A program made the translations under genes and the position numbers. DNA of 64,000 nucleotides from Vicugna vicugna. Its lineage: Eukaryota. The DNA lies in assembly GCA_013265495.1 (NCBI GenBank), contig MU058054.1, positions 1-64,000 on the forward strand, written 5' to 3'. The stretch's first letter is position 1; the number at the start of each line of letters is the position of its first letter. Below, one piece after another: positions 1 through 64,000 of the stretch. Below the pieces are notes generated by a model that saw only the letters and a list, made by a program, of their open reading frames with translations, had not been told where the DNA came from and made no database searches.

Positions 1-293
1 AAAAAAGGCAAAAAGTGGCCTCAGGGTCTGACTCCTTACCAGTACACCTCCCTACCCTGGCCCCTGCCAAAAACAAAAAACAAAAAAACTTGATTAAGTC
101 AAAATTGAATCCGTGGTCTCCAAGAGGCAGGGGGTGGATTGTCCTGTTCTGTTCACTGGTTTACCTCCCAGTCTATGAGAACAGTCAATTGGATGCTCAG
201 GGAAGACCTCTGGGGAGCCCCAGCCCCCAAGAACTGGATGTCCTAGAACGTAACACTAGAGCCAAACTGAAAAATTCATGTGATTTATTGCAG

Positions 294-391
294 TGGACGA
301 TCTTTTCAGAGAAGCAGGTATCGAACCGAACGGCAAAGTGAAGTATGATGAATTTATCCACAAGATCACCATTCCTGTGCAGGACTACTGA
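294..391 (+). CDS. CALML4: CALML4 (calmodulin-like 4) last coding exon
   Basis: Acceptor ttattgcag|TG at 293/294. Reads (V)DDLFREAGIEPNGKVKYDEFIHKITIPVQDY* with TGA at 389-391, matching the CALML4 C-terminal EF-hand-like segment. CALML4 lies tail-to-tail with PIAS1 in human. Confidence 0.93.
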
Positions 392-576
392 CTGAGGAGG
401 AGGCCAGAGAGGACTCCCCTGGGCCTGAAAACTCAGACTGATGAATTTTTAACAAGGAAAGTGTTCCTGTCACGCTAAGGGGATGGCAAACACAGCAAGA
501 TGACGTCCCTGACTACAGCAGAGGGTGACTTAACAAGGAAAATGAGTGATTTCAGTTATGGTATTCATGTGTCTTT

Positions 577-582
577 AATAAA
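577..582 (+). terminator. CALML4: Proximal poly(A) signal of CALML4
   Basis: AATAAA ~185 nt after the stop codon, followed by T-rich sequence. Confidence 0.7.
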
Positions 583-624
583 ATATTTTTATTGATTTTA
601 ATAACTGCCATTAGTGGAGCCCTT

Positions 625-850
625 GACAGCATGGAAAGAGCCTATGGTTTGAAGTTGGGCCAGGGTTCCAGTCCTGACTCTGCCGCCTCCCAGCCTTGTG
701 GCTTTGGGCACATCATTTCATCTTTAAAGCCTTAGGATGCTCACTGAAGTTGGATTCCTACTTCTTACTTCATGGAGCCTGTTGAGGATGGGTCTGAGAT
801 GATCTGAACATGCCTCTGCAAACTGTAAAGTCCTGTGCAACCCTGAGTTG
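625..850 (+). mobile_element. MIR SINE remnant
   Basis: ggaaagagcc...ggttccagtcctgactctgcc...tgtggctttgggca resembles the MIR core. Confidence 0.55.
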
Positions 851-3018
851 CCATGATAGTGCTTCTCCTAAAAAAAAAGGGGGGGCAATTTACCAAAAGA
901 CACTAATCTGCATCTGGGTGCTGGAACAATCTTCCAGGTTTCCAAGATAAAGCCAGTGCTAGCTGAGAAATAGCAACAGGCAGAGAGCTCAACCTATGGC
1001 AACATTTCCTGCAGCACCACAGGGCCACTTAGAAATCCTTATTCGCAAGGCACAGCGGTGGAGTTCGGGATGTTCACTTACAAGCAGGATAAGGTGAAAG
1101 CGCTCAGGTTAAAACAAAGCCTCGGCTTAACCCTGGCGAGAGCGACCTACCTTTACGCCCCTCACCAAAGGAACCCAGACGTGACGAGTTCCACTCCCCG
1201 AAGCCTTGCAGAGCTTGAGAAGACCCGTGAGGCGTCTGTCAGAATTTCGCGCTCTCCCCTGGCCGGTTATCAGGGGGATTTATGGGACTAGGTAACTGGG
1301 CCAAATTGATCGTGGCTTTAAGCCATTTCCCCAGGACTAACAGACAGTAAATAAGGGGATGGAAGAGGCCATGGCCGTGACACAGGGGGGGTACTGGTCT
1401 GGCCGGGAGCTTTTCCAGCTCAAGTGGCTTGTAAGTTAGTTATGTAGCCAGGAGGTGCCAGGCTGGGGCTGCCTGTGCGCTCATCAAATTTGTGGCCACG
1501 CTGCTGGCGTCAGCACAGCCCTAAAAAGGGCTAGAGGCACACACTGGCATGTTGAGGGGGGAGCAGGGTAGAGCTCTAAGTGCAGAGGCTTTCATCCTTA
1601 TATGTATCAAAATTGGGCTCTCAGGGCTGTGGCTTTGTCTAATGGCGCCTCAGTGGCTAAAGCAAAGGAAAACAAATTAAGAGGGAGGTGTGTCTTTTGG
1701 GCGGTTTACACAGGACACTGAGCTAAGGGCCAGGCACAAGGGAAACTGCAGGGGACAAGACAGTCTTGGTACAGCTATCCCCCGATGCTCCGTGACTTTA
1801 GACCAAACGGAGGTCCTGAGAAAGGAGAGCAGCTCTCATTTCCCCAACAGTGTAGCCGCCTGTGGGAGTGGGGAGGAACCCCCCGGAGCTGCAGGGGAGA
1901 GTTTTGTGGGGAGCAGGCAGTCAGTGGACAATTAAACACCAAGTAGGTAACTCTGTCTAGCTGGGAACCCCAGGTTCACACGGTGCGGGGGGCAGATCCA
2001 CGTTCTGTGGGGTCTGGGGGTTCTCTGATTCAGCAGCCTGCTTTAGGAATATTACAGTAGAAACACAGGAGTCCTCGGGCTGCTCCCAGGAGCACGGATG
2101 AGGCCACAGCAAGTGAGGGGCCCCGGTAGGTGCTTTAACTTCATTACCTTCATGGTAAATCCACCTGAGGGCTGGCTGGATGTTGGCAACCCAGGGAGAA
2201 CAGTTACATTTCACTTTCAGGCATGGCTCAAGGGTCCTAGCTCCACATTCCTTTTTTACACTCATCACGGACATCAGGAAGTTAGTCTTGCACAGCCAAT
2301 CTGGAATACCAAGGATTAGACAGCAGGTATCTGTGATTTAGGTGGGACAGGAAAAGGAAGTTCTGGGCTACAGTAATAAATGAGGGCGTGTTCCCCCAAA
2401 GCTTTGTCTTTATGTGCCACTGAAGGGCACCTGTATGGTTTTAAAGCAAGTTTTATTAATCTCAGTTGCCTAACAGGAATCTGAAGTGTATCTTGCCAGA
2501 AGTGTGGTGTGGGGGCCACCAGAAGCTGGGGCTCGCGTCCACCGACTCAGGGCTCCTGATGAAGGGTGTTCGTGCGGAGGATGCCCAGAGTCTGCGATGT
2601 GCTCTGATTTAAACCGCTACCCCAGGGAAGGCCTTGACCCTACCCCATGGCCCGATTCCATGCTCGTTCCTGAAATTCCAGTTAGTTTACCTAGCACCAA
2701 GTATTGTTTGCAAAAAAAGGCCATGGTGCTCTTGATAATCAAACTGCAGATTAATTTAACAGGTTTAAAACTAAACAGATGCTGTGGCTCATTACAAAGC
2801 TACGCCGTATTTCAGTAAGAAAGGGGAGTGATGGCTGCATATTCATTACTTACCTCAAAGCATGTTGCAAGAGAACGAGTAACGTGTCATGCTTTGAAAT
2901 CTCTGGATCAAAGGGGCTCTGGAAGCACAAAGCAGTGTCACTTTTTTCTCATAAGGACTGTCCCCTTGTATACCCAGCAGTGTACTCTACAGAAGACAAA
3001 GTAACTGAAGGCTTTTCT

Positions 3019-3024
3019 TTTATT
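3019..3024 (-). terminator. PIAS1: Distal PIAS1 poly(A) signal
   Basis: tttatt on + is AATAAA on -. Upstream TGTA motifs and downstream TTACTTTGTCTTCTGT (U/GU-rich) on the minus strand. Confidence 0.65.
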
Positions 3025-3810
3025 ACATCTAAAGAGCTCTACATAAACAGGTAACATTCAATAGGTAAACAATTTTTTTTCCAATGCATGTAATAAATAT
3101 TTTCCACTTGGTACTTTTATACAAACTGACATTGGTCTACTATACATTTTTAAAAGCCATTTTACTGGTTTGGCATGCGGTGTGGAAATTCTAAGAGAGA
3201 AAGTTTTAAGGCAATGAATCACAGATTTAAGTTCATGGAATTTATGGTAACTCTTATATCTGTTTATATACATTTTCCCCTTTGTTAATTAAACAATTAA
3301 CAGCAGCACACTCTGGGACCACCAGCTCTTCTCTCCCTCCCTCTTTCTGAAATCTAAGCTTTGTGTTTTCTTTTGATTAAAAAACAGAATTCAACATGTA
3401 TTGATAAAACAAAATTCGTACTAAAATAATTTCCAATGTGCTTTAAAGCCTGAAGATCTTGAAGTGTTTTCTGTGTTTAAAATTGGAGCTGTTTAAAAAC
3501 AATGTTCTTTCCACAATTAGTCATTTAAAATTGGGATATGTTTTCATTCAGTTTCAGACATCTGAATCAAAGGAAAATCTGCCAAGAAATCACATTTTTC
3601 AGAAGCTTAAGTGAATCTTTTCTGAGTCAGTAATAATAGTGTGATGTCTAAGTTAATAGAAGTAGAAAACTTTTAATGCTCAAAATAAATTAGTCAACTG
3701 AGTGTGGCATGGTTAAGGTCCAGATTGTTTTAAAAAGATGTGTTCAATAATGCCCAAAACAATTAAAAGCCACTTCAACCCTGCTAGTCAAACAGCTATT
3801 TTATCAAAGA

Positions 3811-3854
3811 TGTGTGTGTGTGCGTGTGCGTATACACACACGCACACACACACA
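3811..3854. repeat. (TG)n-TATA-(CA)n near-perfect palindrome
   Basis: TGTGTGTGTGTGCGTGTGCGTA followed by TACACACACGCACACACACACA; 22-nt arms with one mismatch. Confidence 0.9.
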
Positions 3855-6737
3855 GAGTACTGTACAGAAATACAAACATGTGCACACCTATTATAAATGA
3901 CCAAGGCAAGGGGGATGGTGGCAACTTGACTAAAGATTCTGAGAACTATTATTTGTCCACAGACAGCATGTCAGTGTTAGCAAGGGTGGGGGGAGTAACG
4001 GTGGGCTAAGAAAAAAAGAAATGACTATATGCCTTTTTTTTTTTTTAAACTTAGAAGATAAAGCTGCAGTGCATGACCCTACCAGTAATTACTATGAACC
4101 ATCAAAGTCTAATACCGGCCATGAGACCAACGGAGTGATGGCCACAGCTGTCACTGCTACCACTACTGCTACGTTTTAGAAAGTTAACAACTGAAAGGAA
4201 CAGACTCCTTAGAGTGGAATGAACTAAAATAAAAAGACAAACCAAACAGTTAGTTTCTCCTATGGAGACATGACCAAAGCCACTAGACAGACATGTATTT
4301 CTCCCTGTTACCTGTTCTTCCCTTAGGTTGGTAGAATGCAGGACGCTGAGGGAAATAAACCCTTTCCAAAACCGGGCTGAAGAAAGTAGAGGGACGGGTT
4401 TTCAACTGGATCATTCAAAGAGTTTGTAATTCAGCATCAGACACAAAGTTATTGATCAGAATTTTGAGACCACTAACGTCGACAAAAAAAAACCCAAAAC
4501 ACCTATTCATTTTATCTTAGGTAGTTGAATTAAGAGAAAGTTTCCTATTACAATGTGAAATAAGAGGCAACTCCCCACAATTTAAGTAATTTCTATCCCA
4601 ATCTGAATTTAGACACAAATTATAATACTATTAGATATTAGTCTAAGTTAGCATGGCAATGAGAGTTCTAAAGTGTTTACTCACCATTACACCAGATTCA
4701 TTTAAAAACTTAACTATTTTGTTTTAAGTGACAATGAACTTTTTTTTAATTGCAAATCGTTTAGTGACTGTAAATCAGCCATGTATGTGTGGAATACACA
4801 TGCGCAGGGGAAGACTATATAACTCACTTGTCACTCACACACACTTGTCTATAAATACATATATACACACACACATATACATAGCAATACCAACTTGTTT
4901 TTCAAAATTCAAGTCAACAATTTAGTGGCAGAGAGATGCTGCAAAAACGTATTATTTTTAGGTGCCACACAGTCGGGTGAACCATTAATTTTATCATACA
5001 ATTGAAGACACAGCCATCTTGAATTCTAACTGGATTAAAGCAGGTCAATTTGTTAACACTGCAAGGTTCAGAATGACAATTTTATACACAAAGGTGGTCC
5101 TTCATCAACTCTGAGAACAACTCTGAGAACATTAACATGGTTGTGATATAAAAATCCAGTCTGGAAAACTGGTAATCATTATGCCCCTTCTTTACCTTTT
5201 CCGTTAAACCTTTCAATCAGCTAAAAAATATATTCGACACCTTCAGATATTACCTGAAGAACGTATTATCTTCTCTGATGACAATTTTGGAACACAAGTA
5301 GAACCACTTTTTCCTTCCCGCCAACCCTCACTCATCTCCTGAAAAACAGTTTTCAATATATTTACATGTTCCATTATTAGTAAGAATAGATCAGACTGAT
5401 CCATGAGTTCTTTAAAAAAAAAAAGTGACTTTCCTATGTCATGCTTGTCTTTAAAAGGTGAAGAAAAAAACAAAACAAAACAAGGTAACTAGGCTAAGAA
5501 AGTAAGTACGCTCAGAACCAGAGAGTAAAAGCGACTAAGGGTCAAGCCCATTTTGAATTTCGTTTATCAGATGATCGATTTCTACGGACTGACATGTGTG
5601 GTGTGTTGTATTTTCTGAAGAGAAGTTACTTTTAGGATAACTGACTGTCTTTTTTGAGGTGATGTAGCCTTACCTCTGTCAGCTGCACAAGACACCCAAC
5701 AGGGCTTTCTAAGCTATTTTTAACTTCCTACTTTGGTATCAAGATCTTATATGAAAACTTTTTACCCTGTGGCCAAAAAAAGTAGGTGTTCACAGACTTG
5801 GTTTAAATACATAATACTGGCAATCCAAATTCAGAATAAAGAACTAGACTAAAGTGTGTTATTCACAGACCTGCGAAGCCTACCTTACCAGACGGTTTCC
5901 TCCCATCTCTGAAACACATTCTCAGGGGGTATCTAGCAAATAAGAGAGAACATGTGATGGAGAACATGCAATTGGGATAGTTGATAAAGATGCTCGTATG
6001 TGAGTTCAAGACCTTCAAAGCACTTTGAAAAAAGCAGGCAACTGATTTATCAACTGAATGCAAACTCGGGAGAAGGAACAGTAATGACAGAAAAATACAC
6101 ACAGACACACACTGAACGCACACACGCACAAGTTATGTCCTGAAAATACACAGGGAATGCAGTGGGACAGATGAGATTTATAACTTAAGGCTGGATGAAA
6201 TATGCACACACACAAACAGAATCCAAGTCTGTCATTTTTAGAAAATGGAAATTAAAACTATCCTCCCCGGCCCCCTCCCCACAACAAAGAAAAGCCCACA
6301 ATTTAAAACTTCATACATGCAATTCCTTTTCTGTTATTGCAAATAAAATAATGCCATTGAAGTAAAATAAAACCAAAACCATAGGACAAATGATGGGGGG
6401 AAAAAAAAAGTCTTCAGAATCCAGAAAAAATGAACTGAAGGTGGTTTGTGGGTACTTTTTTTTTCTTTTTTCTTTTCTTTCCTTTTTTTTTGTTTTTTAC
6501 AAGTATTTTTATCAGACAGGCAGTCTTAGATTTATATACAAAAGTAAAACTGAAAATATAGTTTTGTTCTCTGTACATTTCTTTTAATTTTTTTTTCCCT
6601 AAAAAAAGGAAAAAAAAAAAAAAACACGCTTGTGTACTTTTCCAAACAGAATAAGGTAAAACATAGCACAAAGTTCTCCTCTTTCTGCCAAGTTCATTTA
6701 ATCTGGGGTGGGGACGGGAGCAGCAGGGGCAAGAGAA

Positions 6738-7031
6738 TCAGTCCAACGAGATAATGTCCGGTATGATGCCGAAGATGGACGCCGTGTCCGCGCCGCTCCT
6801 GCCGGCCACGGCGTGGCTGTGGCTCTCCCGCAGGCTGCTGGAGGACACGAGGCTGCCGTTGCTGCCGCTGCTGCTCCCGTTGGTGGTGGGCAGCGAAGCG
6901 CTGCCGCCCGCGCTGAGCTGATCGAGGAACATCTGGGAGGAGGTATATGGGAAAAACCGCGACGAGTGTAGGAGGTCTTGATCATCTGAGACCGCGGCGG
7001 CGGCGGCGGCGAGGAGCGAGGTGTTATAATG
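6738..7031 (-). CDS. PIAS1: PIAS1 exon 14 (last; Ser/Thr-rich tail, terminal IISLD)
   Basis: Acceptor ctcccag|[30 protein letters not shown]...[12 protein letters not shown] at 6738-6740. Confidence 0.97.
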   Translation of the reverse strand, partial: HYNTSLLAAAAAAVSDDQDLLHSSRFFPYTSSQMFLDQLSAGGSASLPTTNGSSSGSNGSLVSSSSLRESHSHAVAGRSGADTASIFGIIPDIISLD

Positions 7032-10000
7032 CTGGGAGGGGAGACGAGAGACCGAAAAATACATAAGGAAATAAAGTTAGTTATACTCATAAAATAATCA
7101 GCTCTCTTCTCAGCAAGACAAAGTCTGAAATTTAATATATTCTGAGTACCTGGTGTTTCTGAAGTATTTAGTTACCGTTTTGCGAAAGCAAATGACTTAT
7201 GTAATGATCACATCATTGTTTTTTTTTAATTGGAATAGCTTCTTTAAAATAAATTTTTGTTTTGTTTTTAATTTTGGGGGGAGAAGGTAATTAGGTAATT
7301 TATCTATTTATTGTTTGTTTTCATCGGGATTGAGCCCAGGTCCTCATGTGTGCTGAGCAGGCACTCTGCCACTGAGCTATATATACACTCCCTCCTTCAC
7401 ATCTTTGATCTTAAAAGACACTTTTGTATCTGAAACTGGGGGCAAATCTGTTTTACTGTTTTTTGTTTTAACTTGTATTGCAAGCAATTCTCAAAATGCT
7501 ATTTCCAAACAGGCATATGCTCAGAAGCTACAGGATGGAGAACAGTCCACTTTCTTCCTCTTTGGGAGATCCTTGGCCAAGCGATGTATCAGTCAATATG
7601 ACTGCCCTGTTTCTTTATAAAACAGCACTGGAAACCAACAAATAGAGACTGTTTTTATTATATATTTAGGTGCAGCTGAAACAAAGGAACTATTACTTAC
7701 AATTTTAAATCCGTAACAATAAATGGGTATGACTACTATGAATTTTCTAAGGAAATTTCCTCTCTTGGCTACATACTATACTGTTAAGTATTTTAATGCA
7801 GAATTAAAATAGTTTTTTTTTTCATATAACATACCTGATTGTCTCCTGATAAGAAAGGAAAGAAATCTAATCCTGTGGGAGAAAAAATTATTTTAGTTAA
7901 AAAGAAAGAAAAGGACAAAACCCCTTCCAAATGCCGCAATACTACAAAAACAAGTACAGTATCTTAAAAGCTAATTCCAAATTCATTTAGAATTTTATTT
8001 AAACATAAAGAGTTGAGCTGAACGTTTCACGTCTGTCCCACTTCTGGATTACTGAAGTCTGAAGGCCAAGCTTTAGCAATGATTTTTGCTCCCAGGGACT
8101 CCATTTGTGGGACTTCGGCCACTGTGGCCCTGTTAAATCTAACGTTGGTCCCTTAAAGCTGACACAGCACTTTTCATCAAATGCTCTCACTGACTCCTGT
8201 AAAGCAACTTTTAAATCTATTCTAATTTATCACTCACAATCACCTAATGAGGTATGTAACTATTTTTGGCCTCATTTTGTGGATGAGAAGGTTTGAAGTT
8301 GAAAGACAGTAAGCAAGCTGTAAAACAGATTTTCTTTTTCTTTCTCACATTTGCTCAACTTCCCACTGTCTGTACCAATGGTAACTCAGGGACTCCTGGG
8401 TGACATAAGAAGGGGAAGAGATCTGGGGGGTGTCCAACTGCTGGCAGGGAGGCTATTACAGAAGGACCAGTTCTCATCCCTGGCTGCCAGGAGGTCACTG
8501 CAAGCCGATCCCTTCTACCTCACATTCTAGTCCATATTGCCCAGTGTGCAGTGCAATGAAGAGCAAGCAAACCAACATGAATAAAATGTCTTGTTGTGTT
8601 ATCTACACTGGGGGAAAAGTACAACAAGCAGATGGAGATAAAAATACAACAATAACACAAATACCCTGGGACCCATCCACTGTCTGCACTAGAACCAGAT
8701 TACAGCGTAAGGACCTGCAAATGCATAGCACTGCGGTCCTCGCCAGTGAGGTCAGCAGTGGGCTAAGTGAGAAACAGGGCTGCACTGTCTAACAGAGTGG
8801 CCACTAGCCATGCGATGTGGCTATTTAAACTGACTGAGATTAAGTAAAATGAAAACTTCAGTCCTGTAGTCACACTAGCCATGTTTTAAATGCTCGATGA
8901 CCACAGGTGGCTAGTGGCTACTGTATTAGCCAGTATAGATTACATTTCCCTCACTGCCGAAAGTTCTACTGCACAGAGCTGAAACGGTTTTCAGAGCAAT
9001 CACTAAGAATCCATTCAACTATCTCGGCTCCCAAGAATCCTTGCCAGTGACCCTGAATCTTACTGTAGGGAAGGGGCGGGGGGGAGCTTCTACTTTATGT
9101 TTTTGTATTTTATTTGCTACAATGAGCATATATGGTTTTTTGTAATTTAAAATATGTTCTAAGATTATATATGGCTAATATATAAATTACTAAATCACAA
9201 AGATATATGAGACCTAGTAATTCTTTTTGATAATGTAAACAATTGTTATGAACTCAAAATACATCATAGAAATGAGTACACTGACATTTCAAATTACTTT
9301 TAAAAAGAAGAATCAGGTTCACTGGAACAAAAATTAAAATTTTTCCAATGTCTCAATTCTACATCATCTAAAAGATAGTACTACATAGTTACCCACAATG
9401 CCTGCTGCATTGTTGTAACTGGATTCAGGGAAAAAAAGTAATTTTCACAAATATAAAAATTCAAAGCAACATACTGGAAGTCATTAAAAAGCCACCTCAG
9501 AATACTTTGAAGCCCACAAAACCTAAAGATCACTGCACTGTTTTCACCACTAGTAGTAAAACACTGGCTCTTGATGAAGGTACAAACAAGGTACTGAGTT
9601 CGAATTTATTCATGACCACCGTATATATTTCTCCCAGTTTCCTAGATCCAGCCCCCTCTTTTCCCAATCTTCCAATTCTTCTTTAGACTTACCCAGAAGA
9701 AGACTATAGAGATCAAAGGCATTTATAACGCTGTGTGACAACACAGAACTGGTGACTCACCTTGTAAGTCATAAGGCATGGGTGTCATGTGGAAAGGATG
9801 TCTGTAGTCCTGGATGAGGGATGTGTTGATATAGCTTGTGTCTACAGCAGGGAGGCTTGGTGTGCGGGACACTGGAGATGCTTGATGTGGAAGACTCAAT
9901 ATGCTAGAAGAAGGAAAGGTTTGCAAAATTTCCATGAGTCAGTTGAATTTTTAAGTTTAACAAAAGGGGTGCATCTCACATTGAGTCCTAGTTTTTATGC

Positions 10001-13000
10001 TGGGGGGAAAAAAAACAAAAGACAAGTAAAGCAATATATAATTTAGATTACCATACTTATTAGGAAATAATTTGTGTACTTATTAGCATCTTGCAGAGGC
10101 CACAGGGACAAAGAGAAGGATGCAATGGTATCCAACATTCATGAATCGCATGCTGTCTTTAGGACATCAACACTTTCAGGATGTTGGGGGAAGGCCGTGG
10201 CTGAGCCACTTGAATGGGATATGAGTGAAAAGTATCTACAGCAGACAAAATTTTGAAATCTTTTTAAAAAAGCACTAGAGGGTTTGCTAGTAAAAAGTAT
10301 AGGTAAATCCTTGCAAAGAAAACACATATAAACAAGACTAGGGGAATGCAGCAATCTGAGAGCAGGGAGGAGTTAACAGCTGGCCCCTAGACTTGTGAGA
10401 TTTATGAGAACAAAAACTAGGTACTGTTTTTTGGTATACCTAATGCTCGGCATAGTCATTAGCACACTGTTTGCATAAAAGGTCTTCTGAATGAATGAAG
10501 GCAGCAAGACAAGGGATAGAGATGCTCCAAGATGAAGAGGTGGTGGAATGGTTTTAAAGGGAGAAGGTGTAACTGGACAAAGAAGAAAGAACAAAGAGAG
10601 TGATTCTGCAACAATAGAGTGAGCTGTTCAAGCAGCTGAGTAGTTTAAACTTTTTTTGCTTTACCAAAAATTAGGGGACAGCAAAAAGGGGGAGAGAGAA
10701 AGGAAAAAGGAAGAACTGAAATGATTCTGAAAAGAAAAAGAAAGAATTCTAATAGTCCTGAGTGAAAACATGGTATCCCAACCATGCAAGAGGTTAACAG
10801 ACAAGTTACAGAAAATAAAGAGAAAAAAAGAAGGTAGGAAGAGGCTGTTGTTTGCTTTTAAAACTTCATGTAAAGTACTTGGGGTATGCAGATTCAGTTA
10901 CAGTGGTAAAGAATATTTCAAAAGATGTCAAGGTTGGATTTCCAAGAACAGAGGTCTAGTTACAACCTTCTACCATATTTTTATGAATGGGGTATGAAGC
11001 ATAACATACAGTCCCCTCCACCTCATAAAAATGCTTTGTCTAAAGGAAACTTAAGGTAAACCTCTTCACATCTATAGCAAGTATCATTTTTCATTAGCTA
11101 TCTCCTCTGACAACGCCTAAGGGATTACATAAGAGACACGAACGCAGCTGAAATGCTAGTCTTTGGAAACACCCTGGGAAGCCAAACAGCAAAGGAGACT
11201 CCTGGATGAATACTAAACGCTCAGCATCTAAAGACAGCAACATGTATTACATTTACTGATGTTTGTCTCTTTCTATTTCCTGGCTGGCTCCTTTGCTCTC
11301 AATTTTGTGGCAGTGTTCTAAGACGCATTTCCACCTTCACACTGCACAGTAACACATACAACACACTGGGTCTAGGCTTCTGTTTACTGGCTAGTCATTA
11401 CTGTAAACCGGCCACTGGTATTGAATATGGTGTTACCATTCCAAAAATGTCATAAACCTTCAGGTGACCTGAACCTGAAAATTTTTATCCGAAAATGGAG
11501 AAAGGTCTGGAATTGCAAACACTCTGTCTGGGCTCAATTAGTCACTGGGAAGCTCAGGAAGTAGTTAATGCATCTGATGTAATTTTATAAACATAATAAA
11601 CAAGCTATTTTTGGAGAAACAGCAAAGCAAATATTCAAGGAAGAAAAATTAGATTTCTAAACACTCAAAAAATTTCCTTTAAGGAAAAATGTTTACATAT
11701 ATATGACTACCATCAATATTCTAAAGAGTGGAATTAACAGATATAATTATGCATTTAATCCTTTTTTTAAAAAATTGAGTTATAGTCAGTTTACAATGTT
11801 GTGTCGATTTCTGGTGTACAGCACAATTCTTCAGCATTTAATCCTTCATTTAAGTATTTCTATACCCAGATTTATGAAATATCTTTTAATGGGGCTACTA
11901 TGGCATTTAAAGTAATAATATGTTTGTAGTTATATTAAAATATACATTAAATATAAAATATCTTAGAATCAAAATCCTACAGCTATTTGTTCTACCTATG
12001 CCAGCTTCCAGTAATGTGACTTTTGCTCTCTCCCCACTCAGATTTATAAAAGCTGCTGTAGTGATGGTGTCAGGCTTGCTGGGTAACAGCCATCAAGGCA
12101 GGCGTTCACCACAGGTGAACGTTAATAAAGGAGAATGCAAAGTGGAATTAGTGTTTAAATATTCATTCTGTTTAGAATAATGATACTGCTTTCAGTGCCT
12201 TTATTTCAGTCTGTATGGGGAGATAAGCTACTCTAGAGTGAAAATACCAACCTGTGGAGCATGTCTGGTTGCATTATAAAGATTCCTGAAATAGACAAAG
12301 CCCTCTAACGAGAGAGGAGGGACATTAATCATGGCTGTGCTCTTACTGTTGCAACTTCACCTTTTCAAATAGAAGATCTTTTTATCTCATCGAACAACAT
12401 CAAGCCTGAAAATAATTCGACTCAGAGCACAGAAATGCCTGCTCTTGGTCTGGTGTTAACTTTCTCTCTTAAACCTTGAAATCTGTAACCATGTCTTCTG
12501 TAGACTTTCCTCCTCCCACTTACGTTCTTCAGACACTCCTGTGTGCTGGAAGGTTAAAAAACATAGTTCCTATTCGGTTACATCAGGCCACACCACTCTC
12601 CTGATGTCTACCTAAAAAAGGTCATGTCTATTTCTAGATTTACCTTTAGTGTGCTACAATCGTGCTGCAATGTCTCATGAGATGGGACAGTCTGTTTAAG
12701 AGCACAGCTGGAGGTAGCTGCCTGCTTTATATACCATCCCCTACGAAATGTTCAACTCCTTCAGGTTAGGACTGTACTCACTCATTTTATTGTCGCCCAT
12801 GTTTAGCACAGGGAGTTTTACATTAAGTAGCTATCAGTGTTTCCTGACGCGAACTGAAGCATAAGCCAAGGTACATTATTATTGATATGAGACTAATGGG
12901 AAGTATGGGAAATGAGTCTGCAAAATAGAAAGCACTGTGCATTGTGACTCTGTGTAAGTACTGGGCTGCTTTCAGTGCCAGCCTGACACGTTCTGAGGCA

Positions 13001-16000
13001 CGTTTAAAGCCTTCATCTGGTCTTCTGCTGCTTCCTACTTGAAACACTCAACTTTGGGTTAATTTCACAGCATACGTTCTTCAGTTTGAGTAAATATCCT
13101 AAATCTTATAAGCAGCACTAGGATCACCTGGGAACTTAACAGAAATACAAATTTCTCGGTTCCTATTCCTGAATCAGACGTGGAGGGATAGGAGAGCAAT
13201 GTGTGCTTTAATAAGCCCTTCAGGTGACTTCTGAAGTGCACCAAAGTTTGAGAACTACTTACTAGAATCATTTTTTGGTGTGATGAATGTCATATCCAAG
13301 TGACCCCTCTAGTGCATCACCGCAACCCCTCAAGAATGTAACACAGATGAAAGTTCTCTGACTGCTAAGTTTTATAATCATGCATAATCATTTTATTTGG
13401 CAGATCTTTTAATTCTATTTGCAAAAGTAACTTCGTCAAGGAGTTTTTTGTTTTTAATTCTCAGTACTTACCCTTTATTATTTAGTGGTGATGTGGGAGA
13501 CAGGGAAGGACAGGTTCTCTTGGCAGATGGCTCTTCCTCCTCTTCATCAGATGAACTGTCTATGGTGAGGTCAATCACCTCTACTTTCTTATTTTTATTT
13601 GAGGACTGGTGGTGAGAAGTCACCTGGTGCTCTAATGTGGAGCTCAAGCATCCTGTGTGGGGACGATTAAAACACAAGGCAAAAAAGACCTATGACATCT
13701 CTCTTTGTTTCCGCAATGTGTCTATGGATTAGCTGATCAGTTACGGGTCAGAGAGTAGAAAAGCAACAGTGGTTCTGTTCCTCTAAGCTTAAAACTACTA
13801 TTTATTATTGGTTGTTACAGGATTTTTTGGAAAAACAATTCTGAATTAGGGCACACAATCAGAACATACGTCCACTTCAGAATAAAAGTCGTCTGAGGGC
13901 AAAGACTACATTGCACATGTCTACCTGTACATTACCTGATACACTGAGAAATGTTATGGTAACATTTTAAAAAGCCATAGCCTCCTTCCAGCAGAAAAAA
14001 AAAAAGCCAGGGAAAAAATGTAAATGAAAAAGGAACATTTACTAATCTGTACCAAGTCTGTTAAAAATTTAAAAGGATAAGATACCATTTCAAAAGCATG
14101 ACTTTACAAATAACTTTTTAGATTATGTCACTTTGAAATCTTATACCACAGAATTTTAAAAGCTGGCAAAAGTAAATTTAAGAAGTTTCACTACTTCTGA
14201 ACATTTAATCAATAATTTAATAAGACTTATTGAGCTCTCCATAAACTGCTGAGTGTTTTTTAAAAAATTTATGCATTTTAATATTAAAAACCAAGGCTCT
14301 ACAACCGCAGGGAGACTGCACCACCCTTTTGGAAAAGGAACACTCACCATCGACTCCATTGTAAGAGGCAGAAACTTCCTGTACTTCTTTCTTTGACCTC
14401 ATAGGTGCCCAAGAGCCATCCTCCTTAAACTGTATTTCATCACAATCTGTACAGTACTTTAGGATTTCCATAAACAAGCTATAAAAAACAATTTGCCCTT
14501 TGAATATCATATTCTAAATTAAGACATCAGAATCATTACTCTTCAAAAAACATTCAGAACTTCTATGTTTGGTACAAGTATAAATGAGAAGGAAAGTGGA
14601 AACACAGAAGGTGTATTTGTTCTCAAAAATCTACGGCTAAATAGGAGAACAGTTATTTAAATTATGGTAACTTGATGCAAGAAAATATCATGTAACAACG
14701 ACAAATGAGGTTTCCAAAGATTTTTAATAATATGGGAGGAAAACTATGTTCACAGAAAGTGAGAAGAGGCCAGAAAAAGACAATTCAACATTTTAAAAAT
14801 AAAATTCTGTGTATAAGTGGTATATAAATAGTGTTTATCTCTGAGTGGTGACATTGTGGATATTAACTTTTTCTTTATACTTTTCTATATAATCCAAATT
14901 GCCTATAATAAGCACATCTTATTTGATGAACTGAAGCACTACATAAAAAAACATGTCTTGAAAGTTTAAGTCTCCTTGATAAATACCAAGCAGATATTAA
15001 AAAACAAGATTTGCAAAAATGTGTAAAATTAATGATCAAATTCTTGGGTTATAATGTTAGATGAAACCAAAGGATAAAAAATACTAATATTGTATAAATA
15101 CAATTATGGGAAAGTAAAAATCGGAAAGTAACACAACATAAAAGCTTTTTATTTTCCTACGTTTTCCAATTTTTCTTTAGGGTGTGAGTGTGTGTGTGTG
15201 TGTCTATGTGTATGTATGACCTTTATAATGAGAAAGAAAAATCCCAATTGATCGGGGCATCTAAAGCTATATAAATATACAGAGTTGGTAAAATATTACT
15301 ATTCAATTCAGATTTATCGTCTCTGAAAAATTAAACATAAAACATTTAAGTAACATGTTTACTTGTCCCTGTATGACTGGTCTGACATCCTCCACGCTCT
15401 GGGTTACACTTGTATTGCTAAAGGTACTCCATTCCTTATGTTACATCTTAGAGTCCTGTGTTTTCTCAGATACTTTAGGTAAGTTGCCTTAAGTGTTTTG
15501 CTAGAGAGTATAGGAAACATCAACAGATCCTTCTTTTCACAACAGCAAAAAGGAGGTTAGAGAATGGGAGAAAAATTAAAGGGACATTCCAAGGTGTCCG
15601 GAAGGGCAGATAAAACACCAGTGTTTAAAACAAACAAAAAAAACCTGTTGTGATGCTGTGGGTAGAGAAGACAGACAGAGGTAAGTATTTTAGAGAAAAG
15701 AGAAAAACAAAGAGAACTGCTTTTCAGTGTACTGACTCGCTTTAGAAGCCTGTGCAGCAGGGACTAGGTATGATGGATGACGAGAAAATCTACAAAAACA
15801 GGCAACTTAACTAAAAAGCCCACATTTTGGTCAGCTTAAGTGAATCAGAACTTGGTCATTCTTTCATTCTTTCTCTAATCTGGTCTGCATGTCTAGGGAC
15901 AGAAGGAGTCACGCTAGGACAAAGTGTAAGCACACACCCTGCTTAGAACCACTGGCGCTTTAAACAGCAAATGTCAGGATGGACGGACGGACAGTAAAGC

Positions 16001-17955
16001 ACACATTTTCAAAACAAGAGGACTTAAAGATGAAAAGTAGATGGTTACTCTGAGGTGCAAGGAAAAACTTTAAATCGACATACCCATCAATAATAAGGTG
16101 TTCATATGGCGCCTTCTTATCGCAGACAGGACAAACCCAGGTTGGCTTTTTCTCATTCATCTGAATATAAAGAGTTGCATCAAAACACTGCAGATGAGAA
16201 CATGTAAGGGCCCGACATGGAATTGTCAGCCGCATTTTACCAAGCTTTAAAAGAGGGAGACAGAAGTAAATATAAGTTTTGGTAAAAATTTCCCAAAAGA
16301 CAATATAATAAGTATTCTGATTTAAAGCATATCATGTTTACCTCTCATTACTATGGAAGAACACTAAACACATTTTAGGTGAAACATTTACAGGTTAAAA
16401 AATTACAGTATTTCTTTGGATATTAAATCAGTAACTATGGAAAGTCTTCTTTACTCTCAGTCCACAGCTCACCGATCAGCTTTTAGCAGACAGGACTGTG
16501 AATCTCTTGAAATTATATGCAAAATCTTTTAAGTGTGTGCATTTTCCTGGAGAGCATGTTTTCAGCAAATTTTTAGAGTAATCCCTGATCCAAAAAAGTT
16601 AACAACCACTTTACTGGGGATTGGGAAAGGAAGAAGGAATGCCTTATTAGATACTGCAAGATACAGATAACAATGACATTGATTATCAACCTGATCTCTG
16701 AACAAAAGTAATTCACAGGTCAAAATGGAATGAGCACTCCCCACAATGTTTGGCCTAACATGCCAAAAGGCAGCTTTGAGAAGAAAGCCAGGCATGTGTG
16801 CTCTCTATTTCTTCCCTCCCTGTGCACCACCATGGGCAATTCAGCAAACACCTCTGGACTCCTAGCATCTCTAGCATGATAGGAGACTTTCTCTTCTTGC
16901 CCTGTGAATGGTGCTTTAAGCTGACATAGGTTGAATCTGTCCTACAAACACCAAAATCGGCTTCGTCTGGTCCCTGAACTGCCAGCTTTAGCTCAAAGCA
17001 GACAAGCTGTCTATAGAGACCTGCCCAGGGAGCTACCACATCTGGACCTCCTTCCTTGGAGGGCGCCTCGTATAGTGCAGCTGGATAACCACAGTGGAGG
17101 CCCCAGGGCGTACAGTGGCCGTGCTGCACAGAAGTTATCTACGTTCACTAACCACATTATTTGCTAAATATCAGGAAAACACCTCCCACATATTTGCAAG
17201 CTTAAAAAATGCAAAGGCTTGAAAAGGATATGAGTTAAATGAGGAAAAAAAGAGGAAAAGTTTCTTGCCTTAGAAGAATTTCAGGGAAATGTGCAACTTC
17301 CTAGACTACTGCGGAAATGAACTGTCATTTGGGGGCCTAAATTATTGTTCTGGCACCAATGATTTACTGTAACTCTAGGAAAGGCACTTAACCTTGCTGG
17401 GCCTCTTTTTCTATCTCTGAAGTAACACTGTTTCCTCCTTAATGCAATAGGATGTAGTGATGAAGAATAAAAAGGACATAAACCCAGAATGTGCTATCAA
17501 TTTCTGAGAAGGGAGAAAAGCCAGTTACAGTATCAGAAGTATGGACAGGAGGAGTGCACAGAAAAACTGAGAGCTCCCTTCTCTGGCCCCCCAACTCTAC
17601 CCTCCATGTGACTACACTACCCCCCACGATTAATTACAGTACAGAATTACTTGCTTCAAATCACTCTGTAAGCTAGCAGGAGACCCACTCAAACCGCAGC
17701 TCACTCAGTCTTCTATTCTGTGCTCACACAGTGTTAAACAACTTCATTACTCCCTTCCTACACTTCATTTTTTTTTTCTTTTTTGGTTTTGTTGGGGGAG
17801 GTAGTTGGGTTGGTTTGTTTGTTTGTTTAGAGGAGGTACTGGGGATTGAACCCGGGAACTTGTGTATGCTAAGCATGCACTTTACCGCTTGAGCTACACC
17901 CTACCCCCATACTTCAATTTTTATGATTTGATTTATCTAAGTACCTGATGAGAAT

Positions 17956-17986
<31 letters not shown>

Positions 17987-20900
17987 ACTAGCTCTTATAA
18001 AAGAAAAACCATCTATTTACCATTAGCCAGGACATGCTACATTAGCCTAGAAACATTTTCCAAATAACGATCTAGTTGGTGGTGCTAAATTGAACTTTTA
18101 TGTCTTAAGTCAGACCCTAACTTACCTCTGAAGTGCAAATTCCTAGAAGTCATAGAATAGAAATCCTAGGCACACATAGTAATCACAGACAAGCTCCATG
18201 TAACTACAGAACTAGCAGGCTACTCATGACAGTTTATGAAGACAATGGATAAAAAGATAAGAAATAAAGACTGTTGCAGAATCCAAGCCATAGGCCGTAC
18301 AACTGTATACTCTGAAAAGTAGTTATTCTCCAAAGACCATCCTCTCACATATTTTCAGTCCTATAATCCCCAAGCTGTCGGTTCATCTTTTTGGTGGACA
18401 GCAACTCTCAAACTCTTAATGATCAGCCACACTGACAAGTTCACCTACAGAGTTTTTAAGGAACACTGCTGCATGAGTGGCACAGGAAGGATGTGTACAG
18501 ATAAGGTATAGGAAAGGGCAAGCACAATTCAGAATGCACTGTTTATCAGCTGTCACACAAACGCCTTGCTTCAAAGAATCACAAGGTAATTGTTCTGTGA
18601 TAATCCTCATGTGCCTGATTTTTCAAAATAATCACTGAATTCTAAATACTTATCCACAAGTGGACACTGATTTCTCTAACTGGGTATCAGGAGAGAAGCT
18701 TAGCTCTGAACATCTTCATCTTGTAATTACTAATTCCCCTTTCCCTTTATAGGATGGGGTGGATATTTGCATCATTTGCAAATAAACACCGAAAACAATT
18801 CCCAAGTAAGTTTTCTAATGGGACGAATCTTACTATAACATAATCGTAACTGATAATACGGCAAAAGGGAAAATATCCGAATTAGATTTAAGTTCAAACC
18901 AGCTTATATCAAAAGGACCTTACAAACATCAATAATGTCATGTACTTTTTCCTTGTAAAGAGAAAGCAATGGTGTGATATTAAGAATTCCACAAATTTTT
19001 TTATTACTATCACCATCATCATCATAAATATTTCATGAATAAATTTCCACAGAGTGTGTTTTTTTTTCCTTCTATTAACTCTAAGTGATTTGTATTTGAG
19101 TTTACAGGTCTGGGGAGTATCTCACAAGGCAGGTTCTCAAATGTTCTTCCAGCTCTATTTTTAATAAATCAGAACTCAAAAATTCCCAGAGAGCAAAAAC
19201 ATTTTTAATTATTTCCATTGCCTTTAGCTAAATGGCACGCAAACAACAGAAACTCATTTATTTTGAGCTGTGTATATCATAACAAGGGCAATTCAAATGC
19301 ACAGTCAGACATCATATTTACATATTTCAAAGGGAACAAATCTTTTTTATTATTCTATAAATTTGATATATAGATGAGTTGTCATTACTAAGTTTTACTT
19401 TTTAGAGTAAAAACATACCTAAAATATATTGCCTTGCTGTTCCAGAATAATCGTAAAAGGACTGTCCCTTTGGTCAAATAGAAATTCATAGAAGAATTAT
19501 AATTATGGATTATATATATAGAGGTTTTTCCTATAATCTGAATTTTGAAAGCATAAGTCAATTTAAAAGGAACTCCTAAAACTATTTAAACTAAAAAGGG
19601 AGGCGCAGGGGGTTATGGAAAGAAAAATTAAAGCTTGCCCATTAAATTAACAGATGCAAGGAGCAAAACGTGATTAACATTTTCTAATAACATAAAGATC
19701 ACCTCAACTATGAAATTCAAAACTAGTTCTATAAATAAGAACATCAAGATTTATATTGTAGTGCTTATTTATATGAATAAATGCTTCATCTAAATGTTAA
19801 ATGATATAAACACCATATTTATTAGTATAACTGTAAACACTTTTAAAATGAGATTTCAGAAAAACAAGACTCCTGCCAGTGATTTAAACGGAAAATGAAG
19901 CATATGCACTTTCCTAAATTTCTCATATTCTCTGGACTGGTGTTTTATAATGGAATGAGGTGGCAAGCAGTCATGTTGAGGGGGAGGGTGGATAAATCGC
20001 CGTTTGGAGGAAAGGAAGGTATGAAAAGTATATACCTTTAAAAAACATACATGTCATTTTCCCACCCTCCACTAACCTGGTCTATAAACCATTTTTCTAA
20101 ATGTTAAAAAATACCACAGTCCTTTATACCATAGTCAGTTATAACATCTATCTGATTACTTAAGAATACACCCCTTGTCCACCCAGCCAATATTTTTTAT
20201 TGTGGTTAAAAAAAATTAACATTAAGTTTACCACCTTAACCATCTTAAAGTGTGCAATTCAGTAATGCTACATATTTTCGTGTTGTGTAACAGGCAGCTA
20301 CAACTTCATCCAGCAGCACTGAACCTCTGTACCCACTAATCTGCCCTCCCCCTAGCCCTTGGTAACCACCTTTCAACTTTGTTTCTATGATTTTGACTAC
20401 TTTAGGTATTTCAGGAGTGGAATCGTCCAGTACTTATGCTTCTGTGACTGGTTTATCTTGCTTATTGTAATGTTCTCAAGGTTCAACCATACGTAGCACA
20501 GGACAGGATTGCTTCCTTTTTTAATGTTGTATACACAATATCCTACTGTGTGTATATACACAGTTTATTTGTTCATCTCTTGATGGACATATGGGATGCT
20601 TCTACCCCTTGGCTGTTGTGAATAATGTCGTGATAAACGTGGGTGTGCAAATTATCTCTTTGAGATCTTGCTTTGAATTCTTTTGGATATTCACCCAGAG
20701 GAAGTGCTGGATGACACGGCAATTCTATTTTTAAATTTTTGTGGAAACTCCATACTGTTTTCCATAATGGCTGCAGCATTTTACATTCCCACCGACAGTA
20801 CACAAGGGTTCCAGTGTCTCTGGCATCCTTGTCAACTCTTATTATCCCCAGTTTTATTGACAAGGGCCATCCTGAAGAGTGTGAAGTTTATCTTATGTAA

Positions 20901-23900
20901 TTTTGACATGCATTTCCTTAATGATTAGTGATGATGAACATCTTTTCATGTGCTTGTCAGCCATCTGTATAACTTCTTGGGAGAAAAGTCTATTCAAGTC
21001 CTTTGCCTACTTTTAACCAGCTTGTTTTTTGTTGTTGTTGTTGGGCTGTAAAAGTTCCTTCTCAGGTATAAAATTCACAGTTATTTTCTCCCATTCCACA
21101 GGCTATCTTTTCACCCTGTTAACTGTTGCCTTTGACATGCACAAGTTTTAAGTCTGGTGTAGTCCCATGGGTCTATTTTTGCTTTCGTTGCCTATGCTTT
21201 TGGTGTCATGGCCAAGAAGTCACTGCCAAATTCAACGGAACCTTTTCCCCTATTTTTTTCTTCTAGGAATATAACAATTTAAGGTCTCATGGTTTAGATT
21301 TTTAATCCATTTTGAGTTAATTTTTGCACATACTGCAAAGTAGGGGTCCAGCTTCATTATTTTGGACGTGAATATCCAGCTTTCCCAATGCCACCTGTTT
21401 AAAGAGACCCTCTATGTAGTCTTGTTATGTCTGTGTATGGTTTGGGGATCAGTAATGCTAGCTTCACAGAATGGGTTTGGGAATATTCTTTCTTCGATTC
21501 TTTGGAAGAGTTAGAAAAGGACTGGTGTTAATTCTTCTTTAAATGTTTGGGAGGATTCTCCAGTGAAGCCGTAGGGTCCTGGGTTTTTCTTTATTGGGAG
21601 GTTTTCATTGCTGCTTCAGTCTCCTCACTACTTGTAAGTTTGTTCAGATTTCTTATTTCTTCATGATTCAGTCTTGGTAGGTTGTAAGTTTCTAGGAATT
21701 TATCCACTGCTTTTTTTTTTCTTTTAATAGACTTTATTTTTTTTAGAGCAGTTTCAGGTTTACAGTAGAACTGAGCAGAAAATAGAGCGTTCCCACAAAG
21801 CCCTCCCCACCCACACATATACACTCCCCTACCCTCAACATCCCTCATCAGTGTGGCATATTTGGTACAATCGATGAACCAACATGGACACATTATTATT
21901 ATCAACCAAAGTCCAGAGTTTACATTAGGGTTCACTTGTGACGTTGTACATTCTATGGGCTTTGACAAATGCATAATGACATGTAGCCACTATAGTATCA
22001 TACAGAATAATTTCACTGCCCTAAAAAATCCCTTGTGCTCCATCTATTCATCTCTCCCTCCTAGGAATTTATCCATTTCTTCTTTGCCAGTGTTCTGGCA
22101 CAGCAGTCTCTTATAATCCTTTTTATTTCTGTGACATCAGTTATAATGTCTCCTCTTTCATTTCTAATTTTAGCTATTTGAGTCTTCCCGCTTTTTTCCT
22201 TAGTTTAGCTAAGGGTTTGTCAATTCTGCTAATCTTTAAAAAAAAAAAAAACAACCAACCCCTGATTTCCTGATTTTTTCAGTCTGTTTTTCTATTCTCT
22301 ATTTCATTTATCTCTGCTCTAATCTTCAATTATTTCCTTCCTTCTGCTGACCTCGGGTTTAGTTTGTTTTTCTTTTTCTAGTTGCTTGAGGTATAAGGTT
22401 AGGTTGCTGATTTGAGACCTTTTTCCTTTTTTAATGTAAGCATTTACCGCTATAAACTTCCCTCTTCCTACTGCTTCTGTTGCATCCCTTAAGTTTTGGT
22501 ATATTGTGTTTTCACTTAATTTGTCTTCAGATATTTTCTAAATTCCTTTGTGATTTCTTCTTTGACCCACTGGTTGTTTAAGAATGCACTGTTTAATTTC
22601 CTCCTACTTATGGATTTTCCTTTCTATCTCCGGTTACTGATTTCTAGTTTCATCCCACTGTGGTTAAAGAAGATATTTAATATGATTTTAATCTTAAATT
22701 TGCTAGGACTTGTTTGTAGCCTACCATGTTCTGTATCTTAGAAAATGTGCTGTGTGCACTTGAGAGGAATGTGTAATCTGCTTTGCTGGGTGCAGTACTC
22801 GGCATGTGTCTGTTAGGTCCAATTGGTATATAGTGTTGTTTAAGTCCTTTGCTTCCTTATTGTCCTTCTGTCTGGCTGTTCTATCTATAACCAAAAGTGA
22901 GGTATTGAAGTCTCCTACTATTACTGTGTTACTGTCTATTACTCCCTTCAGTTCTGTCAATCATTGCATCATGTATTTAGGAAAGAATTTACACATTTTA
23001 AACCATAATATAAAAAGCCTGGAGTCAAAATATTTTCCCTAAAAAAATGACTGGCTATAGTAAGGAATAAAAAGATAGAAGGATATATACAAAATGATAC
23101 ATTTGTTGGTTTTTATTAACTTCACTGTATTTTTTCCTATGATTTATAGAAACTTAATAATGAACAGGAGTTCCATTATCAATGGTAAAACAAAATTTAA
23201 AAAAAGCTACAGAAAATACTGTATTATAAATTGATTCATCAGCTGATAACTTTTTCATACTGTGTTTGAGGTTTGATAAACTATAAAGACTAAGATACAG
23301 AACAAATAACATTTTCTGTTAAAAATTTTTGTTTCTTTAAGAATAAATAGAGAGAATAGCTCAAAGTGGTAGAGCGCATGCTCAGCATGCACAAGGTCCT
23401 GGGGTCAATTCCCAGTACTTCCTCTATAAATAAACAAATAAACCTAATTACCTCCCCCCCTGCCAAAAGAATAACTTCAGCTTCATTTTAGATTAGTAGG
23501 ATTTCCAATATTAAAAGCTTTCAATATCAGTCTTGCCTTAACAATCCCAGCAAATTAGGAAACAGCTATGTCCTCTTATTTTTCATACTTTCTCCCCAGT
23601 TTAGATATGATTCGTTTGATTAATTATAGAACAAAAGGTAATCAAAATGTCAAAGTAATTTACTCTTAGTTTTTCATATATTTTTATATGAAAGCATCAT
23701 TCAACTACCATTCCTAGTACTGATGGACCTAACATCAAACCAGTTGTGGGGGAGGGTATAGCTCAGTGGTAGATGAGCTTAGCATGTATGAAGTCCTGGG
23801 TTCAATCCCTGGCACCTCTATTAACAAACAAACAAGTAAATTAGAATGAATAAATAAATCTAATGACCTCCCTCAAGAAAAAAAAAAAAGATTAAAACCA

Positions 23901-26900
23901 AAACAACAACAAAATCCCCCCAAAAAAACAGGTAAAAAATAAACCTTAACAACACATTTTTTGGAAACTTTTTCACTCAAAGTTTAACCATTTGGTATAT
24001 TAATTTCGTAGAAATGATTGAAATTGATCTCATTTTCTGGTTTAAAAATATTTCTAGTTTATTTTTATACGCATAACCAATTCAATTACTCAGGCTAAAG
24101 AGAATAGTTTTTAATTGGTGTATTCTTATAACATAGTCATTGTTGGCAAAATGGTTAAGTTGAATGTGTGAATAAATCATGGCCAGATTTTTATTTAGAA
24201 GTATACTATTTTAAAAAATGAAATTATAATAAATACCCTGATATAATAAATATGCCTTATTTGGAGATTTTACACTTTAAGTCTAAGAGACAGTTAGTAA
24301 CTACAAGCAATATTTAAATATAACTTATTAAGAGAAGAAAAATTTTATAGACATACGTTTGTTTAGATTTCAAATCCTAAGACTAAATAACAATGTCTTT
24401 TACTTTTCATAAACTGTAACCAAAAACGGGCATGTTTCAAAGTTAACAGAATTTCTCAAACAGTGGAAATACTTAATAAAAAAAAAAGGCACACCAAGCC
24501 TTCTGGAGAGCAAGTATTAGTTAACACTTACTGGACACAGAAGAGAAACCCTCAGGCTGGTTGTAGCTATTTCACTGTCTGGATCCGCGGTCAATTTCTC
24601 TTTAACTGACATTCATCGAAGAGAAAAACAAATAGAAGAAGTTTATTACAGATATATCACTGATGCAATATAAGAAAAAGAATGGGAAACTTAAAATGAG
24701 GAACTTTTAAAAAAAGGAACTCAAAAATAATCTGCTCAATTATTTTCCAATTAATTGAATTAAAAGATAAAAACAGTGATATGGTTTACAATCTCTGCCA
24801 TAAGCAAAGGAAGGAAAACAATTGTACATCTACAGACTGACTACATTTCCTCTAAGTTCCCTATTTTTCACCCACAAAATAAAAACTGCATTGCAGTAAC
24901 AGAAAAAATTTCTATGGCAGGTTGACGTATGCAAGTGATGGCAGACCCTTGTTCTTTTGTAACTCTAAGATACACGGTAAAGATTTTCTTTCTTTTAAAT
25001 ATGACTAATATTATTTTAAAAGGAACTAATAAAAAAGAACTATAAAACTAGTATGTTTAAGTTTTTTCAAAGCTCAGATAAACAAAACATTTATTGTTAA
25101 CACGTTAATTCTAATTTCAAACTATAAGAAGAAAAAAGTTCAACTGCCTTTTTGCCATATGATTATTTGAGTTTACATTTATTTATCCATAAACTAGTTA
25201 ATTATGCTACCTTGGGCAAGTTAAGCCTCTCTGAGTTCAATTTTACTTCCAGAAAAATAACAACCCACAAATAGGTAACCTCCAAGTCTTCTCAGTTCAA
25301 ATTTCTATGGTTCTTGAGAGAGGTAATTGGTACCTCTCTTAAGTACCTGGTAAATTGATAATTTTACCTTTAAAGCTATTCGATTACTCTCGGTCAGTCT
25401 AATGTAACAATGACCTTTATACTTCTCATCTGAAAGCCTGAGGTATCTGTTACGTCTGAAAACCCTGAAACTTTAATTAAACTTCAACATAGAAATGAGG
25501 TTGGAAATGCTTAAATACTTCAATAATTTCAGAAACTGTAAGGAGGCCCACATAGTTGTGCACATAGGCAATCACAGAATTCCAGAGCTGAGGCATAACT
25601 AAGTGTGACCAGATAGTTATAGACAGACAGATAGGAGAAAATGGGGAAGGGAAAAGTACTTGGCTAAGGAAGAATGATTTCAGAGTAGATGTTTGTTGCA
25701 CTAATAACCATTTATCAGAATTAAGAATCCTGCCTTTATTAAACATGATGATCAGACAGTCAGGATTTTTTTTTGAGATGGTCCAAATTTTAGATATTCT
25801 ATCCAGTTGTCTCCATAAATTAGTGGACCTCAACTAAGATGCACATCAGAACCACCACAGAGCTTTCTAATTTATAACTGCACACTGAATCAGAATGGAG
25901 AAGAGGGACACTAATGGGTAGTTTTTAAAAAGCCCTAGATGCGATTCTGACGACAGACTAAAAAGTCTATTTATTCATAGCCTAAAAACTCCAGAATTTT
26001 AAAGTCTACATAGAGGCTGTTTATCATATCTAAAAAGGCATACAGGGTTTTAGTTTGGAAAATACAGTTATCACATCACTTATGTTAATTAATACTGTAT
26101 GTAAATTATGAAAAGTATGCCTTTGCCATTATAGACACAATCTTAGTCACTCCTTTCTTATGAAGATACATATAACGAAGAGTATCTTTTTAAAGGTAAC
26201 AAATAATTGCCATACAAAACAAGCACGAAGGTATAATTCTAATGTGATTACTAACCATTCTGCATGTCTTCATCAACCACCCTTCTAACACCCACCATAC
26301 ACACAGCAATGGGAAAAGTAACTGACTCTAGGTTTTGTCTACTTAAACTTCCATTTAAATGAAGCAATTCCATAGATCATAATATGAGCTTCATGGAAAA
26401 CAAAGTTCAGTGTTAGTATTCTGAAAAGAAACTGAAACAGGAAAGGCAACCTGAGGTAGTGGTTCAGAATATAGGATCTAGAGCCTGTCTAGGTTAGAAT
26501 TCAGACTTAGTCACTTAACATTTCTGTGCCTCAGTTTCATCATCTTGTAAATGGGTACAATAAGTGAACCTCAAAATAGCATTGTTTTAAGGAGCAAATG
26601 AAGTTAATACAAATAAAATGCTTTAAAATAACCTAACATTATACTCAAAAACTGTTAGTTACTGTGACTTAAAATGTGACTTGTATGTTCACTTTCTTTC
26701 AGAGATGAAGTTTGTGAAATTATTTTAGAATCAGCTTGTCAATTTCTATTTAAAGAGCTTTGCCTTTTACCTTTGCCATCACAGACTCCATCTTAGGCAA
26801 TACTTTTAATACATCACGATCTTGATGGATTGAATTCAATCTATAGATCAATCACAATGAGTATTCTGATCCATTAACATGATATATCTCTCCATTATTC

Positions 26901-29900
26901 AGGGCTTATTTTAATTCCTCTCATCAATGTTTTATAGTTTTCAGCATACAAATCTTGCACATATTTTGTGTAATATAGCCGTTAAGTATTTCATGCTTTT
27001 GGATGTTATAGTAAATTCTTATTTTTTGAATTTCAATCTCCAATTGTTTACAGCTAGTAGAAATACAATTTTTACAAAGTGACCTTGTATTCTGCAACCT
27101 TGTTAAATTCACATATTAGCTCTAGTAGCTTTTTGGGGGGTTTTCCTACACAGTGAGGTCATCTTCAAATAAAGACAATAATTATTTATTCATTTCTAAT
27201 GCATATGCTTCTTTTTTTTCTCTTGCATACTGTGCTGGCCAGGACCTCAAGGGCAATGCTGAATAGAGGTATTAAGAGCAGATATTCTTGCCTTATTCCC
27301 GATCTTAGGGGTGAAGCATTTAAGTTTTTCACCATTAACTATGATATTAGCTAAAGGCTTTTTGTAAATACCCTTTACTACATTGAAGTAGTTCCCTTCT
27401 CTTTATTTTGCTGAGTTTTATCATGAATGGATATTGAATTTGACCAAATGCTTTTTTTGCGTCTATGGAGATGGTCTGATGATTTTTTCTTTTTTAGTTT
27501 GCTGACGTGAATTGTATTGATTGATATTTGAATGTTGTATCAACCTGATATTCCTGGAATAAACCTTAGTTGATCACTATGTATTATCTTTTTATATATT
27601 GTACTTAAAATTGTTTGACTTAGTCAAAACAATTCTGAAGAAGAAAAAGTTGGAGAACTACTTAATTTCAAGAATTACTATCAAGTTTTAGTAATTAAGA
27701 CTGTTATTTGCATAAGGATAGATAAATAGGTCAATGGAAAATAATGGGGACCAGAAATAAATTCATATATCTGTGGTCAATTGGTTTTTGACACAGGTTC
27801 TAACATAATTGAATGGAGGAAAAATTAGTATTTTTGACAAACATTATGGAACAACTTGGTATCTATGGGGGGGGGTTGGGTGGGGAGAAGGTGGACATCT
27901 AACCTTACCTTGAGTCATATAAAAAATTAAATTGTAGGCCTAAATTGAACAGCTAAAAAAATAAAACTTCTAAAAGAAAAACAGAAGAAAACTATTTGTG
28001 ACCTTGGGTTAGGCAAAGATTTCATGGCATACAAAAAGCACAGACTATAAAAGAAATGGGGGAAAGATGTGAATAGACATTTCATCAAAGAAGCCGTAAG
28101 GATGGCAGGAAGCACAGGAAAAGATGCTTAACACCATCAGTCATTAGAAAAACACCAACTAAAACCACAACTACATGTCACTACACAGTGACCAGAAGAG
28201 CTAAAATCACAGCAGTCTGATAATACCAAGCACTAGTGAGGGTGGGGACAACTCAAAACCTCATACGTTGTTGGTGGGAATACAAAATGGAATAGGCACT
28301 TAGTAAGAGACTGCTAGTCTGTTTCCAAACATTTATCATGTAACCCAGCAATCCCAGTCCTAAATATTTACCCAAGAGAAATGAAAACGTATGTCCACAA
28401 AACTGCGGTATCTATATGCAAAACGCAAATGTGTCAGCAGCTTTACTCATGACAATGCAAAACTAGAAGCAATCTAAATGCCCATAAACTGATAAGTGGA
28501 TGAACAAATTACAGTACATATAAATGGAACACTACTCAGTAATGAAGATGATCCAACTACATGGATGCACCTAAAAGCAGTATGCTATGGGAGAGAAGCC
28601 GGGAACGAAAGGCTACCTGCTGCGGGATCGCAAGCGCCTGATGTTCTGGAAAAGGCAGAACTACAGAGACAGAAACCACACCAATGGTTACAGGAATGGG
28701 GGTAAGGGGACAAGCTGGACTAAAAGGGCCACAGGGGAACTTTCTGGAGTGAAGAATGTTATACATTTTAACTGCGGCATGTGGTTAATGACTGTATATG
28801 CCTGTCAAACTCACCAAACTGTACACTTAAAAAGGTGAATTTTTACTGCTTGTAAACTATACTTCAATAAACATAACCAAAATAAAGGAAGAAAGATAGA
28901 CAGGGGGTAGAAATCACTATGTTAAATTTCACAAGAAAGTATGGAGGAAAAACAAAGTAAGTAAAGTACTTATCCTTTGTGGGCAAGGGAGTGAAAAATA
29001 AAAACCAGAGTTAGTATTCACCCTGCTCCGTCAACCACCATGTGGTAAGTCTTCTCGTGTCACTGTGAGCTGCAGCGATTACAGTATTGCACTATATGAC
29101 CTTTAATAAAGTTAAAGTTAGTCACATTTAAAATTAATCTTTTTTAATCCCTACTGTCATGTGCTGTGAGAGGTAGCCACTAGTCCTAAGTGGCTATATT
29201 TAAATTTAATGAAATTTAAAATTCAGGTCCTCGTTTGCACTACCACATTTCAAATGCTCAATAGACACAGTTTGCTGGTGGCTACCACATGGGACAGTGC
29301 AGATACAGAACATTTCCATCATCACAGATTGTTCTATTAGACAGTGCCATTCTAGGTTTTTTAAAAAATAATTTCTATCTTAAAAAATTTTAAGGCTGGG
29401 AAATAACTGAATACATTAAATCCAATACTTCATTTTATAAGCAAGAAAACAGAGGCACAGAGATCCGATCTTTAACTCAAGATCTCTCTCTCTTTTTTTT
29501 TTTTTGCAAGGGGGAGGTAATTAGGTTTATTCATTTATTTTAGTTTTTTTTCAATGGAGGTACTGGGGATTGAACCCAGGACCTTGTGCACGCTCAGCAT
29601 GCGCTCTACCACTTGAGCTGTACCCTCTTCTCTCCAAGACCTCTTTTCATCAGTTTACTTAACAAAAGTCTGAGGATCTACTATGTGCCAGGCACTGTGC
29701 TAATAAGCACTAGGAATTCAAAGAAAGGTAAGATTAAATTCCTGCCCAAAGGAACTCAGTCTAGTAGAGAGCAGACACTTGGTGACATCATCTTGAATGT
29801 ACTCTGACAGAAACTAGCTGGAAGTCAACGCTGCTACTCTTGGGGGTTCTGGAGGTGCCTCCTGGAAAAAGTGAAACATGAAGGGTAACTAGAGTTAGAC

Positions 29901-32900
29901 AGAGAGGCACCAGAGAAGTTCTGAGGCACAGAGAACAATACTGGTTAATACTTGCAAAGCAGTGAGAAGAGGAAAAAAAACCTCATTATCTTTGGGATAT
30001 AAAGAATGAGAAGAAGAGTGAATGCAGATGACACAAGAAAGTACTAAGCAGGTGCTACATCATGGAAAGCTGTACACAGATGTCATGCTAACAAAGCTGG
30101 GGTTTTCACTCCATAGGTGTTAGGAAGCCATGGATTTGCAAAGGAACAGTAAGATCAGATCTGTATTAATCACTCAGACTGCTGCCAGAAGGGAGGTATG
30201 AAGAGGTGAGCCAAGAAAGGAGAGGAATGTATTATTTAAGAATAGGTTTTAAAAATAAAGGCAAGAAACGAGAGCTAAATGAGGGCAAAGACGGTAGGGA
30301 GAGAGAGAACTCTCAACAGATTTGAGAAATATTTCGAGTGTATGTCTGACAGAACTTGCTGAGTTCAGTTTTAACTACTTGAATTTGAAGAACCAGTGGC
30401 ACGTTTTGGTGAAGACAGCTATGTGTATCTACACGTGAAATTCAGGGGAAGGTCTGGGATGAAAATATGTATTTGAGAGTTGGTGCTAATTCTTTTCAAA
30501 AAAAATTTGAGTTGGTGCTAATTTAAACCACAAGAGTGAATGTGATTATCTCTAGAGAAAGGATGCAGAGAAGTGGACCAAAGATGAAAACCCAGGGAAA
30601 ACATTTAGGATGTTTCTCTTAAGAGAATTCACTGAAGGCAAGTGATTGAGAAGACACAGAGGAAGAGAATTTCAAGGAGAAAGTTTCTGGTATGAAACGC
30701 AGCAAAAATATTTAAGATGAAAGCTGAAAAGACAAAGTTTAAATCTGGCAGACTGTCACTTGTGACATAGGCAAGAGTAGTTTCAGTGGAATGATGGGAG
30801 TTAAAAGTTCAATGGGTTTCAGCGATGAGGTAGAAAGGGACGTGCAGACTGCTCTTTGAAGAAACCAGGATGAGGACAATAGGAGGAACACAGAGCTCTA
30901 TCTAGAGAGCAGGTTGTTTTTGTGTATTTTTTAAAGGATGAAAAAGGCTTGACAAGCAAGATCGACAGAAAGAGCCTGTAGAGTGGAAGGAACTGAAAAC
31001 AGTAACTGCGTCTGAGCATCTCTACCGGGATGCCTCACAGACCTCTCACATACTGAAAGGCCAAGAGCGCACTCTGATCTTGCAACGTAATCTTTACAGC
31101 ACTGCTCTCCACTTCGGCAAATGGCCCTGATAGGCAACCCAGTGCTTAAGCAAGAAGCCTAGAACTCCTCCTTCACTTCTTTTTCTTCACTCCCCACATG
31201 TAATCCATCACCACTTTCTCTCTTCAACAACTTCTCAAACCATCGACTTCGGCTTCCATCATCGTTACTGTTGCACGAGACATACTCATCTCGTATCTGT
31301 ACAGCAGGTTCCTAACTGGTCGCATTTTATCAGCCTAGCTCCCCTTCAATTCTGTCTTTTAAGTGATCTTTTTATTGCCCACATGTGATCATACCACTCT
31401 GTTTAAAAATCCTTTACAGGTTTTCTACCATCTGTCTTTATATGACCCATATGAACTCACCCCATGGCTCTCTCTCTCTCACCACTTTCCTCCTCTGTTC
31501 TCTCCACTCTAACTCCACTGGCCTTGTTTCTTGGCGTATCTCCTCCCATGTTGGGGCTTAACTCTGTCTCATCCTTATAGTCTTGTCTCAAACATCACAA
31601 CACCAGAGGACTATGTTCTCCTGATGTTACCTCCAGAGTTCCCTGTCTTTCTTCTTTAAGACACATGTCACAACCGTAATTCACTAATGACTTGTGCAAT
31701 CATTTAATTCTGTCTTTCCCACCAGACTACAACCTTCTGATGGATGCAGACACATTGTGTGTTTTGTTTCATGCTATATTCTCCTGTGCCTGGAACACAG
31801 TAGACTCTTAGTACAATCTTTTGAATGAGAAGAATAAATCAATGAAAGATTAACTTTGGCCAAAAAAGGGGACACCTCCTCCTGAGATTGAAGAGAGTAA
31901 GTAAGTACGTTGGGTACAAATGAAGGTTAAGTTGAAAACTGGTTATGGTGACATTAAGACTGAGGAAGAAATGGGCAGTTTAGAGAATTCACATCTTGTA
32001 GCCTCAATTGTCTTGTCCTGGCAGTGTGTTGAAAGAGAGGGGACACTGTTTGAGTAAAGTATGGCCAAGGTTTAAAGTGACTGCGGAAGGGAAGAGGGTA
32101 AGGAGGTAGGAACTTGACCAACAGTTAGTAAAGGACTGTTTTGTGATAGTTGTGAGAGGCCAACTCTGCACAAATATGGAAAAAACAATACAAAAATCTA
32201 CTAAATCAAATGAATCAGAGAATGAATTTCTCTGAGAAAAGTATAAATACTATCGACTTTCATATCAAGAACAGTGCCTGTTTTAGTTAATAAAATGCTG
32301 CCAGAAGAATCTATTGATAAGACTAAGAATGACTCACAATGAACAAATTTGTAGATGATTTGACTCTTTAAAAATATCTGAGGAACCCGCCAACATTTTC
32401 TTCTGTCAAGTTGTTTCACACCGTCTTTTAATTACAAAATTAATTTGTTGGGAAAGTTTTCTTTAGAGATAACATAAAGGCAGAAAATGTGTTCTTTAGT
32501 CAATGACAACAAATGTTTTACTGGTAGTAGGATCCAAACTGATGTTTTTGTCGGTACCCCAGGCCAGTAAGGAAGGTAAGGCATACAGTGCTGCAAACAT
32601 CCTCCCCAGTCTCCACTACTCTCCACCTCCAGCGCTGTATTAGAGATGAAATCAACAGCCTGCGAATGAAGCCGCTTCTGCTGCTTCACAGTGGCTAACA
32701 GCGGTTCCTTCCATAAAACAAAATACCTCTAGGCTCACCAGCCCACTGTCCCTCCAGATGGTGCTGCGGCTACCAGTGGGGAAGAGTTCATAGCTTGAGC
32801 CAAGACAGTGTGCCTCCTTCTTCTTCTGATGATGATGATGATGATTAAATATAACACGGTGCTTCCACTACCCCGGACCCCAAACCAGTGCTGCCATTCC

Positions 32901-35900
32901 AGTGATCCACTGTCAAGGAACGCCTACCCAGGCATTAGCCACCAGTGTGCCCCTCTTGACTCAGAATATTTGCATTTTTAAAAGGGTTCTTTTAATACAG
33001 AAACCCCTTCAATGAACTCTTGAGGGTATACTGATATTCAGAGGTAGTGGAATCTTCTACTTTGGCATAGAAGTAGTTTAGGAAAAAAAGATAAAAGCTA
33101 TGCCACAAAGGCAAGTGAGACAAAAGATGGCCTGAACTACTTTAGTTGCATGCTCCTGACTATAAACCTGATGGTGGGCTTCGTTAATCAATTCAAATCA
33201 AGAATCCTTCAAGGGTAGCTATCTAACCCCAGTCTGTAGAAGCTTTGTTCCCCAAGTGCCCAGCCCCATCCTCAAATCCATCCATGAACAATCTCTCTCT
33301 CACAAAGAAGAGAATAAAGGAAGAACTTAGTTTACTTCCTTAGAAAGGCTGCCAACCTCTGGCCTTAACCCTCAAACACTGGGATGAGAACACTCAACTT
33401 GCACCTTCCTCTACCTCAAATTCAACACAAGAAAATGAACCATCTAGTTATTCATACCTAAGAACCTAGACTTGGCAGGGGCATTAGAGTTCATGTGGTA
33501 TAAATCTCTTGTTACAGATGAGGAATATGAGAGTCTGAGGAGTAGAGTGACTTGTCCGAGGCCACATATTTAATTAAAAGCAGAACCTACTTGACTATTA
33601 TATCTACCACCCCGCTGACTCTGTTTGTACTTTGGTTTGCAAGGATGTTATCATCACATATCCTTGGACTTTTTTCCTGGATAATATAAAATAATTCTTG
33701 TGAGATATAGGCAAGACTTCCTTCCCATCTCCTAGAATTCCTGAACATTTATTTGTTTTATCAAGTTTTGGTAAAATATGCATCTGTATTCATGTACTGA
33801 TTTTACCAAGTTAATTTTAAGATCAGTCAAATATAAAATAGAGGTCATGACAAAAATATTAAAACTATTCTTAAGTCTTGATTTACTCTGGCTCACAAAA
33901 CACGGTCTTCAGTGTTTTAACCACTCTGACAAGCTCTAGTTAAAAACCAAACCCTGAAATTTCTTGAGTTGAGAAAATACTACTCTAACCTTTACAGAAA
34001 TAGTTCAACTGCATAAATAAAATAAGATTATCATACGTACTTAAAGCTCTAGAATGATCCGGATTCCTTATTCCCTTTGCTCGTAACCTCTGAAGCAGAA
34101 CTGTTGAGGACAACTGTTTTACAAGATATACTGCCATGGAATAGTTCTGGAAAAAAAAAAAAGATGTAGAAAACAAACAACATATGTAAGTAAATAGGTA
34201 CATCTATTTTAATCCCACAATGATAGGGAAAGAAAACGAACACCTGTTAAAACACCTACTGTGTGCCAAGCACTATCTTAGGTGTTTTCATGAACAGTGT
34301 TTCATTTAATCCTAACCTAAAAAGCTGCTGAGGTCATCCTACTTTTATGGATGAGGAAAGTGAACTGTAGAGAAGTAAAAGAACTTGCCCTAATTTCACA
34401 GCTTTTAAAGCCAGGTCTGCCATGCTTCTGTATTACCTGATTGCCTATGCTTGAAGCCAATCAATTTAAGTCACTTATATAAAAGAACATTGTTAAAACT
34501 AAACATAAACCAAGGCCAATAAGATGTCAAAGTCATCATATACTATATTTACAGGTATAATATGGTTTATTTATAGGTGATTGGTATATCTAAAATCGTA
34601 GCTATTTTAAAAATTACAAATTAGATTGGTATCCTAATTTATACCACTTAATCTCTCTCTATGCCTTTAACTAGTTCTTGGAAAGATCCTACTTGGCCCA
34701 TTATCACTACAAGAAGAGAGAATTTTAAAGATTTTCAAAGAGAAGCTGCTGGATTGGCAAATGAACAGATGAATATCCACTACCAGAAGAGGGACTACCC
34801 AGAGATGGCAGGAGGAGAAAGGGGACAAAGGAGATAGGTAAGCCAATGCAAAGGAAAGGCACATGACTGGACAAGAGGAAGGAAAGAGGGCTGAGGCGTA
34901 CGCAAGGTAGGAAAGGTGTCCGGATAAGAAGGCCCACTTCCCATGTGGTGTTAGAATCAAGAGGAAGACCAAGAGGATTTGGAAAGAAGCAAAAAGGAAG
35001 AATGATTACTGCCATCTTCTATTTATAGCTACAGTTTTCTAAGCGCGCTTACTGTATACTACCCACTTCATTTAAACCTCACAGAAGGCCTTTCAGAGAT
35101 AGGCAGGGTTAAGTATTTTTCTAAGTGAAGGGTTGATGAAATGGAGACACACAAAATTTTTTAAATTTAAATCTTAAAAAATATATGTAATCTGCTCATG
35201 ATCTTGCATCTGCTTGGTGACCAAGGTGGCACTAGAAACCAAGAAGAAAGAGTAGGGATGTCAAGACAATAGACTAATGGCCAAGGCCACAGTAGTGCTC
35301 TACAGTTCTTGATCTCATAGTTTGCCTTGATCCTCCTAACCTAGGCCAATTCCAACAAAATCCTACATTCCAACTTTCAGTTCATCTCACACCTTTGAAA
35401 ATGTATTCTCCTTCTTTGGCAAGAAGAGAACATATCCTACAATACCCTCTAGATGGTCAGATTTTCATTTAGAGTTCAGAAACCTACTTGTGTTCACATG
35501 TTACACATTTTCCAGGGGAAAAAAATGAGGCCTCAAAAAAGCTAATCTACCTTCATTAATAAATTGTGAAATATATAATTAATTAATTATAAAATATATA
35601 TTTTTATAATTGAGGAACAAGTAACCTTAAAACCTGCATAAATTTTAAAGCATACAACATACCAATTTAATATAAAACTTAAAAGCTTCTTTTAGGAAAA
35701 AATCTTTATTCACCTTTATTATTTATTTGATGAATGCTTCAAGTATGACAGAAACTGGAAAATGCTAATTAACACTCTGAAATTATGTACTGATAGCTTG
35801 AATCTTCAGAACTAGGAGTTACCCTAAGGCTTTATATAAATTTTTAAGGAGAGATCAAGTAGAAACCACAACTACAAGTTCAGTGAAAAGGTATGTTCAC

Positions 35901-38900
35901 TCTAGTTGAAACATGTAACCAGATTAAGGGGGTGGGGAAGAGAAACAGCAGTAGAAGAAAAAGCAAAAAGAAGCTCAGGTGTTAGTCAGTTGCACTTGTA
36001 CTGATAATATGGAATTAAATTTTATATCATATGAAAGAAATTCAGCAGCAACTCCCCCACCCCAAAACTTCACAGTGGTATAGGATCTCTTCTAGGGAGA
36101 TGATATCACATTATTTCTGCCAACCCTTCAAAGTACTACCTAACTCCAACAATTGAAAGTTATTACATTACACTGATGTTTTTGTCTAACGCTTTTTTGA
36201 AAGTCTTCAAAATTGTTTATCAAGATCATAGGACAGTTTCTTCATTATTAAGATATGATCTACTCATTAACAGCCCTTTACACCAGTGTCTAAATAACTT
36301 CCCTATAAACAATGATGGTTTAATAAGTGCTAAATGCAGTGATTTCCCTGAGATAGGATAAGAAGTTACAACACAGTTCACTTTTTTCCTTCAAGCACTG
36401 TACTAGCTCTTTTTCTTTGAAATATTACAGTTTTAAAAATTGAGCTATAGTTGACATATAACATTGTGTAAATTCAAGGTGTACAATGTGTTGATTTCAT
36501 AGTTATATATTGTAAGTTGGTTACCACCACTGCATTAGCTAACACTAGCTCTTCCATTTATTTCCTTTGAAGGCATAATGCTAACATTTTTCAGTGGCAA
36601 CTAATAATAGAAATTAATCCCCAAAATAGCAAGGGATTACACATACTGTTCAGAGTATCTTCACAAGTTGAATTAAAACCAGTGATCAAAAAAACAATCT
36701 AATAAGTTATCTTCTGGGCTTTAGAAAAGAGTAATTTTCTCTCTAACTTTTACTTCAAAAAGAAGGTCTCCAACTTGTAGATCAGGGTCTCAACAGGCAG
36801 ACCTTCAAATCATTGAAGATAATGTTTTCTTTCTGAGGTGTGGAAGGCTTCCCAGGGAAGAACAGCCCCCTCTCTCCTGTAGGACTATGTATCAGCAACC
36901 ACATCTCCTTCTTCTCCCAGTTTCAGACTTCTTTCATAGCTCACTATAAACACCCTGGTGTCTACACACTTCCTTGGCAGGTTATACTCTTCATACAGAC
37001 AAAAAAAAAACAACCCCAAAACATTTGCAACACCCTCTTTCAAAAAGGGGGACAAAAAGGGAGAACCACAAGGTACATTCAAAGAAAACATTTTCAAAGG
37101 ATTTTAAAAATTCAATAGTGGCATATTCATTAGGTAAAGGAAAAAAATATAACCATGATGTCAAAAAGGATTTTGTCCAAATTCAAAATCCATTTCTCTC
37201 AAAGATATCCAGTGAAAAAGACGCCATAGGAATACATTCTTGATGTAAGTAAGTTCTATCAAAAATTAACGGCCATTATAATACTTAACGTTATGGCACC
37301 AGCAGTATTCTCATTAACATAAGGAACAAGTCAAGTATGCCCACCAGCACTCGCATTATTTAACACTGTTCTGAAGGCTCTAGATAGCACAATAGGACAA
37401 GAATAAGAATTAGGATTATCATTATCTGTACGATACATGTATCAATGATACATCTCAAATTCAACACTGCCTATCTGGAAACACCAAGAAACCAACTAAA
37501 AAGCTATCGGAACCAACATAAATTTATGTGTGAAGTAAATATTCAACAATAACTCGCTTTTAAATAAACTAACAATAAATAATTTTTTAGAAAATATAAT
37601 AGAAATAATATCTATTTACAATAGCAGTAATAATAATATACAACTCAGGAGTCAATAAAAATATGGAAGACGTATATGGAGAGACCTATTAAATTACTGA
37701 GGAACATGAAAGAGGATTTGAACAAATGGAGAAACATACAGTTCCTGGAATAAGGACATTAAGTAATTAAATAAATTGAAATAAATAGTAAATTTAATTA
37801 ATTAATTTAAATAAACGAATCCTCCCTAAGTTAATATACACATTTAAAAGCAATCTCATTCACACTCTCAGAAAGATAATGCAGGGGAACCTGTCTTCCC
37901 TCCTGTAATTACTTTCCCAACACTTGCACTCTCCTCAAGGCCCCTATTTCTTTTCAAACTTTCAGCAGACTTACCCCACTTCCTATCTCCCAGACATAAA
38001 AGAAGTCATCAGATTAGCACTTACTCACCTCTCCAGCACCAATCACATGGACTCATCCAATCCTTTTATTCTTCTATTAAATAAGGTTGTCCCTCCTAGC
38101 TACAATGAGTTACTATGCAATTCACTATTATCTTCTCTTTCTCTCAAGATTTATTTATCTGCCATCATCCTTTAAACATGTTTAAGATTCTCATTAAAAC
38201 CAATAACTTATATCTCACATTTCCCTCCAGCTCACCCTTCTCTCTTTCCAAAGTCACACTTTTATACTTAACTCCAGCCTCACCTCCACCTGGTCACAAT
38301 CTGGCTTCTCCTCCCACCATTCACCAAAACAGCTCATGCTAAAGTCACCTTTATGCTTCTTATCCAAAAGGTATTTTTTTTAGACTTCAACATACCTGAC
38401 GTCTCAACGTCTGCTCAATGCTGCTTACGATCTGCTTCTTTCTTGGCACGTTTCCCTTGGCTTCTCATAGCCACTCTCCATTCTGCCCCACCTCTCTGGT
38501 CCTATTTCCCCATGTCCTCTGCAGGCTCACTCTCTTCTACCCAGCGTCAAATGTTACAGTTCCTCAAGAACACGTCTTCAACCCTTTCTTCTCCCTACTC
38601 GATAGTTTTCCCTTAAACAATGTCATCCTGCTTTTATGGCTCCAATAACCACCAATGTGCAGATGACTCACATTTTTTCCCTCTAGCCCAAACTTATCCT
38701 CTGAGCCTATCTGCCCCACTGCCTATTCGGAATGTCTCAAAGGCATCCCACACTTAAAAGCTCCAAAACTGAACTCATGATTGTCTCCCTGTAGTCCCAT
38801 ACTCCTTCCTTCAAAGCAAAACAAAACAAGACACACCTAAACTCTGTACTTTTTTAGTGTTTCCTCTATCAGTAATATTATCATTTACCTTGATACTCAA

Positions 38901-41900
38901 GCCAGAAACCAAGGAGGCATCCTTGACATCTCCTTTGTCTCAGCCCCTGCTTCTATCACTCAATCCTACAGAGCTACCTACTTGTCTCCATCCCCAACGG
39001 CATCACTCAGGGCTAATATGCTCTCTCACTAACACTTCAGCAACACCTTGCTTGTAAGAGGTAACCTCTCTGTGTGATTCTGGCCTGTGTTCAAATTGTT
39101 CAACACTCTGAAGAGTGGCCCTTTCTGAACAGAAACAGGGTCCTAAAAACTTCCTGCTTAAAGAGAGAATATTCTTAACATTAACAATGCCTCAAAGGCC
39201 CTGCACAGTTTGGCACCTTTCCACCTCCAGCCTCATCCTGCATCCTGCTCTCCAACATTCTCTGCGCTCTAACCACAGTTGCTTCCTTTCAGCTTCTTAA
39301 AAAGAACTAGACTCACCCCTGCCAGTGGGCTATTCTGAAGATTGCTTCCCCTGAACCATTCACCTAACTGATTGATTCCATTCTACCCTTCTCTCAGCTC
39401 TTAGCTCAGCCATTACTTCCTCAGGGAAGCCCTGCCTGCCCTTTCTCTAGTTCAAAGTGCCCTTTAATATAATCTAAAATCACACCTCTCTCCTAGATAG
39501 TACTTATAATAAAGTTCACAGTTTTGTGTGTGACTAGGTTCCTGGCCCCTGGATCCTAGGCTCCAAAAGAGTCAGGACTTCTTTTTCTTCTTATAGTACT
39601 GCCAGTTTTTAGTATAGTACATGAAATATAGTAAGTATTCTATAAATTTCAAACGAATTAGTGAACAGGCATGAGTTCATATCACAGAACTGTAATAATC
39701 AAAAACAGTCTGAAATTATGCCAGAAAAAGAACGGTAGGCTAAGAAACAATACAGAAAAGTTCAGAATAAATAAAAACCAAATACATAATAATGGTGGTT
39801 TCTGAGTTATCAGCATTTATTTAGTTAATAGTTTCAGAACTGGCTATTAAAAAAATTAAGTAAATTTTTATTTCACACCCCACATAAATTCCCAACTGAT
39901 TAAATATTTAAAAGTAAAACAAGGAAACCTCAAAAGTTCAGAGGAAGATATAAACAAGTATTTATGTAAGACTGGGAAGTACAGACAGACTAAGCATGAT
40001 GGGGGCTGAGGGGAAAGACTATTAAGAACTAGAACTGGTCAGTATTTGGCTCCATAGTAAATTAAATCTTCTACACATTAAATAACTACATAAATAAAAA
40101 CAAAAGGCAACAATCTAGAAACAAACATTTGCAACATGTGAAAGAGGGTTAAATCACTATATAAAGAACTCATAAATCAATAAAAATAAGAAAAATAGCA
40201 ATAGAGAAATAGATATTGCTGTAATTTTAAAATGTAAATAATCACAAACAAAATATGTTCAATCTCAGTAAAAATAAAAGGAGCACTAACTGAAGCAATG
40301 TGGTACCATTATTTACCTATTAAAATTGGTATTGGATTTTAAAGAAAAATAAACTCTGTTGACAGGCTATCAGTCAATAGGCATGTGAATAAACACCGAA
40401 AGTCAGAGAATAAATTCGTACGTCTTTTGGTAAGGCAATCTGCCAATGTACACAAAATTTCTTTAAATTCTGCATGCTCTTTGACTCAGCAATTCCTTTT
40501 GGGAATTTAAGGAAATTATCATGTTTATGTATGCAAAGTTATCCACTAGGATGGTCTTCAAAATGTTCTCTGAAACAGTAAGGAATCAACCAACCAAATA
40601 AATGCTCAACAATAGGGAATAGGCTAAGTTATGGCACATTCATATTGGAGTATCATGTAGCCACTTAAAATCATGCACTTGCACATGAAGTAACGTAGGA
40701 AGACGTTTATGGTAAATTGCTGAGTGAAAGTTATCAGGTTCTAAAACACTGGATACTGCGAGATCCCATTCCCATTTTTTAAATGGGAACACTCTGAAAA
40801 TTTATTGTGAGACAAAAATAAATCCTTCTGCAACTCGTCTGATAATATCATTTACATTTATATAAGCTCAGGTAGTGATGGAATTTAATCCTTCCTTCTA
40901 TTACGAAAATCTGGTAGAAAAAATAATTTACTTACTCTTCCAATTTCTGCAGTCCAAGAAACAACAATGGTGTTTGGTACAGTTGTGGACAACCTGACAA
41001 GGGAGGTGATATTAATTGGTCGGCTAGGTCGCTTTGGTTCCACACCGTTTTTAGTAGGTGGAAGATAACCCTAAGGATGAAACAGAATTCATTTGACATT
41101 ATTCCCATAACATCTCAACTTTCATTCCTTAAAAATACTTTACAAATGACATATTAGAAAATCTGAGTATTTTAGTTTAAAAGTAGAGAGACAATCATTT
41201 CTAAGAGTTTCTTGTATATTTCTCTAAACAACCCTACAGTCTCATTGTAGTAAGCCTGAAAAAATACTGGTAATAGAACTTAAAAATCTCTAAAATTTAA
41301 GAATTAGACTGAATTCTTAAAGAGCTCGGATAAGTCTATAAGGAATATTTTAAAGGTGAACAATAAGAACCCCCATTCCTGTTAAAGATCCAGCATTCTT
41401 CAAATCTCTATGCTCCCACAAGCTTCCAGATCCACATGAATACATCTGAGGTTTTGTTGAAATCAACTCTTCTTCTCAAAATTCGGCACAACACTAAATC
41501 TACCACACCCAATGCCAAGTCCTAGACTCTGTCTCCACAGCTAATGTCACAGCTGTTAATTGTACATAGTTGGTACAAGTGTTTCACTCAGTCACATGAA
41601 TATATATCCAAAATAAAGATGTTTTCTTAGGGGAAAAAACCCCTATGATTAACAACAGCTGTGATGACTTATTTGATAGCTATGTTGGCAATGCATTTAA
41701 AAAATAGTTTTTAGGACTTACTGGAAGGCTGCAAGGTTTTGTATTCACTTTCACACAAAGGTTGGGTGGGAAGTGATCTTCTTGCGGACAACTGGTTTCT
41801 GATAAACAAAACCTAAACAATAAAGGACAAGTTTAATTTCCTTTATTAAAGGATGACCTCATTAATATTTTTGCTCCATACTTAATCTAAAAGATGGTCA

Positions 41901-44900
41901 AACTTAACAATCAAAAACTACTAAAACTAGACATTTCACATGATGAATAAATGTATTTAAACAGGTTCAAAATAAATAATTCCATCAAAGTACAGTTTCA
42001 GTGCTCACAAGTACCAACCTGTAGTTGTTTTCATAATATTTCCAATCATTTGTTTAAGCATGTTTGGGTGGGGGAAGGAAGGGAAGGCACTCTGTGGTTG
42101 AATAAATTAAAGAAATTCTGAATCAAAAAATTAAGTTCCCTGAACATAGAACTAACTTCTCAGAGCTAGGCTAACAAGCACTGTGACTTTTTAAAAGGGA
42201 AATATACAGTATTTCTCAAACTTATGTGCCAGTAGAACAAAACATTGTTTTGGTTCTCAGCAGAACATACTGAAAATGCTAGCAGTGCACCCCCAGGATC
42301 AAGTTCTGTCCACTAAGCCCAGGTACTCCATTATTCCCTGGGAACTGAAGATGTTGAATAACATTATTTGTATTATATCCACAAGTATTTAGAATACTAG
42401 TTTAGAAAACATTCATTTCTAAATTAAATGTATAATCTTTTGAGAAAACCAAGGGCAGCTACGTAAGTTATAAATTCTCTATTCATTCTTACATAGATCA
42501 AGAAATAAATTATTAATTTGCTCTTTAAGACAACTATTCTTAATTACTTAATTATTCCCAATATACAACTGAGGCTCATTCCATATTTACAGAATGTTCA
42601 TAACACCTTTGAGTTATATGTAAGATGAAGGCTGCCTCTGAATTCTGTGAAATACCCTAATGCACAAACATCTTTCAACATCTTTTTTTTGTGTGGGAGG
42701 ATCCACAAAATGGGACAATTTTCTATGTCAAATCTCATGGATACACATATATGTTCATCTTTAAGGGGAGACAATCTATAGCTTCCGTCAGATTCTCAAA
42801 GGGATTAGAGATCCACGAAAGGGTAGAGAATTACTAATCTACAAACATTTTCTCAAAATATACTTAGCAAACAGATGTCATAGCTCTCAGGATCATCTCT
42901 AACCCCAGAAGAACCATCTATTACAGGCCAGTTCTTTACACCGCAACAGTAAGAGCATGCCATGAAGATTTAAATCAATTTATTCCAATGAGGTGATAAA
43001 TTTGAAACATGGACCTGGCTGCCTGAAGCTATCGAGAAAGAGTAATTTATATGACAAGCTGACTCCTATTCAACTAAGTAAAAAGTGAAAATCTAAATCA
43101 CCCTAACAAACCAAAGGGAAAAAACGGCAAACAATAGTATAAAGTTTCTGTATAGGAGTTCATGGCAGTGGGGAGTGGAAACAAATAAATGAAAACAGAT
43201 TAGGAATCTAATAGAGAAAATGCTGACCCTAATTCTGACCAAATTCTTTTCATGTTTTAGAAAAACAATTGTAAGTAGATGATAGAAAAATGCCATATGA
43301 TATTGCTTATATGTGGAATCTAAAAAAAAGGACACAAATGAACTTACCTACAAAACAGAAACAGACTCACAGACATAGAGAACAAACTTATGGTAAAGGG
43401 GGTGGGAAGGGATAAACTGGGAATTTAAAAATTGCACCTCTTGAGGATTGATGGAAATGTTAGATATCTTGATTGTGGTGGTGGTGTCATTGGTGTGTAC
43501 ATCTATCAAAATTCATCAAATTATACATTTGAAATATGTGTAGTTTACTGTATAGGAACCATATCACAATAAAAGTGTTAAAAAATAAAATAAAATGCAT
43601 GTTCTGATTTGAAGAATACAACCTCTTTTGTATCACTCTCAAAAAAAAAAAAAGGATAGTAGACAGGTATATACTCCCCACTTAATACACTGGGATTGCT
43701 GTGAAGGGTGAGGAGGGTGGGGATGAAAACCTTTTTATTAAAACACAAAGAACCACCTAACAATTACCAAATATAATACAAAATGGCTCTTTTTTTCAAC
43801 TTCTGGAGATAAATTTGAATTAAAAATGGCTAAGCCATTTTTAGCCATCAAAATTCCCTTAGAATCTCTGAACTGGTCTACCCCAGGGGAAAAAACCTTC
43901 CTTTGGAATATGAACCGTACCTCTTGCTGATTTAAAGAACGCACATATGTTAATACTAAGGATAGTAACTAGATCTTTTGTTCCAGAGCTACAGTTTTCA
44001 AGCTTTATTTTAGTCTTAAGACTTTCCTCAAATAAAAACCCAGAAGTCGAACATGCAAAACAGATCAAAGCAAGCACTACTTTGATTCAGAGTGTGTATA
44101 TATGGTGGGGTTAAGGGGGTTGGAGGGGTAGAAGGTGAAATGGTAGCCGGAGGGTAGATCCCAAAGGGTGGCTCCAGGCAACAATTTGAAAATCACTGTT
44201 TTAAAGGACAATATCACATATCATATGAACAAAAGGTGAATTGTTGAGGCAGGAAGTAAAAAATATTACAGCAATATATAATTAATTATGAAGGCATCAT
44301 ATTTTAACCCTTTATTCAGTCATGATCATGGTCTGTCCCTGACAGAAGACAAAGTAGCTTTTACATAGAAATACCTTTGTTGGTGCCTTCCAAAAGCAAG
44401 ACCTCAACCTCTCCTCCGCTTTCTCAGTCTTCACTATTTTTAAGCCTAGATCAGAGATTTCCACGTCGCTCCAGGAAGCATGGCGCTTTAGGCTCTTTTC
44501 AGATCTCCTATGTATCTACAACCTGTACGTAAAACTTAGGATTTGATTGTTGAGACTGGGCTACCTGACTTATCCTTCCCGCTTTACAGAGAAAACAGGC
44601 TGAGGCAGACAGTGGTCCTGTATTTCCTCTTCTACTACTGCAGCTACAATAGCGCAGGGCACTTAGGCCGACACAAGTCTAGTCATTGACTAAAAAATCC
44701 AGCATAAGGTGGTTTATACAAGCCAGAGAGAGAGAGAGACATATTAACATAAAAGATTTCATAAGGTATTCTTAGAAGAAATGGGCTAAGAAAAGAAACT
44801 GAATATGGGGCAGTACCATGTTGGAAAATTTTCTTTTTGTCTTTGCAAAACTATAAAGAGATGTCTCACATGGAATCTAAATTAAGAGTGCATTTAAATT

Positions 44901-45735
44901 AATGATTTAAAATAACAGGACAAAGCAAATTAGACTATTTTGGTGGTTAGCCCATGAGACACTGTAGACTTAACCCAAGTACCAGTTCCTTATCTACAGT
45001 AGTTTGCCACTCATGTAGATAAGGTCTTTGCTTTCATAAAACTTGGTGCTTTTAAAGGGCTGACCTCTATGATATTTAAACATATCATTAGCTGGAGCTT
45101 ATAAACCAACCAAAGGCAACCAAAATAGAGAAATGTGGTTAAATATATGTTACATGACTTGCTATATTAAAACTGAAATTGGATAATAATTAGGACATTT
45201 CATAATAGGAAAAGGTTTTCCCTCCCCTAAACATCTAAACCCAATACTTTCAATACTTGTTGAAAACTGGGTATATTTTTAATATCCTTAAGAAATATTA
45301 ACTTTTAAACTTAGATATATACTTTAGCCATCACTGTACCTTAACTGGACCTGCACTGTGAAGTCACATTTGGTCCCAGAAATATCCCTAGAAAAGACAG
45401 AGGAAGAACTATAATTATTTTAAAGACATGCACATGAAAGCTGATTCAAAGACACTACTACTCTAGAAAGCATTGCAAATTAATCAGAGATACTAATTGT
45501 TCTCAGGGTAACTAACACTGTAATGTATTTTCAATACTAATATTTGCATGACACTAATACTCACCCAATACACTGTTCTAAAAAGTCACTTATCATGGAC
45601 AGTACTGGATTCCAAAGTCAAACTGCAAGTTCTACTTGAAGACAACTTACATGGAACTACTGATCTGCTGCACTTGCTGTGGCGTCAATGCAAACGCAAA
45701 GCAGGTTTCTCGAAAGCGCTGACTGTTGTCTGATG
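6738..45735 (-). CDS. PIAS1: PIAS1 E3 SUMO-protein ligase, 5'-partial spliced CDS (exons 3-14)
   Basis: Exons of 85+48+91+135+106+74+161+131+181+143+38+294 = 1487 nt, all GT-AG with compatible phases. They translate to [13 protein letters not shown]...PINIT...[13 protein letters not shown]...[14 protein letters not shown]...IIPDIISLD*. Confidence 0.98.
7256..7392 (-). mobile_element. tRNA-derived SINE (camelid Vic-1-like)
   Basis: Reverse complement reads gggagtgtatatatagctcagtggcagagtgcctgctcagcacacatgaggacctgggctcaatccc...acctaattacc plus an A-rich tail. Confidence 0.75.
7835..7872 (-). CDS. PIAS1: PIAS1 exon 13 (38 nt)
   Basis: cccacag|GA TTA GAT TTC TTT CCT TTC TTA TCA GGA GAC AAT CAG|gtatgt = (G)[12 protein letters not shown]. 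Confidence 0.95.
8780..8981 (-). mobile_element. MER3-like hAT-Charlie MITE
   Basis: Internal inverted repeats gccactagcca / tggctagtggc and the terminus gaaagttctactgcacagagctg. Confidence 0.75.
9761..9903 (-). CDS. PIAS1: PIAS1 exon 12
   Basis: ttctag|C ATA TTG...; [48 protein letters not shown]|gtgagt; 143 nt. Confidence 0.97.
11764..11833 (-). mobile_element. Severely 5'-truncated L1 3' end with 13-bp TSD
   Basis: aattgagttatagtcagtttacaatgttgtg...ctggtgtacagc flanked by GCATTTAATCCTT at 11751-11763 and 11834-11846. Confidence 0.8.
13100..13259 (+). mobile_element. MER5-like hAT MITE
   Basis: ggatcacctgg...tgaatcaga...caggtgacttctga...caaagtttgagaactact. Confidence 0.65.
13472..13652 (-). 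CDS. PIAS1: PIAS1 exon 11 (SIM plus acidic/serine tract)
   Basis: cacacag|GA TGC...; [60 protein letters not shown]|gtaagt; 181 nt. Confidence 0.97.
14348..14478 (-). CDS. PIAS1: PIAS1 exon 10
   Basis: ttatag|[54 protein letters not shown]|gtgagt; 131 nt. Confidence 0.97.
16084..16244 (-). CDS. PIAS1: PIAS1 exon 9 (SP-RING core)
   Basis: tttaaag|[60 protein letters not shown]|gtatgt; 161 nt. Confidence 0.98.
17768..17908 (-). mobile_element. tRNA-derived SINE (Vic-1-like)
   Basis: gaggtactggggattgaacccggg...atgctaagcatgcac...gagctacaccctacccc with a T-rich tail; imperfect flanking repeat acttca(a)tttt. Confidence 0.8.
17956..17982. repeat. (CA)n microsatellite, ~13 units
   Basis: Seen directly. 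Confidence 0.95.
20192..22980 (-). mobile_element. Old L1 (3'UTR, ORF2 C-terminus and endonuclease region) with an internal deletion
   Basis: Minus-strand peptides [21 protein letters not shown] (ORF2 C-terminus), [17 protein letters not shown] and IVGDFNTSL...[13 protein letters not shown] (EN domain). The RT-encoding part appears missing near 21420. Confidence 0.9.
21707..22060 (-). mobile_element. Nested L1 3' end inside the older L1, with 15-bp TSD
   Basis: Poly(T) plus L1M-type 3'UTR, flanked by CTAGGAATTTATCCA at 21692-21706 and 22061-22075. Confidence 0.85.
23350..23468 (+). mobile_element. tRNA-derived SINE (Vic-1-like)
   Basis: atagctcaaagtggtagagcgcatgctcagcatgcacaaggtcctggggtcaattcccagtacttcc...aaacctaattacctcccc; aagaataa on both flanks. 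Confidence 0.85.
23748..23889 (+). mobile_element. tRNA-derived SINE (Vic-1-like)
   Basis: gggggagggtatagctcagtggtag...gtcctgggttcaatccc (A/B boxes) followed by poly(A). Confidence 0.85.
24532..24605 (-). CDS. PIAS1: PIAS1 exon 8
   Basis: atgtcag|TT AAA GAG; (I)[24 protein letters not shown]|gtaagt; 74 nt. Absent from the ORF track. Confidence 0.97.
26455..26665 (+). mobile_element. MIR SINE
   Basis: MIR core agtcacttaacatttctgtgcctcagtttcatcatcttgtaaatggg. Confidence 0.75.
26715..28885. mobile_element. Old L1 with inverted 5' segment (minus 26715-27602, plus 27620-28885)
   Basis: Degenerate ORF2 RT-region sequence on the minus strand, then ORF2 C-terminal half and 3'UTR ending aataaa plus an A-rich tail on the plus strand. 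Confidence 0.8.
29161..29348 (-). mobile_element. MER3-like hAT MITE
   Basis: ggtagccactag...aagtggcta...gaacatttccatcatcacag...ttctattagacagtg. Confidence 0.75.
29493..29630 (-). mobile_element. tRNA-derived SINE (Vic-1-like)
   Basis: ggaggtactggggattgaacccaggaccttgtgcacgctcagcatgcgctctaccacttgagctgtaccctc with poly(T); TSD-like caagatctct / caagacctct. Confidence 0.88.
29650..30880 (-). mobile_element. L2 LINE remnant
   Basis: Starts with the reversed L2 3' end ctactatgtgccaggcactgtgcta; purine-rich L2 body including gtttcagtgga. Confidence 0.7.
31120..31845 (+). mobile_element. L2 LINE remnant
   Basis: Pyrimidine-rich body ending gtgcctggaacacagtagactc...tgaatga. Confidence 0.65.
34041..34146 (-). 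CDS. PIAS1: PIAS1 exon 7
   Basis: ttttccag|[41 protein letters not shown] plus A|gtacgt; 106 nt. Confidence 0.97.
34245..34420 (-). mobile_element. MIR SINE
   Basis: acctactgtgtgccaagcact...tcatttaatcct...gatgaggaaa...aacttgccc. Confidence 0.7.
36412..36543 (-). mobile_element. Short L1 3' end with 10-bp TSD
   Basis: aattgagctatagttgacatataacattgtgtaaattcaaggtgtacaat flanked by ACTAGCTCTT at 36402-36411 and 36544-36553. Confidence 0.75.
37100..40780 (+). mobile_element. Very old L1 (L1ME-like) interrupted by an L2 at ~37880-39665
   Basis: L1 ORF2-like DNA (tttaacactgttctgaagg, aacaaatggagaaacatac) stops near 37870 and resumes near 39670. The middle is pyrimidine-rich and ends like an L2 3' end. 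Confidence 0.6.
40936..41070 (-). CDS. PIAS1: PIAS1 exon 6 (PINIT motif)
   Basis: ccttag|[51 protein letters not shown]|gtaagt; 135 nt. Confidence 0.98.
41722..41812 (-). CDS. PIAS1: PIAS1 exon 5
   Basis: gtttag|[37 protein letters not shown]|gtaagt; 91 nt. Confidence 0.97.
43278..43595 (+). mobile_element. Two adjacent L1 3'UTR fragments
   Basis: atatgtggaatctaaaaaa...cagactcacagacatagagaac, then gatggaaatgttagatatcttgattgtggtggtgg...aataaa. Confidence 0.7.
45340..45387 (-). CDS. PIAS1: PIAS1 exon 4
   Basis: ttctag|[23 protein letters not shown]|gtacag; 48 nt. Confidence 0.96.
45651..45735 (-). CDS. PIAS1: PIAS1 exon 3
   Basis: ctttag|CA TCA GAC; (A)[28 protein letters not shown]|gtaagt; 85 nt. 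Confidence 0.97.
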
Positions 45736-46465
45736 CTAAAGAAGAAAAGGATTATACTTTTAATTATCTTCAAATTCATCAACAGAGAATACAATGCAAA
45801 TAAAACAATGCACCTACTCACATGACTTTAAATTAACTAGGATGGATACTAGAGTTTAGATAAGTCAATTAAGGCACTGAAAAATAAGAAATGTGCCAAA
45901 TATATAATCTTATAAACATTTTCATCTAAAATGCACACTTGTTTAAAAACAAATAATACAAACCCATTTAAAGATACATGGTTTCTCAGCTAAGTAACAA
46001 ACATATACACCTTGAGATCTCCACAGGCGAGATGACATCTGGTCTTTAAGGCAAATTAAGAGTTTTACCATCTCCCGTCTAACTACATCATGCAAGTTTT
46101 ATACAATAAATATATATAATTTCTCCTATGCTTAGATGACTTGACTTCAAAATTTGCCTGTGGTCACGATCTCAAAAGAGGAAAAACAAGAAGAAAGGAG
46201 GGAGGGAAGGAAGTGGAGGTGGGGAGAGAGAAAAGAGCAGGAGAGCAGACAAGCAAGCATAGGTCAGTGTGGACCAGGGATCCCTGCAGGCTGCTGCTGT
46301 GAGCAACAGTCCTACTGGCTTTTAATACATGTTTTATATATATTTAAAAAAATCAGTGGTCAATATCCCTCTTTTTCACTAATGTTTTCTCAGTGCTTGG
46401 CACAAAGTGGCACTGAATGTCTGTTAAATGAACAAAAGACTGAAAACTAAGAAATACCAAATTAG

Positions 46466-47122
46466 GCAGACACTATGGAAAACAGTATGGCAATTCCTTA
46501 AAAAACTAAAAATAGAACTACCATATATGATCCAGCAATCCCATTCCTGGACATACATTTGAAGAAAACTCTAATTTGAAAAGATACATGCACCCCAATG
46601 TTCACAGCAGCACTATTTACAATAGCCAAGACATGGAAGCAACCTAAATGTCCATCAATAGATGACTGGATAAAGAAGTTATGGTATATACCTACAATGG
46701 AATACTACTCAGCCATAAAAAAGAATGAAATAATGCCATTTGCAACAACATGGATGGACCTAGAGATTATCATACTAAGTGATGTAAGTCAGACAGAGAA
46801 AGATAAATATCATATGACACAAATGATCTTATTTATAAAACAGAAAGAGACTCACAGACATAGAAAAGAAACTTATGGTTACCGAAGGCGAAAGGAGAGT
46901 GAAGGGATACAATAGGAGTCTGAGATTAGCAGATACAAACTATTATATACAAAATAGATAAACAACAAGGTCCTACTGTATAACACAGGGAACTATATCC
47001 AATAGCTTGTAATAACCTATATTGAAAAAATATGAAAAAGTATTCATATGTGTAACAATCACTATGCTATACCTCTGAAACTAACACAACATTGTAAATC
47101 AACTGTTTCAATTTAAAAAAAA
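46466..47122 (+). mobile_element. Relatively young 5'-truncated L1
   Basis: ORF2 C-terminus MFTAALFTIAKTWKQPKCPSIDDWIKKLWYI...MEYYSAIKKNE, then 3'UTR and poly(A); ccaaatta on both flanks. Confidence 0.93.
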
Positions 47123-48698
47123 GCCAAATTAAATTATTTAAACTATATTTTTCCAGGGTAATTTTCTAGAACAAATGGATCACTAAAAGTTACTACCAAG
47201 GAATTCCCAGCATGTGAGCCACTTAAACCTGTGCAGAAAAAGTAGCTAAACTTGGCCATCTCTTACTTTCAAGCAATACTTCCTCCAAGACTACCACCAA
47301 ACCATAGTATGTCATGCTAAAAAATCTGTACAAATGCAAAAAGGCACTGTTGATCTACAATTTCATGTCAATACAGGAGTATCTTTTAAAGTCTAAATTT
47401 GCATTTCTGCATTCTGTGATCTGGGAAGACTTTTTTCTTAAAGACTCTATCTCCAAGAAATAGTTACTAACTAGAAAGTTACCTTAATTGTGAAATATCA
47501 ACCTGCAAAGAGGCTGATAATCAACAATCAGAATGTAGAAAAGTAAACAGTTTCCTCTGTTAAACAATGAAGGTAACTACTTTGAGTCTTAGAGGATATA
47601 TCTCTATGAAGATTTCAGTCCAGTAGGCTTAGCCCGATTTAGATTATTGGCTTCATTCTAGAAAAGTGCTAAAAAAATTTCTGAAGTACTAAAACCCATC
47701 ATTCTCTAGGCAAAATTTCAGATTCATTTTAGAATATATGAGTACAGTAAGTTTTGGACACACATATGCAGATTTAAATAGAGAAGTTATGACTAAAATG
47801 ACGAGACTGTTTCTTGAGCCACAAGCAAAATTCAGGTTTATTACTTAATACTAATGCCTATTTACATCTCTTTTACAGACAGTTGACTGGAATGCTCATG
47901 GGGTTATTACTGTTTAACTGGAAAAGTGTCTTTCATACTATGTGATTTTCAGGTTTAATTTTGCTATGAATGCCAGTGAATTTATACTTTTGGTCTTAGA
48001 TAACAGACTATTTAAAATTTTTTTAAAAGTGAATTAAACTATCATTATCCCTTTCAGAAAAATGACACCAAACAGATTCAAGGAATCTTCATATTGAAAA
48101 AGGAGTCTTACAAATCATCCAAAATAACGACCTCCAGGGTTGGGGAAATGCATTCAGATGGATACACAAGACAATCCACAGGAATAAAGGAACAAATACC
48201 TATCTACTTACAAAACGGAAGTGTAAAAAGTCCAGCTTTTACATAAAATCTAATTTACAAAAACATCTAAAGCTTTATGTCAATCTGAAAAACTTCCATT
48301 TTTGGTGTGTTTTATAACATACACAATATTAGTATAATAGTTTAATGTATAACACATATATGGTATATACTAAATTTTTTTGCTGAGAGGTACAAATGAT
48401 CAAAGTTTGCAGACCATTGTTCTAGACAGAGTTCAACTTTCCTTTCAGTTTTTTCATTTATAGTTTGTGCCCTTTTAGCCACGGAGGAAGAGGGGCCATT
48501 ACCTTGTCAGACAGGAGATGACTGGCGATGAACAGTGTAACTGTAAGAAAGCTTGCAGCCCAACAGAGTAGCAAAGTTTAGTGGAAAGAGATGAGATCAC
48601 AGAGACCTCGATTCCAAACTGGTCTTACCATTTACTTGCCATGTGACCTTAGGTACTTATCCATTCTCAGTCTGTTTTCTGTAATATTTAAACATAAA

Positions 48699-48721
48699 TA
48701 CACACACACACACACACACAC
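48699..48721. repeat. (CA)n microsatellite within a MIR-like remnant
   Basis: Seen directly. Confidence 0.9.
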
Positions 48722-49069
48722 CCTCACTGGGTTATTTGAAATATAAATGAAGTAAGGTATTTAAAACAAGCGCCAACTTCCTTTAATGTCTCCCCTCCTC
48801 ATGTTCTTACACTGAATCAAAAAATATAATCCTGTAACTCCTATCCATAGATGTCATACAGCATATCCAATCACAGCCATTCTACAAATATTTACAAATA
48901 TTTCAGACAACATTAATGTGCCCCCTTCTCTCCATGAACTCTTCCCACTGTATTCCAGGCAAGATTTCAGAATGACTCCCCCATCCTGATCCTTCTCCTT
49001 TGGATATATCTCAGGCTATCACACTCTTAAAGTGACAGCCAGAACTGCACACACTGTCATAACATATAT

Positions 49070-49355
49070 CATTTCTCCAAAATACCTGCTGCCTCTCTGT
49101 AGTGGCCCATCCCTGTGCCACTGATAGTAGCCCTGATCAATGAAGTATGAGTGGAAGTGTACCACTTCTGAGCAGACCTTTAAGAACTATCCTTGGGCCT
49201 TAGCATCTTTCTCTCCAGTCTGCCTTGATTCTAGAGTGAATAAAACATACAGCAGAGGCACAGCCAACCTGCAGTTAATAAATAATGTAAGTGAGAAATA
49301 AATCTTAGTTGTCTGACACTGAAATTTCTGATTGCCTGTAAGCTGACTGATGTAT
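49070..49355 (+). mobile_element. MaLR (MLT1-like) LTR remnant
   Basis: caatgaagtatgagtggaagtg...ccacttctg and gtgagaaataaatc...gttgt motifs. Confidence 0.55.
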
Positions 49356-49844
49356 TATTCCATATGTGATATGATTAGCATAGTATTTTTTTATCAACAA
49401 CTACTATTGTTAATCCACACAAAAATCATGAAGAAAAAGTATCTGCTCTTTTTTCAGATTTAGAAATTGAGGTTCAAAGTAGTTATGTAATTGTCAAGGC
49501 CTCACAGAAGGTACGCAGAACCAGATACGGAGCTCGGCTCTACACATTTCCAAAGCCCATGCTCTTCTCGTCACATAGGTCTAATCAGCTCCCCTGATCC
49601 ACATGGTTTATTTTTATTAATGCAGCCTAGCATTATACTGGATCTTAGAAAACCGGAAAAGAATTATCCACGATACCTTCATCATAACTGCTTATCATTT
49701 TTACATTTCTTTCCAATCAAATTATACATATAATTTGAAAGATTGCTTTTTAAAAATTGCCCTTAACATATTTTCAATCACAATCCCTATTAACATATTT
49801 AATTACTGCATTGTATACTATCTATGGGGTATATGAAAATTTTA

Positions 49845-51963
49845 CCCCACTGCATATGGGTATCCAGTTGTTCCAGCACTATTCATTGAAAAGACTTCTT
49901 TTTCAACTAAATTGTCTTTTACACCTAAGTCAAAGATCAGTCTTTCATATATATGTCGGTAAAAATATATACAAAGGGCCAATAAGCACATGAAAAGATG
50001 CTTAATATCATTAGTCATTAAAAAATGCACATCAAAACCACATACCACACAAAACCAGAAACACTTCAAAATTTCTAGGATGGCTATAATTACAAACAAA
50101 ACAGAAAACAAGAGTTGGTGAGGACATGGAGAAACTGGAACCCCTCATACACTGATGATGAGAATATTAAAATGGTGTAGATGCTGTGGAAAACAATTTG
50201 GCAATTCCCAAAAAAGTTAAACATGGAATTATCACTAAGACTCAGCAATTCCACTCGTAGGTATATACTACTACAAAGAATTGAAAGCAGGGACTCCAAC
50301 AGATGCCTGAACTCCAATGTTCATAACATCTTTATTCACAATAGCCAGAAGATAGAAGAAATCCACATGCCTACCAACAGATAAATGGATAAACAAAATG
50401 TGGTCTGTTCATACAATGGAATATATTATTCAACCATAAAAAAGAATGAAGTTCTGATACAATATGGATAAACCTTGAAAACACTATGTTAAGTGCAATA
50501 AGACAGACACAAAAGGGCAAATACTGTATCATTCCACTTATACATCTAGAACAGGCAAATTCATACAGACACAAAATGGATTAGGGGTTCGTAGCGGCTG
50601 AGGGAAGGAGGAATGGGAAGTTAATGTTTGATGGGTACAAAGTCAGTGTTTGGGGTGATGTAAATTCAGAAATAGTGGTAATCATTGCACAACAGTGTGA
50701 ATGTAATTAATACACTGAATTATACACTTAAAAATGTCATTCATAGTATATATATTTTACTACAATAAAAAGATTAATAAAATAGGTCTGAGACCTAAAT
50801 GTAAAACCTGTAACTACAAAACACCTAGAACACATAAAAGAAAATCTTTGTGACTTTGGGTTAGGTAAAGATTCCTTTAGATACAACCCCAAAACATACT
50901 CTTTTTTTTTAATTGATGAATTGGACTTCATCAAAATTAAGAAGTTATTTTTCTTTGAAAGACACTGTTAAAAATAAAATGAAAAGAGAAGCCAGACCGG
51001 GAGAAAATATTTACAAATCACATATCCATTAAAAGATTTGTAGCCAGAATACACAAAGAACTCTTAGAAGTCACTAAAAAGAAAGTAAACAATATAACAA
51101 AATTTAAAATGGGCAAAAGATCTGAATATACATCTCACCAAAGAAGATAAATATATGGATGACAAAAAAGTATATTAAAAGATATTCAGTATCCTTACTC
51201 TGTGGGAAATGCAAATTAAAACCACAATAAGATACACACCTATTAGAATGTCTAAAATCTTTAAAATGACAATATCAAGCATTGACAAGGATGTAGAGCA
51301 ACTGGAAAATTCATACACTGCAGGTGAGAATGTAAAATGACCCAACGCTTTAAAAAAGTTTGGCAGTTGCTTACAAAGTTAAACTTGTATCTATCATTTG
51401 ACTCTATTATTCCATTCCTAAGTAATTTATCCAAGAAGAATACAAGTATATAACAAAGATTTGAGACCCAATTTTCAAAGCAGCTTTGTTCTGACAAGCC
51501 AAAACCCAGAAACAACCCAAATGCCTATCAATGAGCAAATGAATAAAGAATGTTATATCCATAAAATTAAACACCACTCAGCAATCAAAAGGAATAAACT
51601 ACTGATACACACAAAATCTTACAACAGATCTTATAATCTTGAGTAAAAGAAGATCAGACCTCACCTCCTTCAAAAAAGTTAATAGAGAGTATATGCTCCA
51701 TGATTCCATTATATAAAATTTAAGGAAATGCAAACTGATCTATAGTGACAGAAAACACATCTAATCCAGGGGCTGGGTGGGAATGGAAGGGACAGCAGGT
51801 AGGGATTATTAAAGGGACGAGGAAACATTGGGGAGTTATGGATATGTTCACCATTTTTACTGTGGTGGTGATTTCACATAGTCAAAATGTATTAAACTGA
51901 ACATTTCAAATATGTGCAGTTCATAGTATGTCAAGGATGTATATAATAAAGTTGTTTAAAAAA
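49845..51963. mobile_element. L1 cluster: inverted stub (49845-49958), L1 (49960-50780, +) and L1 (50783-51963, +)
   Basis: ORF2 C-terminal peptides (MLWKTIWQFPKKLNMEL) and two separate 3'UTRs each ending aataaa. Confidence 0.8.
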
Positions 51964-54515
51964 ATAGTAATTAAAGCAAAATGACACACATACACAGGTG
52001 GGCGGGGGAGGCAGAAGGAAAAGGAGGATTAAGAACAGAACCTTGGGGAACTTGTACCACATTTTAGGCTCAAGTCAAGGAAGAAATAGCCAGATATTCA
52101 GAAAGAAAAACATGAGGAAATGATGTCCTCGACACCAAGGGAAAAGAGAATTTCAAAGTGACAGTGTTAAATGCTCAGAGGTCAGTTAGGATAAGAATTG
52201 AGAAGTGAATTTCATAACTAGCAAGTCACGGGTGATCTTGGCTGAACCTGTTTCAGTGGAATGTGGAGCAAAAGCCAGACTGCAACAGTTTCAGGTATGA
52301 ATGGTTACTGATTTAAACACTTAAATATGAGAACTCTGTTTTCATATCTGCTATAGGAAACCACGTATCTCAGATTTGTGAATTAATTACCATTCTGTTT
52401 TGAAACATCATAACCAATCCTGAAGGTCTCCGAAGTTCTATAATGTACAGTAATTAGAAGTTTTGCTAAGATAGGAGTTGAATATTATCTATTTTGGGGG
52501 TGTAGAATGAGTATCCTTTGGGTAATAACTCAGCCTCTCAATGTGGCCGAAATTGTTGTATACTTGTCAGTAGCTCTCGTTGAGGGTAAAAACATTTACC
52601 CTCGTTTAGAGTCATTAGATTTTCATTTTTTCTATGCTCCACTTTAGAGAAAGGATGAAACGTTCTAGTGGAGTTCATAATCAAGGATACCTACAAAGGC
52701 CGTGGAGGGTATCTCTTGTGAATATTAAGGGCTTGTTGTACAAGATTTTCAATGACCTGACCCCATAAGTATTAATCACTAATGTTTCATCTGTAAGAAA
52801 GAAAAGCATCGCCCACAATAATCAGGATATAATTATAATTTAAAGTATACAAAATGTGCAGAGAGAAAGTTAAGGTTTTAGAAATTTCATTTTTTTTAAC
52901 ATATTGTTCCATAGAGATGAACTGGACTAAAAAGAGAAAGGAATCACGTTGCAATTTACATAAACTCAAAACACTGGAAGGTAAAACCCAGATACATAAA
53001 ATAAACAAGGCTATTGAGATTCTGATGATAGAAACACTGAGCTAATCTAAGTGGTTGTACTTTCAACTGCTCTAAAAATATTCGCTATTCCACCTCACCA
53101 GCAGAAAGGAAAGCTAAAAATAGTCATCTTTCTGTTATAGAATATTTCTTGCTGGTCTTGGGGAAAGTGAAACTCAAATACCTATCTACAAATGTCAGCC
53201 TTAACATCTTTAATGAACATTCTGGTTTATTCAAACAAACAAAAACCTGGGCAACTAGGTAGTTTTTAAAAACCTAGCTGGAATTACAGAACTTCATCAT
53301 TAGGCTACTAGCCACCATTAAGACAGAAAGTTGTAGAAAATTTATTTCCTCCAATAAAAGACATATACCAAATCATCAACAAATTCACAATGCTTTAACT
53401 ATCTTTAATATGGGAAGTTTTTAAAGCAAGTAATATATAATGACGTGAGACCATAGCCATAAAATATTAAGGGAAAAATGCAAGACATAAACTTGAAATG
53501 TACAGCATAAGTAAAATTATTTATAGAATATATGCACTGAAAGATCAAGAGGCAGCAAAAACTGATTTCTCTGTAACTTAAAAAAATTTCCATATTGAGT
53601 ATGTATTGCTTTTATAATAACTTGTTTTACATATCTTATGTAGAAACCAATGTAAAATCACACACACAATAAATACACAGCTATGATGTTCTATTGCTAG
53701 ATCTTAACAATTCTCATGGTGGCAAATGCTTCACAATAAAACCTGGGTAAAGTTCTTTGGGGTACAACGTGAATTTTTCCACTCATACAGAATAAAAATT
53801 ACCAATACTAAGAAGTAGGAAACAACGCTGTAACATGTAATGAATACCATTTGACTCCAGCTCTGTTAAAATCCTTTGATTTTATTGCATCACATTCCAA
53901 TTGCAGGTTCCTAGTAAATTCATTTTCAATAAGCTTGCTACACTTTTCATCATTTTTCTCCTCTGGATTTAACTCTACTTGTCCTATTTATTTTGCCTTT
54001 ATAATTTCTCAGATAGTTTACTGAGTTAGCTGGTCTCCTGACAGATTTAAATTGAATGAATCTATATACACTCTCGGGTAACTTTAAAGCTAAAAGTATG
54101 GTAAATATTTTATCTGGCCTATCCTTTCACAGCTGGCATGCTATCAGGCTATTTTAAGTCAGAGGGGTTAAGAAACAGGACTGGGTCAAATCAAGCCAGC
54201 CAGCTATGAACCCAGTCTGATGATCGATGTTTAAATGCAAAAATAGAAAAAGGAAGCAGACTGTAATTGGGAAATTCATTTTCTTTCTTTTGAAAAAAAA
54301 AATTCATTTTCTTCTTTTTCTCTTGTTGGCAATACAACCAGCCCAAGACAGAAAAAAAGACTAAAATTTTGCTACTTGATGATAGAAGCTAAAAAACATT
54401 TTGGTGTACATTCTTCCTCCTATACACACACACTATGTGTACATAATGTACACATTGTTTCCCATAAAAATCTCACTAAATACTTTTCTTTTCTCACTTA
54501 AAAATGTATAATAAA

Positions 54516-54653
54516 GGGAACTATATTTAGTATCTTGTAGTAACCTATAATGATAAAGAACACGAAAAAGAATATATACATAAAATTGAATCAATACACT
54601 GTACACCAGAAACTAACACAGCACTATAAATCAACTACAATTCAGTTTTTTAT
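54516..54653 (+). mobile_element. Short L1 3' end with 13-bp TSD
   Basis: gggaactatatttagtatcttgtagtaacctataatg...tgtacaccagaaactaacaca flanked by AATGTATAATAAA at 54503-54515 and 54654-54666. Confidence 0.8.
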
Positions 54654-57600
54654 AATGTATAATAAAAAATCTCTCCATGTCAATAAACCTATCTCTGTCA
54701 CCATTTTAAGTGGCTACAAGTATTCTATTACATAGATATGCCATAATTTAACCGATCTCCCATTGTTGGGCATTTAGGTTGTTTTCAACTTTTTCCTACT
54801 AGAAACTATGCCTTGATGAATCTTAATCCTCTCTCCCTGGTGTGTGTGTTCATTTATATGATCTTTATTTCCTTAGGACAAACTCTTAGAAAAGGAATGA
54901 GTGGGTCAAAAGATATACATATTTTTAAAGCTTTTGTACAAGTTGCCAGATTGCTTCCAGCAATGTTCACTTGCATAAGTAAGTGGTACACGAGAGTTCT
55001 AAAGTTCCTGGCCAACATCGGTCACTAGATTAAAAACATCTTAACTGTCTAAAATTTGCATTGCTTTGCCTACTCTGTAAGTTGACTACTCTTCATAGTC
55101 TTACTGTCTTTCGTTTTTAAATCACTATTTGTATCAGTCATCTTGTAATTTTTTCTTTTGATGCTTCAAAACTGAGAAATGACCATTGCTTTTAGTGACA
55201 TAATGGTCATTCACTGATGACCTAGATGATAGCAGCTTGTTTGGCATGGATTAAGTGAAAACCATTTGGAAAGGGTTCATGAGAGAAAGAGAGGAAAGAA
55301 ATGAGAGACAATGAACTGAAACATTCCTGGTAAGGATTTTTGTGAAATAAAAGAAAATGGGGGTATAGCTGGAAGGAAATTAGGAGAAAAGTAGTTTGTT
55401 TTTTCAAGATGGGAAAGTTAGCATAAAATTGTGTATTATGGAATGACCTGGTAAATAGGCAAAAAACTGATGATAGAGAAGAGAGAAAGAAGAATTACTA
55501 AGCAATGTCTTTGAATAAGCAAGCGAATGAGATCTAATGCACAAGTGTAAGGATTGACCTTGGCCCAGAGACCAAACAACTTATACAGTATCAAAAGAAA
55601 ATGTATATAGCATATGGGCGGAGAGGTAAATAGGTGTGTATGAGGTACTTATGACTGTGGGAACTTTAAGAAGTTAACTTTTGACTGGTTCCATTTTCAT
55701 GGTAAAGAAGAAATAACAAGCAAAGTCATGAGCTAAGAGTCAGAGTGGAAGAATAGCTGTTTGCGAGAGAATAATGTGTCGTGAGAATAAGATATGAAAT
55801 AGTCATTCAGCAAAATGGGAAGAGTGTGTGAACCAGAGTAGCACTGTCTGATGGCTGGGTAGGATTAAGCACTCCTGTCCATACACAAATCATTTCTAGC
55901 AGCTTTACATATATTAAAGATATGTAATATAGTCATATAATTATTTTCCTTTTATTTATTTTTGCCATTTAATGTAATTTAAAAAATTTTGAGTACTCAT
56001 AATGAAATTTCAATGCTTTCTCTCCTGAAGGAAAATTTCTTCCTAACCTCAACATTATTTAAATATTTTTATGCAGTTTAATGCACTATTTATGCACTTA
56101 TTTTAATGCAACCTATATTTCCCTCTGATATCACTTTAGTTTCATTTTAAGCATTTAAATCTTTAAGCCATTTTGATATTATTCTGACAAGTTGGAGGTA
56201 GAAATCTTACTTTTTAATGGTTAATTAGGTACTCCTGAACAATTCAGCATCCAATTCATGCCACTAATTAGAAATTTCACTTTTATGTTACTTTAAAATT
56301 ATATTTCTACTTCATTAATTGCTTATTCAGGCATCAGTTCCACAGTTTCAATTACTAGGTCTTTGCTACATATATAGATAGTTGTGTTTTATATGTGGGA
56401 TAGCATACACTTCATCTTCAGAATTTCTCTTATTTTTTTCTTCTAGATTATACTGGATATTTCAGTCATGCTACCTACCACATCCAACTTCCCATCCTAG
56501 TTGACTCTTCCCAGCCCATACCTTCTACCAGGCAAGCAGCTCTAGGCTGTTTTCTATACTGAACAGCCATTGTTGGCAATAGGGAGCCTAATTCTCCCAG
56601 GGCTGGCCTATCCACAGGGCAACCCATAAAATGACTATGCCTGAAGGAATCCATCCATGCATTAGCAACATATTAACTAAAATCAATTCAAACTAGCTTC
56701 TCCTAGGATTTGGAGTGTGGAACATACAGGGTCTCCAGAGCCAAACAAAATAGATGCTTAGAAAGAAAAAGAGATGCCACAGAGCATGCACATTATCAGT
56801 CAGAGAAAGCACATAATCATAATTTTGTAATTCTGGTTTTAATTTTTGTATAGCCTTACAATAAACCTTTCTTAGATAGCCTGAGGTATCACCGCTCCTT
56901 GCAATAAGGAAAAAACCTACAAACACAAAAGAAACTTTAAAATCATTTGATAAAGCTCTCTTTCTCTTCCCTTATCTCCCCTTCTATTAAATTGGATTTT
57001 TAATTACAACTATGCTAAATTTATTGAGAATAGACATCTTTCAAAGGACACTGTCTTTCTATATATTCAAGTCTTTGGGGGGATCATAAGCTTTCTTTTC
57101 TTCAAGTAAGTTCTATAAATTTGATGAGTATTCTCTTGTATGCTTGTTGTTGTTGTGGCATGAGATTTTTCTCCAATTTTCTATCTAGTTCTTAGCAAAC
57201 CTAACAGTATTTCTCATAGTGTGGGCCATGAGAATACAGCATAAGCTGTTCTAAAGGGAAAAATGTTCCGTGCTCAAAGAATTTTAGCAAGTTGTTGCAT
57301 AAAACATCTCCCACTTAAAGAGATTCATAGAGCATATTATCATATTTAAAACCCTGAGAAATTCTGCAGTAACAAAGCTTATTTAAATTTAAGTTTCCAA
57401 ACGTAATGCGACATGGTCAAAGAATACCGACTGACATCCCAGGGAACCAGTATCCAAGGGTCACATTTTGTAAAGCAGTCGTATATAAACTAATAGACAT
57501 TTCTTGTATTCAGCCACTTCCATTCCCCTAAAAGGCATTTTTGCTTGTGATTTACTTCCAGTCTCAGAATGGAGCATATGACCAAAGTCCAAGCTGAGAA

Positions 57601-57849
57601 GTGCACTGCATTCCCCTGCAGGGCTGCTTGGCTGGACGTGGCATTTAAAATAGCTCAATCACCGTGAACCTCAGGACTTATCTTGGGAATGTAGGGACAA
57701 AGATTTTTTCTCTTTTGGGCTACATTTGAATCTGGAAGGATTTCAAGAACTGCTGGGAACTATATATACATAATGTCTAAAAAAGATCAGACCAAGCTCA
57801 AGGAAGCAGAGTCACAAAATAAAGAATATAAAACAGATTTGCTATACAA

Positions 57850-60800
57850 ACAGTCACTCAATAAATATTTATTGAGCACCTAATACATGTAAGACATTAT
57901 TCTAGGTGCTTGGGATAATCAATGAAGAAGAAACCAAAAACCTCTGCCCTTATGGCACCTACTTTTCAATGGCAAAAGAAAGATAATAAATGATATCACA
58001 ATAAATAAAAAGTATGTGAGAAAGTGATAAACATTATGGAAAAAATAGTGCAGAGTAATAGGGATTAGAAAGAATGAAGTGGAATTTTAAATAGGGTAGT
58101 CTGGGTAAGTCTTTTAAAAAAATATTAATATCTTGACTTGAAGGAGGTGAAGGAGATCGTCACGTGAGTACCTTGGGAAGAGGTAAATACCCACGCCAAG
58201 GCCCCAATATAAGAGCATACAGCATACAGTGTATCCAAAGAACAGCAAGAAAGCCACAGTGGTGAGGGCAAAGTTAAAGAACACCAGTAAATGGTGATAT
58301 CGAATGGGTAAAGACAAGACAGAGCTAGATCACAAGGATTTTGGATTTTACGCTGAGTCACATGAGGGGCCAGTGGAGAGCTTTAAACAGAGAAGAAACA
58401 TGATTAAAAGAATCATTTAAAAGAATCACTCTGGCTGCTAAGTTGAAAATATTGTAAAGGAGGCAAAAGTAGAAGTAGTGATCAACACAATAATCCAGGT
58501 AAGAGATGGCAGTGGCTCAGATCAGGGTAGTGGCAGTGAAGGTTATGAGAAATGGTCAGATTCTGAATATATTTTAAAGATAGAGTCAACAGAATTTCCT
58601 AACTAATTAGATTGGGACATAATAAAAAAAGAAGAATCCAGGATGGCTCTAAAGATTTTGGCTTGGAGACACGGCCCTACCCACCAGAGGTCCAGGACCA
58701 AGCTTCACCCAGCAGTGGGCAAGCACTGACTCATCCTGTCAAGAAACCTGCATAAGCCTCTAATCCAGCCTCATCCAGCAGGGGGCAGATATCAGAAAAA
58801 AGAAAATAACAATCTCAAAGCCTGTGGAAGGAATCCACACAGGCCAGACTCTACACTAGGACCAGCTGGACCCTGGCCCTTGGGTGACAAGAGAGGAGTG
58901 TACTGCTGGGACACACAAGATGTCTCCAACAGAAGGCCACTTCTCCAATGTTAAGAAACGTAACTAACCTACCTAAAAATACAAATAGAAAGATAGACAA
59001 TATGAAGTGGCAGAAGAATATCTTCCAGGCCAAGGCACAACATAAAATCCCAGAAGAAGAAATAAGTGATGAGAAGATAAGCAATTTATCTGAGAAAGAG
59101 TTTAAAGTAATGATGGCGAAGGTGTTCAGAGAACTCAAGAGGAGTATAGATGCAGAGAGCAAAGTTTTTAGCAAAGAGTTGGAAAATATAAAGAATACCC
59201 AGAGTTGAAGAATAAAATCACTGAAATGAATAACACACTGGACGGAACCAAGAATAGACTAAATGAGGCAGAAGAATGGATCAGTGAGCTAGAAGACAGA
59301 TTAGCAGAACAGAAAAAAGAATGAAAAGACATGAGGATAGTTTAAGAGAACTCTAGGACAACATGAAGCACACCAACACTTACATTATAGAGGTCCCAGA
59401 AAGAGAAGAGAAAGAACCTGAGAAAATTTCTGAAGCGATAACTAAAAACTTCTCCAACTTGCAAAAGGAAAGTCACCCAAGTCCAAGAAGCACAGTGTGT
59501 TCCACACAGGATCAACCCAAAGAGGAACACACCAAGGCATACAGTCATCAAACTGACACAAATTAAGGATAAGTAGAAAATATTAAAATTAGCAAGAGAA
59601 AAGCAACAAATAACATACAAGGGAACTCCCATAAGGTTATCAGCTGATTTTTCAACAGAAATCCTACAGGCCAGAAGGGAGTGGTGTGACATATTTAAAG
59701 TGATGAAAGGGAAAAACATACAACCAAGAATACCCTATCCAGCAAAGCTCTCGTTCAGATTTGATGGAACAATCAAAAGCTTCACAGGTAAACAAAAGCT
59801 AAAAGAATTCAGCACCACCAAGCCAGCTTTGCAACAAATGTTAAAGGAACTTCCCTAGTCATCAAACCACAAGAAAAGAGAACAAAAAGAAGAAAGAGAA
59901 AAAAAAAGACCTACCAAAGGTTGCTTTGGCAATTCGGGGTCTTTTATGGTTCCATATAAACTATTCTAGTTTTGTGAAAAGTGTCATGAGTATTTTGACA
60001 GGGGTTACACTGGATCTGTTTTGATAATATTGATTCTTCCAATCCAAGAGCACAAGATACCTTTCCATTTCTTTGTATCATCTTCAATTTCCTCTATCAA
60101 TGTTTTACAGTTTTCAGAGTATAGGTAACCTCCTTGGTTAAGTTTATTTCTAGGTATTTTGTTGTTTTTGATGTAATGGGAATGTTTATGTCAGTTATAA
60201 AATTCTGGTTTTTGAAGTGAAAAAAAAAAGTGAGTAAAGGGCCACAAATGGCAAAATATCCTTTTTATGGGTGAGCTGTATTCCGTTTCATATATATGTA
60301 CATTTTCTTTATCCATTCATCTACTGATGTGCACTTAGGATGCTTTCATATCTTGGCAATTATAAATAATGTTGCTGTTAATAGCGGGTGTATGTATCTT
60401 TTTGAATTAATGTTTTTGTTTTTCTCAGATATATGCCCAGAAGTGGAACTGCTGGGCCATATGGTGGTTCTAATTTTAGGTTTTTGAGAAACCTCCATAT
60501 TGTTTTCCACAGTGGCTGCACCAATTTACATTCCCACCAACAGTGTACAAGGGTTCCCTTTTCTCCATATCCCTGCCAACATTTATTTGTGTCCTTTTTG
60601 ATGATGGCCATTCTGACAGGTGTGAGATAATATCTCATTGTGATTTGGATTTGCATTTCCCTGCTATTAGTGATGTTGAACAACTTTTCATGTTCCTGTG
60701 GGCCATCTGCATTTCCTCCTTTGGAAAAATGTCTGTTCAGTTGTTCTGCCCATATTTTAAATGGGTTGGTTGGTTGGTTGGTTGTTTTAATGGAAATACA

Positions 60801-61930
60801 GTTGATTTAAAATGCTGTATTAGTTTCTGGTATACAGCATGGGTGGACTTGGAGGGCATTATGCTAAGTGGAATAAATCGGACAAAGACAAATACTGTAA
60901 GATATCACTTACATGTGGAATCTAAAAAAAATAATACAACAAACCAGTGAATGTAACAGAAAAGAAACAGACTCACAGATGTAGAGAAGGAACTAGTGGT
61001 TACCAGTGGGGAGAGAGAGGGGGAGGGGCAAGATGGAGAGAGAGGGGGGAGAGGTACAAACTATCAAGTATAAAATAACCTACAGGGATATACTGTACAA
61101 CATGGGGAATGTAGACAACATTTTATAATAATAGAACTATAAATAGAGTATAACCTTTAAAACTTTGTGAGTCACTATACTGTATACCCGAAACATAATA
61201 TTGTACATCAACTATACTTCAATTTTTAAAATATGATATTATAAAATAAATACATAAATAAATTTTAAATGGTTTAGAAATCTTTTTAAATTACTGAAAA
61301 AGAAAAAAAGATTCTTAGCTTGAGCAACTAGACAGACGGAAGATGCCCTTAACCAAGACAATGACTGTGGGTAGAATTTGTTTTGGAAGAGAGAACAAAA
61401 ATTCACTTCTGGACAAATTAAGTTTGAGATACACATCTAAACAGTGATTTTATATAGGCAGGTTGATGAGACTCTGGAACTCAGAGGACTTGGCTAGAGA
61501 TATAAATTCAGGGTCATTAATGTTTAGTTATTATTTAAAGACTTGAGACTAGATAAAATCACCAAGGAAGGAAGTATAGACAGAAAAGAGGTCTGGGAGA
61601 AGAAGAGGAACAAGAAAAGAAGTGTAAGAAGAAATGACCAGTGAGACAGAAGGAAAATCGAAGAGAGAGAATAGTGCCCTGGACTATTTTGTCCAGTGAC
61701 TGGAACCTGCAAGTAGCACCCGACTAGCTGTGTCAAATGCTGCTAACAGATCAAGTAAGCAGGGGACTGAGAACGCACCATGGGCTTTGGCATCACAGAT
61801 CCTCCTGACAGGGCAAGTTTCAGTGGAGTGACTGGAATAATAGCATGAGTGGAATAGATTTACAGGAGAATGAAAAACTGAGGAATCGGGGATGGAGACT
61901 ACAGAAGACTTGTTCATGGAATTAAGCAGA
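57850..61930 (-). mobile_element. L2 remnant split by a later insertion (57850-58665 and 61307-61930)
   Basis: Reversed L2 3' end ctcaataaatatttattgagcacc; L2 sequence stops at ...ttttggcttg and resumes at gcttgagcaact. Confidence 0.75.
58666..61306 (+). mobile_element. Composite L1-derived element: 5'UTR part, disrupted ORF1 (59002-59858), inverted ORF2 pieces, L1 3'UTR and A-rich tail
   Basis: ORF1p peptide MKWQKNIFQAK...ISNLSEKEFKVMM and the ORF1 end (aaagaattcagcaccacc...aaaggaacttccctag). No sense-strand EN/RT region. Imperfect TSD at 58651-58665 and 61307-61322. Confidence 0.8.
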
Positions 61931-64000
61931 GGGTCAAGAGAAGGATCATGGTGATGCTCGCTGAGCTCAGCATCACACCTCTTATTCTTTGGTTGTATAA
62001 AGTAATGGATTAGCTTTTACATTTATGCCAGTTTTGGGTGGATTCTCTATCATTCGCAGTAAAAAAGAATACTGATTTTTTTTTACAGTAACTTTTAATT
62101 AGCTCTCATGCTGAACTCAATTCTAACAATTCCTCACAACTGATTTTCTAGTAATTTTCTTGTATGAGAGTTCTTGTATAAAAGGAGCTAGAAGTTTCTA
62201 GCTATATTACAACTCTAGACTAGAAAGGAAAATTACTTTAGTGTTTCAGTAACTACCTGGTAGTACAGACTGAAACACAATGACTAGGCACTTACGTTTT
62301 TCTTAAATGTGTCATTTTCTCTAGCTGAGTAAGCATTAAGTATTTACCGTGAATTTTCTTCTGGTTTATAAATGTTGACCCTTTTTTGTCATCATATTAC
62401 TATTAGTTGTATAATTGCATTTGGATATAGTTTAACAGCCATTTTCAAATCCATTTATGCTATCCTTTCTTTCTTAAGTGAAGTATAAGGGTAAAATATT
62501 AACATTTGAGGAGCAACCTAAATTCATGAGCCCAGAAAAGGCTCCAAAAACTATAACTACCTAATATAAATATTAGGGATTTAAGAACAATTACCCATAA
62601 CTGATTTCGTATTTACAACAGACTAACTAGAAAGTCCAGGCATTTTGGTAAATACTGATTTATGCTCTTAAAGTATACTACTTAAGAGAACTCAGTCTTA
62701 TAAACTATTATGTTTACTTCCCTGCAGGAAGAAATGGAATTTCCTTCTGATAAGGATTAAGAGGACTCATGAGGTGAAGGTGGTGGCAAGTGAACCCATA
62801 CCCAAGCATATTTGTTACGAATAGTGATCAGAGGGAAAACAGTTTTAAGTTAATGGATAATTCCTGACAAATATTTAAATTACAGAAGCATGTGCAAATA
62901 GCTATTACCATCTTGAACTCCCATCTCTAAGCAGAGAAACTATAGGTTAAAAAGCAGAAATGAGTATCAAGATTAATCTAATGGAACTGACCCAGAAGAA
63001 TGGTCAAGCAAAAGTGAGCTTCTAGGATTTAGCTCCTTGCTCAAAGCCACCTTTCCTCTATGGTGCCTAATAATCATAAATAACGCCAGAAATTCTGTTT
63101 GACAACAGTCCCCGGGTGAGAAGAGTGTGATTCACTTGATCAGTCTGTTTCTCTGCTCCTCTCCTAACAAGAGCATCTTACCATGCTCACTAATGATTTT
63201 TCACACAACATGCCCCTAAACGTAAGCCAACTTCATCTATGTTCAACAACAACAACAAGAAAAAACCAGGAATCTGACCCAATGCTGGAGGAAACCTTAC
63301 TGTGCTATGTATCTATTTACACATGGTACACTATTGTAACTGAAGAATTTCAGGAATTCTCAGCAGTCAGGTTACTACATTGACTTTTAGAACCAACTCC
63401 CTTCACTCTACAGATCAGACTGTTTTCTTATTTTACAGACATTGGAAAGAAAACGGAGGAGTTTTGTGAAGGCTAGTAAGAGGTGCATCTAAAGGCCTGG
63501 AAAAAAATGCCACAGTAAGGAGCTAAAGGCACTAGACGCCTAAGAAGCAGGCAGAAGGAAGCGGCAGAAGCATGAAGACAGACAAATAGGAAGATGCCAA
63601 AGACAACTTCCCACTGAAATTTGGCCTGGGCCAGTTTTGCACCAAGGTAAGAGAGTATTTTCTTCCTGCTCCTCCAGTTCACCTTCTGTACCACAAAACC
63701 TTCCATTCAGAAAATCTGTAAGGTCTAAAAATCAAAGAGTATTTTCCTCATGGGCACAGAGATAGGTGTTTAACCATCATTTTTAGCCTTGATGAGGAAG
63801 AAAAGGGGATGCAAATGGCTTAATATCTCTAACATACACATTCTCATATCTTTCTTTTCCTCTCTCCAACTCTGGGTGCAAGTGAATATACTCTGTCTTT
63901 TACACACACATATTTATGCATGCAAATGCATGTATATGCAAACTAGAGTATAAAAAAATCAACTGGAAAAATAAGAATCACCTTTAATTGAATCAATATC

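What the first reader, a model, noticed from the sequence alone, without database searches (positions are those of the whole stretch)
6738..7031. PIAS1 last coding exon is a GC/CpG island inside an AT-rich gene: candidate GC-biased gene conversion hotspot
Seen: about 33 CpGs by hand count in 294 nt and mostly G/C third positions. Exons 3-13, the upstream intron and most of the 3'UTR are AT-rich and CpG-poor. From memory of human PIAS1, exons 3-13 differ by only ~2 residues. Exon 14 has a cluster of changes (GGSTSLP>GGSASLP, SNSSL>SNGSL, SSNSL>SSSSL, HTVTNRSSTD>[10 protein letters not shown]), all reachable by A>G substitutions. Inference: lineage-specific gBGC, or a newly unmethylated exonic CpG island, has changed synonymous and non-synonymous sites and could create an internal or antisense promoter.
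Basis: partly seen in the sequence, partly recalled or inferred. Interest (0 to 1): 0.7.

Follow-up and report, generated by a model that had tools for sequence, protein, structure and literature searches.

The report
GC-pushed last exon of camelid PIAS1
The last coding exon of the SUMO-ligase gene PIAS1 in this genome (likely a camelid) is a short GC- and CpG-rich island with five lineage-specific amino-acid changes, all towards G-richer codons, most likely a scar of recombination-linked biased gene conversion, which is a known process and probably not adaptation.

Summary
Observation confirmed. 6738-7031 (-) is PIAS1's last coding exon: 33 CpGs, GC 0.65, CpG O/E 1.11. GC3 is 83/97, against 163/397 in the 11 upstream exons.

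No orthologous DNA was obtained, so polarity rests on proteins. On this branch, 5 of 5 unambiguous exon-14 replacements (6 bases) are weak-to-strong. So are 2 of 2 changes in the proximal 3'UTR. Out-of-frame records of other mammals expose third positions of codons 72-97: all W/S differences run towards G/C in the window (4:0, 6:0, 7:0, 5:0, 6:0).

Against a purely lineage-specific story: those mammals are already 65-77% GC3 there; two replacements are shared with fin whale; one is primate-derived; the intron flank is AT-rich; synonymous polarity at CpGs is uncertain.

Best reading: narrow, probably long-lived GC-biased gene conversion on an already GC-rich exon tail (about 0.6). Methylation, recombination and the promoter idea are untested. 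Exon-scale gBGC is well documented, and this scan noted several similar exons in the same genome. Interest 0.27.

The parts
6738..7031 (-). PIAS1 last coding exon (97 codons + TGA); GC3 83/97, 33 CpG
6741..6920 (-). GC-saturated core, codons 38-97: 57/60 GC3; holds all seven differences from the eutherian plurality (residues 45, 59, 65, 74, 77, 80, 81 at 6899-6789)
6690..7055 (.). GC/CpG peak (about 370 bp); passes the 200-bp CpG-island thresholds, and 28 500-bp windows narrowly pass GC>=0.55 with O/E>=0.65
6679..6715 (-). Proximal 3'UTR with two window-specific A>G changes (6715, 6679), inferred from read-through peptides of 7 other mammalian records
6741..6767 (-). Unchanged C-terminal end of the protein, likely the SIM2 SUMO-interacting motif (C-terminal position from a review passage; exact residues recalled)
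7032..7311 (-). Acceptor and intron flank: GC 0.53 in the first 30 nt, then 0.21-0.33; no GC spill-over
7835..45735 (-). Eleven upstream PIAS1 coding exons used as control (all AG/GT-bounded, open frame); GC3 163/397

Best explanation
This is the ordinary last coding exon of PIAS1, and its 3' two-thirds carry a sharp GC/CpG peak that was most likely raised by GC-biased gene conversion at a narrow meiotic recombination hotspot, acting on an exon tail that was already moderately GC-rich in mammals. Shown: the peak, its core in codons 38-97, and the one-way direction of the protein-level and indirectly read changes. Inferred: heteroduplex mismatches were repaired towards G/C, which fixed silent changes, two UTR changes and five tolerated replacements in the Ser/Thr/Asn-rich tail, one of them (S59G) at a site that is Ser in 145 of 145 other stored proteins; the C-terminal motif stayed intact. 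Inferred more weakly: the hotspot was long-lived, a CpG-island (PRDM9-independent) type in which GC and CpG gain, low methylation and recombination reinforce each other, because a rough model needs a branch-averaged B of about 8-22. Untested: recombination rate, germline methylation, promoter activity.
For: GC3 83/97 vs 163/397. The skew holds outside CpG contexts: third-position C:T before a non-G base 38:8 vs 78:88 (p 2e-5), non-NCN fourfold sites S:W 21:1 vs 29:39 (p 1e-5). Both T and A are depleted at fourfold sites (1 T and 3 A of 53). Parsimony with 26 other eutherians and 4 outgroups: 5 sure W>S and 0 S>W replacements in exon 14 on the window's branch, 1 S>W in the upstream exons; differences from the plurality cluster in exon 14 (7/97 vs 1/397, p 6e-5). 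UTR: 2 of 2 window-specific changes in 31 read-through codons are A>G against all 7 records compared. Third positions decoded from out-of-frame records: other W/window S vs the reverse 4:0, 6:0, 7:0, 5:0, 6:0 in five mammal-like records and 27-29:0 in five bird-like records; codons 91 and 95 are W in all five mammal-like records. Pooled 11:0, p 5e-4 against 1:1; 10:0 events, p 0.01 against the 19/30 ratio of other branches. Required B: (assumed branch length 0.08-0.16, recalled); human hotspots exceed B=5 in 1-2% of the genome and last about a million years (PMC4510005, sections 15-16).
Against: Outgroup mammals are already 17-20/26 and 17/24 GC3 in the tail. The intron is 0.21-0.33 GC beyond 30 nt, whereas Berglund 2009 reports bias extending into flanks (PMC2631073 passages). 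8 of the 11 polarised changes create a CpG (my count), and CpG sites are prone to mis-polarisation: two members of one cluster differ at codon 84, and one bird-like record shares G at 91 and 95. All 11 are A>G on the sense strand, where gBGC should be strand-symmetric, though few T sites were readable. Amino-acid direction alone is not significant (p 0.13), and other eutherian branches also show W>S excess in this exon (19:11). The out-of-frame records are unnamed and were found by similarity to the window.
Confidence: 0.6

Rival explanations
1. Germline hypomethylation without conversion bias: the exon tail was CpG-rich ancestrally, this lineage kept the CpGs because it stopped methylating them, and other lineages lost them in parallel by deamination.
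For: No CpG depletion at all (C:T before G 20:1 vs 4:35; NCG 11/31 vs 6/109). The three best synonymous differences (84, 91, 95) are all NCA/NCT vs NCG; codon 84 varies within one cluster; one bird-like record has G at 91 and 95. Outgroups are already about 70% GC3.
Against: It cannot explain derived replacements whose polarity is secure (S59G unique among 145 records, N65S absent from the stored amniote proteins, N77G), nor the non-CpG changes (65, second base of 77, UTR 6679), nor 20 of 20 two-fold Y codons ending in C in codons 38-97.
Confidence: 0.17
2. Nothing special on this branch: an ancestrally GC-rich, weakly constrained tail plus ordinary drift, in which A>G transitions are simply the tolerated changes of Ser/Thr/Asn codons.
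For: Other eutherian branches also show 19 W>S vs 11 S>W replacements here; rodent lineages differ from the plurality by 4-6 residues vs 7 for the window; 5:0 vs 19:11 is not significant; no intron spill-over.
Against: 57/60 GC3 in the core; no S>W difference against any of ten out-of-frame records; 3 of 5-7 ancestral W3 sites changed, p 0.002-0.04 at assumed neutral rates of 0.06-0.12.
Confidence: 0.13
3. Positive selection on the PIAS1 tail, for example removing Ser/Thr phospho-acceptors upstream of the C-terminal SUMO-interacting motif.
For: Replacements cluster in exon 14 (7/97 vs 1/397); six of the seven remove a Ser, Thr or Asn; SIM2 lies at the C-terminus of PIAS1-3 (PMC8998487 passage).
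Against: Silent and UTR sites move in the same direction, which protein selection does not predict; the C-terminal motif is unchanged.
Confidence: 0.05
4. RNA-templated or paralogue-templated rewriting: ectopic conversion with a PIAS1 retrocopy, or A-to-I edited cDNA, which would confine the change to exonic sequence.
For: The peak stops within about 30 nt of the acceptor; all 11 polarised changes are sense-strand A>G; partial or degenerate PIAS1 copies exist in other mammals (P0050, P0151).
Against: T is as depleted as A at third positions, which editing does not predict; the 5' third of the exon is less affected (26/37); the long 3'UTR is AT-rich; no second copy in the window. The rest of the genome could not be searched.
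Confidence: 0.05

Closest known systems
[quoted passage not shown]
   Same: One exon of a gene with clustered synonymous and non-synonymous W>S change. Riffis reports 29,845 episodes in about 70,000 murine exons, equilibrium GC3 about 94% and 6.9-fold more non-synonymous W>S changes; the core here is 95% GC3.
   Different: Those were called on DNA alignments, mostly on short branches; here polarity is indirect and the inferred amount of change suggests a long-lived source. Berglund's bias extends into flanks; here the intron is AT-rich. PIAS1 does not occur in the Berglund main text or the one held Riffis supplement.
PRDM9-independent, hypomethylated CpG-island hotspots (Joseph et al. 2024, PMC11161765: passages, section 8, supplement search seen; dog GC-peaks and CGIs, Berglund et al. 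2014, PMC4350167: abstract and section 15 seen)
   Same: Small GC peak without CpG depletion, similar in size to dog CGIs (mean 481 bp); such hotspots are stable and active in 39 of 52 placentals, and gBGC is inferred to create new CGIs in dog.
   Different: This one lies on a 3'-terminal coding exon, not a promoter; methylation and recombination are unmeasured; no camelid term was found in the Joseph main text or its 4 held supplements; PRDM9 status in camelids was not tested.
Intragenic/orphan CpG islands acting as alternative promoters (recalled, no paper read)
   Same: Meets the compositional definition inside a gene body.
   Different: Short (about 370 bp) and coextensive with a coding exon; no transcription, chromatin or methylation evidence.
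PIAS1 (SP-RING SUMO E3 ligase)
   Same: Intact 12-exon frame in the window, 1 difference from the eutherian plurality in 397 upstream residues, C-terminal end unchanged.
   Different: Seven differences in the low-complexity tail; G59 is not seen in any of 145 other stored proteins.

Membership tests
Exon-scale gBGC episode | Excess of synonymous W>S substitutions on one branch in one exon | tested here: inconclusive
   Indirect, codons 72-97 only: 4:0, 6:0, 7:0, 5:0, 6:0 against five mammal-like out-of-frame records; the 3 best sites are all CpG-forming
Exon-scale gBGC episode | Non-synonymous W>S changes clustered in the same exon, few S>W | tested here: met
   5 W>S, 0 S>W on the branch; 7/97 vs 1/397, p 6e-5; direction alone p 0.13 vs other branches
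Exon-scale gBGC episode | Bias also at non-CpG sites and on both strands | tested here: inconclusive
   Composition met (38:8 vs 78:88; 21:1 vs 29:39; T and A both depleted), but all 11 polarised changes are sense A>G and 8 form a CpG
Exon-scale gBGC episode | Bias extends into flanking non-coding DNA | tested here: inconclusive
   UTR 2 of 2 changes W>S; intron GC 0.21-0.33 beyond 30 nt, no spill-over by composition
Exon-scale gBGC episode | Elevated recombination, or W>S alleles at higher frequency in polymorphism | not testable with these tools
   No camelid map or population data obtained
CpG island (compositional) | >=200 bp, GC>=0.5, O/E>=0.6 (thresholds recalled) | tested here: met
   301 200-bp windows pass, spanning 6613-7114
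CpG island (compositional) | >=500 bp, GC>=0.55, O/E>=0.65 (thresholds recalled) | tested here: met
   Narrowly: 28 of 1000 500-bp windows tested, max GC 0.554
PRDM9-independent CGI hotspot | Hypomethylated in the germline | not testable with these tools
   Only the lack of CpG depletion (O/E 1.11 vs 0.23 window-wide)
PRDM9-independent CGI hotspot | Stable over many millions of years | tested here: inconclusive
   Rough model needs branch-averaged B about 8-22 from GC3 0.65-0.75 (assumed branch lengths); other camelid species could not be compared
Intragenic promoter CGI | Transcription start, H3K4me3 or CAGE signal | not testable with these tools
   No RNA reads examined

The most novel reading that the evidence does not exclude
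Camelids have a dog-like recombination landscape: stable, self-reinforcing CpG-island hotspots that also settle on coding exons and have rewritten many proteins for tens of millions of years. PIAS1 exon 14 would be one of a series (unchecked scan notes list RYR2, ARID4B, LYST, EPC1 and several retrocopies in this or another camelid genome), making camelids a second mammalian lineage where PRDM9-independent gBGC dominates and confounds published camel adaptation scans.
Probability: 0.3. Interest if true: 0.62.

Novelty: new member of a known kind. Interest (0 to 1): 0.27.

Why it matters
As a single locus it is one more exon-scale gBGC candidate and a caution: five lineage-specific replacements in a very conserved SUMO ligase would look like camelid adaptation in a dN/dS scan but track silent and UTR changes. 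It matters more as a data point. If many camelid exons look like this, camelid recombination may be dominated by stable CpG-island hotspots, which my searches did not find described and which a genome-wide branch analysis could test directly.

Tried and rejected
Orthologous DNA: no whole genome held; scans of metagenome, viral and prokaryote contigs with the exon peptide confirmed 0 of 593, 0 of 90 and 0 of 600 pattern matches. A run search listed 3 Hi-C runs by species label only; no read-level data were obtained, so polymorphism, the comparison between camelid species and expression remain open. Word-indexed search with the +1 frame: 0 of 456 candidates; the exhaustive search found 5, which with 4 cluster members and P0151 gave the third-position data. 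PDB: 0 matches to the tail. Rfam: 1 tRNA-like match at 23350-23423, unrelated. Look-alike scan notes: none. Rejected: amino-acid composition as the cause; genome-wide loss of CpG decay (window O/E 0.23); A-to-I editing (T depleted too); a pan-mammalian hotspot argued from proteins (19:11 in exon 14 vs 10:9 upstream on other branches is a weak difference); mis-assembly (splice sites, frame and UTR are continuous). Literature: PIAS1 + 'biased gene conversion' gave 3 papers and PIAS1 + camel + selection 11, none on this exon by title and abstract start (listings only). PMC10691551 has no camel or PIAS1 term; camel terms in PMC12154656 and PMC12100477 are reference-list only. Subscription papers are not in the library, and bioRxiv supplements were not searched.

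Full report
1. Observation. The stretch 6738-7031 read on the minus strand is 97 codons and a stop, and it is the C-terminus of PIAS1 (85 hits). tblastn with rodent, horse and lemur PIAS1 located 11 further exons; all have AG/GT ends and join in one open frame. The exon has 33 CpGs, GC 0.646 and O/E 1.11. Only 2 of 214 300-bp bins reach 12 CpGs, both here; the best 294-bp window elsewhere has 17. GC3 is 83/97 against 163/397 upstream (p 5e-16) and GC4 49/53 against 61/177. Re-encoding the peptide with upstream codon usage never exceeded 23 CpGs or 56 GC3 codons in 20,000 draws.

2. Shape. GC3 is 26/37 in codons 1-37 and 57/60 in codons 38-97 (p 0.002). GC is 0.56 in the first 50 nt of the UTR and 0.53 in the last 30 nt of the intron, then falls to 0.21-0.34 on both sides. 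The peak is about 370 bp, centred near 6830. CpG is not depleted (C:T before G 20:1 vs 4:35 upstream), and the skew also holds away from CpG (38:8 vs 78:88, p 2e-5; non-NCN fourfold sites 21:1 vs 29:39, p 1e-5). These contrasts are with the upstream exons, not with an ancestor.

3. Species. The protein lacks a replacement shared by whale and ruminants, which fits a basal artiodactyl. The tree assumes this placement.

4. Protein polarity. Against the plurality of 24 eutherian proteins (rows that lacked the full exon, a chimera, marsupials, platypus, bird and turtle were left out) the window differs at 7 of 97 exon-14 residues, the others at 0-6; upstream it differs at 1 of 397 (p 6e-5). Parsimony with 26 other eutherians and 4 outgroups (misaligned upstream stretches masked, ambiguous and non-eutherian events not counted) puts T45A, S59G, N65S, N77G and S80G on the window's branch, all W>S, six bases; 74 falls on the artiodactyl stem, 81 is ambiguous (both shared with fin whale), and T76 arose in primates, some bats and manatee. 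Residue 59 is Ser in 145 of 145 other stored proteins that matched the pattern; Ser65 occurs in 9, none an amniote. Against my reading: other branches show 19 W>S vs 11 S>W in this exon and 10 vs 9 upstream, so 5:0 is not significant by direction alone (p 0.13).

5. Indirect DNA evidence. No orthologous DNA was obtained (no read data). Two kinds of mis-called proteins gave partial access. First, read-through peptides of 7 mammalian records cover 31 UTR codons; the window alone differs at two positions where all 7 agree, both A>G (6715, 6679). Second, +1-frame ORFs expose the true third base as their middle base. An exhaustive search found 5; with 4 cluster members and a frameshifted mole copy that gave 10 records (the start codon of each ORF was dropped as ascertained). 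Over codons 72-97 the mammal-like records have GC3 20/26, 18/26, 17/26 and 17/24, the window 24/26; the mole copy has 6/14 against 12/14. Every W/S difference has W in the other record (4, 6, 7, 5, 6) and none the reverse. Five bird-like records over codons 41-97 have 25-27/57 against 54/57, differences 27-29:0. Codons 91 and 95 are W in all five mammal-like records and 84 in four. Pooling 6+2+3 bases gives 11:0 (p 5e-4 against 1:1; 10 events against 19/30, p 0.01).

6. Mechanism. Shown: a narrow peak and one-way change in coding, silent and UTR sites. Inferred: biased repair of meiotic heteroduplex towards G/C. A simple two-state model needs a branch-averaged B of 8-22 to go from GC3 0.65-0.75 to 0.90, for assumed branch lengths of 0.16-0.08 (lengths recalled). 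In humans B exceeds 5 in 1-2% of the genome and hotspots are under about 1.3 million years old (PMC4510005, sections 15-16), so one short-lived hotspot is unlikely to suffice. A stable hypomethylated CpG-island hotspot, as in dogs (PMC4350167, abstract and section 15) and many placentals with intact PRDM9 (PMC11161765, section 8), fits better; I put that sub-model at about 0.4 of the total and gBGC of any kind at 0.6. The AT-rich intron argues against a broad hotspot. The C-terminal end, where SIM2 lies (PMC8998487, one passage), is unchanged, so no loss of function is implied. The promoter idea is untested.

7. Comparison and novelty. Exon-restricted W>S bursts are a described class (PMC2631073, passages; PMC12290510, section 6: 29,845 episodes). 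My searches found no paper on this exon (listings only) or on gBGC or PRDM9 in camelids (listings, showing reference-list hits only), and no camelid term in Joseph et al. or its 4 held supplements; subscription journals are not covered. Earlier scan notes report similar GC-rewritten exons and retrocopies in the same genome. I did not check them; they shaped the novel case and the preference for a long-lived hotspot but are not counted as evidence.

8. Verdict. Real feature, new member of a known kind, interest 0.27. The bolder reading, a dog-like recombination landscape in camelids that rewrites coding exons, has probability about 0.3 and would merit about 0.62.

Noticed in passing
window 6705-6729 (+): Canonical G-quadruplex motif just past the stop codon, one of 6 in the window; read-through peptides suggest the underlying sequence is shared with other mammals, so it is not new, but it could anchor low methylation or recombination.
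   Followed up: partly
window 6698-7171 (-): The +1 frame over exon 14 is stop-free for 157 codons; likely a by-product of GC gain. Only short fragments of this frame exist in other species.
   Followed up: partly
window 290-391 (+): Last coding exon of a CALML4-like gene (name recalled) converging on the PIAS1 3'UTR; GC3 18/33, 4 CpG, so it does not share the peak.
   Followed up: partly
window 900-2700: Mildly GC/CpG-rich zone (GC about 0.5-0.57, O/E up to 0.55) between the two converging 3' ends; holds the second-best CpG window (17 in 294 bp at 1019).
   Followed up: no
window 6993-7010: The poly-alanine run is a near-pure GCC repeat; slippage or conversion may have homogenised it, and it supplies 6 of the CpGs in the 5' third.
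   Followed up: no
window 23331-23450 and 29534-29628: tRNA-derived SINE copies (Rfam tRNA hit; second copy 83% identical); recalled as camelid vic-1 type, not tested against a consensus.
   Followed up: partly
P0148, P0146, P0171: Parallel GC-ward changes in other lineages: an unnamed rodent-like record carries G77, G80 and A81 like the window, Microtus carries G77, and a bird-like record has G at third positions 91 and 95. The exon tail may be hit repeatedly.
   Followed up: partly
P0050: A hare protein annotated as histone H1.8-like ends in most of PIAS1 exon 14: a retro-inserted fragment or a chimeric gene model.
   Followed up: no
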